Shown here: positions 1 to 64,000 of the stretch, one piece after another | How the letters are laid out: every line of letters starts with the position of its first letter | Position numbering within the stretch: the first letter of the stretch is position 1 | NCBI GenBank assembly: GCA_046598345.1 | Contig: JBKJIT010000004.1 | Coordinates: 69,702 to 133,701, forward strand | Length of the DNA: 64,000 nt | From: Minisyncoccia bacterium | GTDB taxonomy: Bacteria; Patescibacteriota; Minisyncoccia; Phycocordibacterales; UBA918 | Direction of reading: 5' to 3' | Notes under the pieces: model-generated | Databases searched by the model: none | What the model was told of the DNA's origin: nothing | Seen by the model: only the letters and a program-made list of their open reading frames with translations | Translations under genes and position numbers: made by a program

Positions 1-53
1 CCCTGCCGCCGGAGCAGATAGCATTTCGTGGGATTTCTTGGGATAATGACGAC

Positions 54-275
54 GTGACTAAAACATTTACATGTCTGGAATTAGGAGGTATTTGCGACGA
101 AAAGTTTTCCGGAGAAACGTTCATGGATATCGTGAACAAAGGTATGGGACATATGATGTCTGATGAGGCTCACAAAGCGAAGATTATTAACATGGAAGCC
201 GAAACTGGTGAATCCAAAGAGCAATGGATGGAAAAGATGCAAAATGAGTTTGATGGTAAGCCAGAAGATAAATAA
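54..275 (+). CDS. DUF1059-like small metal-binding protein
   Basis: 73 aa; N-terminal 'TFTCLELGGICDEKFSGET' Cys pair resembles the DUF1059 family; recognised from sequence memory only. Confidence 0.45.
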   Translation: MTKTFTCLELGGICDEKFSGETFMDIVNKGMGHMMSDEAHKAKIINMEAETGESKEQWMEKMQNEFDGKPEDK

Positions 276-531
276 CTTGAAAAAAGTCGTTCCAAAAAAG
301 AAGAGCGAGGTAGTTCGTGGATTCACCATTAAGTACCACGCAAGTGGTAGGACCGTTTGGTCAAAAGGAAAGATACAGAACGGTCAACCTAACGGCTATT
401 GGGAATGGTATCGTCCTGATGGTACTCGGAAGCGCTCAGGTACTTTTAAACAAGGAGAACCTGCCGGCAAGTGGACGACATACGATTCAAAAGGAAAGGT
501 ATATAAAGTCACACAGAAAGAAGCTAAGTAA
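253..531 (+). CDS. MORN-variant (YwqK-like) repeat protein
   Basis: Repeated G-x-W/Y-x-x-Y-x-x-x-G motifs ('NGYWEWYRPDGTRKRSGTFKQGEPAGKWTTYDSKGK'); start uncertain, and the longer ORF from 163 overlaps the upstream gene. Confidence 0.45.
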   Translation: MVSQKINNLKKVVPKKKSEVVRGFTIKYHASGRTVWSKGKIQNGQPNGYWEWYRPDGTRKRSGTFKQGEPAGKWTTYDSKGKVYKVTQKEAK

Positions 532-820
532 TCGGCACAAATACCCTATTGGCGGTAAAGAAGGTTCGAAGATTGGAAGCTAAGGGGAGCTAGTGAAAAA
601 GACCTTGTTTTTCAAGGTCTTTTTCTATCACCATTGACTACGTTCGAACCTCCAGCGCGGTAAAGTATAATTCTTAGGTAATGCCACCTGTAAAAGTTTG
701 GATTTTCGTAGGGTCTATCGTATTCATTATCCTTGTGGGGTTACTCTTTTGGGAACCTGAGGATACGAAGCAGTTACCTTGCCCGGATGGGATTCATTCG
801 CATGATGGTAGTCCTGAGCA

Positions 821-1621
821 TTGCGCATAAGCATGAAATTGTTTTTTCTCAGTCTCCTCTTGGCATGTATGGTTGTCATACCTTCTTTGAGCATTGCTCA
901 CGAGGTACTCCCCGCAACATACCTGGAATTTGTTCAAAGTAATCCAAACTATACCGACGCTGAATTTCAAGGATTTATGAATGCATATCCCGAACTACAG
1001 GGAGATGCGAATTTTATGGACCATATCAATACCGTACGAAACACTCCCGCTAGTTGGCTCCATAACGTTCGTGATTTTGTCCGCCTGGGTGTCATCCACA
1101 TTCTCGAAGGTACTGACCATGTGCTTTTCGTTCTTTCTCTCTTGCTCGTCTATACAACGTTTAAACGAGAAGCACTCCTCCTCACGGTATTTACCCTTGC
1201 GCACAGTATTTCACTCATCATTGCCGGGTCTGGCCTACTCACACTCTCATCGAGAGTGGTGGAGCCCATAGTGGCACTCTCCATCACCTATATGGCCATC
1301 ACGAGTGTCTTCCTAAAAAAATATAAAATATTTAAAGCTCACGGCAATAAAATTTCAACAGTGTTTATATTTGGTCTGTTCCACGGTCTTGGTTTTGCAG
1401 GGCTTCTTCGAAACATACAGGTACCTGATGATCGTTTTATCTCATCACTTTTGTCATTCAACGTTGGTATTGAATTGGGTCAATTTGCAATCGTCGCTGC
1501 CGTCTTGCCGTTTATCTATCTCTTCAAAGGACGGAAGTGGTATCCAAAAGTAATAAAAGTAATTGCAGTCATTATTGCGCTTGTTGGACTTTTCTGGGGT
1601 TTTCAAAGAATATTTTTGTAA
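821..1621 (+). CDS. HupE/UreJ-family membrane protein (putative Ni/Co transporter)
   Basis: 266 aa, multi-TM, signal peptide, 'HILEGTDH' HupE/UreJ-type His motif. Confidence 0.55.
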   Translation: MRISMKLFFLSLLLACMVVIPSLSIAHEVLPATYLEFVQSNPNYTDAEFQGFMNAYPELQGDANFMDHINTVRNTPASWLHNVRDFVRLGVIHILEGTDHVLFVLSLLLVYTTFKREALLLTVFTLAHSISLIIAGSGLLTLSSRVVEPIVALSITYMAITSVFLKKYKIFKAHGNKISTVFIFGLFHGLGFAGLLRNIQVPDDRFISSLLSFNVGIELGQFAIVAAVLPFIYLFKGRKWYPKVIKVIAVIIALVGLFWGFQRIFL

Positions 1622-1867
1622 GTCGAACAAAGTTTGATTCCCTACGATATAGGTTTTAACTTCGCTTAATTTACTCTGACAGAATAACAGTCTAGGAGAC
1701 TGCTACGTCAGGATTCGAAGACCTTGCTTGCTATCTTTTGAGCGCTTGACCGAAGCATACCCCGTCTGTTAGCCAGCACTAAACAGGAAAGGGGTCAGGA
1801 AAAGATTTGTTTTGCTGTGTGGGAGAGCGAAAATAGTGTTAAGAATAATACTGGTATAATTTAAGTA

Positions 1868-3211
1868 ATGTCAAAAAGATTACTTTTTACCATTCTCATA
1901 CTACTCATGACCGCAGTCATGATCTTAAGCGGTATTTTGCTTTCTAAGTTTACCCAAGAGCGCCTTAGTGAAAATCTGGTCGATCAATTTTATGAGCAAG
2001 AAGAATTGGCCGCAAAGCAAACAGCATTTACTCTTGAAAACTACACGGCAAACATTACCGACAAGCTCTACATTATTTCACAACTACCGGAGATACGCTT
2101 TGGTGGCACGGACGAGTGTAACAAAAGCTTCGAACAAGTTATTGCTATTACCCAACTCAAGGTAGGAAATCTTGCACGCGTAGGTCAAGATGGTCGATTC
2201 ACATGTTCCTTAAACAAGGCGCTTATTGGTATTGAAGCAGCAACTTTGGGAGACTATATTCCAAAAATATTCAATGACCCAGACCACAAACCTGTACTGA
2301 GTAGGGCTATAATTCCTCCCGGACTAACAAGCCACATTGCCGCCGTACATGTGCCTGTCTATGACGATGAAAAGATATTTATTGGGACATTAGGTGGGGC
2401 AATCTATTTCAACGAGATAGAAGAGAAGATTTTAAAAGATATCAAGCTTTCAGAGGAGGAGGCTGTAGTACTTATTGATGACGACGGCACCATTCTGTAC
2501 CATCCAACTTCAGAGTTAATTGGCAAAAACGCCGAATCTGCTGAAGTTCAAGAACTCAATAACAATAGCCATACGTATAAAAAAATAATTGATTCTACAA
2601 GCAAGAACGAGACTGGAACAATGCGTTACTCATTCGAAGGTACAGAAAAGATCGCCGCATTTGCGCCAGTACATATTTTACCTGATCATAATTGGACAAT
2701 TATAATTTCGGTACCCTTGAGTGAAGTGGATGAAAATCTCGCGGTTCTTGGTGTGCAGTCTCTGTTCAGTTGGCAAATCGGCATCCTTTCAATGATCATA
2801 CTTCTCATGACTTTGTCATTCTTGTGGTATATGATCATTCAATTTTTCAATCCTATTAGCAAAATAACTTTCGCGGCAAAGAAAGTATCAGAGGGAGATT
2901 GGGGGGTAGAGGTGCCCAAGATGAGAAATGACGAGATAGGTACACTCGCTAAAGTTTTTAGTGAAATGGTCGTGCGTCTTAAATCTTATTATCAAAACCT
3001 CGAAAAAGAAGTTGCAGAAAAGACAAAAGAGTCCGAAGAGAGAGTGACGCAAATCAAATCCGTCGCTAAAGCATTGGAAACTTCAAATCAAGAACTTGCT
3101 CAAAAGATGAAGGAGCTGGAAAAGATGAATAGGTTCATGGTTGACCGAGAGATGAAGATGACTGAACTCAAACGTGAGAATAAGGAGCTGAAGATAAAGA
3201 TTTCACAATAA
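1868..3211 (+). CDS. Membrane sensor: TM, extracytoplasmic Cache-like domain, TM, HAMP, C-terminal coiled coil; no output domain
   Basis: N-terminal TM, ~270-aa periplasmic region, second TM (SWQIGILSMIILLMTLSFLWYMII), HAMP-like 'ISKITFAAKKVSEGDWGVEVPKMRNDEIGTLAKVFSEMVVRLK', then coiled coil ending KMNRFMVDREMKMTELKRENKELK; TATAAT at 1854-1859. Confidence 0.6.
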   Translation: MSKRLLFTILILLMTAVMILSGILLSKFTQERLSENLVDQFYEQEELAAKQTAFTLENYTANITDKLYIISQLPEIRFGGTDECNKSFEQVIAITQLKVGNLARVGQDGRFTCSLNKALIGIEAATLGDYIPKIFNDPDHKPVLSRAIIPPGLTSHIAAVHVPVYDDEKIFIGTLGGAIYFNEIEEKILKDIKLSEEEAVVLIDDDGTILYHPTSELIGKNAESAEVQELNNNSHTYKKIIDSTSKNETGTMRYSFEGTEKIAAFAPVHILPDHNWTIIISVPLSEVDENLAVLGVQSLFSWQIGILSMIILLMTLSFLWYMIIQFFNPISKITFAAKKVSEGDWGVEVPKMRNDEIGTLAKVFSEMVVRLKSYYQNLEKEVAEKTKESEERVTQIKSVAKALETSNQELAQKMKELEKMNRFMVDREMKMTELKRENKELKIKISQ

Positions 3212-3464
3212 ACCACTGCGTACCAATTTCCCAAAGTTGAACCGAGGGATTATTCTCAACATCTCGCTGTGGCATTTTACCCCCCCAGGAGGGTATGTGA
3301 CATAATTCAGAAATGAAATTGGATGCAAAAAAAGCGCAATGATTTTGCAAGGATTGAGATAGCTGCTCGCGGAGCTTCCTAATGAATTCGCCCATTTGGG
3401 CAATTTTGTGTTACAAAAACTGGCTGAGAAAGCGATACAAATTGCTGTCTACTGAATTCGAAAA

Positions 3465-4040
3465 GTGTGGACGTATCATAACAATTTGTCAGATGAAGTG
3501 AGATGCTATACTTCACGAATGAATATAATACCTAATCGTATGGAAATCGAGGAAGAACTGAGAGTCAGTAGCGCTGCACTTAAAGTAATTTCTCAGGGAG
3601 TGGTGATTTCAAGGGCGGACCAGTTAATAATTTCAACGAATGTTGCTTTTGCAGACATAACGCAATATTCAATCGAGGAAATCGTGAATAAAAATTGCAG
3701 ATTCCTTCAAGGTCCACTTACCAATATGGAAACAGTACGATCTATACATGATGCACTCAGTAGTGGAAAGGAGTTTGAAGGTGAAATCCTAAACTACCGG
3801 AAAGACGGTACTACTTTTTGGAATGAGCTTACCATTTCTCCTATACATAATGAGCAAGGCGAAATAACTCATTTTATCGGTATCACACGTGATATTACCC
3901 TTCGGAAAAATTTGCAAGACAAATTGGCGGTACAATTGGATCAAGTAGAGAAACTAAATAAATTTATGCAGGATAGAGAGCTCAAGATGATTACACTGAA
4001 GAAGGAAATTGAAGCTTTAAAAGCAGCAAGTCAGAAATAG
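3465..4040 (+). CDS. LOV-domain (PAS) blue-light sensor with C-terminal coiled coil; no output domain
   Basis: Canonical flavin-adduct motif NCRFLQG (Cys codon 3696-3698) within a PAS fold (...GEILNYRKDGTTFWNELTISPIHNEQGEITHFIGITRDIT); true start probably Met at 3519 or 3540. Confidence 0.7.
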   Translation: MWTYHNNLSDEVRCYTSRMNIIPNRMEIEEELRVSSAALKVISQGVVISRADQLIISTNVAFADITQYSIEEIVNKNCRFLQGPLTNMETVRSIHDALSSGKEFEGEILNYRKDGTTFWNELTISPIHNEQGEITHFIGITRDITLRKNLQDKLAVQLDQVEKLNKFMQDRELKMITLKKEIEALKAASQK

Positions 4041-4179
4041 TGTTTCAACAAGTAACGCTACTCTTTCTGACGAGATAAAGGGCTTTTGATCTTTATACTA
4101 CCCACCTTCAAATATCCTTCACAGAGCGGAGCGGTAAAAGACGCTTTATCAAATTACTTTAGTTTGATATTGTCTAAGC

Positions 4180-4617
4180 ATGAAATCAATTAATCCTTGG
4201 ATCAACTTCAATGGTAATGCAGAGGAAGCTTTTGTATTTTACAAGTCTATCTTTGGTGGTGAGTTTACAAAGAGTATACGTTTCAAAGATATTGTGACCG
4301 CAGAATTTCCTGTAGCAGAGAAAGAAGAGAATAAAATAATGTATATTGCGTTGCCAGTTGGTAACGGTAACGTATTAATTGGAAATGATGTCCCAGAGTT
4401 TATGGGAAAAGTTAATGAGGATGAAAACAGAAGCAAAATTTCAATACATACAGAAAGTAAAGAAGAGGCTGACAGAGTATTCAATGGACTTTCGGCTGGA
4501 GGGGCAGTTGAAGGACCAATGGGGGATAGCCCTTGGGGTACGTATTGTGGAATGTTCAGAGACAAATACGGTATTGAATGGATAGTGGAATTTGACTCGA
4601 ATATTAAAGCAAGCTGA
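4180..4617 (+). CDS. VOC/glyoxalase-superfamily protein (PhnB-like)
   Basis: 145 aa; 'EAFVFYKSIFGGEF...MYIALPVGNGNVLIGND...SPWGTYCGMFRDKYGIEW' typical PhnB/YjdN-like. Confidence 0.65.
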   Translation: MKSINPWINFNGNAEEAFVFYKSIFGGEFTKSIRFKDIVTAEFPVAEKEENKIMYIALPVGNGNVLIGNDVPEFMGKVNEDENRSKISIHTESKEEADRVFNGLSAGGAVEGPMGDSPWGTYCGMFRDKYGIEWIVEFDSNIKAS

Positions 4618-5005
4618 TTGTAATTCTGAGGCGGTTTCTTGTTTGTAATTCGTTGTTAGATGCAGGTGCAAACCTTTGTGCTGTTAGGTTACGGATGTGG
4701 TATGGGCACGTACTGCGGCAAAGATTTAGTTCTATAAAGCTTCAGCTCGGGTTCTCGGAATATCTTTTTTTCTCACTTTCGCATGCTTAGTCCGGTTATT
4801 CTTTCATATGAAAACGATTAAAATTTTGAGCTTTGTACTTTTACTAGCATTTGGAGTGTTTATGCTTGTGTTTGGTGGATATACGATAGTCCGGGAGCAC
4901 AGGGGCTGAGACTCTTTGCAGCTCTATTTGCTGTGTGGAAATTATTTAGACTCTTCAAAAAAAATTCGAAGCAAGACTAACGTGTCTGAAGTCAGAGGTA
5001 GTGTA

Positions 5006-5452
5006 TTAAGCATCAGGAATTTCTGGTTCAACTAATTTTGCAAGCTTTTCGAGTGATTCCTGCCAGCCGAGGTAACACATTTCAACTGGGATTTGTGGAG
5101 GAATACCTTCTTGCGTGATCTGGAGTTCAGTACCTCCAATAACTTTCTTAAACGTTACTGTCGTAGTCATCTCGCCGGGCAGATTTGGGTCATCAAACCG
5201 GTCAGAATATTTTACTAATTCATTTTGTTGCATTTCGAGGAAAGTTCCACCAAATGAGCTGCCTTTGCCGGTCGTGAAGTTTGTAAACGTCATTTTGTAG
5301 CTACCACCAACTGTAGCATCGTAACTTTGCACGGTACATATAAATCCATACGGAGGTATCCATGAGGCATGGGCATCGGCCTCTGTGAACGCGCGGTACA
5401 GCTTTTCAGGTATTGTTTTTATAACCCTGTGAAGTTTTATGGTATTTGACAT
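5006..5452 (-). CDS. SRPBCC/AHSA1-like domain protein
   Basis: 148 aa; pattern of Activator-of-Hsp90-ATPase-homolog-like SRPBCC proteins (KLHRVIKTIPEKLYRAFTEADA...WIPP). Confidence 0.6.
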   Translation of the reverse strand: MSNTIKLHRVIKTIPEKLYRAFTEADAHASWIPPYGFICTVQSYDATVGGSYKMTFTNFTTGKGSSFGGTFLEMQQNELVKYSDRFDDPNLPGEMTTTVTFKKVIGGTELQITQEGIPPQIPVEMCYLGWQESLEKLAKLVEPEIPDA

Positions 5453-5714
5453 AGGTATTAGTGTAGATCAATTCATGCAATTTTCAAATCCTGCGGCCAT
5501 ACAATGAGAGAGGTCTGATTGTGCGTGGTTTTTTGTATTCCTATAAATGAATAAAAGTCTGGGGTACTTGGAAAAGGAATTTGGGAATAATAATCTTCGA
5601 TTCAGAGAACATGCTTCAGATACTTACGAAAAAAATAGAAAATTCTCACATCTAGTTAGGGAATCCGTCAGAATAACTGTATTGTTAGAGAATCCCTATT
5701 AGCTAATTTAATAC

Positions 5715-5984
5715 ATGGAACAAAATACATATAAGTACGCTTCAATCGTGCTAGCACTCATCGCTCTTATATTTGCGTACCTCTACTTCTCCAAAGTAGA
5801 ACCAAACGCGGGTGATCTTTATCAAAGTGTTTCTGACAAAGTCGGGGAATGTAGCGAAGATATTACTGAGTGGAAGACTAAATATAGTGATATAGCTTCT
5901 TCAACCGAAAAACAAGCAGACCTTGATAAGATTCTTGAGAACTGTCAGGAAGTAATTACTGAAGGGCAGGCTCAACTTCAATAA
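5715..5984 (+). CDS. hypothetical membrane-anchored small protein
   Basis: 89 aa, single N-terminal TM helix, acidic tail. Confidence 0.3.
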   Translation: MEQNTYKYASIVLALIALIFAYLYFSKVEPNAGDLYQSVSDKVGECSEDITEWKTKYSDIASSTEKQADLDKILENCQEVITEGQAQLQ

Positions 5985-6079
5985 TCCAATTCGTACGTTG
6001 AAAAACCTCAATATTTTTGTATTGAGGTTTTTCATTTCATTTTCCTAGATGAGTGAGATAAGATAACCTTACAGTATAT

Positions 6080-6532
6080 ATGCAACTTTTAAATAATACC
6101 GAGACAACAGAAGTACGGAGCGAAGCTTCACAGTTTCTTATCGATCATAAGAAGATGATTCTTACCGTTTTGGATAAGGATGGGTACCCAAATTCCTCGT
6201 TGGTGCTCTATGTTGCTGATGACTTCACTATTTACTTTGGTACCCGCCGTGCGTTCGGAAAATATGCAGCGCTAACAACAAATCCACACGTTGCGATTGC
6301 CGTTGTACAAGAAAGCATCGATCCACTTCAGGTTCTCGACATACAGGGAATAGCAGAAGAAATACCGGAAGCCGAGACAAAGAAGACCGTGGAGTGGTTT
6401 ATGAGTAAGAATACGTCGAAGTTTTACATTAAAGGCGCCGAAGATCTCGTCATGTTTAAAATCAAACCACTGTGTATTCGATGGTTAAACGCCACTAGTG
6501 GCGATTTCCAAGTCTGCGACATTCAGGTGTAA
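6080..6532 (+). CDS. Pyridoxamine 5'-phosphate oxidase-like FMN-binding protein
   Basis: 150 aa split-barrel-like pattern; start after AT-rich leader. Confidence 0.5.
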   Translation: MQLLNNTETTEVRSEASQFLIDHKKMILTVLDKDGYPNSSLVLYVADDFTIYFGTRRAFGKYAALTTNPHVAIAVVQESIDPLQVLDIQGIAEEIPEAETKKTVEWFMSKNTSKFYIKGAEDLVMFKIKPLCIRWLNATSGDFQVCDIQV

Positions 6533-6536
6533 ATGC

Positions 6537-6563
6537 ATAAAAAAGCCCCCGAGTTAAGGGGGC
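6537..6563 (-). terminator. Rho-independent terminator for the HAD hydrolase gene
   Basis: gccccc-gagttaa-gggggc hairpin preceded by an A-run on + (T-run on - strand). Confidence 0.55.
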
Positions 6564-6593
6564 CAACGAATGGTTGTTTTGCTCCACTTGCTC

Positions 6594-7226
6594 TTATGGA
6601 GAGAGGAAGGCGGGGAGCTCTTCGAATGTGCTGATGTACCCGTCGAATCCTTCTGCTCTTACGATTGTTGGCCGAAGCGTCTGAATCGTACGCATGCCTA
6701 GTTCTTTTCCGGCTTTGAGTTCGGAAAGCGGATTGTCGCCCACGACTACCACTTCTTCTGGCTTCCATCCGTACCTTGTGCGGATGTCTTCGAAGATCTT
6801 CTTCTTGCCTTGTCTTGTCCCCAGATCATCAATCGTGTCGATCACGACCTCAGCAAACAAGTGCTTGATCTTGAGAAGTTGAATCTTCTTCGCTTGCAAC
6901 CGCTCGTACCCGGAGGTGACGAGAAAACGTGGCATTAAAATATCTGCGAGAAGGTTCTCGTCGCCGAAGGTTTCAATGTGATCGGGAACACTGAGCGTTG
7001 CGTGTGCGGCGCGCATTTCTCTTGCTACGCAGGGCGGCAGATAGAATATTTCGATCACGTCCTCGAGACTGGTCGTCCAGAGCACACGATTGATCTCTTT
7101 CTTTGTGGAGAGAGGCACGACGTGTGAAGCGTGAAGGACAGCAAATACGGGGTCAAGGAAGCCTTCACCCAATGTCCGTGTGTCGAACACGCACATGTCG
7201 AGATCCAAAATGATGCCTTTGTACAT
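6594..7226 (-). CDS. HAD-superfamily hydrolase
   Basis: Motif I 'ILDLDMCVFDT', motif IV 'VVVGDNPLSEL'. Confidence 0.65.
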   Translation of the reverse strand: MYKGIILDLDMCVFDTRTLGEGFLDPVFAVLHASHVVPLSTKKEINRVLWTTSLEDVIEIFYLPPCVAREMRAAHATLSVPDHIETFGDENLLADILMPRFLVTSGYERLQAKKIQLLKIKHLFAEVVIDTIDDLGTRQGKKKIFEDIRTRYGWKPEEVVVVGDNPLSELKAGKELGMRTIQTLRPTIVRAEGFDGYISTFEELPAFLSP

Positions 7227-7247
7227 GTTTCCTCCTTTTGAGGTTGG

Positions 7248-7878
7248 TTATTCGTGGCGGATGGGACGGATGATGGGTGCGCGATGACGGAGCATGTTCT
7301 CTCCACGGTTTCCAAATTGCATACGGAAACCGCATACACCGTCACCAAACTGCTTCGCGTACACATTCATGGCATTGAAGTTAAACGCGTACCCCCAGAC
7401 CACAAATGAGATGTGACTCTCGATGCGGTCATTTTTTGTCTGTATCCATTCGACAAGTGTCTGCATGCACTCACGCATGAGACGCGGTGCTAGACCCTTA
7501 CCTTGGTTTGATCGATCGATACCGATCTGGTCAAGCTTCGATGACTGGCTCGGCACGATGAAACCCACCATGCACTTGCCACCCTGCGTAGCCTACCACA
7601 GTTCCTGCATCCTCTACCACAAAGTACTGATACACCGGAAAACTGCGAAAGAGGCAAGTAATCCATTCCCGTGCACCTTCCACACGATCTCGGTCACCGA
7701 GAAAGACCGATGAGTTTATTGTTGCGATACTCGCTATATCGGTCTCTGTTGCTCTCCGTATGATACCCGTTTCCATCACGTTCCTTCCTACTTGTTGGAA
7801 CAAAGTGTCCAAAAGATGTAACGAGTACTTATAGTGATAAGTTTTTAAGATCCGAAGAAACTCTTGATGCGACCCCAC
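7248..7878 (-). pseudogene. GNAT N-acetyltransferase interrupted by a frameshift (or a sequencing error)
   Basis: N-terminal half (7531-7878: ...VVGYAGWQVHGGFHR) and C-terminal half (7248-7571: IGIDRSNQGKGLAPRLMRE, acetyl-CoA motif A) are in different frames and overlap near 7560. Confidence 0.45.
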
Positions 7879-8909
7879 ATACTTTTTTGTGGAGGATTCT
7901 TTCGTTCAGCTCTTCGCTTTTCTTCAACCTCCTTTAGATCTTTTTCTGAAAATGTATCGCGTCCCCCGTATTGATTGTACTCACGGTTCCATCCTGGAGT
8001 CACGAAATGCTTTCCATCTGGGGTGCGCTTCGGAGACGAGGCGTCTCTGCCCACAGTACCCGATTGTGCAAAGTCAGGGTCGCGTTCCGTTTTGTGTATC
8101 GTTGGAAGCCCTAATGCAGTCAGATTCGGGTCTCTCCACTCAAGGTAGGGACGAACAGCTCTTTCTTGTGTGTCGAGTTGAAAATTGCTCGTGTTAGTAT
8201 CTCGCTCCGTTTCGTTTTTAGTAGGGTGTCCGAGAACTTTCTTAGCGGGATCAATCCATTGTCCATTAGTTCTGTCTGCGCCACGGAGTTGATCGTACCA
8301 GCCTGATTCATTATTTTGAGTCTCTTGAGGCGCTTCTTTGATCTCAATGGTTTTCTCCGTGGGAATAGGTCGTTGGTACGAATGACCACCCATTTTTGCC
8401 GTGCCATCTGGATTTGCAGTGTTATATCCTTCTCCTGGTTTTGATGGAACAAAATCTGAAGGAAGTTTAATTGCTGGCGGACGAGTTGAAAGTACTTCTT
8501 GGCTAATATTGTCATTTTTCTCAGATCCGTGGGTTGCGTAACTCTGAATAACACTGAATGCACTTTCAAAGCATTTCTCATTAAAAGCAATATGCTCAGC
8601 GTTTTGAACAAGAATAAATTCAGCTTTAATTTTTTCCTTATTAACGATGCGGCGTGAAAGGAGGTACCTGATGATCTGAATCTTATAATAGAGATCCTGC
8701 ATGAACTCTGAGTGAGGAGCAATTGTAGGATCTTTTTCGGCTGCAGCTAAACGAGTCAGATACTCTGTGCGTTTTTGCAAAAGAAATTTTCCTGTCTCCG
8801 AGTCTGCGGGAAAGACAATTTCAGATGCGTTTAATGGCGTTCGGACATCGTGTGTCTCTCGAGCCTCCACCTTTCTTCCGCCGATAAATCCCTCTTGTTT
8901 CATGTGCAA
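7845..8909 (-). CDS. hypothetical protein, structured N-terminal domain with low-complexity tail
   Basis: 354-aa ORF, no recognisable motif; C-terminal half rich in T/N/P/R/D. Confidence 0.4.
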   Translation of the reverse strand: MHMKQEGFIGGRKVEARETHDVRTPLNASEIVFPADSETGKFLLQKRTEYLTRLAAAEKDPTIAPHSEFMQDLYYKIQIIRYLLSRRIVNKEKIKAEFILVQNAEHIAFNEKCFESAFSVIQSYATHGSEKNDNISQEVLSTRPPAIKLPSDFVPSKPGEGYNTANPDGTAKMGGHSYQRPIPTEKTIEIKEAPQETQNNESGWYDQLRGADRTNGQWIDPAKKVLGHPTKNETERDTNTSNFQLDTQERAVRPYLEWRDPNLTALGLPTIHKTERDPDFAQSGTVGRDASSPKRTPDGKHFVTPGWNREYNQYGGRDTFSEKDLKEVEEKRRAERKNPPQKSMWGRIKSFFGS

Positions 8910-9112
8910 ATCAAGTTACTACTCATTACGATAGCTTAATCATACACGTTTATGAGCCTGGAAACCGGTGTCGTCCCCATGGGGGATTTCTAGGGTTTCC
9001 ACCGTACAGGGGTAGATTTCCCCGGCATAGGGGTTTTCCCCCAGGGAATATGGTACGATTATGAGCGAGAACAGGATTACTACTAATAAATTTTCGTATT
9101 CTCACTAACTAT

Positions 9113-9376
9113 ATGGCTACTGCAAAAAAAGCAAATTCAGCGTTTATGAAACCGATGACGATCAGTCCCGAGCTCGCAGAAGTGGTTGGGAAGGGGCCAA
9201 TGCCTCGCTCAGAGGTGGTTAAGGCACTTTGGATCTATATCAAGAAGCACGATCTTCAGGATCCTACGAACAAGCGGAACATTAACGGTGACGCGGCCCT
9301 CAAGGCAGTCTTTGGTGGAAAGGAGACTGTAAATATGTTTGAAATGACGAAGCTCGTTTCAAAGCATCTTTCGTAA
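9113..9376 (+). CDS. SWIB/MDM2-domain protein
   Basis: 87 aa; 'ISPELAEVVGKGPMPRSEVVKALWIYIKKHDLQDPTNKRNINGDAALKAVFG' is a textbook SWIB domain. Confidence 0.7.
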   Translation: MATAKKANSAFMKPMTISPELAEVVGKGPMPRSEVVKALWIYIKKHDLQDPTNKRNINGDAALKAVFGGKETVNMFEMTKLVSKHLS

Positions 9377-9396
9377 TCTCTATTTCAGAAGAAAAA

Positions 9397-9426
9397 CACC
9401 GCCCGGCCTTGCCGGGCGGTGTTTTC
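9397..9426 (+). terminator. Rho-independent terminator
   Basis: caccgcccggc-ctt-gccgggcggtg followed by TTTTC. Confidence 0.8.
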
Positions 9427-9509
9427 ATGGTGATTTGACATCGCTATTTTTTGGAGTACTTTTTGAGTAGCAAGTTCACAAACCATCGTTACGTCATAGG
9501 AGAGTCATA

Positions 9510-9995
9510 ATGGCGCAAAAGCTTAATCGCAAAGATTTCCTCGTTTCTACCATCCGCAACGTCCGTCAGGTGTGGAAAAACATGAAGCCAGGAACAGCTG
9601 CCGGAGTTCAGGTACATGAGGTTTTCCAGGAAGCTCTGAGTGTGTTCACGGAGAATGAAATGCGGCAAGCCCTCAACGAACTTTTACATGAGGGTGTACT
9701 GCTCATGACTGCCACGACTGATCACTGCGTGAGAGGGAAGGTCATTCACGGCCTCACGTATATACAGGTAATACCTCTTGGGGCGCCGCTTCAGGAGTAC
9801 TACTGGAATCTAAACAATAAGGGAGACGTGGTAAAACCAAGTGAGTTCGAGCACTATGCTAAACGCTTCTCACACATGAGACTGTACGTTACTGCAGACG
9901 GATTGCCGGAACGGGTTAAGAAAAAGGACAGAGTATTCCTGGCTCAGATTGCTGCCGTCTTGCGTGCAACATCAACTAGGTATTCCGCCCAGTAG
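9510..9995 (+). CDS. hypothetical protein
   Basis: 161-aa ORF with RBS-like 'aggagagtcataATG'; followed by a terminator. Confidence 0.4.
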   Translation: MAQKLNRKDFLVSTIRNVRQVWKNMKPGTAAGVQVHEVFQEALSVFTENEMRQALNELLHEGVLLMTATTDHCVRGKVIHGLTYIQVIPLGAPLQEYYWNLNNKGDVVKPSEFEHYAKRFSHMRLYVTADGLPERVKKKDRVFLAQIAAVLRATSTRYSAQ

Positions 9996-10016
9996 AAAAA
10001 CATCACATCGCATGGC

Positions 10017-10046
10017 AAAGCCCCGCCCAATCGCGGGGCTTTTTGT
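10017..10046 (+). terminator. Rho-independent terminator
   Basis: agccccgc-ccaatc-gcggggct + TTTTTG. Confidence 0.8.
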
Positions 10047-10214
10047 TGGCCCTGCTTTAAAAAATGGCTTAAAACCATGTGTGATAAACTAGTGCATGCG
10101 GCAGGCATTCGCACTTCTCGGGCTCACAACCGCTATCATTGCGATCGGTGCATTCATTGCATTTGAATTTAAAGACACACCTGATGAATTGAACTCAGCT
10201 ACACAGTATTCTCA

Positions 10215-10508
10215 ATGATTACACTATTTGGAAAGACGAACTGCAGGTACACGACTGAAGTGGTGGGAATACTCGATGAGTATCGACTTTCGTACGTGAA
10301 GAAAAATATCGCGAACGTTGAGGTGCTCTCTGAACTTCTTGACCTTGGGGGAAAACGGCAGGTCCCGTATCTCATAGATAATGGACTACACCTGTATGAA
10401 TCAGATGCGATTATTGCATATCTCAGAGAAACATATGGGGAAGGGAAGGAACATCCAGTGAAAATGAACATTCATATCGCTGAGGAGGGTACCTGCGCAT
10501 CACTCTAG
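10215..10508 (+). CDS. Glutaredoxin-like / thioredoxin-fold protein
   Basis: 'ITLFGKTNCRYT...RQVPYLIDNGLHLYESDAIIAYL' resembles a glutaredoxin/GST-N fold with a single Cys. Confidence 0.5.
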   Translation: MITLFGKTNCRYTTEVVGILDEYRLSYVKKNIANVEVLSELLDLGGKRQVPYLIDNGLHLYESDAIIAYLRETYGEGKEHPVKMNIHIAEEGTCASL

Positions 10509-10549
10509 GCAAACAACTGAGTGGTATACTGATAAAAGTACCCATACGA

Positions 10550-10951
10550 GTGAGAGTGCTATTACGAGCTAATACATATCCCATGACTATTCCATCAATT
10601 ACAACAAAGGCGACGAATATTACGATTACTCCCAAAATTCACGAGCTTATTGAGCAGAAGTTCGCGCCCTTGGGTAAATTTATTCCGAAAGGAGCAGAAA
10701 ATACTATCTGCGAAGTTGAACTTTCAAAGATAGCTGAACATCAGTCAGGAAAGATTTACAGAGCAGAAGCAAACCTTACCATCTTGGGAAAACTGTATCG
10801 AGCAGAAGCTACAGAAGAGCATATTGAAAAAGCGATTGATGAGGTGCGTGACGAACTTAAGAGGGAATTGGTTCGCGCAAGTGGAAAGCGTGAGAGCCTT
10901 ATCAAGCGCGGCGGTAGAAAGATAAAGGAAATGATGCAGTTTGGAGGGTAG
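10550..10951 (+). CDS. hpf: Ribosome hibernation-promoting factor (HPF/RaiA family)
   Basis: 'ITITPKIHELIEQKFAPLGKF...CEVELSK...YRAEANLTI.GKLYRAEATEEHIEKAIDEVRDELKRELVR' matches the HPF/YfiA fold; start possibly Met at 10583. Confidence 0.7.
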   Translation: MRVLLRANTYPMTIPSITTKATNITITPKIHELIEQKFAPLGKFIPKGAENTICEVELSKIAEHQSGKIYRAEANLTILGKLYRAEATEEHIEKAIDEVRDELKRELVRASGKRESLIKRGGRKIKEMMQFGG

Positions 10952-10957
10952 CTAATA

Positions 10958-11860
10958 TCACACCTCAGGATTGAAATCGCTATATACCATCTCTCTTTTG
11001 CCTTCGGGAACGACTCGGAGTATTTTGAGTGAACCGTTAGGAGCAAGTTCAGCATCCTCAATTTTCACACGAATTCGTTTTCCATTTTTTTCAACAAAAA
11101 AGAATGTTCCTGGCCACCCGTCAAAAGCACGAATTTTTAAAAGATTTTGGTATGGATCATCATCCAGGTTAATTTCACCCATTTCTTTTGTAATTTTCTC
11201 GCAGAATGTAGCACTCCCATGCTGTTGCGGGGTGGGGGACATTTTTCCCTCTACCCAGTCAGGAAGGGTATGGACAAGCAACTGTGCTCCTTCACGTGCG
11301 AGGAGTTCGTCGAGCTCGTTTCCCCGCGGCGGCCATACGGGAGTCTGAATTATTTTCTGTGCCGCGATTGGTCCGTGGTCGAGCTCGTTGTCGAGTTGAA
11401 TGATGGTGACTCCTGTTTCTTTTGCATCCCGTAGGATTGCAGAACGGATAGGACTCGCGCCACGAAAGTGTGGAAGGAGAGACGGGTGCATATTGAGTGT
11501 CTTGTGGGGAGGAATTTGAAGCACACGCTCTGGAATAATTTTTCCATATGCGGCCACAATAAAGAGATCTGCGTTTGCTTCCTGTAGCACTGTGTACACC
11601 GTGTCATCTTTCAGTGTCCCTGGTTCTAGTGTAGGAATGTTCCGAGCTTCTGCCCACACTTTTACCGGAGTGGGAGTGAGTTCCTGATGTCGACCGGTCG
11701 GCCGATCGGGATTTGTGACGACGAGTACAGGAAGGTATCCGTCTTTTTCGAGTTCTTCCAAAACCCACACCGCAATATTTGGTGTGCCAAAAAATACAAA
11801 TCGTATGGATGTATTGTTATTCATCGGTTGCTTCGTGAAATTTCTTTGCTTCCAACTCAT
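10958..11860 (-). CDS. fmt: Methionyl-tRNA formyltransferase
   Basis: 'IRFVFFGTP...', 'NMHPSLLPHFRGASPI', C-terminal domain; directly downstream of def; likely start Met at 11824. Confidence 0.85.
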   Translation of the reverse strand: MSWKQRNFTKQPMNNNTSIRFVFFGTPNIAVWVLEELEKDGYLPVLVVTNPDRPTGRHQELTPTPVKVWAEARNIPTLEPGTLKDDTVYTVLQEANADLFIVAAYGKIIPERVLQIPPHKTLNMHPSLLPHFRGASPIRSAILRDAKETGVTIIQLDNELDHGPIAAQKIIQTPVWPPRGNELDELLAREGAQLLVHTLPDWVEGKMSPTPQQHGSATFCEKITKEMGEINLDDDPYQNLLKIRAFDGWPGTFFFVEKNGKRIRVKIEDAELAPNGSLKILRVVPEGKREMVYSDFNPEV

Positions 11861-12383
11861 CTTTGTCCCAGACCTTTACTGCGCGATCGGTAAACAAAAT
11901 ACCATCCAAGTGGTCTACTTCGTGTTGAAAGATTTGCGCGAGGATACCACTTGCACCGCGTTCATACGGACCCCCTTTTTCATCAAACGCGCGAATCGTT
12001 GTATGGGTTGAGCGCTCCACTGCACCGTAATCTAGGGGCACAGATAGGCAGCCTTCACCCACCACCTTCTTACGTTTTGAAAGCTTGGTGATCTTAGGAT
12101 TGATTGCCACAAGATCCGGGATGACTTTGTCTTTGTCGCGCTCTTTGTTCGTGTCGTGGACGAGAAATATGCGGAGTGGAATTCCGATTTGTGGAGCAGC
12201 AATTGCGACACCGCTAAAACCCTCCACGTTGTACGCGAGGAGAGCTGCACGCATATCCTTTATGACTTTCTGAATCTTCGGAGAGGATATAGTCTCTACA
12301 GGCACCTCATCCGCAATTCCATGCAGGGCGGGGTGGTCTTTTTTTACGAGCTTCATACCCACAATATAGCGCAGATTATGCAT
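11817..12383 (-). CDS. def: Peptide deformylase
   Basis: Motifs GIAAPQIG, EGCLSVP, HEVDHLDG. Confidence 0.9.
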   Translation of the reverse strand: MHNLRYIVGMKLVKKDHPALHGIADEVPVETISSPKIQKVIKDMRAALLAYNVEGFSGVAIAAPQIGIPLRIFLVHDTNKERDKDKVIPDLVAINPKITKLSKRKKVVGEGCLSVPLDYGAVERSTHTTIRAFDEKGGPYERGASGILAQIFQHEVDHLDGILFTDRAVKVWDKDELEAKKFHEATDE

Positions 12384-12521
12384 ACACTACAACTCATTAG
12401 AAGCCATAGTGCTGTCTCAGGTACGCGGAGGCGAGTCATGAAAACAGGAGACGTATGTCTATACGATGACTGTTCGAATGATGAAGTCAACAAAGTAGAT
12501 GGGCGGCAGTATGGCTTCTAA

Positions 12522-14411
12522 CTAGATAATCCGGTCAGGATTGATAACAATCCGAATAGAAGGCGGCAACTCACGAAGCGTCGCAGCAAGTTGTTGGTCA
12601 GGCCACTTATTTGGCGGCAATCGAATGAGTCCAAACTGCATCACTGCACCTTTTGGTGGAAAGGAAGAATTATAAATTGAAATACCATACGGGGCGAGAA
12701 CGGTCTTGATTAGATTTTCCATTTTTTCTACAACATCTTTTTGTCCTTGCCAGGTAAGGTGAACGAAAGTTGCGAAAGGGGGGTACGAGAATGTCTTCCG
12801 AAGCTCGAGTTCTTCGTTATAAAATTGCTCAATCGAACCGCGCGCTGCGAGATCAATGAGTGAGCGTTCTTTTGTTCGCGCCTGCACGTACACCGTCTGC
12901 TTGGTAAGTTCTCGAAGCTTGAGGAGAAGGGCAAAATTCTCTTCTTGAAGTCGCCACGTTGGTGTCGCATTAAGAGAGTCCATATTGACGACGATCGATA
13001 CATCGATCGGCTCATGAATGTACGGCAGCGCCATCGTCGTTCCAATCATGATTGATCCCTTGGTGTTGTAAAACGTATGCGCAAGAAACATTGCTTTCTT
13101 GTGTGTGCTTGCAGTCGTGTGATCGAACAGCGTGATTGCAGTTTTGGGAAGCAGTTTTCCGAGTTCATCATGCACATACTGAATTCCTATGCCGCGTTCA
13201 CGTAGTCGCCACGACCCACACTCATCACAGGTATCCTGCGCCCGCTTCCTTTCGCCGGAGGAAGGGCAGACGAACCAGCGTTCCTCAACTCCATTTTTGT
13301 TTGTTCGTATGAGGGAATACGGCGCGCCACTCTCTTCAGACCTGAAGATATACCCACAGTCGAGACAGGCAACGACGGGCGAGAGACCGCGCCTCGCAGC
13401 AAACAAGAAGACGTGCCCCCTTTTCTTTAAGACTTCTTTAATAGCTTCGATAACCTTGGGAGAAAAGAGTTTAAACGGAGTCGTACCATCTAATTTTTCC
13501 TGCATCAGCACGAGTTCAAGTTTCGCTTTGGTCTCAATGCGTTTTGGATTTTCACCGTAGGTTTGGTACTCATCCGTGCGCCGCATGTATTCTTCTTCGC
13601 TTCGAGGTACGATGTCGGCCATAATGATTCTTCTTCCCGCGTGCTTTGCGTGTACACGATGGACTTCTCGATAATCAAGGTAGGGACGTACCAACTCTTT
13701 GTAATAGGGTGACCGAGCACACTCCATAATAACGAGTGTGATGTCATGGCGTTCGAGAAGGGAATGGGAAGGTGTAGCGATTATAAGTTTTGGTTTACTA
13801 AAGTCATCGAGCGCTTCGTATGCAGCGCGCATATGTGGTTTCCCCATTGTGCTCGTGAGGAGAATCGTGCGGTCGACAATACCCGGGGAAAGATATTTGA
13901 AGAGTTCGTTCGCTTCGCCCGAAGTTGGCACCACACAGACCACCGAACCGCTATGCGCAAATGTCTCGCGGACGAGAGAGCGGTAGGAAAGGTAGCGCTC
14001 TCTCGAATGTGCGGTGAGAACTTCAGGAGTGAATGTCTCAGTTGGTATGACGTGATGGGTATGAGGTAGGGGAATTTCTCCGTTTCGAATATCAGGCGGC
14101 AAAAGGTTATAGAGAATCGCTCCCACGCTCGACGCGTAATAGAGCGACAGTTCTTCAGCTGTTTGTATGTACGCAGGAGAAAGACTTTGCACATTTTCTT
14201 GCGGAGGTAGTTTCTTAAGAGAAAACGTGGCAGCGCGGAGTGCTGTTTTTGCACCGCTCACTTCCTCGGTTCGAGTTACCACCCCCAGAAAAGATTGATT
14301 TCGTACGGGAATCGTAAGAACCGTGCCACATTCATACTTCGTTGCGGAGTAGTAGGAAAGCGTATCAATCTGTACACCGCGTTTAAGTGGAATGACGTCG
14401 ATTACGAACAT
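12522..14411 (-). CDS. priA: Primosomal protein N' (PriA helicase)
   Basis: 629 aa; helicase motifs; Cys-rich zinc region (CLDCG...CPSSGE...CDECG); priA-def-fmt order is conserved in bacteria. Confidence 0.8.
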   Translation of the reverse strand: MFVIDVIPLKRGVQIDTLSYYSATKYECGTVLTIPVRNQSFLGVVTRTEEVSGAKTALRAATFSLKKLPPQENVQSLSPAYIQTAEELSLYYASSVGAILYNLLPPDIRNGEIPLPHTHHVIPTETFTPEVLTAHSRERYLSYRSLVRETFAHSGSVVCVVPTSGEANELFKYLSPGIVDRTILLTSTMGKPHMRAAYEALDDFSKPKLIIATPSHSLLERHDITLVIMECARSPYYKELVRPYLDYREVHRVHAKHAGRRIIMADIVPRSEEEYMRRTDEYQTYGENPKRIETKAKLELVLMQEKLDGTTPFKLFSPKVIEAIKEVLKKRGHVFLFAARRGLSPVVACLDCGYIFRSEESGAPYSLIRTNKNGVEERWFVCPSSGERKRAQDTCDECGSWRLRERGIGIQYVHDELGKLLPKTAITLFDHTTASTHKKAMFLAHTFYNTKGSIMIGTTMALPYIHEPIDVSIVVNMDSLNATPTWRLQEENFALLLKLRELTKQTVYVQARTKERSLIDLAARGSIEQFYNEELELRKTFSYPPFATFVHLTWQGQKDVVEKMENLIKTVLAPYGISIYNSSFPPKGAVMQFGLIRLPPNKWPDQQLAATLRELPPSIRIVINPDRII

Positions 14412-14452
14412 GCCTGCATTCTAGCAAATGGAGGGTGAAGGGAGAAATATAA

Positions 14453-14493
14453 GAGCCCGGCAAGGAAAATGTAGATTTTTCCTTGCCGGGCTC
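14453..14493 (-). terminator. Rho-independent terminator of the XRE gene
   Basis: gagcccggcaaggaaaa...ttttccttgccgggctc, long hairpin. Confidence 0.6.
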
Positions 14494-14505
14494 ATGCCGC
14501 GCGGT

Positions 14506-14883
14506 TCACGTTTTGACGACCTTGGGCTCCAGGATTAACTCGTACTCGGTGTTTCCAACGCACACAACGAATTTGAGTTTACCTCCCATGCCCTCGATGA
14601 GCGACTTAAGTCTTTCTGTGTCGCAGCTCCCACGCTGCTCAACTCGCCAAACGTTTGAACGGTGAACCCCGGATGCACGGCTGAGATCTGGGCGTCCTAG
14701 CCCTAACCTTTCGCGCAGTTCTTCCAAACGTAGCCGGATTCGGTTTTCCGGACGTTCGTCAGAGAGGAGCCTCACCGAGGATTCATGAGCTTTACCTGCG
14801 GGCCGCCAATATAAATCTGAAAGATCACGCATAAGTGCCACATCTGCGGCTGCTTCGTTCTCAGTCATTGCCGTTCCTTTCAC
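14506..14883 (-). CDS. XRE-family helix-turn-helix DNA-binding protein
   Basis: 'LRLEELRERLGLGRPDLSRASGVHRSNVWRVEQ' HTH_XRE; locally GC-rich. Confidence 0.5.
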   Translation of the reverse strand: MKGTAMTENEAAADVALMRDLSDLYWRPAGKAHESSVRLLSDERPENRIRLRLEELRERLGLGRPDLSRASGVHRSNVWRVEQRGSCDTERLKSLIEGMGGKLKFVVCVGNTEYELILEPKVVKT

Positions 14884-14931
14884 TGTGAGTGTCTAAAAAA
14901 AGCCTACCATGCACATTCAAAAACACAACGG

Positions 14932-16434
14932 CTAGAATTCATCATGGTAGGCAATATGTGCCCCGAGCGCGGATAAGCGTTCCACTAAGTTTTCATACCC
15001 ACGATTGATGCTGTAAATGTTGCGTAGGATTGATGTGCCTTTTGCTCCAAGCATGCCAATAAGAAGAATCGTAGCTGGGCGAAGTGCGGGCGGACAAATA
15101 AGCTCTGCTCCACGAAGTGGAGTCTTTCCAGTTACGTAGATTCGATGAGGATCTGCAAGGACGGTTTCAGCACCGAGCTTATCAAGCTCAGTAAAGTAGA
15201 GCGCTCGTTTTTCATACATCCAGTCATGAATAAGCGTTTGGCCCACTGCCTGTGTAGCAATAACAGCAAAGAAGGGAAGATTGTCTGCATTCAGTCCCGG
15301 ATACGGGCGAGCATGTACTTTGTCCGCTGGTGCCATGAGTACTGAAGGATGCGTCGTGATATCGACGAGTCGCGTGAGACCATTTAGAGCGAGGTATGGT
15401 TTGCTCAGTGTATATTTGAATCCCATTTTTTCCAGCACCAGGAGTTCGATTTCAAGAAAATCAATCGGTGAGCGTTTGATTGTGATTTTTGAATTGGTGA
15501 GAATCGCGGCACTGAGAAAAAACATTGTGTCTGTCGGATCTTCTGAAAGGGTGTATTCGATATCCGTATCAATTTTCGCGATGCCGGTTACCGTGAGAGT
15601 AGTTGTGCCCACACCTTCAATCTGTACACCAAGCGCATTTAGAAATGCGCACATTTCTTGCACCATGTAGTTTGCGGACGCGTACTTAATCGTTGTGACG
15701 CAAGGGGCAAGAGCGGCAGCGAGAAGTGCATTTTCAGTAACGGTATCGCCGGATTCATACAGAATAATCTCCTCCGGGCATTTCCCAGCAACTTTGATAT
15801 GGAACGCGTCCTCGGTTGTATCAATATGTACCCCAAAGTGTTCGAGTGCATAAAAGTGGGGGCGTACGGTACGGCTTCCAAGCTTGCATCCACCTGATTG
15901 GGGCAGGCTGAACTCATTCATATAGTGAATGAGCGGTCCAATGAACATTACGATGCTCCGCGTGCGACTTGCAGCCGCTTTGTCGATCTTCTTTAGGTTA
16001 AACCTCTTTGGTGGTGTAATTATGATGTCACTATCACTCCATTCGACGCGTACACCAATTGATTCCAGTACTTCAATGAGTCGATGCACCTCCTCAATGC
16101 GTGGCATCTTTCTAAGCGTAGTTGTGCCACGGTTGAGGAGGGAGGCGCAGAGAAGACCGACAGCCCCATTCTTTGAGGTGCTCGTCGTAACAGTTCCTTT
16201 TAGTTTTTTACCTCCCGTAATTTTAAGATTCACCGTGCCGGGGGACAGTGTCAACAGATTTTTCTTAAGAGCAGCACTTACCTTCTTCAGCATTTCTGCA
16301 CTCACGTTCTGTTTACCTGTTTCAATACGTGCAATCGCGCTTTGCGTCGTCCCGAGCTTTCGAGCGAGATCAGTTTGCGTCATTCCTTGGGTTTCTCGTA
16401 GGTCGGCAATCCGAATTCCAATGTCTTTTTCCAT
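14932..16434 (-). CDS. murA: Fusion: N-terminal HTH_XRE domain + UDP-N-acetylglucosamine 1-carboxyvinyltransferase (MurA)
   Basis: N-terminus 'IRIADLRETQGMTQTDLARKLGTTQSAIARIETGKQNVS' (HTH_XRE); MurA body with 'LKITGGKKLKGTV' and active-site loop 'GGCKLGSRTVRPH' (catalytic Cys retained). Confidence 0.7.
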   Translation of the reverse strand: MEKDIGIRIADLRETQGMTQTDLARKLGTTQSAIARIETGKQNVSAEMLKKVSAALKKNLLTLSPGTVNLKITGGKKLKGTVTTSTSKNGAVGLLCASLLNRGTTTLRKMPRIEEVHRLIEVLESIGVRVEWSDSDIIITPPKRFNLKKIDKAAASRTRSIVMFIGPLIHYMNEFSLPQSGGCKLGSRTVRPHFYALEHFGVHIDTTEDAFHIKVAGKCPEEIILYESGDTVTENALLAAALAPCVTTIKYASANYMVQEMCAFLNALGVQIEGVGTTTLTVTGIAKIDTDIEYTLSEDPTDTMFFLSAAILTNSKITIKRSPIDFLEIELLVLEKMGFKYTLSKPYLALNGLTRLVDITTHPSVLMAPADKVHARPYPGLNADNLPFFAVIATQAVGQTLIHDWMYEKRALYFTELDKLGAETVLADPHRIYVTGKTPLRGAELICPPALRPATILLIGMLGAKGTSILRNIYSINRGYENLVERLSALGAHIAYHDEF

Positions 16435-16442
16435 GGGATCAA

Positions 16443-16460
16443 TATAGCATATATGCTATA
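16443..16460. promoter_or_regulatory. 18-bp perfect palindrome TATAGCATATATGCTATA between divergent HTH-murA and mreB
   Basis: Seen directly; lies 9 bp upstream of the HTH-MurA start codon; candidate operator for the fused HTH domain. Confidence 0.4.
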
Positions 16461-16471
16461 CATCGAACCAC

Positions 16472-17551
16472 GTGGTGTTGATAGATGAGTCACGGGCTAG
16501 TAAATTGTCAAAAAACAGATACCATATGAAGCATTGTATGTTCCAACGTCTCATTCCTAAAGTTGGTATCGATTTAGGTACCACGAATATTCTCGTCTAC
16601 ATACCAGGTAAGGGCATCGTCCTTAATGAGCCTTCAGTCGTTGCAGTTTCTGACTCAAACCAAATTCTTGCGGTGGGTGCTGAGGCAAAGCGTATGATCG
16701 GGCGTACACCGGACACCATCCGTGCGTATCGTCCAATGAAAGACGGTGTGATCGCCGATTACCGTGTAACGGAGGCAATGCTTCGCTATTTTCTTAAAAA
16801 AAGTTTAGGGAGCTACAATTTCTTTAAACCTGAAGTGATGGTGTCCGTGCCCGCGGGAGTGACTTCAACTGAAAAACGCGCGGTAGTGGAGGCTGCGATT
16901 AAAGCTGGCGCACGAAATGCCTACGTCGTGAAGGAGCCGATTCTTGCAGCAATAGGCGCTAACCTTCCTATATATGAAGCGCAGGGACACATGATCGTGG
17001 ACATTGGTGGAGGAACGATTGACGTCGCGGTCATCTCCTTAGGAGGTATTGTTGTCTCAAACTCAGTGAAGTGCGCGGGGAATCGCATTGATGCTGCAAT
17101 TACGGACTATGTAAAGAAAATTCACAATCTCTCTATCGGTGAAAAGACGGCTGAAGATATTAAAATTCAAATAGGGTCAGCACTTCCACTTGAGGAGGAG
17201 TTGCCTATGGAAATAAAAGGGCGCGATCTTTTTTCTGGGCTGCCGCGCACTGTCGAGATAAAGACAAACGAAGTGGTGCGGGCGATCTCTCGTGAGCTCC
17301 ATGAAATGATCAAAGCAATTAAAGACGTCTTTCAAAACACACCACCCGAGCTTGCGTCAGATATTATTGATTGCGGCATTATTATGACCGGGGGCACATC
17401 TCAACTTCGCAATTTTCCTGAACTGGTCAAACGTCGCACGGGAGTGAAGGCAACCTTGGCTGACCAGGCGCTCTTTTGCGTCGTGAAGGGGACTGGTATT
17501 GCACTAGAACATTTAAACGCCTACAAAAAAACCATTATCGCCAAGCGTTAA
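16472..17551 (+). CDS. mreB: Rod shape-determining protein MreB (actin-like), paralogue 1
   Basis: 'VGIDLGTTN...', 'VDIGGGTIDVAVISLGG', 'IIMTGGTSQLRNFPELV'; true start probably Met at 16526 or 16538. Confidence 0.8.
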   Translation: MVLIDESRASKLSKNRYHMKHCMFQRLIPKVGIDLGTTNILVYIPGKGIVLNEPSVVAVSDSNQILAVGAEAKRMIGRTPDTIRAYRPMKDGVIADYRVTEAMLRYFLKKSLGSYNFFKPEVMVSVPAGVTSTEKRAVVEAAIKAGARNAYVVKEPILAAIGANLPIYEAQGHMIVDIGGGTIDVAVISLGGIVVSNSVKCAGNRIDAAITDYVKKIHNLSIGEKTAEDIKIQIGSALPLEEELPMEIKGRDLFSGLPRTVEIKTNEVVRAISRELHEMIKAIKDVFQNTPPELASDIIDCGIIMTGGTSQLRNFPELVKRRTGVKATLADQALFCVVKGTGIALEHLNAYKKTIIAKR

Positions 17552-17667
17552 AATTGTGGCATCTACTTTGTTGCATTCGTCGTGCAGGCAGTCATCGTAT
17601 AGTTTTATACGCCTCCTGCCTACACTCCTCTGCGCCTCGTATCTGACACAAAATTTTAACGCTTGGC
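17540..17667 (+). repeat. Stop-codon-adjacent hairpin-flanked element, copy A (after mreB)
   Basis: Conserved core 17556-17651 (CTACTTTGTTGCATTCG...CGTATAGTTTTATACG...GCGCCTCGTATCTGACAC) flanked by a perfect 16-bp inverted repeat, gccaagcgttaaaatt / aattttaacgcttggc, overlapping the mreB stop. Confidence 0.6.
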
Positions 17668-17801
17668 AGAGCATCTTGAAGCGTAATGGTTCAATAGCTT
17701 GGAAACACCTCCACATTTCTTACAGATCAATATTTGAGTAATATCTAGAAAACCTGGGCACATCTTCTAAATCTGTTGGCTTTGCGAGGTATCATTAGTG
17801 C

Positions 17802-20534
17802 ATGGAATTAGCTGGTGTAAAAAAGTTCTCATCACCTGAGGAAGAAATTTCGTATCTACGTGCTCAGATAGCTGAGCGCGAACAAGAGCTGCTCTCACGC
17901 AATAAAGAGATTGATCACGTTGATCATGAGACTATTGGTAAGGAGGTAATGCGTGAATATGGCGAGCATGATCCGTCAGTCATCTTGCACGATACTCACA
18001 CCCTCAAAGGACAGGAGTTTGCGGAATCGCTCCACATTTCAGAGGTTGCTGGAGACCCGATTGCAGAAGTCGTAAAGATTGCATATGAGAAAGGCGTGAG
18101 AAATGCGATGTCGGTCCTCGAGCGTTTAGGAGATGCGTTTCTTACTGACGAGGTACACAAGCGACTTATTGCGGATATTCGAACAGGGAAGGAGGTTGCG
18201 GATTTGAAGGAAGGTGCTCCCATGTGGAAGCTACTCCACATGACACTTTTTGAAGTTGCCCTTCCCGAGCATGCAGATGAGGGAGCTGAGACAAATTTAA
18301 AGACACTACTTTCTGCCATGGAGCAGTTTTATTCGGGCATGCAGACACTTGGGAGTGGAAAATCCCCAAAGCATTACACGCTCGAAGTTGCGGTAGCAGA
18401 TAACAGCGACGACATTGTGTTTTACGTGGGCGTGCCCAACGAGTTTGTGAATCTGTTTGAAAAGCAGGCGCTCTCACTGTTTCCCACAGCACAGCTCATT
18501 CTTCAGCAGAATGACTACAACATTTTTGTTGAAGGTGGAACGCATGAAGTATCTATAGGAATGCAACGAAAGCATTCTATATATCCACTGAGGCTTTACG
18601 AGCAGTTTGAAAACGATCCCCTCAATGTGATCCTAAACGCGTTCTCGAAGATTGAACGCGTGGGCGGAGGCGCAGCAATGCAACTTCTCATTGAGGGTGG
18701 GGCAAGCAAATATCGTGAGTCGTACACAGGTATTCAAAAGCGAGTAGAGAAAGGGGAGAAGATTGAGATCGCCATTCGAAAGGATTCTTTTGCGGGGAGT
18801 ATGTACGAAAATCTAAAGGATGTGTTTGTGCCGGGGAAAGAAAAAAAGGATGGTGAACCAGAAAAGCCAAAGGAAATAAAGACGGACCTGCTCGAAGAAT
18901 TTAAAAAGAAGATGAATGCGCCGACGCTTGCAACAAACATTCGACTCATTGCCTCAGCGCATACGAAGGAGCGGGCTGACCAGATACTTACTGAACTCGA
19001 ATCGGGTTTTCATCAATTTGAAAACACTTCCGGAAATAAGTTTTCGTGGAAGCGAGCACAGGGAAGTACTAAAGCACGGGTGCTAAAGGCATTCTCATTT
19101 CGAGAGTTTGAACCCTCGCAGATCATGCCGCTCTCTATTGCGGAAATTGCAACGATTCTCCATTTCCCAGCAGAAGGAGTTGAGTCATCACCGCAATTTA
19201 AGCAATCGAAAGCAAAGAAAGCACCAGCACCCGTTGATATGCCACAGCACGGCACCCTCCTTGGGGTGAATGAATTCCGAAATAAGGAGACACAGATATA
19301 CCTCACGCCCGAGGATAGGCTTCGACATTTCTATGTTATTGGACAGACAGGAACTGGAAAGACCACGATCCTTAAAAATATGATCGTGCAGGATATTCTT
19401 GATGGCGGAGGCGTCTGCATGATCGATCCGCATGGCACGGACATTCTCGATGTGCTGTCTGCAATCCCCGAAGCTCGCCTCGATGATGTTATCTACTTTG
19501 ATCCCTCCAATATGGAACGTGTCATGGGGCTTAATATGCTTGAGTTTGATCCAAAATTCCCAGAACAGAAAACCTTTGTGGTGAACGAACTCTTTTCAAT
19601 TTTTCAGAAACTCTACGGTGCGAATCCTGAGTCGATGGGACCGATGTTTGAGCAATATTTCAGAAACGCGACGCTTCTAGTACTTGAGGATCCTGATTCA
19701 GGCAGTACACTTCTCGACATATCTCGCGTTATGGCTGATGCTGACTATCGCAACATGAAGCTCGCGAAGGCGACGAATCCAGTTGTTGTGCAATTCTGGA
19801 AGACGATTGCAACCAAGGCCGGCGGCGAGGCATCGCTTGAGAATATTGTTCCGTATATCGTATCTAAATTTGATGTGTTCACGGCAAACGACTATATGCG
19901 TCCCATAATCGGCCAACAGAAATCATCTTTCAACTTCCGGGACATCATGGATTCACAGAAGATACTGCTCGTTAACCTCTCGAAAGGCCGACTTGGGGAA
20001 ATAAATGCCAACCTCATTGGCATGATCATTGTCGGTAAGATTCTCATGGCAGCTCTCTCGCGTGTGGATGATACTACGAAAGGATATCCACCTTTCTATC
20101 TCTATATAGATGAGTTCCAGAACGTAACAACGAATTCAATTGCATCTATCTTGTCGGAAGCAAGAAAATATAAATTGGGGCTTACTGTCGCGCATCAATT
20201 TATTGCTCAAATTGATGAGAAAATTAAGGATGCAGTGTTTGGTAATGTTGGATCTATGGCAGCCTTCCGCGTGGGTGTAGATGATGCAGAGTATCTCACT
20301 TCACAATTTGCACCGGTGTTTGAACAAACTGACCTAATGAATGTTGAAAATTTCAACGCGTACGTGCGGCTACTTTCAAATGGTTCTCCCACAAAACCAT
20401 TTAGCTTGCGCACGATGTCACCGCACACCACTGATCCTGCGTACGCCGAGAAGGTAATAGAGTACTCACACTTTAAGTACGGAACATCGAGGGAGGAGGT
20501 TGATAGGGCAATACGAGCCAGGTACATGATGTGA
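17802..20534 (+). CDS. Large ATPase with C-terminal VirD4/TraD-like (T4SS-DNA-transfer / DUF87-type) P-loop domain
   Basis: 910 aa; Walker A 'HFYVIGQTGTGKTT', Walker B 'FYLYIDEFQNV'; ~460-aa N-terminal region of unknown function. Confidence 0.5.
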   Translation: MELAGVKKFSSPEEEISYLRAQIAEREQELLSRNKEIDHVDHETIGKEVMREYGEHDPSVILHDTHTLKGQEFAESLHISEVAGDPIAEVVKIAYEKGVRNAMSVLERLGDAFLTDEVHKRLIADIRTGKEVADLKEGAPMWKLLHMTLFEVALPEHADEGAETNLKTLLSAMEQFYSGMQTLGSGKSPKHYTLEVAVADNSDDIVFYVGVPNEFVNLFEKQALSLFPTAQLILQQNDYNIFVEGGTHEVSIGMQRKHSIYPLRLYEQFENDPLNVILNAFSKIERVGGGAAMQLLIEGGASKYRESYTGIQKRVEKGEKIEIAIRKDSFAGSMYENLKDVFVPGKEKKDGEPEKPKEIKTDLLEEFKKKMNAPTLATNIRLIASAHTKERADQILTELESGFHQFENTSGNKFSWKRAQGSTKARVLKAFSFREFEPSQIMPLSIAEIATILHFPAEGVESSPQFKQSKAKKAPAPVDMPQHGTLLGVNEFRNKETQIYLTPEDRLRHFYVIGQTGTGKTTILKNMIVQDILDGGGVCMIDPHGTDILDVLSAIPEARLDDVIYFDPSNMERVMGLNMLEFDPKFPEQKTFVVNELFSIFQKLYGANPESMGPMFEQYFRNATLLVLEDPDSGSTLLDISRVMADADYRNMKLAKATNPVVVQFWKTIATKAGGEASLENIVPYIVSKFDVFTANDYMRPIIGQQKSSFNFRDIMDSQKILLVNLSKGRLGEINANLIGMIIVGKILMAALSRVDDTTKGYPPFYLYIDEFQNVTTNSIASILSEARKYKLGLTVAHQFIAQIDEKIKDAVFGNVGSMAAFRVGVDDAEYLTSQFAPVFEQTDLMNVENFNAYVRLLSNGSPTKPFSLRTMSPHTTDPAYAEKVIEYSHFKYGTSREEVDRAIRARYMM

Positions 20535-20695
20535 CCAGGAATTAACGAGCGCAGCGACTATAGTTCCTCTGTCCGTCATAAAATTTTATTCCTAATAAAT
20601 TTTAGGACGCAGTCCACGTTTATAGTTTCTGAAAATAGGTTATCAACTTATATTTCACGCACGCGAAAGTTCACGAGTGTTATACTGTAGGTGAT

Positions 20696-22645
20696 ATGGC
20701 GGAGGTACGTACGTCTCATAGGAGCGCTCCTTCACATGTGGCTCAGACATCCACATCACCTTTTGATATGCGGAGCTGGCAAGGCTTGACTTCAGTTCTA
20801 CAGATGGGAAGAGATGCAGGATTGAATGCTGGAGAGTATGCACAGTTTCGTGATTTAGTACTTTCATACGCGCAAAGTGGTGGTGATGCAGGAATTAAAA
20901 CAAAGATTGATACTGCAATTGCGGGATTTACTAAAAAGGAGACGAAAGCACCCGTGCAGGAAGAGAAGGATAGAGGGGAGGAGAAGAGAAAGGGTGCATC
21001 TCCTGCTGCTCAAAAACAGAATGTTGAACCACGCGTCGTGACTATTTCAAGCGATCGTATGCGTGGCGGCCGACCAGCTCCTACGTTTGCGGGTACCGGA
21101 GCTACAAGCGCACATCTTCCTGAGGCTACAGAAATAAAAGCTGAACCAATACCGAAACTTGTCCCTTTGATGCCCGTGCCTAGAGAATCGAAGGAGGATT
21201 CTAAAAAAGAACCCAAAGTCACAACGCCGCAATCTTCTTTGCCGACCCCTAGAGAGGAATTACCTACTCAGGAATTAACAGATGCGCCAGTGACTCCCAC
21301 ATCAAATCCCCTAATGATTACTACAGAGCCCATAGCACAAGAAAACTCCAAAGACGCGCGTGCCGAAAAGATCTGGGCTGAAGAGGAAGAGAAAGGTACG
21401 AAGGATGCGCCTCTGCCGGAGGTAGCTCTTCCAATATCTCCGATTCCTGAGGTTGCAACGGTCATTCCACCACAAGCTCCTCCATCCGCTCAGTCTATTG
21501 AGCAATTTAAAGCACGTATTACTGAGATTAAACGTACTGTGCATAGCACAATAGGAAACCCCGTGACGCTCATGGATGCGGGGAATCAGGTGGGACGAGC
21601 GTATATGAACGCGCTACTTGTTGCACTGAAGTCTACCGGAGGAGGTTCACCCGTTCCGGTTGAAGAAGCAATGCGTAAGCTTGAAGATTCGTTTGAAGCG
21701 CTTCAGAAACTAGGAAAACCAGATCGTGCGGAAACGCCAGTCCCGAGAGCTGCATCTGAACCTCGCGTAGAGAAGGAGGTCGTTCCAATTCCCGAACAAA
21801 TATCGAAAGCGGTGCCCGTAGAACCACGAGTTGAGGTTCAAAGTCCACCAAAGGTTCAAGTGCCAATTCCTCCACCTCCTCCAATACTGAAAAAAGAATC
21901 GGCGATAGTTCCTCCTGTGGAAATTAAATCAGCCCCGAAGCGAGCGGAGGAAATTCCCGTTGCGTCACCAAGGGTACGAACCGAGAGCAATCCACCATTG
22001 AATCTTCCGATTGATGAAAAGGAAACGATTGAAATTCCCGTGAAGAAGTCTGCGCCCATTCAACCACCGGTTACATCAGAAAAATTGGATGTGCCCCCCC
22101 GAAAGATTTCTGAAACACCAAACAGTACACCGATTCCAGTAATGCCTGTGAAAGTTGCTGAAGAAATTTCGAGCATGCCCACAGTCACCCCACTTTCGAC
22201 AACAAGACCACCCACATCTAGTGTGGAGCCAAAGATTCCAGTACCCGACCCACTTGTCTCTTCGCCCCACTATAGTACTGTGACAGAACTCAGCACTATT
22301 CCAGTGCATCACACTACGCTAGAAGTGGAACTCGATACTGATGAAATTACAGTTGCACTGTATCAACTCCTCCATGAGTGGAGTATTTTTAGAAGCAGCG
22401 GCATGTTTGGTACAGGTCCAGGCGGCGCGGACCACCCACTCTATAAAAAGATTTCAAACCTACCGATGCTCACGGTCTCAAATGGGGGATGGGGTGATGC
22501 TAAGCCTGACGAGCGACAATCGATTCGGGATTATATTAATGCGTGGCGACACGAACAGAGCATCTCGTACAACCCAATGGAAAGTTTTGAACACTATTTG
22601 CGACGAGTGATTCAGCGTGTACAAAGAAGACAGGCTAGGAACTAA
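20696..22645 (+). CDS. hypothetical proline-rich protein with ordered C-terminal domain
   Basis: 649 aa; long P/E/K/V-rich low-complexity middle; ~150-aa C-terminal domain. Confidence 0.4.
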   Translation: MAEVRTSHRSAPSHVAQTSTSPFDMRSWQGLTSVLQMGRDAGLNAGEYAQFRDLVLSYAQSGGDAGIKTKIDTAIAGFTKKETKAPVQEEKDRGEEKRKGASPAAQKQNVEPRVVTISSDRMRGGRPAPTFAGTGATSAHLPEATEIKAEPIPKLVPLMPVPRESKEDSKKEPKVTTPQSSLPTPREELPTQELTDAPVTPTSNPLMITTEPIAQENSKDARAEKIWAEEEEKGTKDAPLPEVALPISPIPEVATVIPPQAPPSAQSIEQFKARITEIKRTVHSTIGNPVTLMDAGNQVGRAYMNALLVALKSTGGGSPVPVEEAMRKLEDSFEALQKLGKPDRAETPVPRAASEPRVEKEVVPIPEQISKAVPVEPRVEVQSPPKVQVPIPPPPPILKKESAIVPPVEIKSAPKRAEEIPVASPRVRTESNPPLNLPIDEKETIEIPVKKSAPIQPPVTSEKLDVPPRKISETPNSTPIPVMPVKVAEEISSMPTVTPLSTTRPPTSSVEPKIPVPDPLVSSPHYSTVTELSTIPVHHTTLEVELDTDEITVALYQLLHEWSIFRSSGMFGTGPGGADHPLYKKISNLPMLTVSNGGWGDAKPDERQSIRDYINAWRHEQSISYNPMESFEHYLRRVIQRVQRRQARN

Positions 22646-22727
22646 CGAGCGCACTATTGAACGAGTAGCTTGTAAGGATTACATTGGTTCCCTTTGAAGG
22701 AGTTATGGTATCAGGCATAATACAGGA

Positions 22728-23321
22728 ATGACACACCATGCAGTGGGCATAATTGGGGATGCAGAAGGAGCACTTCTCTCAATACCCGAAGAAGATCGGG
22801 AGGCCGGAGTGGATGTTACCGCTTTCAAATACCGACAGCTCACTATCGCTGATGCACGCGCGCTAAATAATCTTGCAGCACAACGACCGTTTCAAAAGCC
22901 AGAACGAATTTTCATCCTGACATTTGAGAGTGCCACAACTGAAGCGCAAAATGCTCTTTTGAAGCTCTTTGAAGAACCCACTCTTACCTCGCGGTTCTAT
23001 CTCATCTTTCCCCTAGAAGATGTTCTTCTACCAACACTTCGTTCGAGACTTATGCTGAAGCAAGTGATTCATACGAATGCGGAAGGCGCATTGGCAAAAG
23101 AATTTCTCCGCGCATCCTACGCAGAACGACTCGAACTGATTGCCGCAAAGCTGAAGGATACAGAAGAAACATGGAGCCTAAATCTGATACGCGAACTAGA
23201 ATATGAAGTACGAGGGAAGGGAAAAACGGGGGCAGAAGCCTTGGTATTTATTGCAGAATATATGCGTGCACCTGGTGCATCCAAGAAAATGCTTCTCGAA
23301 CATCTGGCACTTTCACTTTGA
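22728..23321 (+). CDS. holB: DNA polymerase III delta'-like (HolB family, short form)
   Basis: 'AQNALLKLFEEPTLTSRFYLIFPLEDVLLPTLRSRL' matches the delta' sensor/box motif; lacks the N-terminal Walker A region. Confidence 0.5.
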   Translation: MTHHAVGIIGDAEGALLSIPEEDREAGVDVTAFKYRQLTIADARALNNLAAQRPFQKPERIFILTFESATTEAQNALLKLFEEPTLTSRFYLIFPLEDVLLPTLRSRLMLKQVIHTNAEGALAKEFLRASYAERLELIAAKLKDTEETWSLNLIRELEYEVRGKGKTGAEALVFIAEYMRAPGASKKMLLEHLALSL

Positions 23322-23333
23322 AGACGAGCGAAA

Positions 23334-23903
23334 TTGCGCTACGATAGTGACATGAGATACGATTTTAAGACATTTGATGCACGCGCGAAAGGAGTTACTG
23401 AGTGGCTCGTGAAGGAATTTTCTGCTGTTCGAACGGGACGTGCAACCCCAGCGCTCCTGGATTTAGTGCGTGTCGAATCCTACGGTAGTCGAGTTCCACT
23501 CAATCAAGTTGGGTCAGTTACGATTGAAGATCCTCGAACGCTGCGGGTAGTACCATGGGATGGCTCACAAATTAAAGCCGTCGAACGCGCAATTGTTGAG
23601 GCTGATCTTGGCATTTCTCCGATCACAGATTCAACTGGTATTCGAGTTATGTTTCCGGAACTTACGAGTGAGCGCCGTGAGCAGCTTCTTCGACTTGCTA
23701 AAATGAAACTGGAAGAGGCCCGGGTGTCACTTCGGGGTTCACGTGATGATATCCTTAAAGATATGGAGGCAAAGGAAAAGAATAATGAATTGAGTAAAGA
23801 TGAGCGTTTTGCAGCAAAGGAAGAGCTTCAGAAAAAGATCGATTCCTGTAATGGGGAACTCAACTCAATGTTTGAGGCCAAAGAGAAGGAAATTGTAGAA
23901 TAA
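23334..23903 (+). CDS. frr: Ribosome recycling factor
   Basis: 189 aa; 'LSAVRTGRATPALLDLVRVESYGSRVPLNQVGSVTIEDPRTL...ADLGISPITDSTGIRVMFPELTSERREQL'. Confidence 0.85.
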   Translation: MRYDSDMRYDFKTFDARAKGVTEWLVKEFSAVRTGRATPALLDLVRVESYGSRVPLNQVGSVTIEDPRTLRVVPWDGSQIKAVERAIVEADLGISPITDSTGIRVMFPELTSERREQLLRLAKMKLEEARVSLRGSRDDILKDMEAKEKNNELSKDERFAAKEELQKKIDSCNGELNSMFEAKEKEIVE

Positions 23904-23909
23904 TATCGT

Positions 23910-25004
23910 ATGTCAATTCTTATTTTTATTGCCGTGCTTTTTGCGCTCGTTCTCGTGCATGAATGGGGACATTTTTTTGTTGCAAAGAAGACAGGTATGC
24001 GTGTGGATGAATTCGGTATTGGTTTTCCTCCAAAGCTTTTTGGGATTAAAAAGGGGGAGACACTCTACTCTATAAATGCGCTGCCGATTGGTGGGTTTGT
24101 TAAAATTTTCGGAGAAGATGCAGTTGTGGGAGAGGGAGAAACTTCACAAAGTGGATCCTTCACTTCTAAAAGTAAGTGGGCTCAAACAGCGGTGCTCGTT
24201 GCTGGAGTTGGAATGAACATTCTCTTCGCGTGGTTTTTGTTTGTGATTGCGCTCAGTGTTGGAGTTGAGTCCGCGGTGAGTGAAGCGGAGGCTGGTCCTG
24301 ATGCGAGACTCATTGTTTCCCAAGTGCTTCCTGATTCTCCTGCAGCACTCGCAAAGATTCCAACAGGTGCCATCATTACGAGCGTACAAGATAGCGAGGG
24401 CAATACTCCGAGCGCGCTGTTCCCTTCAGCATTTAGTGAATTTGCAACCTCGCACGGCACAGAAATGCTCACCATCACCTATCAGGTGGGGGATGAAATG
24501 TTCCTCACAACCCTCTCGCCCAAACAGGGAATTATTGCCTCAGATCCAGAGCGTGCGGCGATTGGTGTGCAACTCACTACTATTGAAGTTGTGCGCGAGC
24601 CATTCCATAAAGCTATTACGAAGGGTTTCATGCTTACGGTTACGAGTCTCAAAGAAATCACCGTTGGTATGTGGGGACTTCTTCGCGACGCCGTTACCCT
24701 TAAGGCTGACCTCACGAACGTCGCAGGGCCAGTCGGTATTGTGGGGATGGTGGGCGAAGCGTCCGCTCTTGGCGTGACGTCACTCGTTATGTTTACTGCG
24801 TTCATCTCGCTTAATCTCGCTGTCATTAACCTACTCCCGTTCCCAGCACTCGATGGAGGACGACTTCTATTCGTCATCATTGAAGCGGTGAAACGCTCTC
24901 CGATTAATCCCCGCTATGTCATGATACTTAATACTGTTGGATTTATGATGCTTATGGCTTTGATGGCGGCTATTACCTGGAACGACATCGCTAAAATAAT
25001 CTAA
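23910..25004 (+). CDS. rseP: RIP metalloprotease RseP (site-2 protease, M50) with PDZ domain
   Basis: HExxH 'VHEWGHFFVAKK', PDZ region, C-terminal 'NLLPFPALDGGRL' motif. Confidence 0.85.
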   Translation: MSILIFIAVLFALVLVHEWGHFFVAKKTGMRVDEFGIGFPPKLFGIKKGETLYSINALPIGGFVKIFGEDAVVGEGETSQSGSFTSKSKWAQTAVLVAGVGMNILFAWFLFVIALSVGVESAVSEAEAGPDARLIVSQVLPDSPAALAKIPTGAIITSVQDSEGNTPSALFPSAFSEFATSHGTEMLTITYQVGDEMFLTTLSPKQGIIASDPERAAIGVQLTTIEVVREPFHKAITKGFMLTVTSLKEITVGMWGLLRDAVTLKADLTNVAGPVGIVGMVGEASALGVTSLVMFTAFISLNLAVINLLPFPALDGGRLLFVIIEAVKRSPINPRYVMILNTVGFMMLMALMAAITWNDIAKII

Positions 25005-25119
25005 ATCGCGAGAAAGTATCATCTACTTTGTTGCTTTCGCCATTCACGCATTCACCGTATGTATATACGGCTCACGTGTTAATAGCTTAGCGCCTCGCAT
25101 CTAATACCTTCTCGCGATT
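25004..25119 (+). repeat. Stop-codon-adjacent hairpin-flanked element, copy B (after rseP)
   Basis: Core CATCTACTTTGTTGCTTTCGCC...CCGTATGTATATACGG...GCGCCTCGCATCTAATACC flanked by aatcgcgagaa / ttctcgcgatt inverted repeat. Confidence 0.6.
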
Positions 25120-25343
25120 CAGAAACATACACTTAGGTTATCGCAAACAGTTGGTAAATCCGGCAGTGGCTGGAGCAAATCGAAAGTATCAACGCGTCTA
25201 AGGTCCGTAGGAAAGACAAAAGATCTATACTACAGGCCTTTTGTTATTGTATTTTGACCCTTCCTTCAGTTCCGAGGTAGAATGCTGGGGCAGATGGAGG
25301 TATACACCCCTGTGCGCTTTTATTGTTAACCAACATTTTCATG

Positions 25344-26615
25344 AGACAATCGCAACTCTTCACTAAGACACGAAAAGAAGTCCCTGCTGATGAGGTTTCC
25401 AAAAACGCGCAACTCCTTATAAGTGCAGGCTACATTCATAAAGAAATGGCTGGAGTCTATTCGTATTTGCCACTTGGCATTCGAGTTCTTCAAAATATTG
25501 AAACTGTTGTGCGTGAGGAGATGAATATGATTGGAGGGCAGGAAATTCGGATGGCAACACTTCACCCGTCCGAGCCATGGAAGCAAACGGGCGCGTGGGA
25601 CAGTGTCGACGTGGTTTTTAAAATAATGAGTCGAACAGAAAAGGAATACACTATTGGGCAGAGCGAAGAAGAAATTGTCACACCCATTGCTAAGGAGTAC
25701 GTGAAATCATACAAGGATTTGCCTCTCGCTATTTACCAGATAGGACAGAAGTATCGCGATGAGCTCCGTGCAAAGAGCGGCATCATGCGGGGGCGAGAGT
25801 TCACTATGAAGGACATGTACTCGTTCCATGAAACGCAGGAGGATTTTGATCGATTTTATACTCTCGCAAAAGAGGCGTACCTAAAAGTGTATGAACGACT
25901 TGGTCTCATTGCAAAGGCAACGGAAGCATCTGGGGGAGCTTTCACAAAAAAACTCTCCTATGAATTTATGGTACTTACGAGTGCAGGTGAAGACGATGTT
26001 CTTTACTGCAGTTCTTGTTCATACTGTGTGAATGTAGAAATTAGTGATCAGAAAGAAGGCGATGCGTGCACGCGGTGCGGAAATGGATTCCTCTCTCGTG
26101 CTACTGCATCAGAGGTGGGGAATATATTTGACCTTGGGACTAAGTATGCACAAGACTTCTCCGTAACCTTCAAGGATAGAGAAGGTAACGAACAACACCC
26201 GATAATGGGGTGCTTTGGTATTGGAATCACGAGACTCATGGGAGTTATTGCTGAAACATTTAATGATGATAAAGGAATCATCTGGCCAGAATCAGTGGCA
26301 CCGTTCAAAGTACATCTCGTAGGACTTAATGGCGAAGATGCTGAGATTAAAGATTGGACTGATGGAATCTATGATTCACTTCGTCGCCAGCATGTCGAAG
26401 TTCTCTACGATGATCGCGACGCACGAACGGGAGAGAAATTTGCCGACAGTGATCTCTTGGGTATTCCATATCGTGTAGTTGTGAGTAAGCGTGCGCGGGA
26501 AGAGGGGAAGTTTGAGGTGGTGCGGCGAAGAGACGGAGAAGTGAGCACACTCACTGAGGAAGAACTCTTTGCCCGCTTTAGCCCGGACCAAGTCACAGAC
26601 GAAGAATCAATATAA
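25344..26615 (+). CDS. proS: Proline--tRNA ligase
   Basis: Class II aaRS motifs, 'FTKTRKEVPADEVSKNAQLLISAGYI', anticodon-binding C-terminal domain. Confidence 0.85.
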   Translation, partial: RQSQLFTKTRKEVPADEVSKNAQLLISAGYIHKEMAGVYSYLPLGIRVLQNIETVVREEMNMIGGQEIRMATLHPSEPWKQTGAWDSVDVVFKIMSRTEKEYTIGQSEEEIVTPIAKEYVKSYKDLPLAIYQIGQKYRDELRAKSGIMRGREFTMKDMYSFHETQEDFDRFYTLAKEAYLKVYERLGLIAKATEASGGAFTKKLSYEFMVLTSAGEDDVLYCSSCSYCVNVEISDQKEGDACTRCGNGFLSRATASEVGNIFDLGTKYAQDFSVTFKDREGNEQHPIMGCFGIGITRLMGVIAETFNDDKGIIWPESVAPFKVHLVGLNGEDAEIKDWTDGIYDSLRRQHVEVLYDDRDARTGEKFADSDLLGIPYRVVVSKRAREEGKFEVVRRRDGEVSTLTEEELFARFSPDQVTDEESI

Positions 26616-26636
26616 TGAGAGTGATGGAAATGTGCC

Positions 26637-27710
26637 GTGATTAAAAAACTTCTTACATTAATTGATAAAGGATTGGAGTCAATCTCAACGGATATTGGTA
26701 TTGACTTAGGGACTGCAAATACGCTTGTCTACGTAAAGGGAAAAGGAATCATTCTTAACGAACCGACGATCGTCGCAATTAACCGGAAAACCGGACAGCT
26801 TGTTGCAGTAGGTGCGGAAGCTAAGTCTATGCTTGGTCGCACGCCTGGGCACATTGAGGTAATTCGACCACTTGTCGGGGGAGTTATTTCAGACTTTGAG
26901 GTGACCGAAGAAATGCTTGCGTACTTGATCGCAAAGGTGCGCACGGGCACACGCTCAATTGTTGCGCCGCGCGTTTTGATTGGAGTGCCGTCAGGGATTA
27001 CCAATGTTGAGATGCGCGCAGCGCGTGATGCGGCGAGGAATGCTGGTGCGCGTGATGTGTTTCTCATTGAAGAGCCTGTTGCTGCTGCCATTGGTGCAAA
27101 GCTTCCAGTTCACAAGCCACAGGGGAGCATGATTATTGATATTGGTGGTGGTACGACTGATATCGCCGTCATTTCCTTAAATGGAATTGTGGTTGCTAAG
27201 AATCTAAAGATTGCCGGCGATCGCCTCAATGAAGACATAGTGTCGTACATCCGTGATCAGTTTAAGGTGCTCGTGGGAGATCGGACTGCGGAGGATGCAA
27301 AGATCGCGCTCGCATCTGTGGAGGATAACGGTGAGTCAAAAGAAATTATTGTGCGTGGACGCGATGTGGTCACGGGGCTTCCACGCGAAGTAGTCATTAC
27401 TGATTCAGATATCAGGGAAGCAATTGCGGGGTCGATAAACTCCATTATTGAAGCAGCGCGAGACGTCATTGAAAAAACACCGCCTGAGGTATTGTCCGAC
27501 GTGATGCAACGGGGCATCTACCTCTCAGGCGGAGGTGCGCTCATTCCTGGAGTAGGGAAGCTTCTCGAAGAAATCCTCAAGCTTCCGGTCGTCATTGTGC
27601 CCGATCCACTTCGTGCGGTCGTACGAGGTACAGGAATTGTCCTCGAAAATTTTGAAGAATATGCAGAACTTCTCATTGAAAATGAAGGGGAACTCACCCC
27701 AGAACTCTAG
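26637..27710 (+). CDS. mreB: Rod shape-determining protein MreB, paralogue 2
   Basis: 'IGIDLGTANTLVY', 'IIDIGGGTTDIAVISL', 'IYLSGGGALIPGVGKLLEE'. Confidence 0.85.
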   Translation: MIKKLLTLIDKGLESISTDIGIDLGTANTLVYVKGKGIILNEPTIVAINRKTGQLVAVGAEAKSMLGRTPGHIEVIRPLVGGVISDFEVTEEMLAYLIAKVRTGTRSIVAPRVLIGVPSGITNVEMRAARDAARNAGARDVFLIEEPVAAAIGAKLPVHKPQGSMIIDIGGGTTDIAVISLNGIVVAKNLKIAGDRLNEDIVSYIRDQFKVLVGDRTAEDAKIALASVEDNGESKEIIVRGRDVVTGLPREVVITDSDIREAIAGSINSIIEAARDVIEKTPPEVLSDVMQRGIYLSGGGALIPGVGKLLEEILKLPVVIVPDPLRAVVRGTGIVLENFEEYAELLIENEGELTPEL

Positions 27711-28599
27711 AGTAAAACGGGTAATACGTCTGGCGCTTTTTTGTGTGGGAATATTAGCCCTCGTGTATTTTTTTGAAGGAGTCATAGGTCGATTAGGTGC
27801 CGTTATTACGACTCCGATGTACGCAGTTACAAGCTGGTTTCATGAATCAACAGCACCGCTCCCACAGTATCTCCGCGATCGGAGCGAACTCCTCAGTGAA
27901 ATTGACCGACTGAAGAAAGAGCTCGCTGCACGAACGGGCAGTGATGCAGTCATAGGCCGCCTCGCAGGTGAAAATGAGGCGCTAAGGTCACTCCTTGGGA
28001 ATGGGGATGAGAGTCCCCGCATTGCAGCAGGAGTGATTGCACGACCTCCAGGTATTCCATACGATGCACTTCTTATTGATCAGGGAAGCGTGGATGGTAT
28101 TGAGGAAGGTACGGTCGTGTACCATGCGCACGATGAGACGATTGGATTTGTAAGTAAAGTGTTTGAAAAAAGTGCGCTCGTTACCTTATTTTCCACACCG
28201 GGTGTAAAGGGAACTGCGTACATTTTTGGTCCAAACATTTTTGTGCGAATGTTTGGAGAGGGGGGTGGCGTTTTAAGACTCAGTGTTCCTCAAGGAATTT
28301 CGATTAAGGTAGGTGACGTCGTTGTGCTCCCCACCCTTGAGGCAGGAATTTTGGGGCTCGTGAGTGAGGTGCGATCGGTTCCTACGGAACCTGAACAGGA
28401 AGCATTTGTGACCTTCGAACGTCCGATTCAGTCTATATACCGTGTCGCAGTAAGTACGCGGAAACTCGAAAGCATCACCTTTGAGGAAGCTGAACGTTTT
28501 ATTGCTGCATGGGAATACCATGCGCTAGGAATTGATATTCCTATAACGCCGTATCCCACCCAGGGCGCCACAAGTAGCACAAGTACAGCCCCACAATAA
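27682..28599 (+). CDS. mreC: Rod shape-determining protein MreC
   Basis: N-terminal TM, coiled coil (LLSEIDRLKKELAA), beta-rich C-terminal domain; start chosen at Met 27682 overlapping the mreB end. Confidence 0.7.
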   Translation: MKGNSPQNSRVKRVIRLALFCVGILALVYFFEGVIGRLGAVITTPMYAVTSWFHESTAPLPQYLRDRSELLSEIDRLKKELAARTGSDAVIGRLAGENEALRSLLGNGDESPRIAAGVIARPPGIPYDALLIDQGSVDGIEEGTVVYHAHDETIGFVSKVFEKSALVTLFSTPGVKGTAYIFGPNIFVRMFGEGGGVLRLSVPQGISIKVGDVVVLPTLEAGILGLVSEVRSVPTEPEQEAFVTFERPIQSIYRVAVSTRKLESITFEEAERFIAAWEYHALGIDIPITPYPTQGATSSTSTAPQ

Positions 28600-28602
28600 C
28601 CT

Positions 28603-28857
28603 ATGCGTGTTTCACTCTTCATCCTTTTTATAGTCTCTATCTTCTTCTTTCCGCTGTCACTTACGCTTATTTTTGGATTTATCTATGCGTGCCTGTATGC
28701 TGGATATGAGCTCGTTGTGATTGGGGCCTTTGTCGATGCAACGTTTGGTCAGAGCGGAGGAACAAACATACCCCTCTACACACTTTCATTGACCGGAGTG
28801 ACGCTCGCGGCACTCGTAATTGTGCCGTATCTCAATATTCGATTTCGTAACCCATGA
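28603..28857 (+). CDS. mreD: MreD-like small membrane protein
   Basis: 84 aa, two or three TM helices, positioned between mreC and PBP2. Confidence 0.4.
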   Translation: MRVSLFILFIVSIFFFPLSLTLIFGFIYACLYAGYELVVIGAFVDATFGQSGGTNIPLYTLSLTGVTLAALVIVPYLNIRFRNP

Positions 28858-30542
28858 GATTTTTTAAGAAAAAAAGGAAGGCCGAAATTTCATTCGATGA
28901 GATTCTTCTCGATTCATCAAATTTACCCTCGTTTAATGTAAGTCGCATGGAGGGTCGTATCGAACTGCCACTTGCGGAAAAGAACATTGCAATTGTGGGT
29001 GTCCTTTTTGGTATTATTGCCCTCGTATTTTTTTCACAGACATATAAGTTGCAGATCATAGAAGGAGCGACCCTCACGGAAAAGAGCAATGCAAATATGC
29101 TTGCGGAGAGTCTGATTGTCGCCCCACGTGGCACTGTGTATGACCGGATGGGTGAACTTGTGGCATGGAATGAAATTGATCAAACAGGGCAGTATGATTT
29201 CCCGGTTCGTGCATATACCGACCGGCGCGGATTCGGCCAACTTATTGGGTATGTGAGCTATCCGCAGAAGGATTCTTCTGGGTTCTATTTCAGAAATGAA
29301 TACATTGGCCGAAATGGGGTTGAGGAAACGTATAACGATATCCTGGCTGGAATAAATGGTGAACGAAATGTGGAAATGAATGCGCTTGGCGAAGTTATTT
29401 CTGAAAATAAAGTACATAGTGAAATACCTGGAAAAGAAATTACGTTATCAATCGACGCAGCACTTAGTGAAGTGATGTATGACCTCATAGCAACAACGAC
29501 AGAGACAAATGGGTTCCGGTCGGGTGCTGGAGCGATTATGAACGTGCATACGGGAGAAATTATCGCGCTTTCCAGTTTCCCATCCTACGATCCTGAAGTC
29601 CTTGCAGACGGTGATGAAGTGGCGCTCATTAATTCGTACAATGCCGATTCACGGTTTCCGTTTTTAAATAAAGTTGTGGGGGGCGCATATGTTCCGGGCT
29701 CTATTGTTAAGCCTTTTATGGCGTACGGAGCGCTTAAAGAGAACATCATTGATCCTATGAAGATCATTGTGAGTAATGGTGCGCTCGTGCTGCCGAATAA
29801 GTATGATCCAGAAAAACCCACGGTCTTTAAGGACTGGCGAGTGCAAGGCCCCATGACAATGCGGGACGCAATAGCGTATTCCTCGAATGTGTATTTCTAC
29901 ACGATTGGAGGCGGGTTTGAAGGGCAGGAGGGGCTCGGAATCACACGCATATATAAGTACATGAAACTCTTCGGTCTCGGAGAAAAAACAGGCATCGCGC
30001 TTTCAGGTGAACAAAAAGGAACGGTTCCAAATCCTGAGTGGAAAGAAAAGATATTTCATGATGATTGGCGACTCGGGGACACGTACCACACCTCAATCGG
30101 GCAGTATGGTTTCCAGACTACGCCCCTTCAAATGCTTCGCGCATACGCGGCGATCGCCAATGAAGGTACGCTCGTCACGCCACACGTTGTTAAAGGTGAG
30201 CAGGGTGCAGAGAAAGACATTGCACTTGATCTAGGTGATCTTAAAGTGGTTACCGACGGCATGCGACAAACTGTAATTCAAAATGGGGGTACTGCTCGTT
30301 CACTTGAACGAAAGGATCTTGCGATTGCTGCTAAATCAGGGACTGCTGAGCTTGGAAATGATAACGCGCAGGTAAACTCTTGGATTGCTGGGTATTTCCC
30401 GTATGAGAAACCTGAATATGCCTTTGTTCTTTTCATGGAAAATGGCCCAAGGTCAAATATGGTTGGTGCAGGGTCGGTGATGGGAAAGGTTTTTGATTGG
30501 ATGGCTACAAACCGCCCCGAATATTTTGAACAAAGCCTGTAA
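28854..30542 (+). CDS. mrdA: Penicillin-binding protein 2 (elongasome transpeptidase)
   Basis: SxxK 'SIVKPF', SxN 'SSN', KTG 'KSGTA'; follows mreBCD. Confidence 0.8.
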   Translation: MRFFKKKRKAEISFDEILLDSSNLPSFNVSRMEGRIELPLAEKNIAIVGVLFGIIALVFFSQTYKLQIIEGATLTEKSNANMLAESLIVAPRGTVYDRMGELVAWNEIDQTGQYDFPVRAYTDRRGFGQLIGYVSYPQKDSSGFYFRNEYIGRNGVEETYNDILAGINGERNVEMNALGEVISENKVHSEIPGKEITLSIDAALSEVMYDLIATTTETNGFRSGAGAIMNVHTGEIIALSSFPSYDPEVLADGDEVALINSYNADSRFPFLNKVVGGAYVPGSIVKPFMAYGALKENIIDPMKIIVSNGALVLPNKYDPEKPTVFKDWRVQGPMTMRDAIAYSSNVYFYTIGGGFEGQEGLGITRIYKYMKLFGLGEKTGIALSGEQKGTVPNPEWKEKIFHDDWRLGDTYHTSIGQYGFQTTPLQMLRAYAAIANEGTLVTPHVVKGEQGAEKDIALDLGDLKVVTDGMRQTVIQNGGTARSLERKDLAIAAKSGTAELGNDNAQVNSWIAGYFPYEKPEYAFVLFMENGPRSNMVGAGSVMGKVFDWMATNRPEYFEQSL

Positions 30543-30641
30543 ATGTGTGCAGCTCTTTGTTGCACTCCGCTAAATAATTTTCAGCGTATAGAAATACGTC
30601 TCAAATACTGTTGCTCGTACGCGCAGTCTCCACAAATGTAC
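30539..30641 (+). repeat. Stop-codon-adjacent hairpin-flanked element, copy F (after mrdA)
   Basis: CAGCTCTTTGTTGCACTCCGC...CGTATAGAAATACG...CTCGTACGCGCAG, flanked by gtaaatgtgtgcag / ctccacaaatgtac imperfect inverted repeat that includes the TAA stop. Confidence 0.5.
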
Positions 30642-30822
30642 GGGCTTTGATGAGATGTTTCCCTAAACGAGAGTCATTTCTATGGGTGTTTGACTTACAT
30701 CCACCGCTACGTATAATTGTTGCAATCCGTTAGAGATTTTTGAGAAACGTGAGGACGTTTTAAGAGGTTAACGGGACATTAGTCATCACAACGGATCTCT
30801 AACACATAACGTAAAAAAAATT

Positions 30823-31296
30823 ATGACAGAGCCACATGATTCATTTCTAACACAAGAGAAGTTTGAACAGCTTAAAGCGGAGCTCGAACATTTGAAGACG
30901 GTGCGAAGAAAGGAAGTGGCAGAATCGCTTGAGTACGCACGAAGCTTGGGAGATCTCTCAGAAAATGCTGAGTACCAAGAAGCACGCGATATGCAGGTAG
31001 CGATCGAAGAGCGCATTCAGTATCTCGAGAAAGTGATCAAGGAGGCGAAGATTGTGGCACACATAACGAAGGGTGATGTTGTTGGTCTGGGCTCTCTTGT
31101 AACAATTCAAAAAGCAGATACGCCGGAAAGTCGTTCATATACGATTGTTGGTTCAGAAGAGGCAAACATTCATGAGCACAAACTCTCATACCTTTCTCCA
31201 CTCGGAGAAGCGCTCATGGGAAAGGCGAAAGGAGACGACTTCGAATTTGTCACGCCAAACGGAAAGCAGAACTACAAGATACTTAAAGTCAGTTAG
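30823..31296 (+). CDS. greA: Transcription elongation factor GreA
   Basis: 'LTQEKFEQLKAELEHLKTVRRKEVAESLEYARSLGDLSENAEYQEARDMQ' coiled-coil plus FKBP-like C-terminal domain. Confidence 0.9.
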   Translation: MTEPHDSFLTQEKFEQLKAELEHLKTVRRKEVAESLEYARSLGDLSENAEYQEARDMQVAIEERIQYLEKVIKEAKIVAHITKGDVVGLGSLVTIQKADTPESRSYTIVGSEEANIHEHKLSYLSPLGEALMGKAKGDDFEFVTPNGKQNYKILKVS

Positions 31297-31304
31297 AAAT
31301 GATG

Positions 31305-31342
31305 AAAAGCACCGGCGACAAAGTCGCCGGTGCTTTTCATTT
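31305..31342 (+). terminator. Rho-independent terminator after greA
   Basis: agcaccggcgac-aa-gtcgccggtgct + TTTCATTTTC. Confidence 0.8.
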
Positions 31343-31369
31343 TCTTCATAAAACGATACTATAACGGTC

Positions 31370-32824
31370 ATGTCCGGACTTGATGATATGCGCGCTGAGC
31401 GCGTGAAGAAACTCAACTTGCTAACAGCACGAGGAATTAATCCGTATCCTGCACGAAGTAGCCGGACACACACTATAGCGGACGCACTCGCAGGATTTGA
31501 ATTACTCGCCGCGAAGGGCGACGCAATTGTGCTCGCCGGACGCATTATGGTGGTGCGAGGGCAGGGTGCAATCTTCTTTGCAGATTTTGATGATGGAACG
31601 GGAAGATTTCAGGCTGTACTTAAGGAAGATGAAATGGACAAGGAAAAGTTTGATCTTTTCAAAGATGCTATCGATGCGGGTGATTTTGTAGAAATCACAG
31701 GCACACTCTTTGTTACCCAAAAAGGTCAGCAATCCATTCTCGTGAAGGATTGGACGATCCTTACGAAAAGCCTTTTACCGCTTCCAGATAAATACCACGG
31801 TCTGCAAAATGAGGAAGAACGTTTTCGAAAGCGATATCTTGATTTACTGGTAAATCCTGAACTTCGCGAAATGTTTGCACGCAAAGAAAAATTCTGGCAT
31901 GTAACGCGCTCATTCATGAAAGCAAAAGGTTTTCTCGAAGTGGAAACGCCAACACTCGAGCTTACGACTGGCGGAGCAGAGGCCCGGCCGTTTAAGACGC
32001 ACCACAATGATTTTGACATTGATGTATTCCTCCGTATTTCTGTTGGAGAACTTTGGCAGAAGCGCCTTATGGCGGCAGGATTTCCAAAGACATTTGAAAT
32101 TGGACGCACTTTTAGAAATGAAGGTACGAGCCCCAACCATCTACAAGAATTTACCAACATGGAATTCTATGAGGCTTATGCAAATTATGAAAACGGAATG
32201 GATCTCGTGGAAGAACTGTATACGACGATTGCAAAAGAGGTGTACGGGAGAACGGAGTTTACGCACGGGGATCATACATTTGATTTGAGTAGCGAATGGG
32301 TACGTGTTTCGTATAGTGAAGAGATTCTTCGCCAGACTGGGATTGATACAGTCTCCGCAACGGAGGATGAAATTAAAGATACACTCCGCGAGCTCAATGT
32401 GTCATACGAAGGGGATACCAAAGAACGACTCCTTGATACACTTTGGAAATATTGCAGAAAAAATATTGCCGGCCCTGCGTTTCTCGTCAACCATCCAAAG
32501 CTTGTTTCTCCACTCGCGAAAGAAGTTGAAGGTGACGAAACAAGTACACAAAGGTTTCAGCCGATCATTGCTGGTACCGAGGTGGGGAATGGATATTCAG
32601 AACTAAATAATCCTGAAGAGCAGCGTAAACGATTCGAGGTGCAACAGGATCTCCTCAAAGGAGGTGATGAGGAAGCGATGATGGCGGATCATGAATTTAT
32701 TGAAATGCTCGAACATGGTATGCCACCTGCGTGCGGATTTGGTTTTGGTGAACGACTTTTTGCAATTTTAGAAGGGAAGCCAATCCGAGAGACACAGCTG
32801 TTTCCGCTCATGCGTCCTAAATAA
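31370..32824 (+). CDS. lysS: Lysine--tRNA ligase (class II)
   Basis: OB-fold N-terminal domain, class II motifs (FLEVETP, FRNEG, GFGFGERL). Confidence 0.9.
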   Translation: MSGLDDMRAERVKKLNLLTARGINPYPARSSRTHTIADALAGFELLAAKGDAIVLAGRIMVVRGQGAIFFADFDDGTGRFQAVLKEDEMDKEKFDLFKDAIDAGDFVEITGTLFVTQKGQQSILVKDWTILTKSLLPLPDKYHGLQNEEERFRKRYLDLLVNPELREMFARKEKFWHVTRSFMKAKGFLEVETPTLELTTGGAEARPFKTHHNDFDIDVFLRISVGELWQKRLMAAGFPKTFEIGRTFRNEGTSPNHLQEFTNMEFYEAYANYENGMDLVEELYTTIAKEVYGRTEFTHGDHTFDLSSEWVRVSYSEEILRQTGIDTVSATEDEIKDTLRELNVSYEGDTKERLLDTLWKYCRKNIAGPAFLVNHPKLVSPLAKEVEGDETSTQRFQPIIAGTEVGNGYSELNNPEEQRKRFEVQQDLLKGGDEEAMMADHEFIEMLEHGMPPACGFGFGERLFAILEGKPIRETQLFPLMRPK

Positions 32825-32925
32825 GCAAATGCACTAATCTGCTTCGTTGTCTTTTTTTTGCTTAAACAGTCACCGTATACGCATACGCCTCTTGTTTGTT
32901 TCGACGCATTGCATCGCATCAGATT
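32825..32925 (+). repeat. Stop-codon-adjacent conserved element, copy E (after lysS)
   Basis: GCTTCGTTGTC...CAGTCACCGTATACGCATACGCCTCTTG closely resembles copy A (CAGTCATCGTATAGTTTTATACGCCTCCTG); flanking inverted repeat is weak here. Confidence 0.4.
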
Positions 32926-33036
32926 TTTCGTATTTTGAACAGAAATTGACATTCTATATAAATATTGTATCATATTGTCAGGTGCACTTCTATATTAGTA
33001 GTAAACCCTGTTTCCAATCTTTAATAGGAGGACGTA

Positions 33037-33681
33037 ATGTCCACAACAAGTATCCTGCAGCGTCCGCAAGGGTCAGTCTTTATGGCTCTCTTTTCGGCAG
33101 ACGGCCTCGGTGTTGCTACAGGCTTCAGTCCTGGTGATGGCCCCAAAAAATTAGGGGTACGAAAATTGTTCGGTGGCGAAATGGAGGATGAGGACTTCGC
33201 ACTTTCACAAAGCGTGGAGGAGGGAATACGGGTCTGTGTCTTCCGCGAACTCCTTCAGGAGGCGGGTGTAAGAGAGACTAATCTTCAGTTTTTTGCACCG
33301 GCCTACGTCCAAAAAGTCTCCGGCACTAATCGTAGGACAGGCAAGGACTATGCATACGAGAATCATACGTGGCTCGGCGTTGCAGAAGAAGGACTGGTGT
33401 TGCCGAGCGAAGTCGAGGACAGGGCGGAGATGCTTGATCGACGATTTGATCCAGTCCCAGATGTACTCAAATCATACGGGTTGGAACACGGACACAAGGA
33501 AAAGTTCAATCCGTACCATGCAATCGCCCTCGTACGCTGCCTTATCAAGCTCGAAAAGTTACTTGGCAGAAGCTCAGAAGGAACTCCATTCCACCGCATG
33601 ATGGAAGACATGAGACGGCGTATGAATCTGGATTCTCTTACAGAGGAGATTCAAGACAAGATCAACGCACGCTTCGTGTGA
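33037..33681 (+). CDS. hypothetical protein (possible degenerate Nudix-like)
   Basis: 214 aa; 'GGEMEDEDFALSQSVEEGIRVCVFRELLQEAGV' partially fits a Nudix box (RELLQEAG); weak. Confidence 0.3.
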   Translation: MSTTSILQRPQGSVFMALFSADGLGVATGFSPGDGPKKLGVRKLFGGEMEDEDFALSQSVEEGIRVCVFRELLQEAGVRETNLQFFAPAYVQKVSGTNRRTGKDYAYENHTWLGVAEEGLVLPSEVEDRAEMLDRRFDPVPDVLKSYGLEHGHKEKFNPYHAIALVRCLIKLEKLLGRSSEGTPFHRMMEDMRRRMNLDSLTEEIQDKINARFV

Positions 33682-33697
33682 TCAACCTCAGAACTCC

Positions 33698-33731
33698 AGA
33701 CGCTCGCCCTCAGGGACGAGCGTCTTTTTTT
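33698..33731 (+). terminator. Rho-independent terminator
   Basis: agacgctcgccc-tcag-ggacgagcgtct + TTTTTTT. Confidence 0.8.
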
Positions 33732-33871
33732 ATTCATATCTTCTTCATACTACGGTGTGTATAACTATGGCGTAGGGTGGGATGGAGTGGTATATAATGT
33801 ACTTGTGGTGGGAGATAGTGGTATACTGTAGAAATGCAGTTAATCAGTATCAAGTTTGAACAATCATTCAC

Positions 33872-34309
33872 ATGTTGATTGGAGAGTACACACATAATAT
33901 CGATGCCAAGAAACGGCTGTCCTTACCTTCTAAATGGAGGAAGGAACTTGGTAAGAAGCTAGTGGTTACTCGGGGGCTTGATAACTGTCTCTTTGTATAT
34001 CCCTTGAAGGAGTGGGAGAAGATCACCTTAAAAATTGGTCAACTCCCGCTCGGACAAGCGGATACACGTGGGTTCAATCGATTCTTCCTTTCGGGAGCAG
34101 TCGAGGTGGAGGTAGATAGTGTCGGACGAATTCTTGTTCCGGATTTCTTAAAGGTATTCGCAAAGTTGCAAGAAGGAAAAGTAGTTCTTGCAGGAATACA
34201 TGATCGTATAGAAATTTGGGAAGAGAAGCACTGGACTGAATACAAACGAAACATTGAGGAGCAGGCTGATGCACTTGCTGAAAAACTCGGCGAAATAGGC
34301 ATTCTCTAA
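33872..34309 (+). CDS. mraZ: Transcriptional regulator MraZ
   Basis: 145 aa, duplicated SpoVT/AbrB-like halves, 'DAKKRLSLPSKWRKEL' and 'EVDSVGRILVPDFL'. Confidence 0.9.
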   Translation: MLIGEYTHNIDAKKRLSLPSKWRKELGKKLVVTRGLDNCLFVYPLKEWEKITLKIGQLPLGQADTRGFNRFFLSGAVEVEVDSVGRILVPDFLKVFAKLQEGKVVLAGIHDRIEIWEEKHWTEYKRNIEEQADALAEKLGEIGIL

Positions 34310-34336
34310 AGACGCGACCAAAAAGTTTCAGAAAGA

Positions 34337-35227
34337 TTGTATATGGAAGAACAGAAACACATCACGGTATTCAGGAACGAGGCAGTCGACGCACTTCGTC
34401 TAAGCCCAGATTCAACGGTAGTTGATGCCACTGTGGGGAGCGGAGGACATACTCAACATATAACATCCAAGCTCGACGAGCGTGGACTTTTTATTGGCTT
34501 AGACGCCGATAAAACTGCACTCGATGCACTTTCAAAGCTCGAGACAAAGGCAACCGTCTATCTTGAAGTTGCAAACTTCAGAAACATCGACGCAGTACTC
34601 AAAAAATTAGAGATTGACGGAGTTGACGGCATTCTCGCAGACCTCGGGTGGCGAATCGAGCAGTTTAGTGGGGGAGGGAAAGGGTTTTCATTCAATGACG
34701 ATGAGCCCCTCCGTATGACCTATGGAGACCCGGGAAGCTACCCCTTTACAGCAGAGGACATAGTGAATGATTGGCATGAAGAAGATCTCGAGAATGTGCT
34801 CAAGGGATACGGTGAAGAACGTTCCTACAAAAAAATTGTGCGCACTATCGTGGAAGGCCGAGAAAAAAAACGAATTTCAACCTCAAAAGAACTTGGAGAA
34901 CTCATAGAAAAAGCGATGGGGAGGCGTGGAAAGATTCATCCAGCGACGAAGACCTTCCAGGCACTCCGTATTGCGGTGAACGATGAACTCGACGCACTAA
35001 GTGAACTCATCCAAAAGGGATTCATCGCACTTAAGTCTGGGGGACGAATGGCGATCATTACGTTCCATAGTCTTGAAGATCGAATTGTGAAGCAGGCTTT
35101 CCGGGCCTACGAAAAAGAGATGTGTGCGCAAATACTCACGAAGAAACCGATCGTACCAAGTAGGGAAGAGCAAAAGGAAAATAGACGCGCACGAAGTGCA
35201 AAACTACGAATACTTGAAAAACTATGA
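34337..35227 (+). CDS. rsmH: 16S rRNA (cytosine1402-N4)-methyltransferase
   Basis: 'DATVGSGGHTQHI' SAM motif, 'ITFHSLEDRIVK'. Confidence 0.9.
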   Translation: MYMEEQKHITVFRNEAVDALRLSPDSTVVDATVGSGGHTQHITSKLDERGLFIGLDADKTALDALSKLETKATVYLEVANFRNIDAVLKKLEIDGVDGILADLGWRIEQFSGGGKGFSFNDDEPLRMTYGDPGSYPFTAEDIVNDWHEEDLENVLKGYGEERSYKKIVRTIVEGREKKRISTSKELGELIEKAMGRRGKIHPATKTFQALRIAVNDELDALSELIQKGFIALKSGGRMAIITFHSLEDRIVKQAFRAYEKEMCAQILTKKPIVPSREEQKENRRARSAKLRILEKL

Positions 35228-35544
35228 GAACTAAAGCAATAGCATTATATAGAGAGGAACGAAGATGGCTTTTTGGAGCACTCATCTTTGTGGCGTTTTC
35301 CTCAATGGCATACATGTATTTTCTTTGCGCCTCCGTATCGCATGTGGTTATGCGGAAAGAGCTGGGCAAGGACATTTCTGAACTCTCCTCAAACATAAGT
35401 GAACTTGAATCTACGTATATCCTTGCGCAGCATGCGGTGAGCGCTGATATCGCCTATTTACGTGGATACACACTCACTGATTCGAAGATTTTTATTGACC
35501 CAGCTGCTCCAACCGTTGCGTTGGGAAAGAACAACGACAGCTGA
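35224..35544 (+). CDS. ftsL: FtsL-like cell-division membrane protein
   Basis: 106 aa, single TM then coiled coil, position between rsmH and ftsI. Confidence 0.45.
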   Translation: MRTKAIALYREERRWLFGALIFVAFSSMAYMYFLCASVSHVVMRKELGKDISELSSNISELESTYILAQHAVSADIAYLRGYTLTDSKIFIDPAAPTVALGKNNDS

Positions 35545-35574
35545 TTTAGCTATTGCATAGGGTAATATGTACCA

Positions 35575-37284
35575 ATGAGAGGAAGCGCCGTACAGAGGAT
35601 TCGAATAATCACGGGAGTGGTTATTTTTTGTATGCTCATCCTTATTGGGCGTCTCTACCATGTACAGGTTGCCAATGGGGACAGGTACAGGGAAGAGGCA
35701 GAAAGTCAGTATGTGCACACTGTGCGTGAGCTATTTAAACGCGGAAGTATCTTTTTTGAAACGAAAGACGGCGAGAAGGTCTCAGCTGCAACAGTGCAAT
35801 CTGGTTTTGTACTTGCGATTGACCCAACTCGCATAGAAGATGCCGAGGCGACGTATACGGCATTGAATGCCCTTATTCAACTTGATCATGATGAGTTCGT
35901 CTCAAGGGCGAGTCGAGAGGACAGGACCTATCAAGAAATAAAGCGGCAAGTGAGTAATGAGATTGCAGAAGCAATTAAGAAGCTTGAACTTACAGGTGTG
36001 TCACTCTATCGCGATGATTGGCGGTATTACCCTGGCGCCTCGCTTGCTGCACGCACCGTAGGGTTTGTAGGGTACCAAGGGGACTCGCTTGTTGGTAAGT
36101 ATGGTCTTGAGCGCTATTACGAAGATGTCCTCAAACGAGATAGCGAACGACTCTTTGTAAATTTCTTTGCAGAAATTTTTAGTAATTTTAGCAGTATGGT
36201 TTTTGACGCGGGAGAAGCGACACAGGGAGATATTGTTACTACGATTGAGCCGACGGTTGCGCGAATACTTGATAAGACACTTGAGGAAGTGAATGCGAAA
36301 TACGAGAGTGCGCTTACTGGTGGAATTATCATTAATCCTCAAAATGGGGAAGTGTATGCGCTTTCTGTTGCACCCGCATTTAATCTAAATGATCGTTCAT
36401 CCGTAGATATTCAGACCTTCAATAATCCACTTGTTGAAAATGTGTATGAACTTGGATCTATTATTAAAGCGCTAACCATGGCTGCGGGGATTGATGCCGG
36501 TGCTGTAATGCCATACTCGACCTACTACGATCCTGGATTTATCGAGCTTGATGGGCGCACCATAAATAACTTTGACAAGCGCGGCCGAGGCACGGTCGAC
36601 ATGCAAACAGTGCTCAATCAATCCCTCAACACTGGCGTTGCATATGTGGTAGCTAAGATGGGAAAAGATCGATTTCGAGAATACTTTACGAAACTGAAGC
36701 TGGGTACTGAAACAGGGATTGATCTTCCGAGTGAAGCACACGGTCTTGTTAAAAACTTACAGAGCCCGCGTGACGTTGAGTACGCAACGGCTTCTTTCGG
36801 TCAGGGAATTTCTTTGACTCCCATTGCTGCGACCCGGGCACTCTCAACGCTCGCTAATGGGGGGACACTCATCACCCCCCACATTGCCAAGCGGATTGAG
36901 TATGAGAACGGAAACGATCATGAAGTTGGTTTTCCACCCGGGGAACGTGTATTTAGTGAGAAAACGAGTGAGGAAATCACGAGTATGCTTGTCAATGTCG
37001 TCGACAAGGCTCTAAAAGGGGGGACTGTCGCCATGGAACACTACTCAATCGCTGCCAAAACGGGTACCGCCCAGATTTCAAATGAAGGAGGGAGGGGGTA
37101 TTCAGAGGATAAATTCCTACACTCATTTTTTGGCTATTTTCCCGCCTATGATCCGCAATTCCTCATTTTCCTGTATACTGTGGAGCCGAAGGGGGTCAAT
37201 TTCGCATCAGAAACCCTCACGGATCCCTTCATCGACTTGGCTCACTTTTTGATCAATTACTACAATATTCCGCCTGACAGATAA
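35575..37284 (+). CDS. ftsI: Peptidoglycan D,D-transpeptidase FtsI (PBP3)
   Basis: SxxK 'SIIK', SxN 'SLN', KTG 'KTGTA'; dcw-cluster position. Confidence 0.8.
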   Translation: MRGSAVQRIRIITGVVIFCMLILIGRLYHVQVANGDRYREEAESQYVHTVRELFKRGSIFFETKDGEKVSAATVQSGFVLAIDPTRIEDAEATYTALNALIQLDHDEFVSRASREDRTYQEIKRQVSNEIAEAIKKLELTGVSLYRDDWRYYPGASLAARTVGFVGYQGDSLVGKYGLERYYEDVLKRDSERLFVNFFAEIFSNFSSMVFDAGEATQGDIVTTIEPTVARILDKTLEEVNAKYESALTGGIIINPQNGEVYALSVAPAFNLNDRSSVDIQTFNNPLVENVYELGSIIKALTMAAGIDAGAVMPYSTYYDPGFIELDGRTINNFDKRGRGTVDMQTVLNQSLNTGVAYVVAKMGKDRFREYFTKLKLGTETGIDLPSEAHGLVKNLQSPRDVEYATASFGQGISLTPIAATRALSTLANGGTLITPHIAKRIEYENGNDHEVGFPPGERVFSEKTSEEITSMLVNVVDKALKGGTVAMEHYSIAAKTGTAQISNEGGRGYSEDKFLHSFFGYFPAYDPQFLIFLYTVEPKGVNFASETLTDPFIDLAHFLINYYNIPPDR

Positions 37285-37294
37285 GCACACTGGC

Positions 37295-38587
37295 ATGAAA
37301 TCACTTTTTAAAAAAATTGTTGTTGCGCTCATTACTCTGGAGGCAAAAGCGCTTCTTCGTCGGACTAAGCCGGTCATTATTGCTGTAACCGGAAGCGTTG
37401 GAAAGACATCGGTTAAAGATGCGATTTATTCAGTGTGCAAGAATCATGTGTACACGAGAAAGAGCGAAAAAAGTTTTAATTCAGATATTGGAGTTCCTCT
37501 TACCGTGCTCGGACTTCAAAATGCGTGGAGCAATCCATTTCTTTGGATAAAGAACATTGTGGACGGTGCTATGCTCGCACTCCATCCGCACGATTACCCG
37601 AAGCTCCTCATTCTTGAAATGGGGGTTGATCGCCCTGGAGACATGGACAAGCTCACCTCGTGGATTAAGCCAGACGTCGTTGTGCTCACGAGGCTTCCTG
37701 ATGTGCCTGTGCATGTTGAATACTTTGAATCCCCAGAGCAAGTCATTGAGGAAAAGGTTAAACTTGTTGCGGCCCTTAAACCCGATGGTGTTTTTGTCTA
37801 TAACCAAGACGATGAAAAGGTACTCAAAGTTGCGGAGGGTGTGATTACGCGGAAGATAGGGTACAGCCGGTATTCACTTTCTCCGTACACTGCTTCCGCA
37901 GATCGGATCGTGTATGAGAATGGTACGGCTGTTGGCTTTGAGTTTACACTCACTCATCTCAATACAGCTAAGATTATGCGTGTGAACGGCTCTCTGGGAA
38001 TCCAGCATGCATATAATTATGCAGCAGCAACTGCGGTTGGTTCTATTTTTGATGTGGGACTCGATGATGTGGATGTGGCACTTCGTGAGCATGTTCCGCC
38101 AGCCGGTCGCATGCGCCTTCTTTCTGGAATTAAAGATACACTCATTATTGATGATACGTATAACGCTTCTCCGGTTGCGTGTGAGCAAGCGCTTCAGACA
38201 CTCAGGGAATTAAAAGGGGTGCAGCGAAAAGTCGCTATTTTAGGTGACATGATGGAACTTGGTCAATTTTCAATCAAAGAACATGAGCGTATTGGAAGGC
38301 TCGCGGCGGCGTCGTGCGACCTCCTCATTACTATGGGTGTGCGTGCACGCGGGTTCGCAGAAGGCGCACTTGAAAATAGCATGTCCGAGAAAAGTATTCT
38401 TCAGTATGATGATACAGAAAGTATTCGACGAGAGATTGAATCTCTTATAAAACAGGGCGACGCAATACTCGTGAAAGGTTCACAATCCATTCGAGGGGAA
38501 CGCATAGTTGAAGAAATTATGGCTGAGCCTGATAGAAAAGATGAGCTGCTTGTGCGGCAGAGTGAGGTCTGGCGTTCGATCGCTTAG
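37295..38587 (+). CDS. murF: Mur ligase, most likely UDP-MurNAc-tripeptide--D-Ala-D-Ala ligase
   Basis: P-loop 'IIAVTGSVGKTSVK', Mur ligase middle and C-terminal domains, dcw position; MurE versus MurF not fully resolved. Confidence 0.65.
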   Translation: MKSLFKKIVVALITLEAKALLRRTKPVIIAVTGSVGKTSVKDAIYSVCKNHVYTRKSEKSFNSDIGVPLTVLGLQNAWSNPFLWIKNIVDGAMLALHPHDYPKLLILEMGVDRPGDMDKLTSWIKPDVVVLTRLPDVPVHVEYFESPEQVIEEKVKLVAALKPDGVFVYNQDDEKVLKVAEGVITRKIGYSRYSLSPYTASADRIVYENGTAVGFEFTLTHLNTAKIMRVNGSLGIQHAYNYAAATAVGSIFDVGLDDVDVALREHVPPAGRMRLLSGIKDTLIIDDTYNASPVACEQALQTLRELKGVQRKVAILGDMMELGQFSIKEHERIGRLAAASCDLLITMGVRARGFAEGALENSMSEKSILQYDDTESIRREIESLIKQGDAILVKGSQSIRGERIVEEIMAEPDRKDELLVRQSEVWRSIA

Positions 38588-38696
38588 AATTCATTTAAAA
38601 GCCCATCTTCTTCCTTCAAACATTCATCATATGTGCTATATGTCTCATGTTTTCAGTCCTTGATTCCTCGTACCTGAGACTTTTAATAAATTCTAA
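38584..38696 (+). repeat. Stop-codon-adjacent hairpin-flanked element, copy D (after murF; most diverged)
   Basis: Flanking inverted repeat ttagaattcatttaaaag / cttttaataaattctaa; internal CATATgtgctATATG hairpin; 3' box GATTCCTCGTACCTGAGAC matches copy C (GATGCCTCGTACCTGAGGTC). Confidence 0.45.
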
Positions 38697-38867
38697 ATAT
38701 GTGAGAGTGTAATGATTCGATGTAATGACTCCAAATAACCTGCGGCTTTAAAAAGGTGCAGAGTACCCAGTATGAAAGTGCGTATTCTCGTGCTTTCTAA
38801 AGATCAAAAGAGCAGATTTTTTGGTAACTGCACAGGGTCAGATTATTAATACGTAATAGTAAAAAAT

Positions 38868-39119
38868 ATGGGAATCATTCTATGGGTCATCTTCGGAGCC
38901 CTTGTTGGTTGGATAGCTTCACTCATAATGAAGACTGATGCAGAACAGGGAGCACTTCTCAATATCATTGTTGGTGTTGTTGGAGCAGTCCTCGGCGGAT
39001 GGCTTATGAGTGTTCTAGGGCAAGGCGGGGTATCAGGCTTTAACATCTACAGTTTTGTTGTAGCACTTGTAGGAGCTGTAGCACTCATCGCCATTGTAAA
39101 AGCAGTGCGACGAGCCTAA
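38868..39119 (+). CDS. GlsB/YeaQ/YmgE-family transglycosylase-associated membrane protein
   Basis: 83 aa; '[20 protein letters not shown]...[19 protein letters not shown]'. Confidence 0.75.
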
Positions 39120-39161
39120 CCATACACCGACATATAGTTACTCATTTTAAACAATAATCCT

Positions 39162-39389
39162 ATGGCAACAGTCATCAATAATCCAAGTGGAACAACTGAC
39201 TCATCTGGGTCAGGAGCACTTCTCGGTATTCTTGTTGCGGTCGTGTTGGGTATCCTCTTCTTCGTATACCTACTTCCAGCAATACAGGGAACTGATCGAA
39301 CAAATACCTCAACGACTGAAATTAAAGTTGATCTTCCAAGTACAGCAGGAACAGGTGCGACAGGAGGCGACACCCCAACGAATCCATAA
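39162..39389 (+). CDS. hypothetical small membrane protein
   Basis: 75 aa, one TM, Thr/Gly-rich tail. Confidence 0.3.
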   Translation: MATVINNPSGTTDSSGSGALLGILVAVVLGILFFVYLLPAIQGTDRTNTSTTEIKVDLPSTAGTGATGGDTPTNP

Positions 39390-39751
39390 AGGATCCCAAA
39401 CTTCCTAGGAAGGGAAACAATTGCATATTTTTTAAGAAACAGAAATGGGTTCACTCCCATTTCTGTTTTATTTTATAAGTTGAACAGATGTTTGCGCATT
39501 CATAATATGTGAGATACGTGAGAGTTAATGGAAATCACATGAATATGAAAAATCACTATGTATTGCAATGGATTTCGATGAGTCACGGCAGGGAAGTACA
39601 GCGTTCGCGTGGAGGTATACTCACGTTCACCACAGTATTTCTCTATGTATGTAGAGCGCTCCTACACCCCGCTTATACATGTGCACTGTCGAGCTCATTG
39701 TTTCGTGGGATGCATAAGTACCTATTCATTACACATAAACCCTATATTAGT

Positions 39752-41722
39752 ATGAACTTATACACGTTTAAATCTGAGCAACTTTCGCACAGGTTGAAGA
39801 AAGCATGGGGTGGAGGAGCACTCACGCCCCAACTTATTGCTATAACACTCACCATATCAATTCTAGGTACATTTGGTTTCTTAATGGCACTCGTAAGCCC
39901 ACTCGCGGCAGAGGCAGCTGAAAGTTGTACTGCCCTCACGATTACGAGCGGGGGAGATACAAACACAGCGGGCTGGACTGCTACTAATCCAGTAGCGAAT
40001 CCGCTTAGTGACGCTGCATATAGTGGTGGATCCCAAAGTGATGCATTTGCTACAGAAGCAGTGATCCCACCGTGGGTTAATCCAGCGACTGCGCCAACAT
40101 TTGTAGGGTCTGGAGCACTCTGGGTATCGAGCGATGACTCGTGGCCAGGAGGCACGGGAAATACTGAAGGAGCAGCCACCACAAGTCAGTGGCGACTCTT
40201 TGAACATACCTTTGCACTTCCTTCTGGCGCAACTGTAGCCTCAGCAACACTCTGGTATGCAGCAGACAATGCAGCAGCAGTATATGTAGATGGAAATGCT
40301 ACACCAATTGATTACACAGGAAGCATGGCGGATGTGTTCGGTGCTACGACAAGTGCTGCGTCACACTACGATGAGGTCTATATGACCAACTTCGATGCAA
40401 GTGCTGGTACAAATACACTCAATTTCGTAGTGCGCAATTGGTCAACTGATGCGTCTACAAATCCAACAGGTCTACTCTACAAAGCAGTCGTGAACTATTG
40501 CGTGCCCGTAACACCCGATGATGTTACGGTAACAGTTTTGAAATACGTTGACGGCATGATGGCTACAGGAAGCTCTACAGGCAATGCAGACTTCACTATG
40601 CAGTCAACATGGGATGCAGACAACATTGGTACGGGAACCGGAAGCTTTGTTCTTAACGAGAATAATAGTCCGACACCCTACAAGGCAGTGACCGCAACAA
40701 TGACGCCAGGCGCAAACTACACTGTGTCAGAGACCATGAACGATACTGTGGGAGCAAATTGTGCTGCGGGTAAACCATTTGCCTTCACGGGTTACAGCGT
40801 GGGTGATAGCCAAAGCAGCGCAGCGTCAGCAACGCCGACTACCACGGCACCAAACCTTACAAATATAATGACTGACAAGACGATCATTATTTGGAACGAA
40901 GAATGTGACGCAACGACTACACCCGGCACCGTCATGGTCTCTATTCACAAGTTTGTAGAAGGAATGATGGCGACCGCAAGTAGTTCTAACAACCTGAGTT
41001 TCCCACTTCGCTCAGAATGGGATGCGACAAATATCGGGACAGGGACTGCACAGTTCACATTGAACGCTTCTACAACGATGGCGTATATGGCAACAAGCGC
41101 TGCTATGAGCCTTGGTGCTGACTACCAAGTGAAGGAGCTTGTGAATGGTGGAACTGTTGGTGCGCAATGCGCTAACGGCAAGCCCTACGCTCTTCTTGGA
41201 TACACAACTGGAAACACCTATGCCGAAGCGGCATCAAAGACACCTACAATGTCACAGCCAGTCTTTGAAAATCTTCAGTCAAATAAGCATGTAATCGTAT
41301 GGAACGACGACTGTAGTATCACAAACGGCGAGCTTCAGGTAACAAGTATCGATTCTGTCGATACGACCGCCAAGGCGAATGGTTCGTTCGCTGATGGATG
41401 GGTATATGTCTTCAATATCACTGCTCCAACCAATGAACCAAATCTCGCAATGCGTTTCAGTGATTGGCTGAAGAATGGAGGTAACGGTACTATCCCGGTT
41501 GCAAACAATATGCGCATTTCGTCTGCCCAAGCAAATAATGGAGGAGCAACGATCCTCCTTACGGGGTCAAACATCTACTCAAGTCCCGCACTTCACATGA
41601 CTGGAGATCTCTCCACAACGACTGTGGGACGACAGGTTCAAATTACAGTTGAAGTTGCTGTTCCGTCAGGAACACCGAATGGGTCGTATACAACAAATTA
41701 TGGTGTTCGGTCAACACCCTAA
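39752..41722 (+). CDS. Secreted protein with two ~130-aa tandem repeats
   Basis: Signal-anchor at probable start MNLYTF...; repeat 1 'VTVLKYVDGMMATGSS...WNEEC', repeat 2 'VMVSIHKFVEGMMATASS...WNDDC'; the ORF from 39509 carries an unlikely N-terminal extension. Confidence 0.45.
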   Translation: MNLYTFKSEQLSHRLKKAWGGGALTPQLIAITLTISILGTFGFLMALVSPLAAEAAESCTALTITSGGDTNTAGWTATNPVANPLSDAAYSGGSQSDAFATEAVIPPWVNPATAPTFVGSGALWVSSDDSWPGGTGNTEGAATTSQWRLFEHTFALPSGATVASATLWYAADNAAAVYVDGNATPIDYTGSMADVFGATTSAASHYDEVYMTNFDASAGTNTLNFVVRNWSTDASTNPTGLLYKAVVNYCVPVTPDDVTVTVLKYVDGMMATGSSTGNADFTMQSTWDADNIGTGTGSFVLNENNSPTPYKAVTATMTPGANYTVSETMNDTVGANCAAGKPFAFTGYSVGDSQSSAASATPTTTAPNLTNIMTDKTIIIWNEECDATTTPGTVMVSIHKFVEGMMATASSSNNLSFPLRSEWDATNIGTGTAQFTLNASTTMAYMATSAAMSLGADYQVKELVNGGTVGAQCANGKPYALLGYTTGNTYAEAASKTPTMSQPVFENLQSNKHVIVWNDDCSITNGELQVTSIDSVDTTAKANGSFADGWVYVFNITAPTNEPNLAMRFSDWLKNGGNGTIPVANNMRISSAQANNGGATILLTGSNIYSSPALHMTGDLSTTTVGRQVQITVEVAVPSGTPNGSYTTNYGVRSTP

Positions 41723-41748
41723 TTTATAAGCCCTAATTCTCACCTCAC

Positions 41749-42234
41749 ATGACTAGAAAACTTACAACATTCGCATTCGCTCTACTCTTCTTTGGAGTCG
41801 CATGGCTTAGCTTCTCATACGTGAACTTTGCACATGCCTCTGAGGTGACTGGTACGCTTTCTTCGGGTGGAGTAACAGCAACTACTACTGCAACAACTTC
41901 TGGAACAATTGGTGGCACTGTGACAGATGGGAGTGCATCCGGCAGCATTTCTGGTACCGTCACGGGCGGCGGTGGAGGCAGTAGTAGTGGAGGAGGAGGT
42001 CGCGGTAATAGTAGTGGTAGTGGAAGTAGTAGTGGGGGAAGTAGTGGAAATAATGGTGGAGGCGGTGGAGCCGTTCTCGGTGAATCGACTTCAATTCCTA
42101 CGTTTCCTAACGCTGGATTTGAACCCACATCTCTACCAGGCGTGATTGGTGCAATGGCACTCACTACCGCAATCATGTCGTTCCTACTCTACTTTGGATT
42201 CCGAAACAGGGAGGAAGAACTGCTTGAAGTGTAA
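41749..42234 (+). CDS. Gly/Ser/Thr-rich secreted protein with C-terminal TM anchor and charged tail (putative sortase substrate)
   Basis: Signal peptide; (G/S/T)n low-complexity region; C-terminus '...FPNAGFEPTSLPGVIGAMALTTAIMSFLLYFGFRNREEELLEV'. Confidence 0.45.
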   Translation: MTRKLTTFAFALLFFGVAWLSFSYVNFAHASEVTGTLSSGGVTATTTATTSGTIGGTVTDGSASGSISGTVTGGGGGSSSGGGGRGNSSGSGSSSGGSSGNNGGGGGAVLGESTSIPTFPNAGFEPTSLPGVIGAMALTTAIMSFLLYFGFRNREEELLEV

Positions 42235-42250
42235 ACGCGATTATTAGCCA

Positions 42251-42280
42251 CAAAAAATCCCGCGCACGCGGGATTTTTTG
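42251..42280. terminator. Bidirectional Rho-independent terminator
   Basis: AAAAAA-atcccgcg-cac-gcgggat-TTTTTT between convergent genes. Confidence 0.8.
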
Positions 42281-42296
42281 TGGCTCCTGGTTTCTC

Positions 42297-42950
42297 TTAC
42301 AGAGCTACCTCACTCATTGCATCAACACGCTCCGTAAATACAACTGTGCGCTTACTGTACACCTGCTCATTTGTAAGAAACTCCCCACCACAGGTAATCA
42401 AATTGAGCCGTGCAACACTCAAATCTCCTACAAACACCTCTCGTGGATCTGCGGTGTAATCATACGTGCGAACCTTTACTACACGAAAGACAATCGCCTC
42501 ACCATTTTCATCTGTCACTTCAACAAGGTCGCCAATATTCAGTTCATCTAGTCTATAAAATACTGCGCGCGGGACGCCTTTCCAGTTGAGATGCCCGTCT
42601 ATGACCGCGTTCCCAAGTGCACCGGGGACAGGCCCGTGCTTGTACCATGCAACATCTATTAAGTTGGTTGGTACACCCATCTCACCCGGTGTCGTTGTTG
42701 AAAGTCCTACATGCTGAATATGCGCGTCTACTTCAATCGCAGGGATAACGAGACGCATGGGAAGCGCAGGAAGGACTTCCGATAACGTTGCTTCCTCGGT
42801 ATTAAAGATAAGTATGCGAGATTCGCTTGCATGCCAAGCGTCTAGATAGAAGTATGCGAGATATGTAGAAAATATAATTGTGAGCGTTACAAAGCACGAA
42901 AGGAGGACCTGTCGCAGGATTGAAATTCGTCTAAATATGTAGGCCATCAC
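42297..42950 (-). CDS. Sortase-family transpeptidase
   Basis: N-terminal TM; catalytic His 'NAVIDGH', 'NLITCGG' (TLxTC Cys), Arg in 'SKRTVVF'. Confidence 0.7.
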   Translation of the reverse strand: MMAYIFRRISILRQVLLSCFVTLTIIFSTYLAYFYLDAWHASESRILIFNTEEATLSEVLPALPMRLVIPAIEVDAHIQHVGLSTTTPGEMGVPTNLIDVAWYKHGPVPGALGNAVIDGHLNWKGVPRAVFYRLDELNIGDLVEVTDENGEAIVFRVVKVRTYDYTADPREVFVGDLSVARLNLITCGGEFLTNEQVYSKRTVVFTERVDAMSEVAL

Positions 42951-43085
42951 AAAGCTAGCCGCACTCTTCCTCGTAGCATTATATTGACGTTTTTAGTCTC
43001 GTGTGTTGAAAAATAATACTCGTCTCTGCATTGGTACTATGCGTATGAGGAGTTGGAGTAGGAAGCTCACTTCAAAACTCCAAAT

Positions 43086-43115
43086 AAAAACAAACGCGAC
43101 CAGCTAGGTCGCGTT
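43086..43115 (-). terminator. Rho-independent terminator
   Basis: aacgcgac-cagctag-gtcgcgtt with an A-run on + (T-run on -). Confidence 0.6.
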
Positions 43116-43123
43116 CAGGTACA

Positions 43124-43393
43124 TTACCTTTTCGGCAAGCCGAAAAATGCAATGATGTGCTCGAGGGCCGCTTCTTTTGTAGTTACGATCGTGGCACGCT
43201 CCACCATGTAGGTAGCTCCTGTGAAAAATCCGAAACCACTTCCGCAGCGCCACTCGACCAGCATACAGGTACGCTCTTTCCAGATATCAATCCAGTGGAT
43301 TTGCTTTTGGTGAGAAACTTCAATCTGTGCCACAACTCCATTGAACTGTTTAAGTTTTTCGACAATCCATTCAGGTTCCGTGTGCTCACTCAT
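43124..43393 (-). CDS. hypothetical protein
   Basis: 89 aa ORF bounded by terminators on both sides. Confidence 0.3.
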   Translation of the reverse strand: MSEHTEPEWIVEKLKQFNGVVAQIEVSHQKQIHWIDIWKERTCMLVEWRCGSGFGFFTGATYMVERATIVTTKEAALEHIIAFFGLPKR

Positions 43394-43475
43394 CGTTGTA
43401 TCCTTTCATTAGAAATACAGTCTGACGTTATCCTACCCAAGTTGCCGAAAAAGGCAAATGCAGTTCATTCGCACA

Positions 43476-43507
43476 GAAAAAACGGCCCGTGCGCGGGCCG
43501 CTTTTTC
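43476..43507. terminator. Bidirectional terminator
   Basis: AAAAAA-cggcccg-tgcg-cgggccg-CTTTTT. Confidence 0.7.
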
Positions 43508-43527
43508 ACTATGCGATTGTGTCCGGA

Positions 43528-44478
43528 TTAGTACCCGTCGTATCCGCTTGGTACATCAATCTCCACACCATCAGCATTTCGAAGACGGTAGCTACCATCT
43601 GGGTTCGTTTCCACACTCCGTCCATCCGCAGCATTAATGCTCGCATCGCTTCCATTAATATTAGCTGAGCCGTTATCTCCGCTTGAGTTCACGTTACCCA
43701 TAATGTCGACGCTTGCGTTGAACTCACTCCGATCAATACTGTTTCCTCCAATTTCCATAAATGCATTTTGGATCTCAGTATTGCTGTCGGTGTCGTAATA
43801 TTTCCCGCATCCATTTTCTGCGATGTCACTGAGCTGAGCCTCCACCATGCCTCCTACACCAAGTCCAATAACCTGCGTTTTAATACCCATTTCACAGAGC
43901 ATTTTAGCCACCTGGATTGGATTTCCTCCACAGGTTTCTTCACCGTCGCTGAGGAGTACTACCGTATTGTCATCACCTCCTGCGCGTTTCAGAATATCGT
44001 GCGCCTTTGTAAGCGAATCAGCAATTGGTGTCCATCCTGTAGGCATAAGATTGTTGATGTACCCTTGTGCTACAGAAACATTCACTGGACCCAATGGAAA
44101 TACTTCCTCAATTCCTGCACATGAAATATTCTTCTTAGCCTGTGAATTATCTCCCTTGTGGCCGTACACCACGACACTGAGTCGGACATTTTCTGTGAGA
44201 CCTGCAATAAATTTTGAAGCAGCAGTCTTAGCTACGTTAATCCGACTTTCTCCGGATGGAACCTTTTCTGCCATACTTCCTGAGTCATCAAATACAAGTA
44301 CCATGTGTTTTACTGGATCGTTCGCATCGTCCTTCATGGCCAAATCTCCTTCGCCCGTCTTGGTATTCGTAGTAACCCCTGTATCTAAGCTGACGTTCGG
44401 GAAAAACATTTTGAGTGCAATCGCGCCAAGCAAAATGACAACAATGACTCCTATTCCTATAACTACCTTCGAATTCAT
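43528..44478 (-). CDS. von Willebrand factor type A (VWA) domain protein, membrane-anchored
   Basis: N-terminal TM; MIDAS 'LVFDDSGSM', '...LLSDGEETCGG'. Confidence 0.75.
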   Translation of the reverse strand: MNSKVVIGIGVIVVILLGAIALKMFFPNVSLDTGVTTNTKTGEGDLAMKDDANDPVKHMVLVFDDSGSMAEKVPSGESRINVAKTAASKFIAGLTENVRLSVVVYGHKGDNSQAKKNISCAGIEEVFPLGPVNVSVAQGYINNLMPTGWTPIADSLTKAHDILKRAGGDDNTVVLLSDGEETCGGNPIQVAKMLCEMGIKTQVIGLGVGGMVEAQLSDIAENGCGKYYDTDSNTEIQNAFMEIGGNSIDRSEFNASVDIMGNVNSSGDNGSANINGSDASINAADGRSVETNPDGSYRLRNADGVEIDVPSGYDGY

Positions 44479-44700
44479 GATGAAAAAACTAAATGATAAT
44501 CTTCATAATCTAGTATACCAGGTCAAATCCTTGGGAATTCTACTTCATTTCCTCAATCATTGTGGCACTGATGATCCCGATAATATCGTATTTTTGAATG
44601 CTGCTTAGCATTTCTACTCCCGTCACGACGCCCGAAACACGAACCAGGGTTCCTGTGGGGAAGTCGACAGGATACTGAGACATGAGTGAGGTGTTGAGTG

Positions 44701-45330
44701 CTATCGGTCTTCACTATTTGCTACCTTAATGCCAATTGCACATTCAAGTGTTTGCTCTCTTTGGGTATTTTTGTGCGGCAAACATTCAGTGTAACCAATG
44801 ATCGTCTCATGTTTCGGAAGCTCACTATATGTACCTTTCATAGCTCCCACTATGAGCCATGCACCACTCCGCTCTTCAAGCATGAGCGTAACAGGTAAGA
44901 CCGCTACAACAGCTTTACCAGTGCCCGCCTCTTCATTCATAACTTCAATAATATTTCCTTCCACTACAAACTGATCTCCCGTCCTTCGCACTTCAACAAT
45001 ATCAATACGCTCAGGCCACGGGCTCGAAGTACTTCGCCCGAGTGCCGCAGCATTGTCTTTCGCCCATGCTTCAATGAGTTCTGGCGAAATATAAGGAGAA
45101 TAGTGTTCCATCATCGTCGCTCGGCGCGCATCAGTCGGTGCAACAAGAGAAACCATTTGCAGTTTGGTGCCAAACGCAGTTACGAGTTTCCGAACTTCAG
45201 TTTCGGCGGAGTTCGATACGGTAGGTGAGAGCGGGGAAGATTCGTTTGTATTTTTCGTATACCAATAGCTGAGCGCAATAAGTATGAGTAACCCCAAGAT
45301 ACCAACTTGCATTTTAACTCTCTGTGTCAT
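44701..45330 (-). CDS. hypothetical secreted/membrane-anchored protein
   Basis: 209 aa, N-terminal TM/signal. Confidence 0.35.
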   Translation of the reverse strand: MTQRVKMQVGILGLLILIALSYWYTKNTNESSPLSPTVSNSAETEVRKLVTAFGTKLQMVSLVAPTDARRATMMEHYSPYISPELIEAWAKDNAAALGRSTSSPWPERIDIVEVRRTGDQFVVEGNIIEVMNEEAGTGKAVVAVLPVTLMLEERSGAWLIVGAMKGTYSELPKHETIIGYTECLPHKNTQREQTLECAIGIKVANSEDR

Positions 45331-45518
45331 ACGAACAGTATAGCAAAACGAGGTTTCGAGTCGTCATTTCAACACCATGTGTTTATCCCACCCATACTGT
45401 CGTAAAAATAAGTCTTGAGGTGTGTTGCTCCAGGTCTCATTATATGACAGTATGCGTGCTGGTTTCGTGAACTGAGTCCATCCATTACTGTTAGGCTTCA
45501 ATATGAAGGAGATCTCCT

Positions 45519-45956
45519 GTGATCATCTTGCAACTGCTGCTGTTTCCATTTTGCGTACTGTTCTTTCATTTGCACTGGGTCGGGCTCGTCTTTGCCGGCT
45601 CACTTGTCCTCGCACTTCTCGTTAACGTAGTGACGAGCATCCCCATTCTTTCTCTGTATCTTGCCGTGGGTGGTTGGATATATCTCGGCATGGTGATGTT
45701 TACATTCTGTTTCAATATTGCTCAGTACTACGAAGCGTGCAGAATAAAGCCGTGTCGGAATCTGCTGGGGCATTGGCATCACTACTCGACTGGGGAAATA
45801 CTCATGGATGTATTGTTCGGAGCCATATGGCCGATCTATATGTGGAAGGTACACCAAGAAGCGTGTGAGCGCAGAGAAAGTCTATCTGGTCTCATCATGA
45901 GGACGACGAAGTTCTGTTTCGGTCGTCTCAAAAATCGAGTGAGAAATAGTGACTGA
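45519..45956 (+). CDS. hypothetical membrane protein
   Basis: 145 aa, 3-4 TM helices. Confidence 0.3.
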   Translation: MIILQLLLFPFCVLFFHLHWVGLVFAGSLVLALLVNVVTSIPILSLYLAVGGWIYLGMVMFTFCFNIAQYYEACRIKPCRNLLGHWHHYSTGEILMDVLFGAIWPIYMWKVHQEACERRESLSGLIMRTTKFCFGRLKNRVRNSD

Positions 45957-46541
45957 ACAACGAAGGGTTCCAATCGCTTGAGGAAAGACTCCTCCGGCGA
46001 TTTTTTTTTGCAATCTTTCCTGAGGCACAGTAGCGAATTGGATTCAGATTTTTATAAGCGCTCAAAATTCCCCACTCCAGTCTCAAAAGAAGAAATTTCA
46101 TAGAGATTTTATTTCTTTTTGTGGAGCACACACAGGGTAACCCTGTGTGTGCTCCATATAAATCACCTTCATGATGCTTAAAAAAAGTAATCTCGTTATT
46201 GTGGTATAATGAGCTGTGATTAAGAAAGGAAACGAAAAACCAGTCGACGTTCAGTTATCCTTAGCAGCTTTTATCCAGTCGTATAACGAGAATATGCCAG
46301 AAGGGTATGCTCGTGCCTCTGAGGAACAACTTCTCCAATTTAAGGATGACCACGGAACACTTTTCAAAAATGGTGACATGTGGTCTATCGATCAACATCG
46401 CAAAAGAATCATTGATTGGCTGCCTCAGGCTAATCGAGTACGATAAAGGAAGGGTACAGACAAAAGAAGAACGCCTCTAGAGATGCATTTTTTGTGATAC
46501 CAGCATATTTTGAGAGATTGGAATCAAGTAGTTATTCTGTG

Positions 46542-47078
46542 CTAACCCTGACGGGCTGCCAGAATGGCAGCAATGTCAATTTTCTGCATGGTCATCATCG
46601 CGTCGAAGGCGCGCTTTGCCTCGGCCCCACCAATCGCCAACGCTTCAATTAAGACGCGCGGCGTAATTTGCCACGACACGCCCCACTTGTCCTTGCACCA
46701 ACCACACTGGCTTTCTTGTCCGCCATTCTGTACGATTGCGTTCCAGTAACGATCTGTCTCTTCTTGGTCATCTGTTGCAATCTGAAAAGAAAAGGCCTCG
46801 CTTTGCTTGAAGGTCGGTCCACCATTTAGTCCTACACAGGGAACTCCACAAACAGTAAACTCAACAGTGAGCACATCGCCTTCCTTGCCGTCCGGAAAAT
46901 TTGACGGGGCTGTACGAACGGCAGTTACGTTACTGTCCGGGAACGTAGCAGCATAAAACTCAGCTGCCGCTTGTGCATCTTTTTCGTACCAGATGCAAAT
47001 GGTATTTTTTGGTTGTGTATTCATGAGTACATTGTAACAATCTTTTATGTAGCTGACATTAATGAAAGTTGGAATCAA
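46542..47078 (-). CDS. VOC-family protein (PhnB / 3-demethylubiquinone-9 3-methyltransferase-like domain)
   Basis: 'YWNAIVQNGGQESQCGWCKDKWGVSWQI' hallmark; probable start Met at 47024. Confidence 0.7.
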   Translation of the reverse strand: MIPTFINVSYIKDCYNVLMNTQPKNTICIWYEKDAQAAAEFYAATFPDSNVTAVRTAPSNFPDGKEGDVLTVEFTVCGVPCVGLNGGPTFKQSEAFSFQIATDDQEETDRYWNAIVQNGGQESQCGWCKDKWGVSWQITPRVLIEALAIGGAEAKRAFDAMMTMQKIDIAAILAARQG

Positions 47079-47146
47079 ATAATTTCCTATTTATTAAAGC
47101 CCCGAAGCAACTAAATGCTTGACGGGGCTTGCCGGGAGACGGCTTA

Positions 47147-47398
47147 TTAGAAAACTTCAATAATGTGCATGGTCTTCGGCATGTGGGAGGGAACACCATC
47201 ACGAAGCATCATGGCATTCGCACTCGGGGTGATATATGGTTTCGATTCATCCTCACCAAATTTGATGAAAATGTTGAACCCTCCCCGAAATCCACCGTGT
47301 CCTGAGTCGTCACCATCGATTGGAAAACCGATGAATTTCTTGCCCACCTTAAGTTCGCCGAAAGTTAACGGTTTGCTCTGGGTATTTTGAGTGCTCAC
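47147..47398 (-). CDS. hypothetical protein
   Basis: 83 aa; preceded ~75 nt upstream by the conserved 28-nt motif shared with the GAF-kinase promoter. Confidence 0.3.
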   Translation of the reverse strand: MSTQNTQSKPLTFGELKVGKKFIGFPIDGDDSGHGGFRGGFNIFIKFGEDESKPYITPSANAMMLRDGVPSHMPKTMHIIEVF

Positions 47399-47470
47399 TA
47401 CATTTCTCCTTCGTTATGAAAAACTCTTAAGCTAAGAAGAGAATAACATACTAAACATGTTTGTCAAGTT

Positions 47471-47498
47471 GTGACCAACGTTAGAGTGAATTGGAACC
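47471..47498 (-). promoter_or_regulatory. Conserved 28-nt upstream motif (copy 1) GTGACCAACGTTAGAGTGAATTGGAACC
   Basis: 24/28 identical to 49399-49426; both lie 70-76 nt upstream of - strand gene starts. Confidence 0.35.
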
Positions 47499-47508
47499 GG
47501 TTATTTAA

Positions 47509-47952
47509 CTACCGGATTCTGCTTTTGAATTGAGGATCGTTTCGCAAATCTGAAGATACTAAGGTGATTAAAATTGGAGCGCGCGTTACTACCACAGAAG
47601 CTATTTCTCTATCACCTCGAAGCTCTGTAGATGCCCAATTAAAGGCGTAGGGCGCCTGTTTTACCGCTTCAAGCACAACCTCACGATCGTTTTGAAGATT
47701 TTCAGAGGCATACTGAAGTAAAGCGCCGTCTATTTTTACTCTTTCTAATACAAATTTTTTATCATCAGCATACTTTTCCCAGTCCCGAGCTTCATTTTCT
47801 GAAAGTGCTTCGGTCTGAGCATCTGCATATTTTTCTGCATTTTCAAATGCCTCTTTAGCAGCATCAAATTCATCACTTGTAACTTGGCGAATCTGTTCAG
47901 GTTTTTCTGGTGTCATATATTCTATTGAATCATACAACTTCAAAATGTACAC
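47509..47952 (-). CDS. DUF4116-repeat protein
   Basis: 'LQNDREVVLEAVKQAPYAFNWASTELRGDREIASVVV...LRNDPQF' repeats. Confidence 0.45.
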   Translation of the reverse strand: MYILKLYDSIEYMTPEKPEQIRQVTSDEFDAAKEAFENAEKYADAQTEALSENEARDWEKYADDKKFVLERVKIDGALLQYASENLQNDREVVLEAVKQAPYAFNWASTELRGDREIASVVVTRAPILITLVSSDLRNDPQFKSRIR

Positions 47953-48062
47953 CTCAGTGAGTGGAGTAGAATCGAAGCTTACAGCTTCAGTACCCGTTAC
48001 GGCTACTTTTCTTCACTGCGCTCTAAAAGATAGCTTGCAACGGCTTCGATTCCCTGGACTAT

Positions 48063-48089
48063 GCTCCATTGGTCAGCCCTATGACAACA
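48063..48089 (+). repeat. 27-bp motif GCTCCATTGGTCAGCCCTATGACAACA (copy 1), left boundary of the KaiC cassette
   Basis: 26/27 identical to copies at 55979, 56034 and 56531; contains the stop codon of the GAF kinase. Confidence 0.6.
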
Positions 48090-49323
48090 TCTCAACCCTC
48101 GCAGCCTCTCTATGGTCATTCTTTTGAAGTGGAAGTGAAAATGAAAATATCGAACCTACCCCTAGCTCACTCTGGACATCCAGTGTTCCATTATGAGCCT
48201 TAATGATATCGCTACAAATATAAAGGCCGAGACCTAGGCCAATCGTTTTCGTGTCAGTTCGTACTCGGTAGAATCGATCAAATATTTTAGTACAATCTGC
48301 TTTAGCGATACCGTGACCAAAATCCTTTACACTTACTATAGCTTCAGAACTTGTCTGATTAACAGTAATTTCGATTCTTTCTGATTGTGGAGCATATTTA
48401 ATTGCATTGCCTAGCAAGTTAGTTAACACTTGGGTTATTTTATCTTTGTCTGCGTGAACAATAAGGTTTGTATGCGAATACATGAGTACAAATTTTTGCG
48501 ATGAGTGATTTTGAAAATAGTTAACTGCATCGTTAACAAGCTGATTTAGATCGAAGTTTTCTTTTTGCAGATGTACTTCTCCATTTTTGAGGGCACGTAT
48601 ATCAAAAAGACGAGTCACAAGCGAGTCGAGATGATCTATTTGGGTATCAATGTTCCCAACATCCATATCTAAATCCTCGGAATTGTTTGTGGAAAGTTTG
48701 TGTTGCAACAATTGTGTATATGCTTTCAAACTTGTAAGAGGTGTTCTAATTTCATGAGCAGCTATTAAGACAAACTCGTCCAATGCGGATGCTGCTTGAC
48801 GTAATTCAATTTCAGTCAGCACGGATTTCGACAGTTCGACTAAGATTTCTAATTCATCTTCAGTCCAGATTCTTTTCTTATAATCAACTACACAGCACGT
48901 ACCAAGAATAAGCCCTTGTTTTGTGATAAGCGGAATGCCTGCGTACGCAACTACACCTAGGTAATGCACCGAGGGGAAGTGACGAAAAATTTCTGATTCG
49001 CGTGCGTCCTCCAAGACAAGTGGTTCACCACTGTCGACAATATGCTGGCAAAATGATGGGTGGGCAGTAATTTCTCTACTTTCCGCAAGTGGAGCAGGGA
49101 GCCCGAAATGACTCTTTAAAAAATCACGATCCTTTTCAAGTATTGTCACAAACGAAATGGGGGTTTTAAGGAGTTTCGATGCTAATCGTGTAAGCCGGTC
49201 AAACGCCTCTTCTTCGCCAGTATCAATTAAATTTATTTTCTTTACAGCATTTAATCGACGCGCATTATTGACCGTATCACGAATTTTTTTGATGTGACCA
49301 TCTATGGGAGAATCATTCGACAT
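48079..49323 (-). CDS. GAF-domain sensor histidine kinase
   Basis: GAF region; HisKA 'IAAHEIRTPLTSLKAYTQLL'; HATPase_c 'LLGNAIKYAP...VKDFGHGI...GLGLGLYICSDIIKAHNG'. Confidence 0.8.
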   Translation of the reverse strand: MSNDSPIDGHIKKIRDTVNNARRLNAVKKINLIDTGEEEAFDRLTRLASKLLKTPISFVTILEKDRDFLKSHFGLPAPLAESREITAHPSFCQHIVDSGEPLVLEDARESEIFRHFPSVHYLGVVAYAGIPLITKQGLILGTCCVVDYKKRIWTEDELEILVELSKSVLTEIELRQAASALDEFVLIAAHEIRTPLTSLKAYTQLLQHKLSTNNSEDLDMDVGNIDTQIDHLDSLVTRLFDIRALKNGEVHLQKENFDLNQLVNDAVNYFQNHSSQKFVLMYSHTNLIVHADKDKITQVLTNLLGNAIKYAPQSERIEITVNQTSSEAIVSVKDFGHGIAKADCTKIFDRFYRVRTDTKTIGLGLGLYICSDIIKAHNGTLDVQSELGVGSIFSFSLPLQKNDHREAARVEMLS

Positions 49324-49398
49324 AAAGCAATTATATATTAAAACGAGTATTTGAGGTAAAAATGAAAATTTTCATCTCGTATTCATTTTTCCCTATAG

Positions 49399-49426
49399 GT
49401 GACCCACATTAGTGCGAATTGGAACC
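49399..49426 (-). promoter_or_regulatory. Conserved 28-nt upstream motif (copy 2) GTGACCCACATTAGTGCGAATTGGAACC
   Basis: See copy 1; 76 nt upstream of the GAF-kinase start, in the divergent region shared with kaiC. Confidence 0.35.
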
Positions 49427-49614
49427 AACTATTCAAAAACATGTTGATATTTGATTAATCGAGAACAGACGATTCATGATTATTTCATCGGAGTCGAGTA
49501 AACTACTTTAGTGTGATCGCACTGTCGAAAGAAGAATGGCGTACCTTCTCGTGAAACAAGCATTAATCGGAACATTATCAGAGCACAACGATTCCCTAAG
49601 ATTATGATTATTGT

Positions 49615-51123
49615 ATGCCTAAAACTCCTAAGAAAAAACTTGCCTCTAACCAGAAGCACTTAGACAAATGCCCCACTGGCATCAAAGGCTTAGACGAGGT
49701 TACCGAAGGCGGGTTTCCGAAAAATAGAACCACATTAATTTCCGGAGGTGCCGGCTCTGGAAAAACCCTTTTGGGGATTGATTTTCTTATCAAAGGTGCA
49801 AGCGATTTTAACGAGCCAGGCGTCTTCATGTCCTTTGAGGAGACACAAGATGACCTGTATAAAGATGTGGCTTCTCTAAGCCTTGATTTACCAGGACTTG
49901 TTTCACGAAAAAAGATTCTGATTGAGCATGTGATTCTCGATCGCAAAGATATTCGAGAGGGCGACTTCAATCTTGAGGGGATACTCGTTCGTCTGGAACA
50001 TGCCATTGATTCGATTGGAGCAAAACGCATTGTTTTAGATTCTATCGAATCTCCCTTTGCAAGCATCGCCGATGCCGGCATTCTTCGAATAGAGATCAAA
50101 AGACTTTTTAAGTGGCTTAAAGACAAACACGTTACAGCAATCGTTACTGGCGAGCCAGGACGAGGTGCGTATACTCGTCATGGCCTCGAGGAGTTCGTCT
50201 CCGACTGCATTATTCTGCTCGATAATAGAGTTAAAGAACAAATTGCTATCCGTAGACTTCGTATCGTCAAATATCGGGGTTCAAACCATGGAACAAACGA
50301 ATATCCATTCGTCATTGATCAATCGGGGCTTTCTGTAATTCCGATCACCTCAGCAGGACTTAATCAGCCGGGCATTGCCAAAAAAGTCTCAACAGGAATT
50401 CCATCGTTGGACAAAATGTTTAAGGGAAAACCCGGATATACCAAAGGCAGCACGATACTGGTTTCGGGCACTGCAGGCACAGGCAAAACAAGCCTGGCTG
50501 CTGCATTCGCACTAGCGAGCTGTAAACGGGGAGAGCGGTGTCTATTCTTGTCGTATGAAGAATCTTCCGGGCAACTCATACAAAACATGAGTTCTATAGG
50601 TATTCATTTTGAGCCCTGGGTAAAAAAAGGACTCTTAAAGATTGTCTCGGTGAGGCCTTCTTTTTTTGGCCTAGAGATGCACTTGCTTGATTTATACAAG
50701 CTTGTTGACAGTTTTAAACCAAAATCTGTCGTCATAGATCCTCTGACGAGTCTCATTGGAGAGGGGGACGAGCGTGAAATCAGATCTATGATCACTCGCA
50801 TGATTGACCTCTTAAAGTCGAAAGCCATCACTACGTTTTTCACATCTCTTGTTTCTGCATCACAGTATAATGACACGAGCGGTGAGATCGGCGTTTCTTC
50901 CCTAATAGACACGTGGATCGTAGTGAGAGAATTAGAAGAAGAAGTAGGAAAAAAACGTATTCGTGGAATCTTCATTGTGAAGTCTCGTGGCACTGGGCAT
51001 GAGAGTGACGTCCATAAGTTGATTTTGAGTGATGATGGAATTAGCATAATACCCATGGATCTTGCGAGCGCCAATGCGAAAAACAAGAATGACAAGAAGT
51101 TTACCCCTACCCCCCCCTCATGA
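49615..51123 (+). CDS. kaiC: KaiC-like double-RecA-domain ATPase
   Basis: Two Walker A motifs (ISGGAGSGKTLLG; VSGTAGTGKTSLA); catalytic-Glu-like 'SFEETQDD' and 'SYEESSGQ'; C-terminal 'GVSSLIDTWIVVRELEE' aligns with the KaiC phosphosite loop. Confidence 0.8.
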   Translation: MPKTPKKKLASNQKHLDKCPTGIKGLDEVTEGGFPKNRTTLISGGAGSGKTLLGIDFLIKGASDFNEPGVFMSFEETQDDLYKDVASLSLDLPGLVSRKKILIEHVILDRKDIREGDFNLEGILVRLEHAIDSIGAKRIVLDSIESPFASIADAGILRIEIKRLFKWLKDKHVTAIVTGEPGRGAYTRHGLEEFVSDCIILLDNRVKEQIAIRRLRIVKYRGSNHGTNEYPFVIDQSGLSVIPITSAGLNQPGIAKKVSTGIPSLDKMFKGKPGYTKGSTILVSGTAGTGKTSLAAAFALASCKRGERCLFLSYEESSGQLIQNMSSIGIHFEPWVKKGLLKIVSVRPSFFGLEMHLLDLYKLVDSFKPKSVVIDPLTSLIGEGDEREIRSMITRMIDLLKSKAITTFFTSLVSASQYNDTSGEIGVSSLIDTWIVVRELEEEVGKKRIRGIFIVKSRGTGHESDVHKLILSDDGISIIPMDLASANAKNKNDKKFTPTPPS

Positions 51124-51145
51124 GCAAGGAGTAATGTCGTAACAC

Positions 51146-51733
51146 ATGAAAACACTACGACCCAACTTCATTGTCGGTATTGGGGGCTCGGCCGGAGCTC
51201 TTAACGCATATAAGGCGCTCTTGGATGCCACGCCGCCCAAAACAGGGATGGCCTTAGTCATTATTTCTCATATGAATCCCGCCGCCAGCAGTGAGTTAGC
51301 GCACATTCTGTCGCGTCACACGAAAATGCCGGTCATGGTTGCTACCCAAGCGATGCCAGTCCGAAAGAATCACATCTACGTTATCGCCCCGAACTCGGAT
51401 ATTTACATTGAAAAATATACTTTCAAAGTCGTCTCCCCGCGCACAGAGAGGAATAAGCAAATAGATCTGTTTTTGACTTCGTTAGCAGAGGCTATGGGGG
51501 CACATGCTATCGGCGTTATCCTTTCGGGATTTGGTGGTGACGGTACGGAAGGATGCAAAAACATCAAAGCAAACAGGGGAACAACCTTTGCTCAGGACAA
51601 CTCGGCCGAAGTAGACGACATGCCGCTCAGTGCCCAGGCTTCAGGCTGTATTGATTTCGTTCTGCCACCTGACAAAATTTCAGTTGAACTACAAAAAATA
51701 GTAGGGACACACCTACGCGCCAACCGGGTTTAG
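51146..51733 (+). CDS. Stand-alone CheB-type protein-glutamate methylesterase (catalytic domain only)
   Basis: 'IVGIGGSAGA' Ser, 'ISHMNP' His, 'GFGGDGTEG' Asp; no receiver domain. Confidence 0.7.
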   Translation: MKTLRPNFIVGIGGSAGALNAYKALLDATPPKTGMALVIISHMNPAASSELAHILSRHTKMPVMVATQAMPVRKNHIYVIAPNSDIYIEKYTFKVVSPRTERNKQIDLFLTSLAEAMGAHAIGVILSGFGGDGTEGCKNIKANRGTTFAQDNSAEVDDMPLSAQASGCIDFVLPPDKISVELQKIVGTHLRANRV

Positions 51734-52105
51734 CGTGCCCGTACCCAAATGCTTTCCGACTGTAGTTAGCATATCCTGCATGGTATACGGCTTTTCCATA
51801 AAACCGTTTGCACCCGCTTCAAGTGCTGAGGCAGATGCATCAGGGTATGCCGAAATCATGATGATGGGAATATGTTTTGTGACTTGACGTGTTTTCAAAT
51901 GCCTGCAAACGTCAAGTCCGTTTACTCCTGCCATCCAGATGTCGAGGAGAATGAGATCGGGAAACGGGGCGTTTATTTTTTTGACCTCTTCTCCATTCAT
52001 GATCGAAGTTACTTCATACCCGCCATATTGAAGGACCATGGTAAGAGAAGCGACAATACCGTCATTGTCATCTGCCACTAAAACTTTTTTCTTTTGTTTA
52101 GCCAT
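51713..52105 (-). CDS. Single-domain response regulator (CheY-like receiver)
   Basis: 'KKVLVADDN', phospho-acceptor in 'LILLDIWMAG', 'IIMISAY', 'GFMEKPY'; 21-nt convergent overlap with the CheB gene. Confidence 0.85.
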   Translation of the reverse strand: MAKQKKKVLVADDNDGIVASLTMVLQYGGYEVTSIMNGEEVKKINAPFPDLILLDIWMAGVNGLDVCRHLKTRQVTKHIPIIMISAYPDASASALEAGANGFMEKPYTMQDMLTTVGKHLGTGTLNPVGA

Positions 52106-52147
52106 ATTGACCTTTTCATCTATTCAACAGAGGTGTTCATGTAGATG

Positions 52148-55100
52148 TCATGAATTTGCAGTGGCCTTACGTTTTGTTAGCTGTGGGAGGGGAAGTGTAA
52201 AGGTGAATGTAGAACCTTTACCTAAGATACTTTCGACCAGTATCTTGCCCTCGTGTTTCTCGATGATCTGGGCCGCAATAAATAATCCGAGCCCGAATCC
52301 TTCTGCTTTTTCACTCTTTGCAAAGCCGTTCTTTTCTTTTCCTCGGTAAAAGCGCTCAAAGATCGTTTTATGATCTGCCTTTTCAATCCCCAAGCCGAAG
52401 TCCTGAATGCTTACCACTGCATCTCCCGCATGTTCGCCCACGTGTACAATTACTTTTTTTCCGACAGGCGAATATTTGATTGCATTCGTGAGTAAGTTTA
52501 TCACCACCTGCTCAATGCGACTTGCATCAGCTACGACATGTCGTTTTACTCTGCCTTCTAGCGTAATCGTATGGTGCAGCGTGGTTTCCTTGATCGCACT
52601 TACAGTGCGTTCCATGAGTTTGTTGAGATCAAACTCTTCTTTATTAATTAAAAATTTTCCTGCTTGCATTTGGCTGAAACTCAGTAGATCACCGACCAAG
52701 TTCGTAAGCCTATCGCTCTGAGTGATGATGTGCTCAAGAATGACTGCGCTCTCTTTCTTTACGCTGCCTGAGAGCTTTTTTTGCAAAAGCTCGGTAAATG
52801 TCTTGATAGTTGTGACGGGCGTCTTTATTTCATGCGAGGCAATACCGATAAACTCCTCTTTCTGTTGCTCAAGTTCTTTGCGTCCGGTGATGTCGACAAA
52901 ACAATTAATCGCTCCGGTTATTTCTTCTTTTTCATTTTTAATTGGACGAATATTGATGATGACAGTGACCCGCGAACCATCGGGGCGCGCAATCTGAACT
53001 TCCAGATCACGTGCCTCGGGAATCTTGCCAGATAACACCTCGGCCATCGGAGTTACCTCGTGGGGCATGAACGTGCCGTCGGAGCGGTACAATTTGAACG
53101 AACCCCAGAAGCGCTCGTCGGTATCGCCACGCTGCGGGCTGCGGCCCCACAATTCCGTAGCATTGTGGTTGAAATCCCGAATCACGCCGTTTGCATCGCA
53201 GGAATAGAGCGCGATGGGGCCTAAGTCGAATAAAATGCGGTAGCGCTCTTCATTCTCTATAATTTTTTGATGAGCGAGAGCTTGTTCGGTTATATCCTCA
53301 ATGGCAAGTAGAATAAGCCCCGTTTTCCCTGCATCTTGAATCAGTTTGCGAGCATTCAAAAGGAGTACCTTGTGACCAATTGAGGGAAAGGTGTGCTCAA
53401 TCTCAAAGTTTTCCAATTTCGTATTTTTGGGTAGGATCTCCGTCAAAAGTGTGCGTAATTTTGGAATGTCCCACTGCCCATTGCCCAATTCGTAGAGGAA
53501 ATTTCCTTCCGTTTGCTCCTTTGATACCTGGAATGTCCGAAAAAAAGATTCATTCGCGCTTCTCACTCGCAAGTCGCTGTTGATGACGATTAACGACCCT
53601 CGCACCGTTTCAATAATCGCCTCAGTATATGCGCGGGACTCGTTCAGTTGCTCATTGCGTGTTTGCAGCTCTTGATTAATCGTGTTGAGCTCTTCGTTGG
53701 TTGACTCAAGTTCTTCACCGGACGTTTCCAATTCCTCATTGATACTCTGCAGCTCTTCGTTGCTTGAAAGGATTTCCTCGTTTGCAGATTGCAGCTCCTC
53801 AACTGCAGCTTCCTGTTCTTCCGCGAGGGATCGCTCGTTGTCACGTACCTGAGCAAGTTCTTTCTCGAGCACAGCGCTCCTACGGCTCTCCGTCTTCGAC
53901 CTACGAACGTTAGAGGCAGTCTGGCGGAGTGGAGAGTCCGCGGTATCGACTCTCTCTGGAGCCGTATGAAATATAACTAGGAAATGACGCTCTGCAGAAG
54001 TTTTATTTAAAGGAATCACTTCAATCGAGATGGCGTGTGCATGTGTTTCTGTCAGCAGCGTAACTTCTCTTTTAATAGAAAGACTGGTCCTTTTTGCTTT
54101 TAGAATTGCGCCGCGAAGCTCGGATATCAACCCTGCTCGCGCTACTTTTAAAAGATTGAATGTCGCTTTTCCCGTTGGAAATTGGAGATATTCCCCCGTG
54201 TCGCCTCGGAACTGCAGGATCTCATACTCGGCGTTAACCAGAACGCTCGCCGGCGCAAAGCGCCCGACCAGAATGGCATCAGCCTCATCTTGAATTCCAA
54301 TCGTCCGTGCAAGGGGAGTAGTCTCTCGGCTTGAGGGAGTGCGCTGTCGGCCCATCGCGCGCTCCTCGCGCGGAATAACGTCGGGTAATACTTTTCTCGT
54401 CCCAGTTTTTTTTGTGAAGACTTTACTTTTTTTCACAACCGGAATGAAGAGCTTTGGCGTCACCCCCACTGATTCTGATTTTCCTAGGATCAATACTCCC
54501 TCGCTCACAAGTGCATAATGAAGAGCCGACAAAATCCTATACTGCAAGCTCGTGTCCATATAGATAAGAACATTGCAGCAACTAACGATATCAATCCGCG
54601 AAAACGGCGGATCTTTCAGCAGATTGTGCAATGAAAAAACGCACATATCCCGTACATCCCTTCGTATTTGATATGCGCCATTTGTTTCGACGAAGTACCG
54701 CTCGAGACGTTGCGGTGACACGCCAATCACATCGCTTTTCGTGTATGTTCCGTGACGAGCCTTCGCAATTGCGACTTGGGCCAAATCAGTGCCAAATATT
54801 TGTAGAGGGATAGAGAGCGATTTGCTACTCATGAAGTCCAAAACAGTGATAGCAAGTGAATAGACCTCTTCTCCAGTTGCGCATCCCGCCACCCAGATGC
54901 GCAGAGGTTCTTTAGCGGTCTTGGCTTTAATCAGCTTCGGGAGAAGCTTTTGAGTTAAGGTGTTCAATGCAACTGGGTCTCGGAAGAAATCAGTAACATG
55001 TATGAGAATATCATTAAAGAGCGCGTCAGCTTCGGTGCCATTTCCCCGCAGAAAATTGAGGTAGTCTGCTGCAGTTTCCATCTTATTGATGATCATCCTG

Positions 55101-55900
55101 CGAGTGATACGTCGCGTCAGAGTTGTCTCTTTATAGTGGCTGAAGTCCACGCCGGTAGCCCGCAGAAGCTCCGCGATAATCCGCCGGTAATCGTCGAGTT
55201 TATGCAACTCTGTTTTAGAAAGTTCCGAATCACCCATCGTTACAAGCGGATGCTCGCTGAGGAGAGCGAGCTCTTCCGCTATTCTTTGCGGGGACAGCAC
55301 ATAATCAACGACGCTCGCTGAAATGGCAGATTGCGGCATGCTCTGATATTTTGCCGTAGTATCTTGCGCGAACGTGAGTCCGCCAGCCTCTTTTATCGCT
55401 CGCAGTCCTACCGTGCCATCGCTCGCAGTCCCCGAGAGCACAACTCCGATAGCTTTCTCCTGCCTTTCACTGACGAGCGAGATAAAAAAGTCATCGATGG
55501 GCATATTGAGCAATCCTTTTTCTTTCGGACGTGACAAGAGCATAAGCCTTTCTCCCTTGAGGGTCATGCACTTACCCGGCGGAATAACATAAATATGATC
55601 CGATGTAACGAGCGTTCCATTTTTCACTTCTGTGACAGGAATCTGAGTAAATCGTGCGAGTAACTCCACAAGCATACTTTTGTGGAGTGGGTCCAAATGT
55701 TGTATGAGGACATACGCCATGCCGGTTTTGAGCGGCAGAGATTCAATAAGGTTGCCAAATGCCTCGAGCCCACCCGCCGAAGCTCCTATACCAACAATGG
55801 GAACCGGTTGTAGGGTTTGTGTTTTCCTGCTACGCCGTACAAGAGCAGGTCTTTTTTTGCTTTTCTTGTCTAGCATACTCCTCGGTTTCATACCACCCAT
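52148..55900 (-). CDS. Multidomain CheB methylesterase / CheR methyltransferase / PAS / coiled-coil / histidine kinase fusion
   Basis: CheB 'IVGIGASAGGLEAF...IQHLDP...SGTASDGTVG'; CheR 'LRIWVAGCATGEEVYSLAI'; 'EELQSANEEILSSNEELQSINEELETSGEELESTNEEL' heptad repeat; HisKA 'IASHEIKTPVTTI'; HATPase_c 'LLTNAIKYSP...IQDFGLGI...GFGLGLFIAAQ'. Confidence 0.8.
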   Translation of the reverse strand: MGGMKPRSMLDKKSKKRPALVRRSRKTQTLQPVPIVGIGASAGGLEAFGNLIESLPLKTGMAYVLIQHLDPLHKSMLVELLARFTQIPVTEVKNGTLVTSDHIYVIPPGKCMTLKGERLMLLSRPKEKGLLNMPIDDFFISLVSERQEKAIGVVLSGTASDGTVGLRAIKEAGGLTFAQDTTAKYQSMPQSAISASVVDYVLSPQRIAEELALLSEHPLVTMGDSELSKTELHKLDDYRRIIAELLRATGVDFSHYKETTLTRRITRRMIINKMETAADYLNFLRGNGTEADALFNDILIHVTDFFRDPVALNTLTQKLLPKLIKAKTAKEPLRIWVAGCATGEEVYSLAITVLDFMSSKSLSIPLQIFGTDLAQVAIAKARHGTYTKSDVIGVSPQRLERYFVETNGAYQIRRDVRDMCVFSLHNLLKDPPFSRIDIVSCCNVLIYMDTSLQYRILSALHYALVSEGVLILGKSESVGVTPKLFIPVVKKSKVFTKKTGTRKVLPDVIPREERAMGRQRTPSSRETTPLARTIGIQDEADAILVGRFAPASVLVNAEYEILQFRGDTGEYLQFPTGKATFNLLKVARAGLISELRGAILKAKRTSLSIKREVTLLTETHAHAISIEVIPLNKTSAERHFLVIFHTAPERVDTADSPLRQTASNVRRSKTESRRSAVLEKELAQVRDNERSLAEEQEAAVEELQSANEEILSSNEELQSINEELETSGEELESTNEELNTINQELQTRNEQLNESRAYTEAIIETVRGSLIVINSDLRVRSANESFFRTFQVSKEQTEGNFLYELGNGQWDIPKLRTLLTEILPKNTKLENFEIEHTFPSIGHKVLLLNARKLIQDAGKTGLILLAIEDITEQALAHQKIIENEERYRILFDLGPIALYSCDANGVIRDFNHNATELWGRSPQRGDTDERFWGSFKLYRSDGTFMPHEVTPMAEVLSGKIPEARDLEVQIARPDGSRVTVIINIRPIKNEKEEITGAINCFVDITGRKELEQQKEEFIGIASHEIKTPVTTIKTFTELLQKKLSGSVKKESAVILEHIITQSDRLTNLVGDLLSFSQMQAGKFLINKEEFDLNKLMERTVSAIKETTLHHTITLEGRVKRHVVADASRIEQVVINLLTNAIKYSPVGKKVIVHVGEHAGDAVVSIQDFGLGIEKADHKTIFERFYRGKEKNGFAKSEKAEGFGLGLFIAAQIIEKHEGKILVESILGKGSTFTFTLPLPQLTKRKATANS

Positions 55901-55976
55901 TGTACGCGCGCCCGTGGAAATAGATAGGGTTTATTTTAAGCTAATTCGAGCCGTACACGGGCATGCTTGGAGAACC

Positions 55977-56090
55977 TAGCTCCATAGGTCAGCCCTATGA
56001 CAACAGAAAAAATTAATACGTCAAGATTTGTTAGCTCCATAGGTCAGCCCTATGACAACAGAAAAAATTAATACGTCAAGATTTGTGACC
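55977..56090 (+). repeat. Two tandem 57-bp units, each beginning with the 27-bp GCTCCATAGGTCAGCCCTATGACAACA motif
   Basis: 55977-56033 and 56034-56090 near-identical; third copy at 56530-56586. Confidence 0.7.
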
Positions 56091-56246
56091 TCCCGGAAAA
56101 TCGGGGTCAAGTTCCTAAGCTCGTTGCGACTCGCTAAGAACTTTCTCCCCGGTCTCCCTCGAGTAGGCTCTCAGTCCGACTTTCGATTCTCCTGGACTAA
56201 AATAGTAAAACCCCGCACAAGGCGAGGCTTTACTATTTCAGTGACC
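56085..56246 (+). repeat. Distal copy of ~160-bp unit: degenerate tRNA-Glu 3'-end copy (gtgacctcccggaaaatcg) + terminator-containing segment
   Basis: Near-identical to 56582-56737; ends with a partial 'gtgacc'. Confidence 0.6.
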
Positions 56247-56339
56247 CAATAGCGTGGCTTTCAGAACTTTATAAGGACCAACAATATATCAAATCGAGTA
56301 TTCAGTTATTAAGCGATTTTGTATCTTAATGATGTGTGA

Positions 56340-56537
56340 CTATAGAGAGTTATATGCCTCAACTTGATTATCATATTCAAACTTCACCATCTGAAAGTTC
56401 ATACCCCACTTATTTTTTGCTTTTACCATAATGTTTGGGTGCGCTGTTTGAGCCATTACCCAATCATATGCCTCAACTTGATTATCATATTCAAACTTCA
56501 CCATCTGGTAGTTGTCACCCCATTTTTGTAGCTCCAT
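56340..56537 (-). CDS. doubtful small ORF with internal repeat (YQMVKFEYDNQVEAY x2)
   Basis: 41-bp DNA direct repeat at 56353 and 56468; start codon lies inside the 27-bp motif; may be non-coding. Confidence 0.15.
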   Translation of the reverse strand: MELQKWGDNYQMVKFEYDNQVEAYDWVMAQTAHPNIMVKAKNKWGMNFQMVKFEYDNQVEAYNSL

Positions 56538-56581
56538 AGGTCAGCCCTATGACAACAGATAAATTTAATACGTCAAGTTTT

Positions 56582-56737
56582 GTGACCTCACGGAGAATCG
56601 GGGTCAAGTTCCTAAGCTCGTTGCGACTAGCTAAGAACTTTCTCCCCGGTCTCCCTCGAGAAGGCTCTCAGTCCGACTTTCGATTCTCCTAGACTAAAAT
56701 AGTAAAACCCCGCACAAGGCGAGGCTTTACTATTTCA
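56582..56737 (+). repeat. Proximal copy of ~160-bp unit beginning with an exact 19-nt copy of the tRNA-Glu 3' end
   Basis: gtgacctcacggagaatcg at 56582-56600 equals 56738-56756; remainder equals 56104-56246. Confidence 0.6.
56703..56724 (-). terminator. Rho-independent terminator just 3' of tRNA-Glu
   Basis: On - strand: CCTCGC-CTTGT-GCGGGG + TTTT; duplicated at 56204-56225. Confidence 0.55.
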
Positions 56738-56738
56738 G

Positions 56739-56810
56739 TGACCTCACGGAGAATCGAACTCCGATTTGCTGGATGAGAACCAGCTGTCCTAACCGTTAGA
56801 CGATGAGGCC
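56739..56810 (-). tRNA. tRNA-Glu (anticodon CUC)
   Basis: Manual fold: acceptor GGCCTCA/TGAGGTC, D-arm TCGTCTAACGGTTAGGACA, anticodon stem-loop GCTGG-TTCTCAT-CCAGC, T-arm CGGAG-TTCGATT-CTCCG, discriminator A; no encoded CCA. Confidence 0.8.
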
Positions 56811-57045
56811 GTATATTTGATTTTCACTAAACCGCAAGTTTATAAGAATGAGTGAGAAGTGATTTTATATCACTTCGCAAGACTTTGACAGATATTTTGT
56901 TAAAAATATCTGTCAAAGTGGACAGTCGCTGTAAGCGATCGTAAAAGAGTATCCCACACTCTTTTACTCCCATCCGTTGACGATCATGCCGACTTGATTT
57001 GAACGGCATAGTTATACCAGATTTACTCTCTTTATTAAAGAGAGG

Positions 57046-58758
57046 ATGGACTCCTGTATACTAGAGGACATGACACAGAAACAGGCGCTTGAGATACTTA
57101 AAACGGGAGCAAATGTGTTCCTAACCGGAGAACCCGGAGCAGGAAAGACGTATGTTCTGAACGAGTACATCGAGTGGCTCATGGACCACGACATCAGTGT
57201 GGCCATTACCGCATCGACCGGAATCGCAGCGACGCATATTGGCGGTATGACTATCCACTCGTGGAGTGGTATTGGCGCGAGAGACACCTTGAATCAGTAC
57301 GACTTAGACGCAATCATCAGCAAAGAAAAAACCATGAAGCGTCTTCAGAAGGCGAAGGTCTTGGTGATTGATGAAATCTCCATGCTCGATGGGAGGGTGC
57401 TCGATATGGTCGAAACAGTGTGCCGGGTTGGCCGGGGAAATGGAGATTCGTTTGGTGGACTCCAAATCATTCTCGTTGGGGATTTTTTTCAGCTGCCACC
57501 AATCGCAGGGAGGGGAGAGATGTCTCGTTTTGCGTTTGAGTCACGCTCGTGGGAAAGTGCAAAATTCCTCACGAGTTATCTCACAGAGCAGCATCGCCAA
57601 GAAGACGATCTCCTCCTTGGGCTTCTGTCGTCCATCCGCAAAAATGACGTTGAGGAATCTCACTACACACTCCTTTCTGAGCAAACAGAAATTGGGTTTC
57701 CTGATATCGAACCTACGAAGCTCTACACGCACAACAGCGATGTCGATGCGGTCAATTTAGAAAAACTGCGAGGGCTCACCACTTCTGGTGCAACATTCAA
57801 AATGGCTGCACGAGGGAATAAGCAGCTCCTCGTTGGACTCGTAAAGAATTGCCTCTCACCCGAAGTACTCGAACTCAGAAAGGATGCGATGGTGATGTGT
57901 ACGAAGAATAATTTTGAGGTTGGGTATGTAAACGGAACACTCGGTCGTGTCACCGCTTTTGACAAGGAAGACGGGTACCCAATTATCGAGACGAGTGACG
58001 GACGTTCGCTTAAGATTTTACCGACTACGTGGACTATCGGAGAAGATGGAAAGCTTCTCGCTGAGATTTCTCAGGTACCACTTCGTCTTGCGTGGGCTAT
58101 CACGATACATAAGAGTCAGGGAATGTCGCTCGACGCTGCTGAAATTGATCTTCGGAATGCGTTCACGTACGGGCAAGGCTACGTTGCGTTATCACGTGTA
58201 CGCACACTTACGGGGATGAAAGTGCTCGGTCTTAACTCCCAAGCGCTTCTTGTGGATCCTCGGGTCGTGCATCGTGACGCGCGCTTCCGCGAGGAGTCAG
58301 AAGATGGTGAGTCTGCGTTCAATGAAATGGAAGAAGGCGAGATCGAGGGTATGCAAAAGAGCTTTGTACTTGCAACTGGTGGCACATGGGAAGTTGAAGA
58401 GAGAAAGGAGCGTGGGAATCGTGCTGTTTCCTCTCGCCTTGAAAAAGAAAACACCTTTCTTACCACTAAAGCCCTCATTGAAAAGAGACTTACTCCTGAG
58501 GCTATTGCACGCGAGCGAAAAATGGCACTTTCCACTATTTGGTCACACATCGAAAAGCTTTCCGACGAAGGGGCAATTTCAAAAGACGACCTTCAGGGTC
58601 TCATTCCATCAAACATTTCGTGGCCCGCGATTTACCCAGACATCGCCTCCGCATTTCTGAAACACGGCACAGAAAAACTTAAGCCAGTCTATGAAGAGCT
58701 CAAGGAGGCGTATGATTATGATTTAATTCGCCTTGGACGTATTCTCTACAAGAAATAA
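57046..58758 (+). CDS. Pif1/RecD-family ATP-dependent DNA helicase with C-terminal HTH-like domain
   Basis: Walker A 'LTGEPGAGKTY', Walker B 'VLVIDEISM', 'ILVGDFFQLPP', 'ITIHKSQGMS'. Confidence 0.7.
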   Translation: MDSCILEDMTQKQALEILKTGANVFLTGEPGAGKTYVLNEYIEWLMDHDISVAITASTGIAATHIGGMTIHSWSGIGARDTLNQYDLDAIISKEKTMKRLQKAKVLVIDEISMLDGRVLDMVETVCRVGRGNGDSFGGLQIILVGDFFQLPPIAGRGEMSRFAFESRSWESAKFLTSYLTEQHRQEDDLLLGLLSSIRKNDVEESHYTLLSEQTEIGFPDIEPTKLYTHNSDVDAVNLEKLRGLTTSGATFKMAARGNKQLLVGLVKNCLSPEVLELRKDAMVMCTKNNFEVGYVNGTLGRVTAFDKEDGYPIIETSDGRSLKILPTTWTIGEDGKLLAEISQVPLRLAWAITIHKSQGMSLDAAEIDLRNAFTYGQGYVALSRVRTLTGMKVLGLNSQALLVDPRVVHRDARFREESEDGESAFNEMEEGEIEGMQKSFVLATGGTWEVEERKERGNRAVSSRLEKENTFLTTKALIEKRLTPEAIARERKMALSTIWSHIEKLSDEGAISKDDLQGLIPSNISWPAIYPDIASAFLKHGTEKLKPVYEELKEAYDYDLIRLGRILYKK

Positions 58759-58884
58759 TTTTAAGACTCAGCTACTTTGTTATCTTCGTCATTCAAAACT
58801 TATGTAGTTCGTAAAACATGCCCCCATCATGTTTTACTGCCTCAGCTTTTCTTTCCTCGATGCCTCGTACCTGAGGTCTTAAAA
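58759..58884 (+). repeat. Stop-codon-adjacent hairpin-flanked element, copy C (after helicase)
   Basis: AGCTACTTTGTTATCTTCGTC...GTAAAACATGcccccatCATGTTTTAC...GATGCCTCGTACCTGAGGTC flanked by ttttaagactcag / ctgaggtcttaaaa. Confidence 0.55.
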
Positions 58885-58905
58885 TGATTTCTTGTTAGTA
58901 TAGAT

Positions 58906-59355
58906 ATGCAATTCAAGTGGTTTAGCGGAAAGAGAAGAAAAAGAGTGCGTCGTGTGCGCAAGCTTTCCCGTGCTGCTACCCTGCATTACGAAACGCATAA
59001 AGAACACGCTCGCAGCGTCGTACACGAGCGCCTCACGCACTGGAATCAGTTTTATGGGTTTACCTATGGGCGTGTGTCTATCAAGAATCAGCGCTCCTGC
59101 TGGGGAAGCTGTTCAGCTAAAGGGAATTTAAATTTCAACTACAAAATTATTTTTCTCCCTGAGGTGCTCATGGATTACATTATTGTCCACGAGCTTTGTC
59201 ATTTGGCAGAGTTGAATCACGGAGCTTCATTTTGGTCGCAGGTTGCGCACGTTATCCCTAATTTCACCCTGCACAAATCATCTCTTCGCCTCATACGCAT
59301 TGTCCCTGAGAATGGGTTTGAGACCAGTGTTCATCAGCTCATGCACGGAAATTAA
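58906..59355 (+). CDS. YgjP-like (DUF45/WLM-type) metal-dependent hydrolase
   Basis: 'YIIVHELCHLAELNHGASFW' HExxH...H zinc motif. Confidence 0.55.
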   Translation: MQFKWFSGKRRKRVRRVRKLSRAATLHYETHKEHARSVVHERLTHWNQFYGFTYGRVSIKNQRSCWGSCSAKGNLNFNYKIIFLPEVLMDYIIVHELCHLAELNHGASFWSQVAHVIPNFTLHKSSLRLIRIVPENGFETSVHQLMHGN

Positions 59356-59356
59356 T

Positions 59357-60016
59357 ATGGAATCAAAAACCATTCTGCTTATTGATAAGCCAAAAGGAAT
59401 CACGTCATTTGATGTCATTCGAAGATTGCGCCGTACGCTTAACATTAAAAAAATGGGGCATGCTGGTACTCTGGATCCGCTTGCCACAGGGCTCATGATA
59501 ATCGGAGTGGGTGAGGGTACAAAGCGTCTTACTGAATATATAAAGTTACCCAAAGAGTACCTCGCTGAAGCTCTTATCGGTGAACGGCGAAGCACCGGGG
59601 ATATGGAGGGAGAGATTTTGGAATCCGCTCATGTTCCTGAAATTCCAAAAGAATTAATTCAGAAGACAGTAGAAAGTATGGTTGGCACAATGCTGCTCCC
59701 CGTCTCTGCCTACTCTGCAATTAAGAAAGATGGAGTTCCGATGTACAAACGGGCACGAAAGGCAGAGAAGAGCGGGGAAGTCGTCCTGGATGTTCCGCTT
59801 CGAAGTATGACGGTCACCGGAGCAGAGCTCGAAGGAGTTTCGTACAAAGATTCAAAATATGTGTTCACCATTCGATTCAATGTTGAAAGCGGTACCTACA
59901 TTCGATCTCTCGCTGAGGAAATAGGGAAGCGGTTGGGTTATCCTGCAACGCTTCAAAACCTGCGACGCACAAGAGTGGGGGATTTTAAAATCGAAGATGC
60001 GGAAATTTTAGAATAA
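59357..60016 (+). CDS. truB: tRNA pseudouridine(55) synthase
   Basis: 'ILLIDKPKGITSFDVIRRLRR...KMGHAGTLDPLATGLMIIGVGEGTK'; start set at ATG 59357, directly after the upstream stop. Confidence 0.85.
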   Translation: MESKTILLIDKPKGITSFDVIRRLRRTLNIKKMGHAGTLDPLATGLMIIGVGEGTKRLTEYIKLPKEYLAEALIGERRSTGDMEGEILESAHVPEIPKELIQKTVESMVGTMLLPVSAYSAIKKDGVPMYKRARKAEKSGEVVLDVPLRSMTVTGAELEGVSYKDSKYVFTIRFNVESGTYIRSLAEEIGKRLGYPATLQNLRRTRVGDFKIEDAEILE

Positions 60017-60066
60017 GAAAAGCACCTCGATGAAAAGGTGCTTCCTCAAAATAAAAACTTGTCGCA

Positions 60067-60408
60067 TTAGATGACAACGTATTTGATCGGCGGACGCCGT
60101 TCGAGGAGCACTTCAAGTGCGCTCACAAACGCTGCATGTTGATCACAGAAGAACTTGTAGCCTTTCACAAGACGGGTGGCAAACCAAATGCATACCATAT
60201 CCCCGATCTTTTGGAAGTGGTAGTTGAATTCAACGGTTTGGCGAAATCGCAGTTCCTCCAGTTTCTTGTTGAATTCGCAGATTTTCTCGTACGTAATCAT
60301 ACTGGCTTCGAGTATGATGCCTTCGACATATCCGTAACTTCCTACAGCACACTTACATTGGATAATGACTCCTTTACATCCGTTACAGAGTTCCAGGGGA
60401 ATTTCCAT
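60067..60408 (-). CDS. hypothetical Cys-rich protein
   Basis: 113 aa, CxxC and CxC pairs. Confidence 0.3.
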   Translation of the reverse strand: MEIPLELCNGCKGVIIQCKCAVGSYGYVEGIILEASMITYEKICEFNKKLEELRFRQTVEFNYHFQKIGDMVCIWFATRLVKGYKFFCDQHAAFVSALEVLLERRPPIKYVVI

Positions 60409-60526
60409 TTCTTCTCCTTCTCTTGTTAAACGAACCTACTCGAGCATTATTAAGTATATCCGCCTATGAAGTCAATAGAATTAAAAAACAGGCGATCCGA
60501 AGACCGCCTGCTACTGTTGTGCGCTG

Positions 60527-60826
60527 TTAGTGGACAGGGCGGAGGTTCGTGCAGTCGATCGTCTCAATCCCAAGGGGTGAGAGGATAGCGAGCATGACTG
60601 CGAGGTCCACGTTGTTGCTTGGCACGTGACGATTCATGACAAGCGAACATACAAGTGGTGATCCGGTCTGGTCGCCATCGACATGGCAATCGAGATGATT
60701 CCCGTGGTCCAGTGCTTGATGCAGAGCAGCTGTCGCGCGATACATTTGCTCGAGTGCAATGTTGGCCGTCACAGTCGCCGTTGCAAAAAGTACTCCTCCT
60801 TCTTGTTTCAAAACTATCTTGCTCAT
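60527..60826 (-). CDS. hypothetical protein
   Basis: 99-aa ORF. Confidence 0.3.
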   Translation of the reverse strand: MSKIVLKQEGGVLFATATVTANIALEQMYRATAALHQALDHGNHLDCHVDGDQTGSPLVCSLVMNRHVPSNNVDLAVMLAILSPLGIETIDCTNLRPVH

Positions 60827-61005
60827 CGTGTTCTCCTTTGTAAAAACATGTAGGTGGAAGGATTGTCGTTGTCATGCACGAAACCGCTGACGAGGACGAA
60901 TCCGGGAATATTATTCTATATAAAACATGAGCTGTCAATGAAGTTTAAAAGCGAAGGAAAAAAAGAGGAGCGCGTTTAAGGCGCTCCTGGTGTCCTGCAA
61001 CTCGA

Positions 61006-61428
61006 TCAGCGGTCGTCTTCCGGGATACCTGCCATGAGTTGCATTTCATGGAGGGCCGCATCTCGCCGCATTACACGTGTGATGATGACCTTTGCAGTTT
61101 CGCCTGCGTGGGTCTCCGCCTTCTGTTGGTCGCGTATGCTTTTCCTTACACGCCGCTTCAATTCGTTGAAGAGATAATGGTACCTCGCTCCAAACTGAAT
61201 GCCGACAAGTGCCTTCTGCACCGCATTGTCGATCTCTTTGAGATCGGTGCCGGCAAATTTCTTTGCTTTTGCCAGCCGTGCGCGTCCGTCGTCGTCGAGC
61301 GTCGATTTATGCTTGGTAAGCAACACGATATTTCCTTTCTCCTCCTGATGGGGAGGGACGTGGTCTAAGGGTTTGCAGTCGGCGATGTTACTCGCTTGCT
61401 GCAGTTTCAGCTTAAGCTGTTCAGACAT
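61006..61428 (-). CDS. hypothetical protein
   Basis: 140-aa ORF, basic. Confidence 0.3.
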   Translation of the reverse strand: MSEQLKLKLQQASNIADCKPLDHVPPHQEEKGNIVLLTKHKSTLDDDGRARLAKAKKFAGTDLKEIDNAVQKALVGIQFGARYHYLFNELKRRVRKSIRDQQKAETHAGETAKVIITRVMRRDAALHEMQLMAGIPEDDR

Positions 61429-61510
61429 GGTTTTCTCCTGTTGAACTCCAATCTATATTATACCATATTTGGTGTTTTTGTCGACCTTATTGTGACAGGA
61501 AGCGGATAAG

Positions 61511-61543
61511 AAAATACCTCGGAAAGCTTAGCTTTCCGAGGTA
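61511..61543 (-). terminator. Rho-independent terminator after the GatB/YqeY gene
   Basis: tacctcggaaagc-tta-gctttccgaggta with a T-run on the - strand. Confidence 0.65.
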
Positions 61544-61556
61544 ATTTCAAGAGGGT

Positions 61557-62012
61557 CTAACTCAACAGTTCTTCAACAACCTTCTTCACATCAGCACCAT
61601 CTGCTTTTCCAGCTAAGTCTTTCATGAGTGAGCCAATGAGTTGTCCCATCTTTGATTTGTCTACCACGCCCATTTCAGCAATCTTGGCTTCTACTACTGG
61701 TCGAATTTCTTCAGCGGTCATCATCTTTGGAAGGTATGATTCGAGGATAATAAGTTCTTCCTTTTCTGGATCCGCGAGCTCATTTCGTCCTGCTGCCTCA
61801 AACTGAACAATGGATTCCTTCCGTTGCTTCGAAAGACGCTTTATTACTGAAAGTACCCCTTCGTCAGTAAGCGTTCCTTGCGGGGTACTGCCGGTTGCCA
61901 CTAGCTCATTAGTGAATGCCGTAAGCATGCTGCGCACTGTACGCAGTTTCGTCGCATCCTTGGCTTTCATTGCGGTTTTTAGCTCGCCTTTGATCTGGTT
62001 ATGTAGTTCCAT
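61557..62012 (-). CDS. GatB/YqeY-domain protein
   Basis: 151 aa, typical YqeY pattern (LKTAMKAKD...LTDEGVLSVIKRLSKQRKESI...GRNELADPEKEE). Confidence 0.8.
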   Translation of the reverse strand: MELHNQIKGELKTAMKAKDATKLRTVRSMLTAFTNELVATGSTPQGTLTDEGVLSVIKRLSKQRKESIVQFEAAGRNELADPEKEELIILESYLPKMMTAEEIRPVVEAKIAEMGVVDKSKMGQLIGSLMKDLAGKADGADVKKVVEELLS

Positions 62013-62065
62013 ATGTAAAAATTAGTTTTTCCATAGTAGCACATAACTCATGCTAAAATACGCAC

Positions 62066-63157
62066 ATGGAAAATCTCCAGATTCTTATTGTGATTCTGCT
62101 TCTCGCGGTGCTTGGAGTACTCATCTACGTTTTCTTCTTTAAAAAAGAAGAAAAAAAGGAGGACACTACAGCACCGGGCCTTATGCTTCTCCAGCAACAA
62201 CTTCAAGAACTCACGCGCACTATGGACGAACGAATGGGGGAGAGTAACAAGGCGATGATGGAGGGTGCGCATACGCAATCTCGTGAAAGCAGACAGCTCA
62301 TCCAAGAAATCAACAAAGAAGTGAACGAACAGCTCCGAAATGTGGTGAAAGGGGTAACAGAAGTCTCAGAATCATCGAAGCACGTTTTTCTTGTTGCTGA
62401 GCAACTTCAAAGTCTTGAGAAAGTGCTGAAGCATCAGAAGCAGCGAGGGAACCTTGGAGAGGCATCACTTCAGCTCGCGCTTGAGAATATGTTGCCACCC
62501 ACTGCATACAAGCTCCAATATCTCTTCCCAGGAGGCGATATGGTGGATGCAGTCATTATGACTAAAGATGGCATGATCACGGTTGATGCGAAGTTTTCAC
62601 TCGATAACTACAGGCGGCTCGTCGACGAGACAGACGATCTTCGGAGAGCAGATCTTGAAAAGGAATTTAAGAACGACCTAAAGAAGCGAATCGATGAAAC
62701 CGCGAAGTACATTCGTCCTCAGGATGGAACACTTCCGTTTGCGTTCATGTACATTCCTGCTGAAGCCATTTACTACGATCTTCTTGTGAACGAAGTGGGA
62801 GCAGTAAAGGTAAATACACGCTCGCTCATTGATTATGCATACAAGGACAAGAATGTCATTATTGTCTCGCCCACAACATTTGCTGCATACCTACAATCAG
62901 TCCTCTATGGTTTCCGTGCATTCAAGGTTGAGGAATCGGCAAAACAAATAGGGAAGCATGTTGAGAGTCTTTCTAGGCATCTTAAGGCGTATGATGACTA
63001 TTTTAAAAAGGTGGGAGCTTCGCTCGGGACGACTGTAAACCATTATAATACGGCTCAAAAAGAGCTTGGAAAGGTAGATAAGGATGTAATGAAAATTACC
63101 GGTTCTAGCCTTGAAATTGAACAGATTGCAATCGAGAAGCCTGTGGCTATAGAATAG
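62066..63157 (+). CDS. rmuC: DNA recombination protein RmuC
   Basis: N-terminal TM, long coiled coil, C-terminal RmuC domain. Confidence 0.7.
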   Translation: MENLQILIVILLLAVLGVLIYVFFFKKEEKKEDTTAPGLMLLQQQLQELTRTMDERMGESNKAMMEGAHTQSRESRQLIQEINKEVNEQLRNVVKGVTEVSESSKHVFLVAEQLQSLEKVLKHQKQRGNLGEASLQLALENMLPPTAYKLQYLFPGGDMVDAVIMTKDGMITVDAKFSLDNYRRLVDETDDLRRADLEKEFKNDLKKRIDETAKYIRPQDGTLPFAFMYIPAEAIYYDLLVNEVGAVKVNTRSLIDYAYKDKNVIIVSPTTFAAYLQSVLYGFRAFKVEESAKQIGKHVESLSRHLKAYDDYFKKVGASLGTTVNHYNTAQKELGKVDKDVMKITGSSLEIEQIAIEKPVAIE

Positions 63158-63253
63158 GTTCATTACTGACTCTTGACAAACTAATTTCATCTTGTACTAT
63201 GTTTTTCGGTAAAGCGTATCCCAATCGTTCGTTGAAACCACGTGAGGCAAAAA

Positions 63254-64000
63254 ATGCAGAATTTTTGGCCATTCCCAACAAAGGAGAACAAATTGAAAGT
63301 AGGATTCAAGGAAGAAAAAGGTTTCTGTATCCAAGTCAGCAAGGGACGTGACCACAATACACCAGTCCCAATCAATATCGTAGACATGTTTCATCAAGTC
63401 CTCGAAGTTGCGGGAGTGAAAAAAGGCAATTTTAGTTTTCAGGTAACGGGAATAAGCACTGTTCGTTTTGACAACTCGAAGATTGGCATGCTTTTTGCGG
63501 ATTCAATTAATAACAACGAAGTTCGCGTGCATGTGAAGTCAGGACGCGGTGACGCGGTCGTAGGAATGTTTAGGATTCCCGTCGAGTACCACATCCCAAG
63601 TAATCTTCTTCCCTTGCTTAAACAAGCAGCTGAAAGGATTCGGGGAGGGAAAGCTATTGTTGTTGCAAAACCGGAATTCCAGGAGCTTCCAACTACCCCG
63701 CAATTGCATGTTGTGTCTGTCGCACCTCCCGATATAGAAAGGAATCCAGTAATGAATGAAAGTTCATCGCATCCTGCTGAGGGATCAAGTAGCACACATG
63801 ATGTCGGTCGATACGACAAAGACACCCTAAAGCTTTTAGTGGCTGACATGGATCATGATGCAGATCCAAATGGATTGTTTTTGCTCACTGACGTGATTAT
63901 CGAAAAGATCTATCGGACGTTTCCCGGGCTTTCTCGTCACGGACTCTCAACAGGCGTTATGTTCAAATTGGTGCATTTCGGACTGATTACAAAGGTCGGG
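63254..64000 (+). CDS. hypothetical protein (3'-partial, runs off the window end)
   Basis: Open frame from ATG 63254 to position 64000 without a stop; not in the supplied ORF track because it has no stop; preferred over the antisense 63439-63849 ORF. Confidence 0.35.
   Translation, partial: MQNFWPFPTKENKLKVGFKEEKGFCIQVSKGRDHNTPVPINIVDMFHQVLEVAGVKKGNFSFQVTGISTVRFDNSKIGMLFADSINNNEVRVHVKSGRGDAVVGMFRIPVEYHIPSNLLPLLKQAAERIRGGKAIVVAKPEFQELPTTPQLHVVSVAPPDIERNPVMNESSSHPAEGSSSTHDVGRYDKDTLKLLVADMDHDADPNGLFLLTDVIIEKIYRTFPGLSRHGLSTGVMFKLVHFGLITKVG

Follow-up and report, generated by a model that had tools for sequence, protein, structure and literature searches.

A conserved C-terminal helix shared by adjacent Cache–HAMP and LOV sensors without output domains in a CPR bacterium

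Sensors without outputs and two adjacent genes

Sensor proteins that carry no output of their own are familiar from split or accessory systems, such as the PAS-only Campylobacter CetB with its partner CetA, and from third-component sensors, all of which are presumed to act via a separate transducer or kinase. To our knowledge, the CetB/CetA-type split sensors come as pairs restricted to particular lineages and have no docking motif in common, and output-less sensors have been a long-standing blind spot of bacterial signal-transduction censuses. The short LOV proteins PpSB1-LOV and PpSB2-LOV of Pseudomonas putida consist of a LOV core with A′α and Jα helices and no fused effector; for PmSB-LOV of P. 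mendocina, the effector is the LitR-type regulator PmlR2 (PMC9758184). Helical connectors between sensor and catalytic output are exemplified by the S-helix, described as ~5 heptads of parallel coiled coil in which a polar Arg occupies position d, an acidic residue c and Thr e (ERT) (PMC1592074; Anantharaman, Balaji and Aravind 2006). Here we compare these systems, and the chemoreceptors (MCPs) that share one CheA, with two neighbouring genes in a 64-kb window (the whole stretch of DNA that was analysed), both of which belong to one very large, unnamed and apparently uncharacterised family of output-less sensors. An earlier note on this DNA had considered a LOV photoreceptor unexpected should the organism be a CPR-type symbiont; the host is indeed a CPR bacterium, its LysRS being 72–77% identical to Minisyncoccia, Paceibacterota and Nomurabacteria proteins.

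The first gene (ORF1; 1868..3211, + strand) encodes a 447-aa membrane sensor, identical to public protein P0244, in the order TM1, dCache_1, TM2, HAMP, coiled coil and tail. The extracytoplasmic ligand-binding dCache_1 domain (aa 36–281; 1973..2710, +; Pfam PF02743, E=1.1e-18) lies between hydrophobic segments located by eye in the translation (~aa 5–27 and 293–322), and the HAMP domain (aa 328–372; 2849..2983, +; Pfam PF00672, E=1.8e-6) scores above the gathering threshold. Sequence inspection places a coiled-coil connector at aa 373–415 (2984..3112, +), where an S-helix-like AEKTKE has its Lys, by hand count, 42 residues (6 heptads) N-terminal of the tail Arg. The conserved C-terminal tail itself (aa 416–447, ELEKMNRFMVDREMKMTELKRENKELKIKISQ; 3113..3208, +; hmmsearch E=1e-19) carries its invariant Arg at R427, and the columns of R427, E428, M431 and K435 are all invariant among 98 matches. 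Beyond dCache_1 and HAMP, Pfam gives only weak coiled-coil noise for ORF1 and no MCPsignal match, with no more than 75 residues remaining C-terminal of HAMP.

The second gene (ORF2; 3540..4040, +) encodes a 166-aa protein composed of an A′α helix, a LOV core and a long C-terminal helix that includes the tail. Its start at ATG 3540 is that of the public gene call (P0001, 100% identical), with ATG 3519 and GTG 3465 as alternatives. The LOV assignment comes from PAS_9 (E=4.6e-23), the NCBIfam YtvA family (E=1e-36) and solved LOV domains (E=2e-27), with which the adduct motif (NKNCRFLQGP) aligns residue by residue; the flavin-adduct motif NCRFLQG (3693..3713, +) is intact, as previously noted, with the Cys53 codon at 3696–3698. 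Across 59 LOV homologues, no variation occurs at C53, F55, L56, G58, N85, Y86 or F93, and hardly any at N52, R54, Q57 and N95. An AF2 model (pLDDT 93.9) consists of a helix at 2–16, the core, and a helix at 120–165, and Foldseek matched it to LOV structures 6rhg, 9vf7, 2pr5 and 4gcz, with target TM up to 0.95 and rmsd of 0.7–2 Å. Judged by sequence and model, ORF2 has the PAS fold and adduct Cys of a blue-light LOV domain, and flavin binding and a 450-nm to 390-nm photocycle are predicted.

Pfam and NCBIfam find PAS/LOV only in ORF2, the rest being terminal helices; like PpSB1-LOV and PpSB2-LOV, it is a LOV core with A′α and Jα and without a fused effector, and it probably dimerises through its helices as they do. 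Signalling must pass via a separate protein. In contrast to the short LOVs, however, the C-terminal helix of ORF2 is 46 residues long and holds a motif common to non-LOV sensors; ORF2 also has no LitR-type gene beside it and resides in a CPR bacterium. This helix (aa 120–165; 3897..4034, +; pLDDT 97–98) is single and unbroken, combining a Jα-like coiled coil with the conserved tail (aa 135–166, QVEKLNKFMQDRELKMITLKKEIEALKAASQK; 3942..4037, +; hmmsearch E=1e-23). From the Asp of the PAS ‘DIT’ (D118) to the tail Arg (R146) the distance is exactly 28 residues, and LOV homologues P0002–P0006, P0008 and P0009 share the same ending.

The shared tail and its family

The similarity of the two endings is real, although the terminal 32-mers share 15/32 identities and not the 17/32 given in the earlier note. 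The best local alignment between the two tails scores 89 (BLOSUM62), a value reached by none of 5000 composition shuffles (mean 32, max 60) and none of 5000 heptad-position-preserving shuffles (mean 38, max 80); with 0/10000 shuffled controls at the observed score, generic heptad composition does not account for the resemblance. In both proteins the motif begins exactly 28 residues before the stop codon, and no further copy occurs in the window. Both match the family profile with 0 residues past its end, and both are of a short variant without the KY extension described below. As had also been noticed, neither sensor has an output: Pfam and NCBIfam reveal no HisKA, HATPase, GGDEF, HTH or STAS, with no match of HisKA or HATPase (Pfam) even at E≤1. 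A six-frame scan of the window found no ATPase domain in any frame near 1.8–4.2 kb, kinase ATPase domains being confined to 48–49 kb and 52–56 kb, and Rfam, tRNA and promoter/terminator scans around both genes gave nothing relevant. For the tail itself, Pfam and NCBIfam at E≤1 returned nothing but coiled-coil noise such as SlyX. These results support the view that both sensors end in a specific and conserved helical module, and that it takes the place of an output domain.

The tail does define a family. A profile search recovered 7069 protein clusters at 50% identity (E≤1e-3), spread across many bacterial phyla and a few archaeal MAGs and fused to more than 10 types of input domain. The consensus, ELE(K/R)xN(K/R)(L/F)M(V/I)(D/G)RELKM(I/V)ELKKEIxxLK, describes a helix of ~28 residues, and the defining motif, N-x2-M-x-(D/G)-R-E-x-K-M-x-E-L-K-x-E with the protein end within ~35 residues, is present in both window proteins; a longer variant ends in ...GxxP(K/R)Y.... 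Within 20 aa of the motif, 137/141 top representatives end (median 3), and every tail ORF in the loci that we fetched (112/112 and 90/90, or 202/202) stops 0–33 residues past it. Input domains precede the tail: among 98 full-length matches, PAS occurs in 65 and HAMP in 15, along with GAF, CHASE, CHASE4, dCache, PocR, SBP_bac_3, CBS and REC, and the 25 most frequent of the 40 Pfam families in full-length tail proteins are all input domains, to which FIST-adjacent inputs can be added. This inputs-only architecture is kept even in tail proteins of 845–1489 aa, and the tail ORFs of the fetched loci, those of the metagenome round included, were found to lack a kinase ATPase domain. Twelve tail ORFs from the second-round (metagenome) loci start with REC, and therefore the tail can serve as a response-regulator output. 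A word-indexed search with the tail profile gave matches that are all ≤90 aa, many on contigs of ~1 kb, and are therefore uninformative about architecture. Full-text literature searches on the tail peptide, on CPR with LOV, on CPR with kinase and PAS, and on CheB/CheR fusions returned nothing relevant.

The constant position of the stop also bears on whether both genes could be kinases truncated by a frameshift or assembly error, with the tail as the start of a lost DHp. The tail does occupy the place of DHp helix 1 after the PAS ‘DIT...’ linker, its RELKM superficially resembles the H-box HELRT, and tail and HisKA–HATPase are alternative endings of CheB-CheR fusions. However, no kinase remnant lies downstream of either stop in any frame, identical proteins occur on an independent assembly, HisKA does not match the tails even at a permissive threshold, and the homologues, comprising all of the fetched ORFs and ~97% of top database matches, stop at the same place without a kinase continuation. 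We therefore regard truncation, which the earlier note had named as a potential refutation, as having almost no chance of being correct. The related notion of a pseudo-H-box (DRELKM resembling SHELRT) was rejected as unsupported: when 110 tails were compared by hhalign with DHp regions from neighbouring kinases, the alignment was confined to the PAS ‘DIT’ end and had a probability of 1%; the residue equivalent to the phospho-acceptor His is Arg. DNA binding in the manner of bZIP, considered for its N...R spacing, was likewise dismissed on inspection, given the wrong spacing and an acidic segment upstream.

Residue conservation and phasing indicate how the helix may be organised. In the logo, R and K are at 100%, E at 99%, M at 98% and L at 96–98%, figures that are inflated because the sequences were picked by the profile itself. 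Heptads assigned from the logo place Arg at d, D/G at c and Glu at e, while V25, L29 and I32 are hydrophobic and at b/f positions, forming a second hydrophobic stripe. On this assignment the tail may resemble the S-helix in its published definition, as a putative parallel coiled coil that follows HAMP or PAS and has Arg at d within a conserved polar triplet (DRE; ERT in the S-helix), and in many HAMP-type tail proteins a canonical ERT precedes the tail Arg by exactly 21 residues (3 heptads). However, the tail ends the protein, with no catalytic output after it, in contrast to the connecting S-helix; moreover, where ERT has Thr the tail has an invariant Glu, and the KMxELKxE block after it is specific to the tail. 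The spacing from the PAS ‘DIT’ to the tail Arg is also fixed, being 28 residues in 184/234 and 35 in 31/234 PAS-tail proteins.

A less specific role would be that of a stabilising homodimerisation zipper with no particular partner, the sensor domains themselves acting, for example, by buffering a ligand or flavin or by forming PAS–PAS heterodimers with a kinase. Short LOV proteins, e.g. PpSB1-LOV, do dimerise via Jα coiled coils according to the literature, and a PDB search with the tail profile returned only designed dimeric and trimeric coiled coils, matched at the ELKKEIxxLK part; the tail motif matches no PDB chain, and hence no solved LOV structure has the tail. Against such a zipper, conservation extends to every face of the helix, unlike a simple two-stranded zipper, and near-invariant residues on all faces, a buried Arg and a 28- or 35-residue PAS phase would not be needed, nor would a constant, extreme C-terminal position. 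Retention over so many phyla and input types, together with the heptad-preserving shuffles that all fell below the observed score, argues in the same direction, and we find this explanation very unlikely.

Gene neighbourhoods of tail genes

We examined the loci of tail genes using stop-to-stop ORFs as gene calls, with kinase, REC and CheR labels from local jackhmmer profiles that were verified by Pfam for a sample. After de-duplication, a kinase is found near tail genes in 41/74 genome loci and 32/41 metagenome loci, and a receiver in 34/74 and 32/41, respectively. Tail genes are directly followed by a kinase or CheR gene 21 times out of 101 and 29 times out of 84, compared to 20/506 and 11/98 for the other genes in the same loci (odds ratios of 6.4 and 4.2); because the loci are phylogenetically non-independent, the Fisher p-values are indicative only. 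The usual operon order is tail, histidine kinase, receiver and, in some cases, a second receiver, whereas ~45% of CPR-type loci have no kinase within ±6 kb. The kinases beside tail genes vary in their N-termini (dCache-HAMP, 4HB_MCP-HAMP-GAF, PAS, PocR), and a common receiving element was not found among them. In the cultured Vitreoscilla filiformis, a tail gene on pVF1 overlaps by 4 nt the start of a gene for a PocR-PAS-HisKA-HATPase-REC kinase, the two proteins being WP_089418367 and WP_089418368; this was the sole useful plasmid match from tblastn with a real LOV tail, the consensus tail giving no match to plasmids, probably owing to low-complexity masking. As in CetB/CetA-type systems, an output-less sensor gene adjoins that of a presumed transducer or kinase, but here one tail motif spans thousands of sensors from many bacterial phyla. 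The arrangement is also reminiscent of MCPs and CheA, in that diverse sensors (Cache with HAMP, cytoplasmic PAS) would converge via one helical element on a kinase and single-domain receivers.

Neighbourhoods differ between the two variants of the tail. CheR/CheB genes are linked to the long variant in 19/45 loci (17/41 after de-duplication), compared to 1/73 for the short variant, and a recurrent long-variant operon consists of the tail gene, CheR (273 aa), a hybrid histidine kinase-REC and a receiver. In loci such as L122, L134 and L142, the stop of the tail gene runs into the start of CheR; the CheR, CheR_N and CheB assignments in the long-variant operons were confirmed by Pfam, and CheB-CheR-PAS-tail fusions occur in L147, L160 and L161. 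The presence of CheR and CheB, with a possible C-terminal tether, is a further likeness to MCPs, although tail sensors differ from these in having no MCPsignal domain, hairpin, CheW or canonical methylation consensus, and in their association with a HisKA-type kinase rather than CheA. The tail could accordingly be a methyl-accepting element, a CheR/CheB-tethering element, or both, making the sensors chemoreceptor analogues for HisKA kinases. Specifically, adaptation would work through methylation and demethylation of the conserved Glu residues E28, E33 and E37 of the logo, the ...GxxP(K/R)Y... end would hold CheR in the manner of the NWETF pentapeptide of Tar and Tsr, and the enzymes in this genome region would be the CheB-CheR domains of a 1250-aa kinase and a free CheB, both encoded in the window. 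Tail operons were found to contain neither an MCPsignal-type protein nor a canonical MCP methylation site, and therefore CheR needs another substrate. However, the tail departs from the MCP methylation consensus, the CheB-CheR fusions carry EELQSxNEEL repeats of their own that resemble internal substrates, and the window tails are short variants, a class with almost no CheR/CheB linkage, located 48 kb from the CheB/CheR genes. On these grounds methylation or tethering seems rather unlikely as the function of the tail.

Alternatively, association between tails could itself be the function, with hetero-oligomers (e.g. four-helix bundles) providing output through another surface; in that case the membrane Cache–HAMP protein would recruit the soluble LOV protein, and the signals of both would be integrated in a mixed sensor complex. 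At least two tail genes are in tandem in 20/74 genome loci, with up to 4 in one locus, and two lie side by side in the window. Furthermore, proteins P0241, P0243 and P0355 each have two tails parted by a flexible Lys-rich linker, both of which are confident helices in an AF2 single-sequence model of P0241, and the second hydrophobic stripe at the b/f positions would fit such a role. On the other hand, an oligomer of sensors only would still have no output, many loci contain a single tail gene, and the pairing of Cache-tail with LOV-tail is not kept in the closest LOV orthologue. We consider tail–tail association unlikely to be the main role.

Candidate partners and a possible phosphorelay

The reading that we favour, with slightly more confidence than doubt, is that the tail is a signal-controlled output helix coupling accessory sensors to the phosphorelay of a HisKA kinase, the partner being a candidate. 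Varied input modules (dCache with HAMP, PAS/LOV, GAF, CHASE, PocR, periplasmic-binding, REC) are joined to the tail via a coiled coil of fixed heptad phase, and in the sensor dimer the two tails would pair in parallel as a coiled coil whose core buries a polar Arg, in the manner of the S-helix. A signal from HAMP or Jα may rotate this coiled coil or shift its register, altering the binding of the tail to its partner, which would most probably be a HisKA-type histidine kinase or its single-domain receiver, with the tail itself not phosphorylated. A single phosphorelay could in this way receive the signals of several sensors, as CheA does from many chemoreceptors; for the window, the dCache sensor would report an extracytoplasmic ligand and the LOV sensor blue light. 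The family itself, with its terminal tail, its lack of output domains, its constant phase and its operon links, is observed, whereas partner binding, partner identity and the direction of regulation are inferred.

More tentatively, and with the odds against it, the tail may be a portable kinase-control or docking helix that makes almost any input, REC included, a receptor for HisKA-type phosphorelays, regulated in its long form by dedicated CheR/CheB methylation and constituting the chief wiring by which gene-poor CPR bacteria connect several sensors, a blue-light LOV sensor among them, to their few kinases. If true, this would reveal a previously unrecognised and very widespread class of signalling output, with a chemoreceptor-like, adapting, many-sensors-to-one-kinase architecture outside chemotaxis. 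If a single helix of 28 residues does explain thousands of output-less sensors, the many proteins annotated only as ‘PAS domain-containing protein’ would gain a mode of action, and the orphan CheR/CheB enzymes outside chemotaxis could be assigned likely substrates or partners. It would also become apparent how CPR bacteria with minimal genomes bring light and chemical cues together with very few kinases. Such a helix, compact, of fixed phase and already joined to LOV in nature, could in addition serve optogenetic kinase control.

A common docking partner or split two-component arrangement, as suggested in the earlier note, agrees with the related loci, where tail genes precede HisKA kinases and receivers, but the tail genes of the window adjoin neither; their neighbours encode HupE/UreJ, glyoxalase, AHSA1, PNPOx and HAD proteins. 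The kinases of the KaiC cassette, 44 kb from the two genes, had been put forward as partners. For context, the cassette contains KaiC (49615–51123) and a stand-alone CheB methylesterase (51146–51733; together 49615..51733, +). KaiC as the tail partner was rejected, as no homologue occurs in ~83 first-round loci. A GAF-HisKA-HATPase protein (48079..49323, −; Pfam), the second kinase of the window, is a candidate without specific evidence. The remaining kinase, alone in having a family-level link to the tail, is a 1250-aa CheB-CheR-coiled coil-PAS-PAS-HisKA-HATPase protein (52148..55900, −; Pfam), which is one of the CheB/CheR fusions annotated in genomes as ‘histidine kinase with CheB and CheR activity’; ORF1 and ORF2, by comparison, have no CheB or CheR domains. 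Directly downstream of it is a 130-aa single-domain receiver (51713..52105, −; REC profile E=8.5e-29), also a candidate partner and the only receiver domain in the window. We consider this kinase and receiver, 48 kb downstream, the most plausible recipient of the two orphan tail sensors. The kinase is 36% identical over 783 aa to the CheB-CheR-PAS-tail protein of L147, where a separate PAS-kinase follows the tail protein in place of the single CheB-CheR-PAS-PAS-kinase fusion of the window, and relatives that share its N-terminal 780 aa have the tail instead of the kinase at their end.

Two window sensors ending in the same helix

The membrane sensor ORF1 (1868-3211, plus strand, 447 aa) was present as the earlier note had described it, comprising two hydrophobic segments with a dCache_1 domain (aa 36-281, E=1e-18) between them, then a HAMP domain (aa 328-372), followed by 75 residues without any family match in Pfam or NCBIfam; its cytoplasmic part is aa 323-447. 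ORF2, which ends at 4040, corresponds to a public gene call (P0001, 166 aa) with its start ATG at 3540, and was assigned as a LOV domain by PAS_9 (E=5e-23), the NCBIfam YtvA-family model (E=1e-36), and comparison with solved LOV domains (E=2e-27); the NCRFLQG motif is present, with the adduct Cys codon at 3696-3698. The AF2 model of ORF2 (pLDDT 93.9) superposes with LOV structures, and its C-terminus forms a single helix (aa 120-165, pLDDT 97-98). Family searches returned no kinase, GGDEF, HTH or STAS domain in either protein, in agreement with the earlier reading of both as sensors lacking such outputs, and a six-frame scan of the whole window revealed no kinase ATPase domains outside the cassette at 48-56 kb. 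The spacer between the two genes (3212-3539) extends over 328 nt up to the annotated LOV start, an unusual length in a genome that is otherwise compact, and contains neither an Rfam match nor a convincing terminator.

The similarity proposed between the two C-terminal peptides is real, although the terminal 32-mers share 15/32 identities rather than the 17/32 first counted. Local alignment of the two tails gave a score of 89, compared to a mean of 32 (maximum 60) for composition shuffles and a mean of 38 (maximum 80) for shuffles preserving composition at each heptad position. With both kinds taken together, 0/10000 shuffles reached 89, which answers the concern that generic coiled-coil controls might score as well. 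In both proteins, the motif starts exactly 28 residues ahead of the stop. An origin of ORF1 and the LOV protein as truncated kinases is excluded.

A terminal helix shared by a very large sensor family

Both window proteins belong to a very large sensor family whose sole common element is this terminal helix, or tail (~28 residues), held in fixed phase. LOV homologues retrieved by the LOV domain alone (P0002-P0006, P0008 and P0009; 43-80% identical) share the terminal peptide of ORF2, and among 1.84 billion cluster representatives a profile built from eight tails matched 7069 proteins at E<=1e-3. Among the 141 top representatives, 137 carry the last motif <=20 residues from the C-terminus (median 3). 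When 98 full-length tail proteins were searched with Pfam, 40 families matched, of which the 25 commonest were input modules only, namely PAS (65), HAMP (15), GAF, CHASE, CHASE4, dCache, PocR, SBP_bac_3, CBS, 5TMR-LYT and REC; tail proteins of 845-1489 aa likewise consist of inputs and tail only. No output domain was detected in the family, the listed Pfam families being inputs and the tail ORFs of metagenome loci having no kinase ATPase domain. In twelve tail proteins the N-terminal domain is a receiver, so a response regulator can likewise have the tail as its output. Within the incomplete coverage of our searches, we found no name for the module in Pfam, NCBIfam, the PDB or full-text literature, and no experimental study of any family member in the literature; an earlier description is possible.

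The logo of 378 distinct tails reads E-L-E-(R/K)-(M/L/F)-N-(K/R)-(L/F)-M-(V/I)-(D/G)-R-E-L-K-M-(I/V)-E-L-K-K-E-I-x-x-L-K, with conservation, inflated by profile-based selection, of 100% for R (R427 in ORF1, R146 in the LOV protein), 99% for E, 98% for M, 100% for K and 96-98% for L. With this Arg placed at core 'd', the a/d core is L-M-M-R-M-L-I-L; positions b, c, e, f and g are conserved too, and V25, L29 and I32 form a second hydrophobic stripe. That such a helix is a dimerisation zipper and nothing more seems very improbable. Direct association between the tails of different sensors is also improbable as the principal role, and would be compatible with the phosphorelay coupling favoured below. 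In some proteins (P0241, P0243 and P0355) a flexible, Lys-rich linker joins two successive tails, both predicted as confident helices, which hints at possible tail-tail packing. In the rare cases P0303 and P0306, a conserved helical segment of ~70 residues without a Pfam match follows the tail (...NRFEDGIKLEEDV...LLSDSQKHEEALRGL), and could be a fused partner-like domain.

Searching one genome per GTDB species with the pattern [FL]M[VQI]DRExKM yielded 80 loci, mostly from Patescibacteria (Kaiser-, Sacchari-, Collier-, Roizman-, Morani-, Wolfe- and Dojkabacteria), with others from Gammaproteobacteria, Bacteroidales, Delongbacteria and archaeal MAGs (L059, Candidatus Altiarchaeota archaeon; L050, uncultured archaeon). 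Across these and earlier loci, the stop codon falls 0-19 residues beyond the profile match in 112/112. A metagenome scan for the Gly variant MIELK[KE]EI gave at least 80 loci; among the matches listed, complete ORFs end <=33 residues past the motif in 90/90, usually with the longer ending ...ELKKEINxLLxxxGxxP(K/R)Y(K/P)(I/L)... (the long variant; both window proteins are of the short variant). The PAS 'D-I-T' is separated from the invariant tail Arg by 28 residues in 184/234 PAS-type proteins, including the window LOV protein, and by 35 in 31/234, corresponding to four and five heptads, and in ORF1 this Arg follows an S-helix-like 'EKT' at a distance of 42 residues (six heptads). Constant spacing from the sensor core in whole heptads is seen in the coiled-coil linkers through which signals reach kinases. 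Because the tail is connected to its sensor core in this manner, a passive appendage is disfavoured.

Gene neighbourhoods and the role of the tail

Tail genes show a preference for loci that also encode HisKA kinases and single-domain receivers and, in one sub-family, CheR/CheB. After de-duplication at 85% identity and restriction to loci of >=5 kb, genome and metagenome loci respectively contained a kinase in 41/74 and 32/41, a receiver in 34/74 and 32/41, at least two tail genes in 20/74 and 5/41, and CheR/CheB in 2/74 and 17/41; gene models were our own stop-to-stop ORF calls, and domain labels beyond a Pfam-checked sample came from local iterative profiles. A kinase or CheR gene lies directly downstream of 21/101 and 29/84 tail genes, compared to 20/506 and 11/98 other genes of the same loci (odds ratios 6.4 and 4.2), a conservative within-locus control in which related loci are taken as independent. 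The usual order is one or sometimes several tail genes, an optional periplasmic binding protein, a histidine kinase, and one or two single-domain receivers; by Pfam, the operon kinases have the architecture dCache_1-HAMP-(PAS)-HisKA-HATPase and the small proteins are receivers. On balance, we favour the tail as a signal-controlled, protein-binding output that would couple accessory sensors to a kinase phosphorelay, much as many chemoreceptors share one CheA.

A cultured example occurs on the Vitreoscilla filiformis plasmid pVF1 (NZ_CP022424.1, locus L086, 4900-9305), where a TM-PAS-tail gene (WP_089418367, annotated only 'PAS domain-containing protein') runs 4 nt into the start of a gene for a PocR-PAS-HisKA-HATPase-REC kinase (WP_089418368), with a substrate-binding protein gene ahead of the pair and a Cache protein gene after it; this pair provides a practical entry for experiments. 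A sensor-rich CPR operon recurs in L008, L011, L013, L014, L039, L044, L046, L063 and L072, starting with an Ig-like surface protein, an AhpC/TSA-like protein, a multi-TM dCache_3 protein that stops immediately past its last TM, and a FIST protein, and continuing with tail protein(s), a periplasmic binding protein (Peripla_BP_4 or NMT1), a dCache-HAMP kinase, and 1-2 single-domain receivers; in L008 a tail ORF lies at 4708-6150 and the kinase ORF at 6098-8485.

The recurrent operon of the long variant consists of the tail gene, CheR (~273 aa), a hybrid kinase (4HB_MCP-HAMP-GAF-HisKA-HATPase-REC-REC) and a large REC protein, and in L091, L122, L134 and L142 the tail stop codon overlaps the CheR gene start, which suggests translational coupling; in L122 the tail gene spans 1716-3959 and CheR 3955-4773. 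These arrangements raise the alternative that the tail is a methyl-accepting or CheR-tethering element, which we regard as unlikely, and less likely still for the short variant present in the window. No canonical MCP methylation sites were found in the tail/CheR operons. CheR/CheB occurs near long-variant tails in 19/45 loci versus 1/73 for the short variant, a comparison confounded by taxonomy and sampling. CheB-CheR-coiled coil-PAS-tail fusions also exist, with a PAS-kinase gene next (L147). The window's 1250-aa CheB-CheR-PAS-PAS-HisKA-HATPase protein is 36% identical to the L147 tail protein over 783 residues; members of the CheB-CheR family can therefore end in either the tail or a fused kinase core, and this fusion/fission relation points to a probable functional coupling of tails with kinases.

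Host and candidate partners in the window

The window LysRS shares 72-77% identity with proteins from Minisyncoccia, Paceibacterota and Nomurabacteria, indicating a CPR host, as the earlier note had suspected. Neighbours of the window's tail genes are non-signalling (HupE/UreJ, glyoxalase, AHSA1, PNPOx and HAD), and differ from those of the nearest LOV orthologue (80% identical); in two other LOV-tail loci a second tail gene is close by. The KaiC cassette (48079-55900) is a compact signalling cassette for a CPR genome, encoding a GAF-HisKA-HATPase kinase (48079-49323, minus), KaiC (49615-51123, plus), a stand-alone CheB (51146-51733, plus), a single-domain receiver (51713-52105, minus), and the CheB-CheR kinase (52148-55900, minus), the last built as CheB-CheR-coiled coil (EELQSxNEEL repeats)-PAS-PAS-HisKA-HATPase. 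CheB/CheR enzymes are unexpected there, as the CPR lineage is not known for chemotaxis. Of the cassette kinases nominated as partners in the earlier note, the CheB-CheR kinase, paired with the receiver, is the best candidate in the window. KaiC itself is without support, no KaiC homologue having been found in the first-round tail loci.

The G+C content is 0.39-0.42 at 1-6000, where both tail genes lie, and 0.40 around the GAF kinase (48000-50000), compared to 0.45-0.49 for most of the window; these low-G+C segments may be accessory or acquired. Elsewhere, ORFs of 649 aa (20696-22645) and 737 aa (39509-41722) have no Pfam match, the former following a gene for a 910-aa protein (17802-20534) with HerA/VirD4-like (T4SS coupling protein) ATPase signatures, and 9113-9376 encodes a small SWIB-domain protein (87 aa) in a bacterial genome.

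What the first reader, a model, noticed from the sequence alone, without database searches (positions are those of the whole stretch)
14932..16471. HTH_XRE-MurA fusion whose start codon is preceded by a perfect 18-bp palindrome, divergent from mreB
MurA (catalytic Cys loop GGCKLGSRTVRPH intact) carries an N-terminal XRE-type helix-turn-helix. The 37-bp divergent intergenic region shared with mreB paralogue 1 contains TATAGCATATATGCTATA (16443-16460) 9 bp upstream of the fusion's ATG. This suggests the first committed peptidoglycan enzyme autoregulates its own promoter, and possibly mreB, through the fused DNA-binding domain. That would couple wall-precursor synthesis to shape-determining cytoskeleton expression.
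Basis: partly seen in the sequence, partly recalled or inferred. Interest (0 to 1): 0.5.

Follow-up and report, generated by a model that had tools for sequence, protein, structure and literature searches.

The report
MurA enzyme fused to its own repressor
The first enzyme of bacterial cell-wall synthesis (MurA) carries a built-in DNA-binding domain here, and in thousands of relatives from the ultra-small Patescibacteria; comparison of many genomes indicates that this domain binds a palindrome lying on the gene's own promoter, so the enzyme probably limits its own production.

Summary
ORF 14932-16434 (-) is a 500-aa XRE-HTH + full-length MurA fusion, and the perfect palindrome TATAGCATATATGCTATA (16443-16460) is unique in the window.

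There are two corrections. Eight nt, not nine, separate the palindrome from the ATG. The intergenic region is about 103 bp, not 37, because orthologues place the mreB start at ATG 16538.

- **Site conservation.** All 72 fused orthologue loci with readable upstream DNA carry one ATAGC-N6-GCTAT site. It sits where its proximal arm forms an extended -10 (TGCTATAnT), mostly 6-11 nt before the ATG, which implies a leaderless mRNA.
- **HTH loss.** Seven orthologues without the HTH, at least three of them nested among fused ones, keep a -10 but lack the palindrome. Five of them still face mreB.
- **Variant site.** Fusions whose recognition helix reads TSQS instead of TTQS carry ATATC-N6-GATAT, usually without mreB nearby.
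- **Other contexts.** The exact 18-mer also precedes related small XRE genes and Gp49-toxin/XRE pairs.
- **Pseudo-enzymes.** Divergent relatives have lost the catalytic loop. One sits beside a genuine murA-murB operon.

Best reading: a self-repressing trigger enzyme. Coupling to mreB is not supported. No paper describing it was found. Nothing here is experimental.

The parts
14932..16434 (-). HTH-MurA fusion gene (500 aa plus stop)
   Evidence: Single ORF. Pfam HTH_3 plus EPSP_synthase. NCBIfam MurA subfamily above its cut-off. More than 100 homologues at 75-83% identity share the architecture.
16255..16422 (-). XRE/Cro-C1-type helix-turn-helix domain (residues 5-60); recognition helix TTQSAIARIE
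   Evidence: HTH_3 E 3.1e-15. PDB relatives include 434 repressor, SinR, HigA and HipB. AF2 predicts helices at 5-15, 20-27, 31-39 and 46-56. The helix is nearly invariant across orthologues.
16219..16254 (-). Linker (residues 61-72, KNLLTLSPGTVN); residue 68 aligns with Met1 of HTH-less orthologues
   Evidence: Alignments. AF2 pLDDT is below 50 at residues 62-66. Codon 68 is not conserved as a start codon.
14947..16218 (-). MurA (UDP-GlcNAc 1-carboxyvinyltransferase) domain, residues 73-496; Cys183 codon at 15886-15888
   Evidence: Full-length alignment to solved MurA structures, E 5e-50. K88, R159, C183, R188, D384, R452 and R478 are invariant in 81 sequences.
16443..16460 (.). Inferred operator: perfect 18-bp palindrome, conserved core ATAGC-N6-GCTAT (16444-16459)
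   Evidence: Unique in the window. One such site lies upstream of every fused orthologue and none elsewhere in those loci. Arms are conserved while the flanks are not.
16441..16449 (-). Inferred extended -10 promoter element TGCTATATT (hexamer TATATT at 16446-16441), 6 nt before the ATG, implying a leaderless mRNA
   Evidence: TG is present in 71 of 72 loci. The hexamer fits TATAnT in 58 of 72. The distance from -10 to ATG is 6-11 nt in 52 of 72. The proximal side is more conserved than its mirror image. HTH-less orthologues keep TGnTAnnnT (TATACT without TG in L074) 6-9 nt before the ATG. No transcription start site has been mapped.
16538..17551 (+). Divergent mreB (probable start ATG 16538; the longest ORF starts at GTG 16472)
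   Evidence: PF06723 E 4e-131. Start supported by 58 of 70 orthologues. Divergent mreB is found in nearly all Paceibacteria-type loci.
16478..16506 (+). Candidate mreB promoter TTGATA-17-TAAATT, separate from the palindrome
   Evidence: Consensus scan. This is weak evidence: 1 site found against 0.7 expected in shuffles.

Best explanation
The gene encodes a bifunctional 'trigger enzyme': an active MurA with an N-terminal XRE-type HTH joined by a short flexible linker. Two HTH domains, presumably from a dimer, bind the half-sites ATAGC and GCTAT of the palindrome. The promoter-proximal half-site is also the extended -10 element (TGCTATATT) of a promoter that starts transcription at or within a few nt of the ATG. 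A bound protein would therefore block RNA polymerase, and MurA concentration would repress murA transcription, which is simple negative autoregulation. Shown here: the domain architecture, the intact catalytic motifs, and the conservation, position and co-evolution of the site. Inferred: DNA binding by this HTH, dimerisation, the transcription start site and the direction of regulation. Speculative: that MurA ligands (UDP-GlcNAc, PEP, UDP-MurNAc) modulate DNA binding.
For: (1) HTH_3 plus full-length MurA lie in one ORF. Catalytic-site motifs are invariant in 81 orthologues. The gene occupies the same mreB-murA-priA position as HTH-less murA orthologues, and there is no second murA in the window.
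(2) One ATAGC-N6-GCTAT site lies upstream of fused murA in 72 of 72 loci at 67-82% protein identity. There is no other copy in about 560 kb of those loci. Flanking positions carry about 0-0.3 bits of information.
(3) The proximal arm forms TG(C)TATAnT, 6-11 nt before the ATG in 52 of 72 loci. Where the site lies 19-251 nt upstream it keeps the -10 shape, so it follows the promoter rather than the start codon. Proximal positions are more conserved than their mirror images: T+2 in 65 of 66 against A-3 in 48 of 66, and T+10 in 60 of 66 against A-11 in 18 of 66.
(4) Seven HTH-less orthologues, at least three of them nested among fused ones in an NJ tree, keep a -10 but have no palindrome. L071 retains TGCTATACT without the distal arm.
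(5) TSQS-helix fusions have ATATC-N6-GATAT in 11 of 13 loci, and the other two have a degenerate proximal arm. None of the 72 XRE ORFs beside the exact ATAGC 18-mer has TSQS.
(6) The exact 18-mer sits within 400 nt upstream of a related XRE gene at 72 of 122 metagenomic sites, including 19 Gp49-toxin/XRE pairs.
(7) Pseudo-enzyme relatives keep the HTH and the operator. L204 sits beside a genuine murA-murB operon and upstream of ddl and a mur ligase.
Against: There are no experimental data of any kind: no binding assay, no TSS map and no enzyme assay. Characterised MurA enzymes are generally monomeric (from my own knowledge), so the basis for dimeric binding is unknown. AF2 gives a low-confidence linker and no docking of the two domains. 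No -35 element is recognisable in the window. The same 18-mer is used by other XRE proteins, so another XRE in the genome could bind it instead. The ATAGC to ATATC and TTQS to TSQS covariation may reflect a single evolutionary event. Two of seven Saccharimonadales loci have a degenerate proximal arm, and L206 has no such site. The E. coli Asp369 equivalent is Ala in the whole clade. Only 64 kb of this genome could be searched for further sites.
Confidence: 0.7

Rival explanations
1. One reading: the fused HTH also controls the divergent mreB from the same site, coupling wall-precursor synthesis to the shape-determining cytoskeleton.
For: Divergent mreB-murA is conserved in nearly all Paceibacteria-type loci. 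The palindrome centre (about 16451.5) lies roughly 60 nt upstream of the TSS implied by the candidate mreB promoter at 16478-16506. From my own knowledge, some activators act from that position. In the pseudo-enzyme locus L204 both arms do form extended -10 elements for divergent operons.
Against: Five HTH-less orthologues keep divergent mreB with no palindrome. ATATC-type fusions keep a palindrome with glyA or other neighbours instead of mreB. The distal arm lacks a conserved -10 facing mreB: the mirror of T+10 is present in only 18 of 66. The site lies outside the candidate mreB core promoter.
Confidence: 0.15
2. The palindrome is only a symmetrical or bidirectional promoter element, or is bound by a different XRE protein such as a toxin-antitoxin antitoxin. 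The fused HTH has another role or none.
For: The proximal arm is clearly promoter-like. The exact 18-mer is also found at Gp49-toxin/XRE and small XRE loci.
Against: The distal arm ATAGC is invariant, yet falls in the spacer of the murA promoter and gives no conserved reverse -10. The palindrome disappears exactly where the fused HTH is lost, while the -10 stays. The site variant tracks the fused HTH's recognition helix. HTH conservation (78% mean column identity) is close to that of the enzyme (83%). No paralogous HTH of this subfamily occurs in the window.
Confidence: 0.1
3. In this window the MurA-like domain is a ligand sensor only (a pseudo-enzyme), and the protein is a dedicated regulator, as in the divergent relatives.
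For: Relatives P0271, P0280, P0293, P0300, P0301, P0332 and P0383 have lost the Cys loop and other catalytic residues. In L204 such a protein sits beside a genuine murA. The window protein is below the TIGR01072 equivalog cut-off (296 against 392.7). Its Asp369 equivalent is Ala.
Against: K88, R159, C183, R188, D384, R452 and R478 are invariant. It scores above the NF006873 cut-off. It is 71-78% identical to HTH-less orthologues at the same syntenic position, and those carry the same Ala. No second murA occurs in the window.
Confidence: 0.05

Closest known systems
Trigger enzymes with a fused DNA-binding domain: NadR (XRE-type HTH plus NMN adenylyltransferase/ribosylnicotinamide kinase), BirA, PutA and archaeal RbkR
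   Same: A DNA-binding domain is fused to an enzyme and regulates genes of that enzyme's own pathway. PMC5397151 groups BirA, NadR and PutA under the term 'trigger enzymes' and describes RbkR, including probable autoregulation and secondary loss of the DNA-binding domain in some lineages. NadR's DNA-binding domain is also an N-terminal Cro/C1 (XRE) HTH (from my own knowledge).
   Different: The enzyme here is MurA, the committed step of peptidoglycan synthesis, for which no fused regulator turned up in the literature searches. The only target seen so far is its own leaderless promoter. Ligand control of DNA binding is unknown. The lineage is Patescibacteria.
Small XRE-family autorepressors and type II antitoxins of the HigA kind paired with Gp49-like (PF05973) RelE/HigB-type toxins
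   Same: The HTH subfamily is the same (up to 59% identity, recognition helix T[TK]QS..[AS]R.E). The same 18-bp palindrome lies a few nt upstream of the first gene's ATG. From my own knowledge, such antitoxins typically repress their own promoter through palindromic operators.
   Different: No toxin gene lies next to the window gene. The HTH is covalently joined to a housekeeping enzyme rather than forming a roughly 60-100-aa protein.
434 repressor/Cro-type operator recognition
   Same: The HTH resembles 434 repressor in sequence (1per/1r69, E about 1e-4). The operator has two short inverted half-sites about one helical turn apart and overlaps a promoter.
   Different: The half-site sequence differs (ATAGC, against ACAA for 434 from my own knowledge). 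There is one operator rather than an array, and dimerisation would have to come from another part of the protein.
Canonical MurA (E. coli, Enterobacter cloacae and others; PDB 1UAE, 1EJC, 5U4H)
   Same: The two-lobed EPSP-synthase-fold sequence is full length, and the Cys loop and the Lys, Arg and Asp catalytic residues are conserved.
   Different: It has an N-terminal 72-residue HTH plus linker. Ala replaces the residue aligned with E. coli Asp369 in the whole clade. Known MurA control is post-translational (UDP-MurNAc feedback; ClpCP/ReoM proteolysis in Firmicutes; from my own knowledge), not through a fused transcription-factor domain.

Membership tests
MurA (UDP-N-acetylglucosamine 1-carboxyvinyltransferase) | Full-length EPSP_synthase-fold domain scoring as MurA rather than AroA | tested here: met
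   PF00275 covers model positions 2-417 of 417, E 1.1e-41. NF006873 MurA subfamily scores 311.7 bits against a cut-off of 297, while aroA scores only 80.6. The best PDB hits are all MurA, E 5e-50.
MurA (UDP-N-acetylglucosamine 1-carboxyvinyltransferase) | Score above the strict equivalog model TIGR01072 | tested here: not met
   296.4 bits against a cut-off of 392.7. This is a divergent clade; the genuine HTH-less MurA in L204 also scores below it (312.2).
MurA (UDP-N-acetylglucosamine 1-carboxyvinyltransferase) | Catalytic Cys loop and the residues aligned with E. coli K22, R91, R120, D305, R371 and R397 | tested here: met
   K88, R159, C183, R188, D384, R452 and R478 are invariant in 81 sequences. 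They align with solved MurA sequences. The E. coli residue numbering is from my own knowledge.
MurA (UDP-N-acetylglucosamine 1-carboxyvinyltransferase) | Asp at the position of E. coli Asp369 | tested here: not met
   Ala450 in all 81 sequences, including the HTH-less orthologues. This is a clade feature unrelated to the fusion.
MurA (UDP-N-acetylglucosamine 1-carboxyvinyltransferase) | Enolpyruvyl transfer activity | not testable with these tools
   Requires an enzyme assay or genetic complementation.
XRE / Cro-C1 helix-turn-helix (PF01381) | HMM match above the gathering threshold | tested here: met
HTH_3 scores 56.4 bits against 23, and HTH_31 and HTH_19 are also above their cut-offs.
XRE / Cro-C1 helix-turn-helix (PF01381) | Compact all-helical domain | tested here: met
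   AF2 predicts helices at 5-15, 20-27, 31-39 and 46-56, with block pLDDT of 64-87.
XRE / Cro-C1 helix-turn-helix (PF01381) | Sequence-specific binding to an inverted-repeat operator | not testable with these tools
   Only comparative support is available: site conservation, co-loss with the HTH, covariation with the recognition helix, and the same site at related XRE genes.
Trigger enzyme (enzyme with a fused DNA-binding domain regulating its own pathway) | One polypeptide with both a DNA-binding domain and a catalytically competent enzyme domain | tested here: met
   (at the sequence level only).
Trigger enzyme (enzyme with a fused DNA-binding domain regulating its own pathway) | Operator at genes of the same pathway | tested here: met
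   The site lies on murA's own inferred promoter in 72 of 72 loci. In L204 it lies between murA-murB and ddl/mur ligase. No further sites were found in the window.
Trigger enzyme (enzyme with a fused DNA-binding domain regulating its own pathway) | DNA binding modulated by the enzyme's substrate or product | not testable with these tools
   Requires EMSA with and without UDP-GlcNAc, PEP, UDP-MurNAc and fosfomycin.
Type II toxin-antitoxin antitoxin (HigA-like, Gp49-associated) | Adjacent cognate toxin gene | tested here: not met
   The neighbours are mreB and a 125-aa ORF with no Pfam match above threshold. The HTH and operator are related to those of antitoxins, but the gene is not a toxin-antitoxin module.

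The most novel reading that the evidence does not exclude
HTH-MurA defines a previously undescribed family of MurA-derived transcription factors in Patescibacteria, in which the MurA fold acts as the ligand-sensing module. In the bifunctional members, such as this window, occupancy of the active site by UDP-GlcNAc, PEP or the feedback ligand UDP-MurNAc would tune binding to the ATAGC-N6-GCTAT operator. That would give direct metabolite-level feedback on the committed step of wall synthesis. In derived members the enzyme has decayed into a pure sensor that controls divergent peptidoglycan operons (murA-murB and ddl-mur ligase in L204). The HTH-plus-operator cassette would have been captured from a toxin-antitoxin-type XRE autorepressor.
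Probability: 0.3. Interest if true: 0.8.

Novelty: new variant of a known kind. Interest (0 to 1): 0.6.

Why it matters
In model bacteria MurA, the target of fosfomycin and the committed step of peptidoglycan synthesis, is known to be controlled mainly after translation. A MurA that carries its own repressor domain, and is the standard form in large Patescibacteria lineages (Paceibacteria and Saccharimonadia), would be a new and very economical way to keep wall-precursor synthesis steady in organisms with tiny genomes and few regulators. It offers a clean system of one protein and one operator that could be tested with purified components. It gives a natural series running from bifunctional enzyme to pseudo-enzyme regulator. 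It is also a documented case of a promoter-operator-HTH cassette, shared with toxin-antitoxin antitoxins, being attached to a housekeeping enzyme. Public records annotate these proteins simply as MurA.

Tried and rejected
1. **Internal translation start at residue 68**, the position of Met1 in HTH-less orthologues, which could give an HTH-less isoform. Rejected: the codon is ATG in 22, GTG in 10 and TTG in 3 of 73 loci and is not start-capable in the rest, and valine codons show no GTG preference.

2. **RNA-level explanations for the intergenic region.** There is no Rfam match. The RNA fold of 16435-16537 is no more stable than shuffles, z = 0.08. The arms are conserved in sequence, not merely in complementarity.

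3. **Regulon search.** No second ATAGC-N6-GCTAT occurs in the window with up to 1 mismatch, and none occurs elsewhere in 80 loci of about 7.5 kb each. Larger ORFs beside exact 18-mers in metagenomes were a mixed set with no further cell-wall enzymes. A whole-genome scan was not possible.

4. **Second murA in the window.** None found.

5. **Source contig and organism of the window.** The protein is not on record in the look-up of encoding contigs.

6. **Literature.** Four searches found no description of an HTH-MurA fusion. The library does not cover most subscription journals.

7. **Bidirectional -10 in the distal arm facing mreB.** Not conserved.

8. **AF2 monomer model.** It gave no information on HTH-MurA docking or dimerisation because the linker has low confidence. 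No fold search was run, since the sequence evidence for both domains was already strong.

9. **The consensus promoter scan** did not report the murA promoter, because no -35 element is present. The -10 assignment rests on comparative data only.
Full report
**Observation.** The region was read directly. ORF 14932..16434 on the minus strand is one uninterrupted 500-aa frame.
- Pfam finds HTH_3 at residues 9-60 (E 3.1e-15) and EPSP_synthase over residues 73-487 and the whole model (E 1.1e-41).
- NCBIfam places the second domain in the MurA subfamily NF006873 (311.7 bits, cut-off 297). AroA is far behind. The strict equivalog model TIGR01072 is not reached (296 against 392.7).
- The protein aligns end to end with solved MurA structures (E 5e-50), including the GGC...GSR loop.
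- TATAGCATATATGCTATA lies at 16443-16460. It is the only match in the window with up to three mismatches, and no match occurred in 100 shuffles. The relaxed core with one mismatch is also unique.

Two details in the finding are wrong. Eight nt, not nine, separate the palindrome from the ATG. The '37 bp' intergenic region depends on the longest-ORF GTG at 16472. In 58 of 70 orthologues the codon aligned with window ATG 16538 is ATG, often with a stop just upstream, so the intergenic region is about 103 bp.

**Distribution of the fusion.** All 120 best database homologues (75-83% identity) carry HTH plus EPSP_synthase. Where they are named, they come from Patescibacteria, Paceibacterota or Kaiserbacteria. 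A scan of species-representative genomes returned 80 loci. A second search with a 55%-identical fused protein (L079) again gave 120 of 120 fused hits. These came largely from Saccharimonadales, including contigs of 1.0-1.1 Mb. In the 50%-identity representative library, a query of residues 1-130 gave 294 hits at E<=1e-10. About 70 of the best 150 representatives span both the HTH and the MurA N-terminus, with identities down to 36%. The fusion is therefore a standard form of MurA in large parts of the Patescibacteria, not a local accident. Four literature searches found no description of it.

**The palindrome is a conserved, positioned site.**
- In every fused locus with readable upstream DNA (72 of 72), exactly one ATAGC-N6-GCTAT, or ATATC-N6-GATAT in the most distant group, lies upstream of the fusion gene. 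No other ATAGC-type copy exists in about 560 kb of these loci.
- The arms are invariant, the central six positions vary, and the flanks carry almost no information.
- The three bases after the proximal arm complete a -10 hexamer: TATACT in 24 loci, TATATT in 20, TATAGT in 7 and TATAAT in 7. TG precedes it in 71 of 72.
- The hexamer ends 6-11 nt before the ATG in 52 of 72 loci. In the window the arrangement is TGCTATATT, then GATCCC, then ATG.
- The proximal half is more conserved than its mirror image: T+2 in 65 of 66 against A-3 in 48 of 66, and T+10 in 60 of 66 against A-11 in 18 of 66. This is what one expects if a promoter constraint is added to a symmetric protein-binding site.
- Where the site lies further upstream (19-251 nt; for example L001 and L002 at -116, L002 with a GGAGG before the ATG) it keeps the -10 shape. 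It therefore belongs to the promoter, not to the start codon.

I infer a promoter driven by an extended -10 that yields a leaderless or nearly leaderless mRNA. No transcription start site has been mapped.

**The site follows the HTH, not mreB.**
- Seven orthologues (L067, L069, L071-L075) lack the HTH. tblastn finds no HTH remnant, and their MurA starts at the residue aligned with window residue 68.
- By identity (71-78% to the window's MurA domain for five of them; 64-65% for L074 and L075) and in an NJ tree, L067, L069 and L071 are nested among fused sequences. L072-L075 branch between the two fused groups. Secondary loss, at least three times, is the simplest reading, although the tree was not tested for support.
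- All seven keep a TGnTAnnnT -10 (TATACT without TG in L074) 6-9 nt before the ATG, and none has the palindrome. L071 still has TGCTATACT but no distal arm. Five of them still have divergent mreB.
- Conversely, fusions of the distant group and of Saccharimonadales have a palindrome but face glyA or other genes rather than mreB.

**Covariation.** Fusions whose recognition helix reads TTQSA[IV]AR[ILM]E have ATAGC arms. Fusions with TSQSA[VI][AN]R[MIV]E have ATATC arms: 11 of 13 loci are perfect, and two Saccharimonadales loci have a degenerate proximal arm. This may be a single evolutionary event, so it is supportive rather than decisive.

- Eight sites are HTH-MurA genes.
- 19 sites precede a Gp49-like (PF05973) toxin gene followed by an XRE gene.
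- About 45 sites precede small XRE genes of 60-100 aa.
- In total, 72 of 122 sites have a related XRE ORF within 400 nt reading away from the site.
- 28 sites had too little flanking sequence to judge.

The XRE proteins are 40-59% identical to the MurA HTH. Their recognition helices read TKQS or TTQS and never TSQS. The pairing of this HTH subfamily with this palindrome thus recurs in different gene contexts, which is hard to explain unless the HTH binds it. It also suggests that the HTH-operator-promoter cassette was captured from an autoregulated XRE or antitoxin gene.

**The enzyme domain.** K88, R159, C183, R188, D384, R452 and R478 are invariant in 81 sequences. They align with E. coli K22, R91, C115, R120, D305, R371 and R397; this numbering is from my own knowledge. 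The residue aligned with Asp369 is Ala in all 81, HTH-less orthologues included. The gene occupies the same mreB-murA-priA slot as the HTH-less murA genes, and the window holds no second murA. I therefore take it to be the working MurA. AF2 (mean pLDDT 84) gives a four-helix HTH, a low-confidence linker at residues 62-66 and a normal MurA body with a flexible Cys loop.

**Pseudo-enzyme relatives.** Several divergent full-length representatives (P0271, P0280, P0293, P0300, P0301, P0332, P0383) keep the HTH but have lost the Cys loop and other catalytic residues.
- **L204/L205.** The order is murB, then a genuine 438-aa murA (NF006873 325 bits) on one strand, a 60-bp spacer containing ATATCATATATGATAT, then HTH-pseudo-MurA (234.6 bits, below the cut-off), ddl and a mur ligase on the other strand. 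Both arms of the site read as TGATAT-type extended -10 elements in opposite directions.
- **L207.** It has ATATCAGATATGATATAAT just before its gene.
- **L206.** It follows alanine racemase and has no such site.

These proteins can hardly be anything but regulators, which strengthens the case that the HTH is functional across the family.

**mreB.** The window has a separate candidate promoter for mreB, TTGATA-17-TAAATT at 16478-16506. This is weak evidence, because the scan found 1 site against 0.7 expected by chance. The palindrome centre would lie about 60 nt upstream of the corresponding start, outside the core promoter. Together with the dissociations above and the lack of a conserved reverse -10 in the distal arm, there is no positive evidence for co-regulation. 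An upstream effect cannot be excluded.

**Comparison with known systems.** Functionally this matches the trigger-enzyme class: BirA, NadR, PutA and archaeal RbkR. PMC5397151 groups the first three under that term and describes RbkR, with likely autoregulation and lineage-specific loss of the DNA-binding domain. NadR, with its N-terminal XRE-type HTH (from my own knowledge), is the nearest architectural analogue. By descent the HTH belongs with small XRE autorepressors and HigA-like antitoxins. What is new is the enzyme (MurA), the lineage, the leaderless self-operator, and the series leading to pseudo-enzyme regulators.

**Verdict.** Autoregulation is the best-supported mechanism (confidence about 0.7), resting entirely on comparative inference. 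The mreB coupling is unsupported. The finding is a new variant of a known kind, with moderate to high interest (0.6).

Noticed in passing
L204:624-5503 (also L205): A divergent HTH-MurA-like protein has lost the catalytic Cys loop and the K22 and R397 equivalents. It sits 60 bp from a genuine murA-murB operon and upstream of ddl and a mur ligase. ATATCATATATGATAT lies in the spacer, and both of its arms read as extended -10 elements in opposite directions. Six other pseudo-enzyme representatives exist: P0271, P0280, P0293, P0301, P0332 and P0383.
   Followed up: partly
L081-L200 (for example L127:3049-3678, L121:84-680, L144, L134): The exact 18-mer TATAGCATATATGCTATA lies 7-20 nt upstream of Gp49-like (PF05973) toxin genes followed by XRE antitoxin genes. 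It also lies upstream of many 60-100-aa XRE genes. It appears to be the operator of a whole XRE subfamily.
   Followed up: partly
window 14506-14883 (-): A 125-aa ORF between murA and priA has only a sub-threshold HTH_31 match (24.7 bits against 27). It has no tblastn counterpart in any of the 80 related loci, where the murA-priA spacing varies widely. It is probably a lineage-specific insertion, or not a gene.
   Followed up: partly
window 26694-27677 (+): A second mreB paralogue, 44% identical to the one at 16538-17551.
   Followed up: no
window 17802-20534 (+): A 910-aa protein with weak DUF87/HerA, T4SS-DNA_transf and TraG-D_C matches, suggesting a VirD4/TraG-like coupling ATPase immediately downstream of mreB.
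   Followed up: no
window 12522-14411 (-): A 629-aa protein with only a sub-threshold PriA 3'-DNA-binding-domain match. It is conserved downstream of murA in nearly all Paceibacteria-type loci at 43-72% identity.
   Followed up: no
L016:2958-2997; L062: In L016 the operator is embedded in a perfect 40-bp palindrome (ATGACAGACACTATAGCATATATGCTATAGTGTCTGTCAT) that runs right up to the murA ATG. L062 has a 32-bp version with one mismatch.
   Followed up: no
window residue A450 (codon 15085-15087) and all 81 orthologues: The residue aligned with E. coli MurA Asp369 is Ala throughout the clade, whether the protein is fused or not. From my own knowledge, substitutions at this position are linked to fosfomycin resistance in E. 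coli.
   Followed up: no
P0246, P0291, P0352, P0376, P0385: Very long proteins (1002-2332 aa) contain 6-11 tandem XRE-HTH repeats related to this HTH.
   Followed up: no
L160:498-548; L158:959-2030: Two metagenomic contigs carry two exact copies of the 18-mer, 33 nt apart in L160 and about 1 kb apart in L158.
   Followed up: no
L201-L203, L208-L210: In Saccharimonadales, HTH-murA faces glyA (SHMT) instead of mreB, with murB just beyond glyA in L201 and L202. Two of seven loci have a degenerate proximal operator arm (TGGTAA or TGGTAT).
   Followed up: partly

Follow-up and report, generated by a model that had tools for sequence, protein, structure and literature searches.

A hairpin element recurs at gene ends in the window

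The window (the whole stretch of DNA analyzed here, 64,000 nucleotides) contains dispersed copies of a hairpin element, 2-20 kb apart, among syntenic housekeeping genes (mreB, rseP, mrdA, lysS, and murF). An earlier note had recorded six copies. All six are at the coordinates given there. Its description of the boxes at the 5' and 3' ends and of the small hairpin between them (CGTATA..TATACG or a compensated variant) also holds. We found a seventh copy directly 3' of a minus-strand gene encoding 629 aa (12522-14411; stop TAG at 12524-12522). The statement that all six copies follow plus-strand genes is true of those six, which are on the plus strand; the seventh is on the minus strand and follows a minus-strand gene, and its orientation relative to its own gene is the same as that of the others. 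The copies, with their scores against a covariance model (R1, below), are:

12392..12521, minus strand: copy after the 629-aa gene, absent from the earlier note; R1 74.9 bits; arms TTAGAAGCCATACTGCCG / CAGCACTATGGCTTCTAA; MFE -53.3 for the antisense form (z -7.3) and -35.2 for the sense form.
17540..17667, plus strand: copy after mreB; R1 94.6 bits, E 3e-19; basal helix GCCAAGCGTTAAAATTGTGG / CACAAAATTTTAACGCTTGGC; stop TAA 17549-17551 within the left arm; MFE -49.3 sense (z -6.9) and -63.3 antisense (z -9.4).
25000..25123, plus strand: copy after rseP; R1 85.3 bits; arms TCTAAATCGCGAGAAAGTATCA / TAATACCTTCTCGCGATTCAGA; stop TAA 25002-25004; MFE -33.8 sense and -59.5 antisense.
30531..30649, plus strand: eroded copy after mrdA; R1 39.9 bits, E 1e-6; z -3.0; arms CAAAGCCTGTAAATGTGTG / CACAAATGTACGGGCTTTG; stop TAA 30540-30542 within the left arm.
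32825..32935, plus strand: degenerate copy after lysS; R1 45.4 bits, E 6e-8; core recognizable, basal helix mostly lost and without a basal-helix score; fold z -0.3 and -0.2.
38584..38696, plus strand: copy after murF; R1 46.5 bits; z -3.7; arms TTAGAATTCATTTAAAAG / CTTTTAATAAATTCTAA; stop TAG 38585-38587 within the left arm; 5' box partly deleted.
58748..58895, plus strand: copy after a 570-aa helicase-like gene; 42-50 bits; z -5.6; arms ACAAGAAATAATTTTAAGAC / GTCTTAAAATGATTTCTTGT; stop TAA 58756-58758 within the left arm; a longer apical hairpin, GTAAAACATG...CATGTTTTAC, in place of the usual one.

Three of the seven copies (murF, mrdA, and lysS) are eroded. To build R1, we used 41 copies from other genomes and, from the window, the three best ones (after mreB, rseP, and the 629-aa gene). 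Run without filters, it found exactly seven copies in the window, and nothing further was significant. E values were about 1e-14 to 3e-19 for the three training copies and 3e-8 to 1e-6 for the four window copies outside the training set. A composite sequence pattern matched the window three times (0.00 expected from shuffles), and the 5' box alone matched four times (0.24 expected from shuffles).

The element is a long imperfect palindrome with covarying helices

Each copy is one imperfect palindrome of approximately 130 bp. A basal helix of ~22 bp encloses a core of ~85 nt, in which conserved internal loops set apart an apical CGTAT hairpin and three further helices. From the outside in, the basal helix consists of a purine end (AGAG or AGAA, mostly with a T before it), ~6 free bp, an A5/T5 tract, and a C/G clamp. 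The mode of its length is 22 bp, and the composition of the arms is position-specific: the right arm has the C/G clamp at positions 1-5 and 45-75% T at positions 7-11. All of the helices evolve through compensated changes. We counted 218 cells with changes on both sides of a pair, compared to 73±7 in shuffles and ~60 in slid controls.

Six of the seven window copies have a genuine flanking inverted repeat, with basal-helix scores of 22-37. When left arms were paired with the right arms of other copies as a control, the 95th percentile was 13. The arm length of 11-18 bp proposed previously is corrected here to ~22 nt. The arms had also been thought to be free in sequence and wholly specific to each locus; instead, they have a position-specific composition and fall into families common to unrelated loci.

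The basal helix belongs to the element

We found that the basal helix is part of the element, based on its fixed length, its position-specific composition, the arm families at unrelated loci, and the compensated changes. Most pairs of arms are unrelated (4% reach a score of 8 or more), and 26 pairs scored at least 10, where 0.3 were expected. In one pair of copies with identical cores at different loci, the entire helix is common to both and differs by one compensated pair. Among paralogous copies, similarity stops at the outer ends of the basal helix. Approximately half of the copy pairs with similar cores have only the inner 6-8 bp of the helix in common.

Alternatively, mobility or spread by gene conversion might be limited to the ~85-nt core, which would land in the loops of palindromes already present behind genes (terminators, for example). 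In that case, the outer helix would represent the original hairpin or, in a variant, its right arm would be re-templated from the left flank. Local terminators are palindromes of 17-24 bp that start 0-17 nt past stop codons and have the same layout (outer pairs, A-tract, GC stem). The copy pairs that match only in the inner 6-8 bp also fit this alternative, as does the mreB copy: the C-terminus of mreB (IIAKR*) is native, and the right arm is the perfect complement of these native codons. However, the same pair of outer arms can follow unrelated genes, both within and between genomes, and the A/T tract and the purine end stand at set positions in arms of fixed length. In addition, the empty mreB site in a relative (L051) shows just a 5-bp hairpin, and the window copies have no T-run outside the right arm. 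We consider this alternative decidedly unlikely. The earlier proposal of insertion into locus-specific palindromes is likewise at odds with an outer helix of fixed ~22-bp length that travels with the element and whose arms recur after unrelated genes. A target-templating step is a minor possibility, kept alive by the pairing of the mreB right arm with native codons.

The element defines a large family in Patescibacteria

Using R1 or sequence patterns, we found more than 200 further copies in genomes and metagenomes of the ultra-small Patescibacteria (CPR), in which the element is common. The element is present in approximately 30 species-representative CPR genomes and on more than 120 metagenome contigs, and its loops and architecture are conserved over several candidate phyla (as named in MAG titles). 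The ~130-bp hairpin family is large and apparently uncatalogued, and is confined to Patescibacteria, in genomes of the Parcubacteria/Paceibacteria type. Both the positional bias and the flanking inverted repeat, whose absence elsewhere would have spoken against the earlier note, are upheld in other genomes, in 92-94% of a set of more than 150 copies. The conserved core within a covarying outer stem at gene 3' ends, as first proposed there, is a genuine family.

Chance or low-complexity matches are excluded by the shuffles, by the R1 matches to the four window copies outside the training set, and by an independent metagenome set. That set was ascertained without the 5' box, and the box was recovered in 93 of 99 copies. 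A phage origin was also rejected; viral contigs gave zero matches.

At gathering thresholds, Rfam 15 matched one tRNA and nothing else in the whole window. A relaxed search (E<=10) of both strands of 12.3-38.8 kb, a region with six copies, matched none of them, which excludes a curated RNA family, including the self-cleaving ribozymes. That search gave four weak matches, all within 31192-31428; two of them, at 31277-31342, overlie the greA terminator. Within the limits of the library searched, full-text searches turned up no account of an element of this kind from CPR bacteria.

Position at gene boundaries and turnover among relatives

In approximately 70% of copies, the left arm begins at the stop codon of a co-oriented gene, and the stop codon is 19-23 nt ahead of the 5' box. 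The left end of the other copies is flush with a tRNA end or a start codon, and all tRNA adjacencies (9/9) are on the left side of the element. Some copies are in tRNA leaders, a 5'UTR, or the spacer between a terminator-like hairpin and the next promoter. In independent lineages, the antisense strand of the element lies between a sigma-70-like promoter and a tRNA and ends ~5 nt before the mature tRNA 5' end. Replication direction does not set the orientation; this was excluded by side-by-side convergent copies and by the minus-strand copy in the window.

These positions bear on the possibility that the element acts in cis on the host mRNA, either as a 3'-UTR hairpin (for termination, for blocking a 3' exonuclease, or as an RNase III cut site) or as a self-cleaving ribozyme with a free P1. 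The fixed spacing between stop codon and 5' box favors such a role. So do the C/G clamp and the U-tract that follows it at positions 7-11, which resemble an intrinsic terminator, and the canonical terminators (A-tract, stem, T-tract) at orthologous sites that are free of the element. In contrast, the copies in tRNA leaders, where the sense is reversed, and in the spacer between a terminator-like hairpin and a promoter do not fit it. Furthermore, a terminated RNA would lack the outermost 11 bp of the helix, which are situated past the U-tract.

The element is gained, lost, or differently placed among close relatives. In L051, the site after the 629-aa gene is empty, as is the mreB site. At the rseP site, one relative (L055) has a copy of a different subfamily with a different basal helix, and another (L057) has a canonical terminator. 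In the lysS-mraZ spacer, copies occur in three placements that differ in position and orientation. The C-terminal tail of mrdA past RPEYF differs among relatives. After one orthologous gene, two genomes (L017 and L026) have copies at the same site whose arms still pair while differing in sequence. Copies in the same genome are old (28-64% identity in the window), and the closest relative of any one copy mostly lies in a different genome; the family does not have the look of a recent burst.

In the flanks of 56 copies and in paralogous pairs, there was no consistent direct repeat of the kind left by target-site duplication. The flanks frequently have a T before AG and have no fixed oligonucleotide beyond that. 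A TA target was excluded, as TA is present on both sides in a subset of copies only. The earlier note had set the element apart from ordinary MITEs, and the absence of conserved terminal repeats and of direct target duplications bears this out. No transposase, HUH nuclease, or recombinase gene was seen beside the copies (one element pair, in L033, was examined directly and encloses ordinary genes only).

The preserved fold is that of the antisense strand

We found that the fold is preserved and selected on the strand antisense to the abutting gene. Read on the sense strand, the helix mismatches are A·C 5-8-fold more often than G·T (83:9, 46:6, and 58:12 in three counts). Seen on the antisense strand, they become G·U (G·T) wobbles, and all of the conserved loops there are rich in purines and have the potential for tandem G·A pairs. 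The conserved loops of the sense (mRNA) strand are pyrimidine-rich. The antisense strand was the more stable in 152 of 156 copies (59/61 and 93/95), with a fold approximately 11-12 kcal/mol stronger than that of the sense strand.

A mutational or repair bias of post-gene palindromes was excluded as the source of the A·C excess: 79 ordinary post-gene hairpins in the same loci had eight G·T and five A·C mismatches. Drift in either arm alone predicts 40-60% G·T-type mismatches, calculated from the observed pair composition, whereas 11.5% were observed. The GC skew of the window is positive, which argues against G-to-A pressure on the sense strand.

Because the fold is preserved on the strand opposite the neighboring gene, the element is probably not a simple tail element of the mRNA. 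The sense-strand fold is still stable (mean -39.5 kcal/mol), which favors a cis-acting mRNA element. However, the mismatches on this strand are of the A·C and not the G·U type, the A·C excess is absent from ordinary terminators in the same loci, and the mRNA strand has the weaker fold and the pyrimidine-rich loops. Together with the lack of a match to any Rfam or ribozyme family, these results make a cis-acting mRNA element quite unlikely. The ribozyme or 3'-UTR RNA with a free-sequence P1 suggested previously is not supported, on the same grounds, including the copies in tRNA leaders, a 5'UTR, and a spacer.

A structured noncoding RNA made from the antisense strand would account for the wobble pattern and the stability. 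Such an RNA might be a rod-like, protein-binding scaffold with purine-rich tandem-G·A loops and a 22-bp closing helix (e.g., a substrate for RNase III or other processing), and could act on the 3' end of a convergent gene or as a leader element. The copies in tRNA leaders are very likely transcribed and would be freed by RNase P. The pairing kept in two genomes after the same orthologous gene and the loop sequences conserved over several candidate phyla are also in its favor. On the other hand, approximately 70% of copies are antisense to a co-directional gene pair. We saw no promoter-like enrichment in the antisense direction beside canonical copies (best score 7.3, compared to 7.5 in shuffles, in a weak test based on the sigma-70 consensus) and no common flanking motif. 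There is no terminator past the element in that direction, so transcription would enter the gene, and copies are eroded or lost in close relatives. Overall, an antisense noncoding RNA seems rather unlikely.

Discussion

We tentatively favor, at somewhat less than an even chance, a discrete duplicative hairpin element with a single-stranded intermediate, which behaves like REPs or MITEs and fits no known family. The molecule that needs the fold would be a single-stranded antisense form, either a DNA hairpin or an RNA made that way, and not the host mRNA. A hypothetical structure-specific enzyme would copy or move the element via this form without target duplication. The mode may be like that of HUH/Y1 systems (REP-RAYT, IS200/IS605) or of attC-type single-strand systems. 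Insertions might persist solely at "safe" positions, immediately behind a stop codon or beside a tRNA, where the element could supply TAG or TAA, a hairpin, and a U-tract, and thereby replace the ordinary terminator.

Several observations count against a mobile element. The enzyme is hypothetical, and copies within a genome are old. Mobility does not explain why the left end, as a rule, faces the gene. The pairing kept at the L017/L026 site would also fit a function at the level of the host. Neither pure cut-and-paste nor pure copying explains the pairing of the mreB right arm with native codons, and the similar-core pairs with just the inner part of the helix in common pose a further difficulty.

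We think it unlikely that the element is a new kind of CPR-specific rod hairpin that acts as a single strand, with its functional strand antisense to the gene beside it. This could be a transposon that rebuilds or repairs its 22-bp basal helix from the flank, as at mreB. It could also be a set of antisense or leader RNAs, dozens per genome, with a common protein-binding scaffold and a programmable 22-bp stem.

The genomes of CPR bacteria (Patescibacteria) are very small and densely packed, and there has been almost no experimental work on these organisms. In the window, the element is found at roughly one gene end in nine. Given this frequency and its conservation over several candidate phyla, the element is either a major part of the machinery at gene ends or a genomic parasite that has been very successful in streamlined genomes. 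A testable handle is provided by the strand asymmetry, namely the identity of the strand that is made and of whatever binds the purine loops. In addition, a covariance model of the family is ready for use in annotating CPR genomes, in which these 130-bp stretches currently make intergenic regions look larger and can lead to wrong calls of gene ends and terminators.

Comparison with known systems

Like an intrinsic (bidirectional) terminator, the CPR element is right after the stop codon, has A- and T-tracts flanking a GC clamp at fixed positions, and occupies orthologous sites that otherwise hold canonical terminators. Unlike a terminator, it has an 85-nt core with conserved loops rather than a short loop, and its stronger hairpin is on the antisense strand. 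The sense-strand clamp is only ~5 bp below a mismatch loop, and the pairing runs 11 bp past the U-tract.

TIGR arrays in CPR bacteria and phages consist of tandem hairpin units beside a Tas (Nop-domain) gene, with variable dual loop spacers (PMC12045711). The units have variable palindromic stems and short conserved internal-loop motifs, and produce box C/D-like guide RNAs (PMC12045711). The occurrence in CPR, the variable palindromic stems, and the conserved internal-loop motifs are points of likeness. TIGR-Tas or box C/D units were excluded as an identity, as the copies described here are dispersed and their loops are conserved. We saw no pair of box C (RUGAUGA) and box D in the element.

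The PATEs derived from IS200/IS605 have separate left and right subterminal hairpins and insert 3' of a fixed tetra- or pentanucleotide, whereas the CPR unit is a single hairpin with no fixed flanking oligonucleotide.

Bacterial MITEs (Correia/NEMIS, ERIC/IRU, RUP, and the Rickettsia RPE) are multicopy elements of 100-150 bp, located between genes or at gene ends, that form long RNA hairpins. Some of them contribute a stop codon, a promoter, or an RNase III site. A MITE is marked by terminal inverted repeats of conserved sequence and by direct duplication of its target. In contrast, the termini of the CPR element vary, with a composition pattern and the purine end as their common features, and there is no consistent direct target-site duplication.

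REP, BIME, and REPIN sequences (RAYT, HUH Y1) are multicopy extragenic palindromes just behind genes, without target duplication. They are recognized as strand-specific, single-stranded hairpins in which G·T pairs are tolerated, and they can replace terminators or mRNA stabilizers. The CPR element is similar in being a multicopy post-gene palindrome with a strand-specific hairpin and no target duplication. REPs are GC-rich palindromes of 20-40 bp that carry a GTAG or CGTC tag and a stem of conserved sequence, and a REPIN is an inverted doublet of REPs with conserved ends and a variable middle. The CPR element is ~130 bp, with variable ends and a conserved center (especially the internal loops), and GTAG on its antisense strand falls inside a covarying helix (UAC/GUA; variants UUC/GAA and GAC/GUC). 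REP and REPIN populations are near-identical, whereas copies of the CPR element are old. No RAYT gene was seen, on a view confined to 8-20-kb loci around copies and a direct check of the genes enclosed by the L033 pair.

The attC sites of integrons (e.g., the Vibrio VCRs) are imperfect palindromes directly after an ORF, often overlapping its stop codon, in which the bottom strand is folded and selected and structure is conserved more than sequence. Their R''/R' core sites are RYYYAAC / GTTRRRY. By eye, there is no GTTRRRY at the right end of the CPR element, the basal ends of which are AGAG.../...CTCT or variable. The CPR element differs further in being conserved internally rather than basally and in having housekeeping neighbors rather than cassettes, with no integrase seen. 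To our knowledge, attC is the one well-known post-ORF palindrome with a selected bottom strand. Relative to the ORF, the bottom strand of the CPR element is likewise the folded, selected strand, a likeness of geometry only.

Seven copies of a long hairpin in the window

We found that the element, a ~130-bp hairpin repeat at gene ends, occurs seven times in the window. The earlier note had described six conserved stretches of ~100 bp (after mreB, rseP, mrdA, lysS, murF and a helicase-like gene), and on direct reading their sequences agree with its description. The conserved 5' box of that description occurs 4 times in the window with three or fewer mismatches (0.24 expected). We counted 3 matches of a composite pattern (5' box, gap, TCANCGTAT, loop, ATACG; 0.00 expected), one of which is a seventh copy:

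12392-12521, minus strand: copy directly behind the TAG of a minus-strand gene of 629 aa

The claim that all copies follow plus-strand genes thus holds for the original six but not for this one, and the element is oriented like its own gene, not like the window. We then used a covariance model of the element (R1), for which the three best copies of the window were joined with 41 from other genomes as the training set. Run on the window without filters, R1 returned exactly seven copies and nothing further, with E values of 3e-8 to 1e-6 for the four copies outside the training set. Copies in the window genome are only 28-64% identical to each other, and three window copies are eroded.

Every well-preserved copy folds as a single long hairpin.

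Layers of the hairpin
1 (outermost): basal helix P1
2: 2x2 loop
3: 3-bp helix UAC/GUA (variants UUC/GAA, GAC/GUC)
4: 3x3 loop
5: 5-bp helix, bulge included
6: loop of ~6x6
7: 10-bp helix of free sequence
8: 4x4 loop
9 (apex): CGTAT(A)...(T)ATACG hairpin

Covariation was measured in 44 sequences on a structure that we drew, in which 85% of the cells are paired. Both pair partners had changed in 218 cells, compared to 73±7 after shuffling of the columns and 53-73 with partners slid by 1-3 columns. The conserved "boxes" recognized earlier correspond to internal loops of the hairpin and the short helices adjoining them.

Distribution

The best relatives of the window MreB and RseP are in MAGs of Patescibacteria (CPR), named Kaiserbacteria, Nomurabacteria, Minisyncoccia and Paceibacterota. 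One scan of species-representative genomes with the composite pattern gave 43 loci in ~30 genomes. All but two of these records have titles of CPR lineages (Kaiser-, Zambryski-, Lloyd- and Paceibacteria, Parcubacteria, generic Patescibacteria and "Saccharibacteria") or plain "bacterium"; we suspect that the other two are mis-binned contigs. R1 found 64 copies in the 365 kb comprising these loci and the window. A second pattern, made without the 5' box, matched at least 120 metagenome contigs; 8 of the matching stretches belong to a single contig of 963 kb. There were zero matches in viral contigs, no Rfam family matched either strand of the element with the cutoff relaxed to E≤10, and a full-text literature search found no description of it.

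The left end lies against a gene boundary

The positional rule is really that the left (gene-proximal) end is placed against a gene boundary. In 44 of 62 genome-set copies, the left end is no more than a few nucleotides from the stop of a co-oriented ORF (≥90 aa), and the distance from stop to 5' box is 19-23 nt in most copies. In the metagenome set, the stop is 19-22 nt ahead of the 5' box in 40 of 61. The stop lies deeper within the left arm in ~18% of copies, including those at mreB, mrdA and the helicase-like gene. TAG ends 48% of abutting genes and 32% of the remaining long ORFs (p=0.026), a preference in line with the element's T+AG end: T is enriched immediately outside the left end of P1, giving TAG.

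All tRNA adjacencies (9/9) are on the left side. Seven of these tRNAs are on the opposite strand, at a distance of -1 to 7 nt measured from the tRNA 5' end, and in the other two cases the element begins 2 nt past the tRNA 3' end. A few copies adjoin the start of an opposite-strand gene, one is within the mraZ 5' UTR, and another separates a terminator-like hairpin from the following promoter.

Strong sigma-70-like promoters lie 10-130 nt downstream of three window copies (30690-30717, TTGACT-16-TATAAT; 25254-25283, TTGACC-18-TAGAAT; ~32945, TTGACA-16-TATCAT), placing the element at an operon boundary in those three cases. The greA and proS promoters are conserved in relatives.

Several arrangements near tRNA genes were also seen. 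At locus L046 (4318-4595), two tail-to-tail copies fill the 285-nt spacer of two plus-strand tRNA-Ser genes; one transcript across it would hold one copy in each sense. At L075 (~3650-3780), a second copy in tandem and in the same orientation adjoins the copy that abuts tRNA-Ala. In the window, 55977-56743 and 48063-48089 contain a 220-nt direct repeat (56027-56246 and 56524-56743, 95% identical) and, four times, a 27-61-nt unit (GCTCCATAGGTCAGCCCTATGACAACA...). The last repeat reaches the tRNA gene at 56739-56810 (minus strand), and an integration or duplication next to this tRNA may have left the repeats as a scar.

The element includes basal helix P1

P1 scored above the 95th percentile of controls, in which left arms were paired with the right arms of other copies, in 92% of genome-set and 94% of metagenome-set copies. 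Its length has a mode of 22 bp (20-25 bp in 49/56 copies; 20-24 bp in 67/87 metagenome copies), and its composition depends on position.

Composition of P1 by position (154 copies)
1-5: clamp A,C,C,C,C
7-11: left arm 60-71% A; right arm 45-75% T
12-17: free
18-21: left arm purines (AGAG/AGAA); right arm pyrimidines

Families of P1 arms recur behind unrelated genes. The arm AGAGCCTACCCACAAA is present at ten sites, some of them orthologous, in three genomes, and AGAGCATGT..AAAA is found behind rseP in L055 and behind another gene in L016. Arm pairs scoring at least 10 numbered 26 (0.3 expected). A pair of copies from different loci, identical in the core, has the entire P1 in common except for one compensated pair (A-T to G-C), and their similarity ends precisely at the ends of P1, which places P1 within the element unit. 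Neither the flanks of the copies nor the comparison of paralogous copies revealed a direct target duplication.

These comparisons indicate that the basal helix belongs to the element and is not a locus-specific palindrome. The outer repeat had been said to differ completely between loci; this is so for most window copies, because P1 drifts fast by compensated changes and not because the arms derive from the locus. Insertion of a core into a preexisting palindrome is the least probable of the explanations we weighed, and quite improbable. In its favor, the mreB left arm consists of native codons (the IIAKR* C-terminus is also present in relatives without an intact copy), and the right arm matches these codons at 16/16 positions. 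In addition, where two copies have similar cores, in about half of the cases they have only the inner 6-8 bp of P1 in common. Some arms have probably been repaired from a template or replaced.

The antisense strand keeps the fold

We found that it is the strand antisense to the abutting gene that preserves the fold. When helix mismatches are read on the gene sense strand, the great majority are C·A or A·C, which become U·G and G·U wobbles on the opposite strand.

Mismatches by type, A·C then G·T
P1, genome set: 83, 9
P1 minus clamp: 46, 6
Variable model pairs (inner helices and P1 clamp): 85, 22
Independent metagenome set: 58, 12

The G·T-type share was 11.5%, versus 40-60% predicted from the observed pair composition for neutral drift of either arm. 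The antisense fold was the stabler in 59 of 61 copies (-51.3 vs -39.5 kcal/mol, p=1.6e-11) and, in a second set, in 93 of 95 (-56.6 vs -45.5). Fold z-scores of the three best window copies were -9.4, -9.4 and -7.3 antisense and -6.9, -4.3 and -3.9 sense. Read directly, all conserved loops are purine-rich on the antisense strand, with potential for tandem G·A pairs (GA/GA, GAG/AAA, CGAGGA/GACGAA, GAGN/RUGA), and pyrimidine-rich on the sense strand. As a control, 79 ordinary post-gene hairpins from the same loci had 8 G·T and 5 A·C mismatches on the sense strand, so the asymmetry belongs to the element and not to the genomes. It is unchanged in the reverse-sense copies of tRNA leaders.

Turnover among relatives

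In L051 (MreB 89% identical), the post-mreB site is empty, with a 56-bp spacer and a 5-bp hairpin only, and the site behind the 629-aa gene is also empty. L052 and L053 have another long hairpin behind mreB, and L056 has an expanded element remnant there. L055 has a copy behind rseP like that of the window, from another subfamily. In L057, canonical A7-stem-T7 terminators replace the element behind rseP and lysS. In three genomes, the copies within the lysS-mraZ spacer differ in position and orientation, with three arrangements in all. Copies behind one orthologous gene in L017 and L026 have cores ~90% identical and basal arms about half diverged, with pairing retained on the antisense strand.

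The L052 and L053 hairpins (L052 11040-11130; L053 11040-11135 and 11170-11250) are of another kind: in one, a stem of 25 bp (GCGGCGATGACATGCAATTTTGAAG) encloses a 34-nt center, and another has a 24-bp stem (CCCTCACAAGGGCAAAAAATTGTG). R1 matched neither; they may be further families in the same style. L055, the closest relative, has a tandem heptamer repeat (TAGCAYT, ~7 units, 4008-4055) directly past the mreB stop. Canonical terminators of the window genome are long perfect palindromes, of 19 bp (31301-31341, plus) and 17 bp (14453-14493, minus), with A/T tracts inside the palindrome and starts 4-12 nt past the stop. Weak Rfam 'sraA/CsrC' matches at 31277-31342 lie over the greA terminator.

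Nature of the element and comparison with known systems

The evidence best supports a discrete hairpin element that is duplicative and has its structure read on a single strand, the one antisense to the gene at which it is docked. Preservation on that strand is expected if a single-stranded intermediate, and not the host mRNA, needs the fold. We tentatively favor a mobile single-strand element, though with less than even confidence. The intermediate could be a DNA hairpin worked on by a structure-specific nuclease or recombinase (cf. REP/RAYT, IS200/IS605, attC), or an RNA transcribed in the antisense direction.

For the tRNA-leader copies, the antisense strand lies between a sigma-70-like promoter (L046, TTGACA-18-TATAAG; L070, TTGAAA-17-TAAATT) and the tRNA. 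It is very likely transcribed there, and RNase P would release the element. An antisense or leader noncoding RNA is on the whole rather unlikely; canonical copies, those right behind the stop of a co-oriented gene, had no enrichment of sigma-70 consensus promoters on the antisense strand.

Once inserted, the element probably acts as the hairpin or terminator of its gene, as suggested by the clamp and U-tract at fixed positions and by its replacement of canonical terminators. A cis-acting element of the mRNA is a slightly weaker candidate than the noncoding RNA. We see a genuine, though minority, chance that the element represents something mechanistically new.

Integron attC sites and REP/BIME/REPIN sequences have defining features that the element lacks, as do MITEs, PATEs, TIGR units and every Rfam family. 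It resembles REP/BIME/REPIN sequences in being extragenic, post-gene, hairpin-forming and free of target duplication, and attC sites in its geometry, with an ORF ahead of a fold on the bottom strand. Given these likenesses and differences, we place the element as a variant within the structured palindromic repeats.
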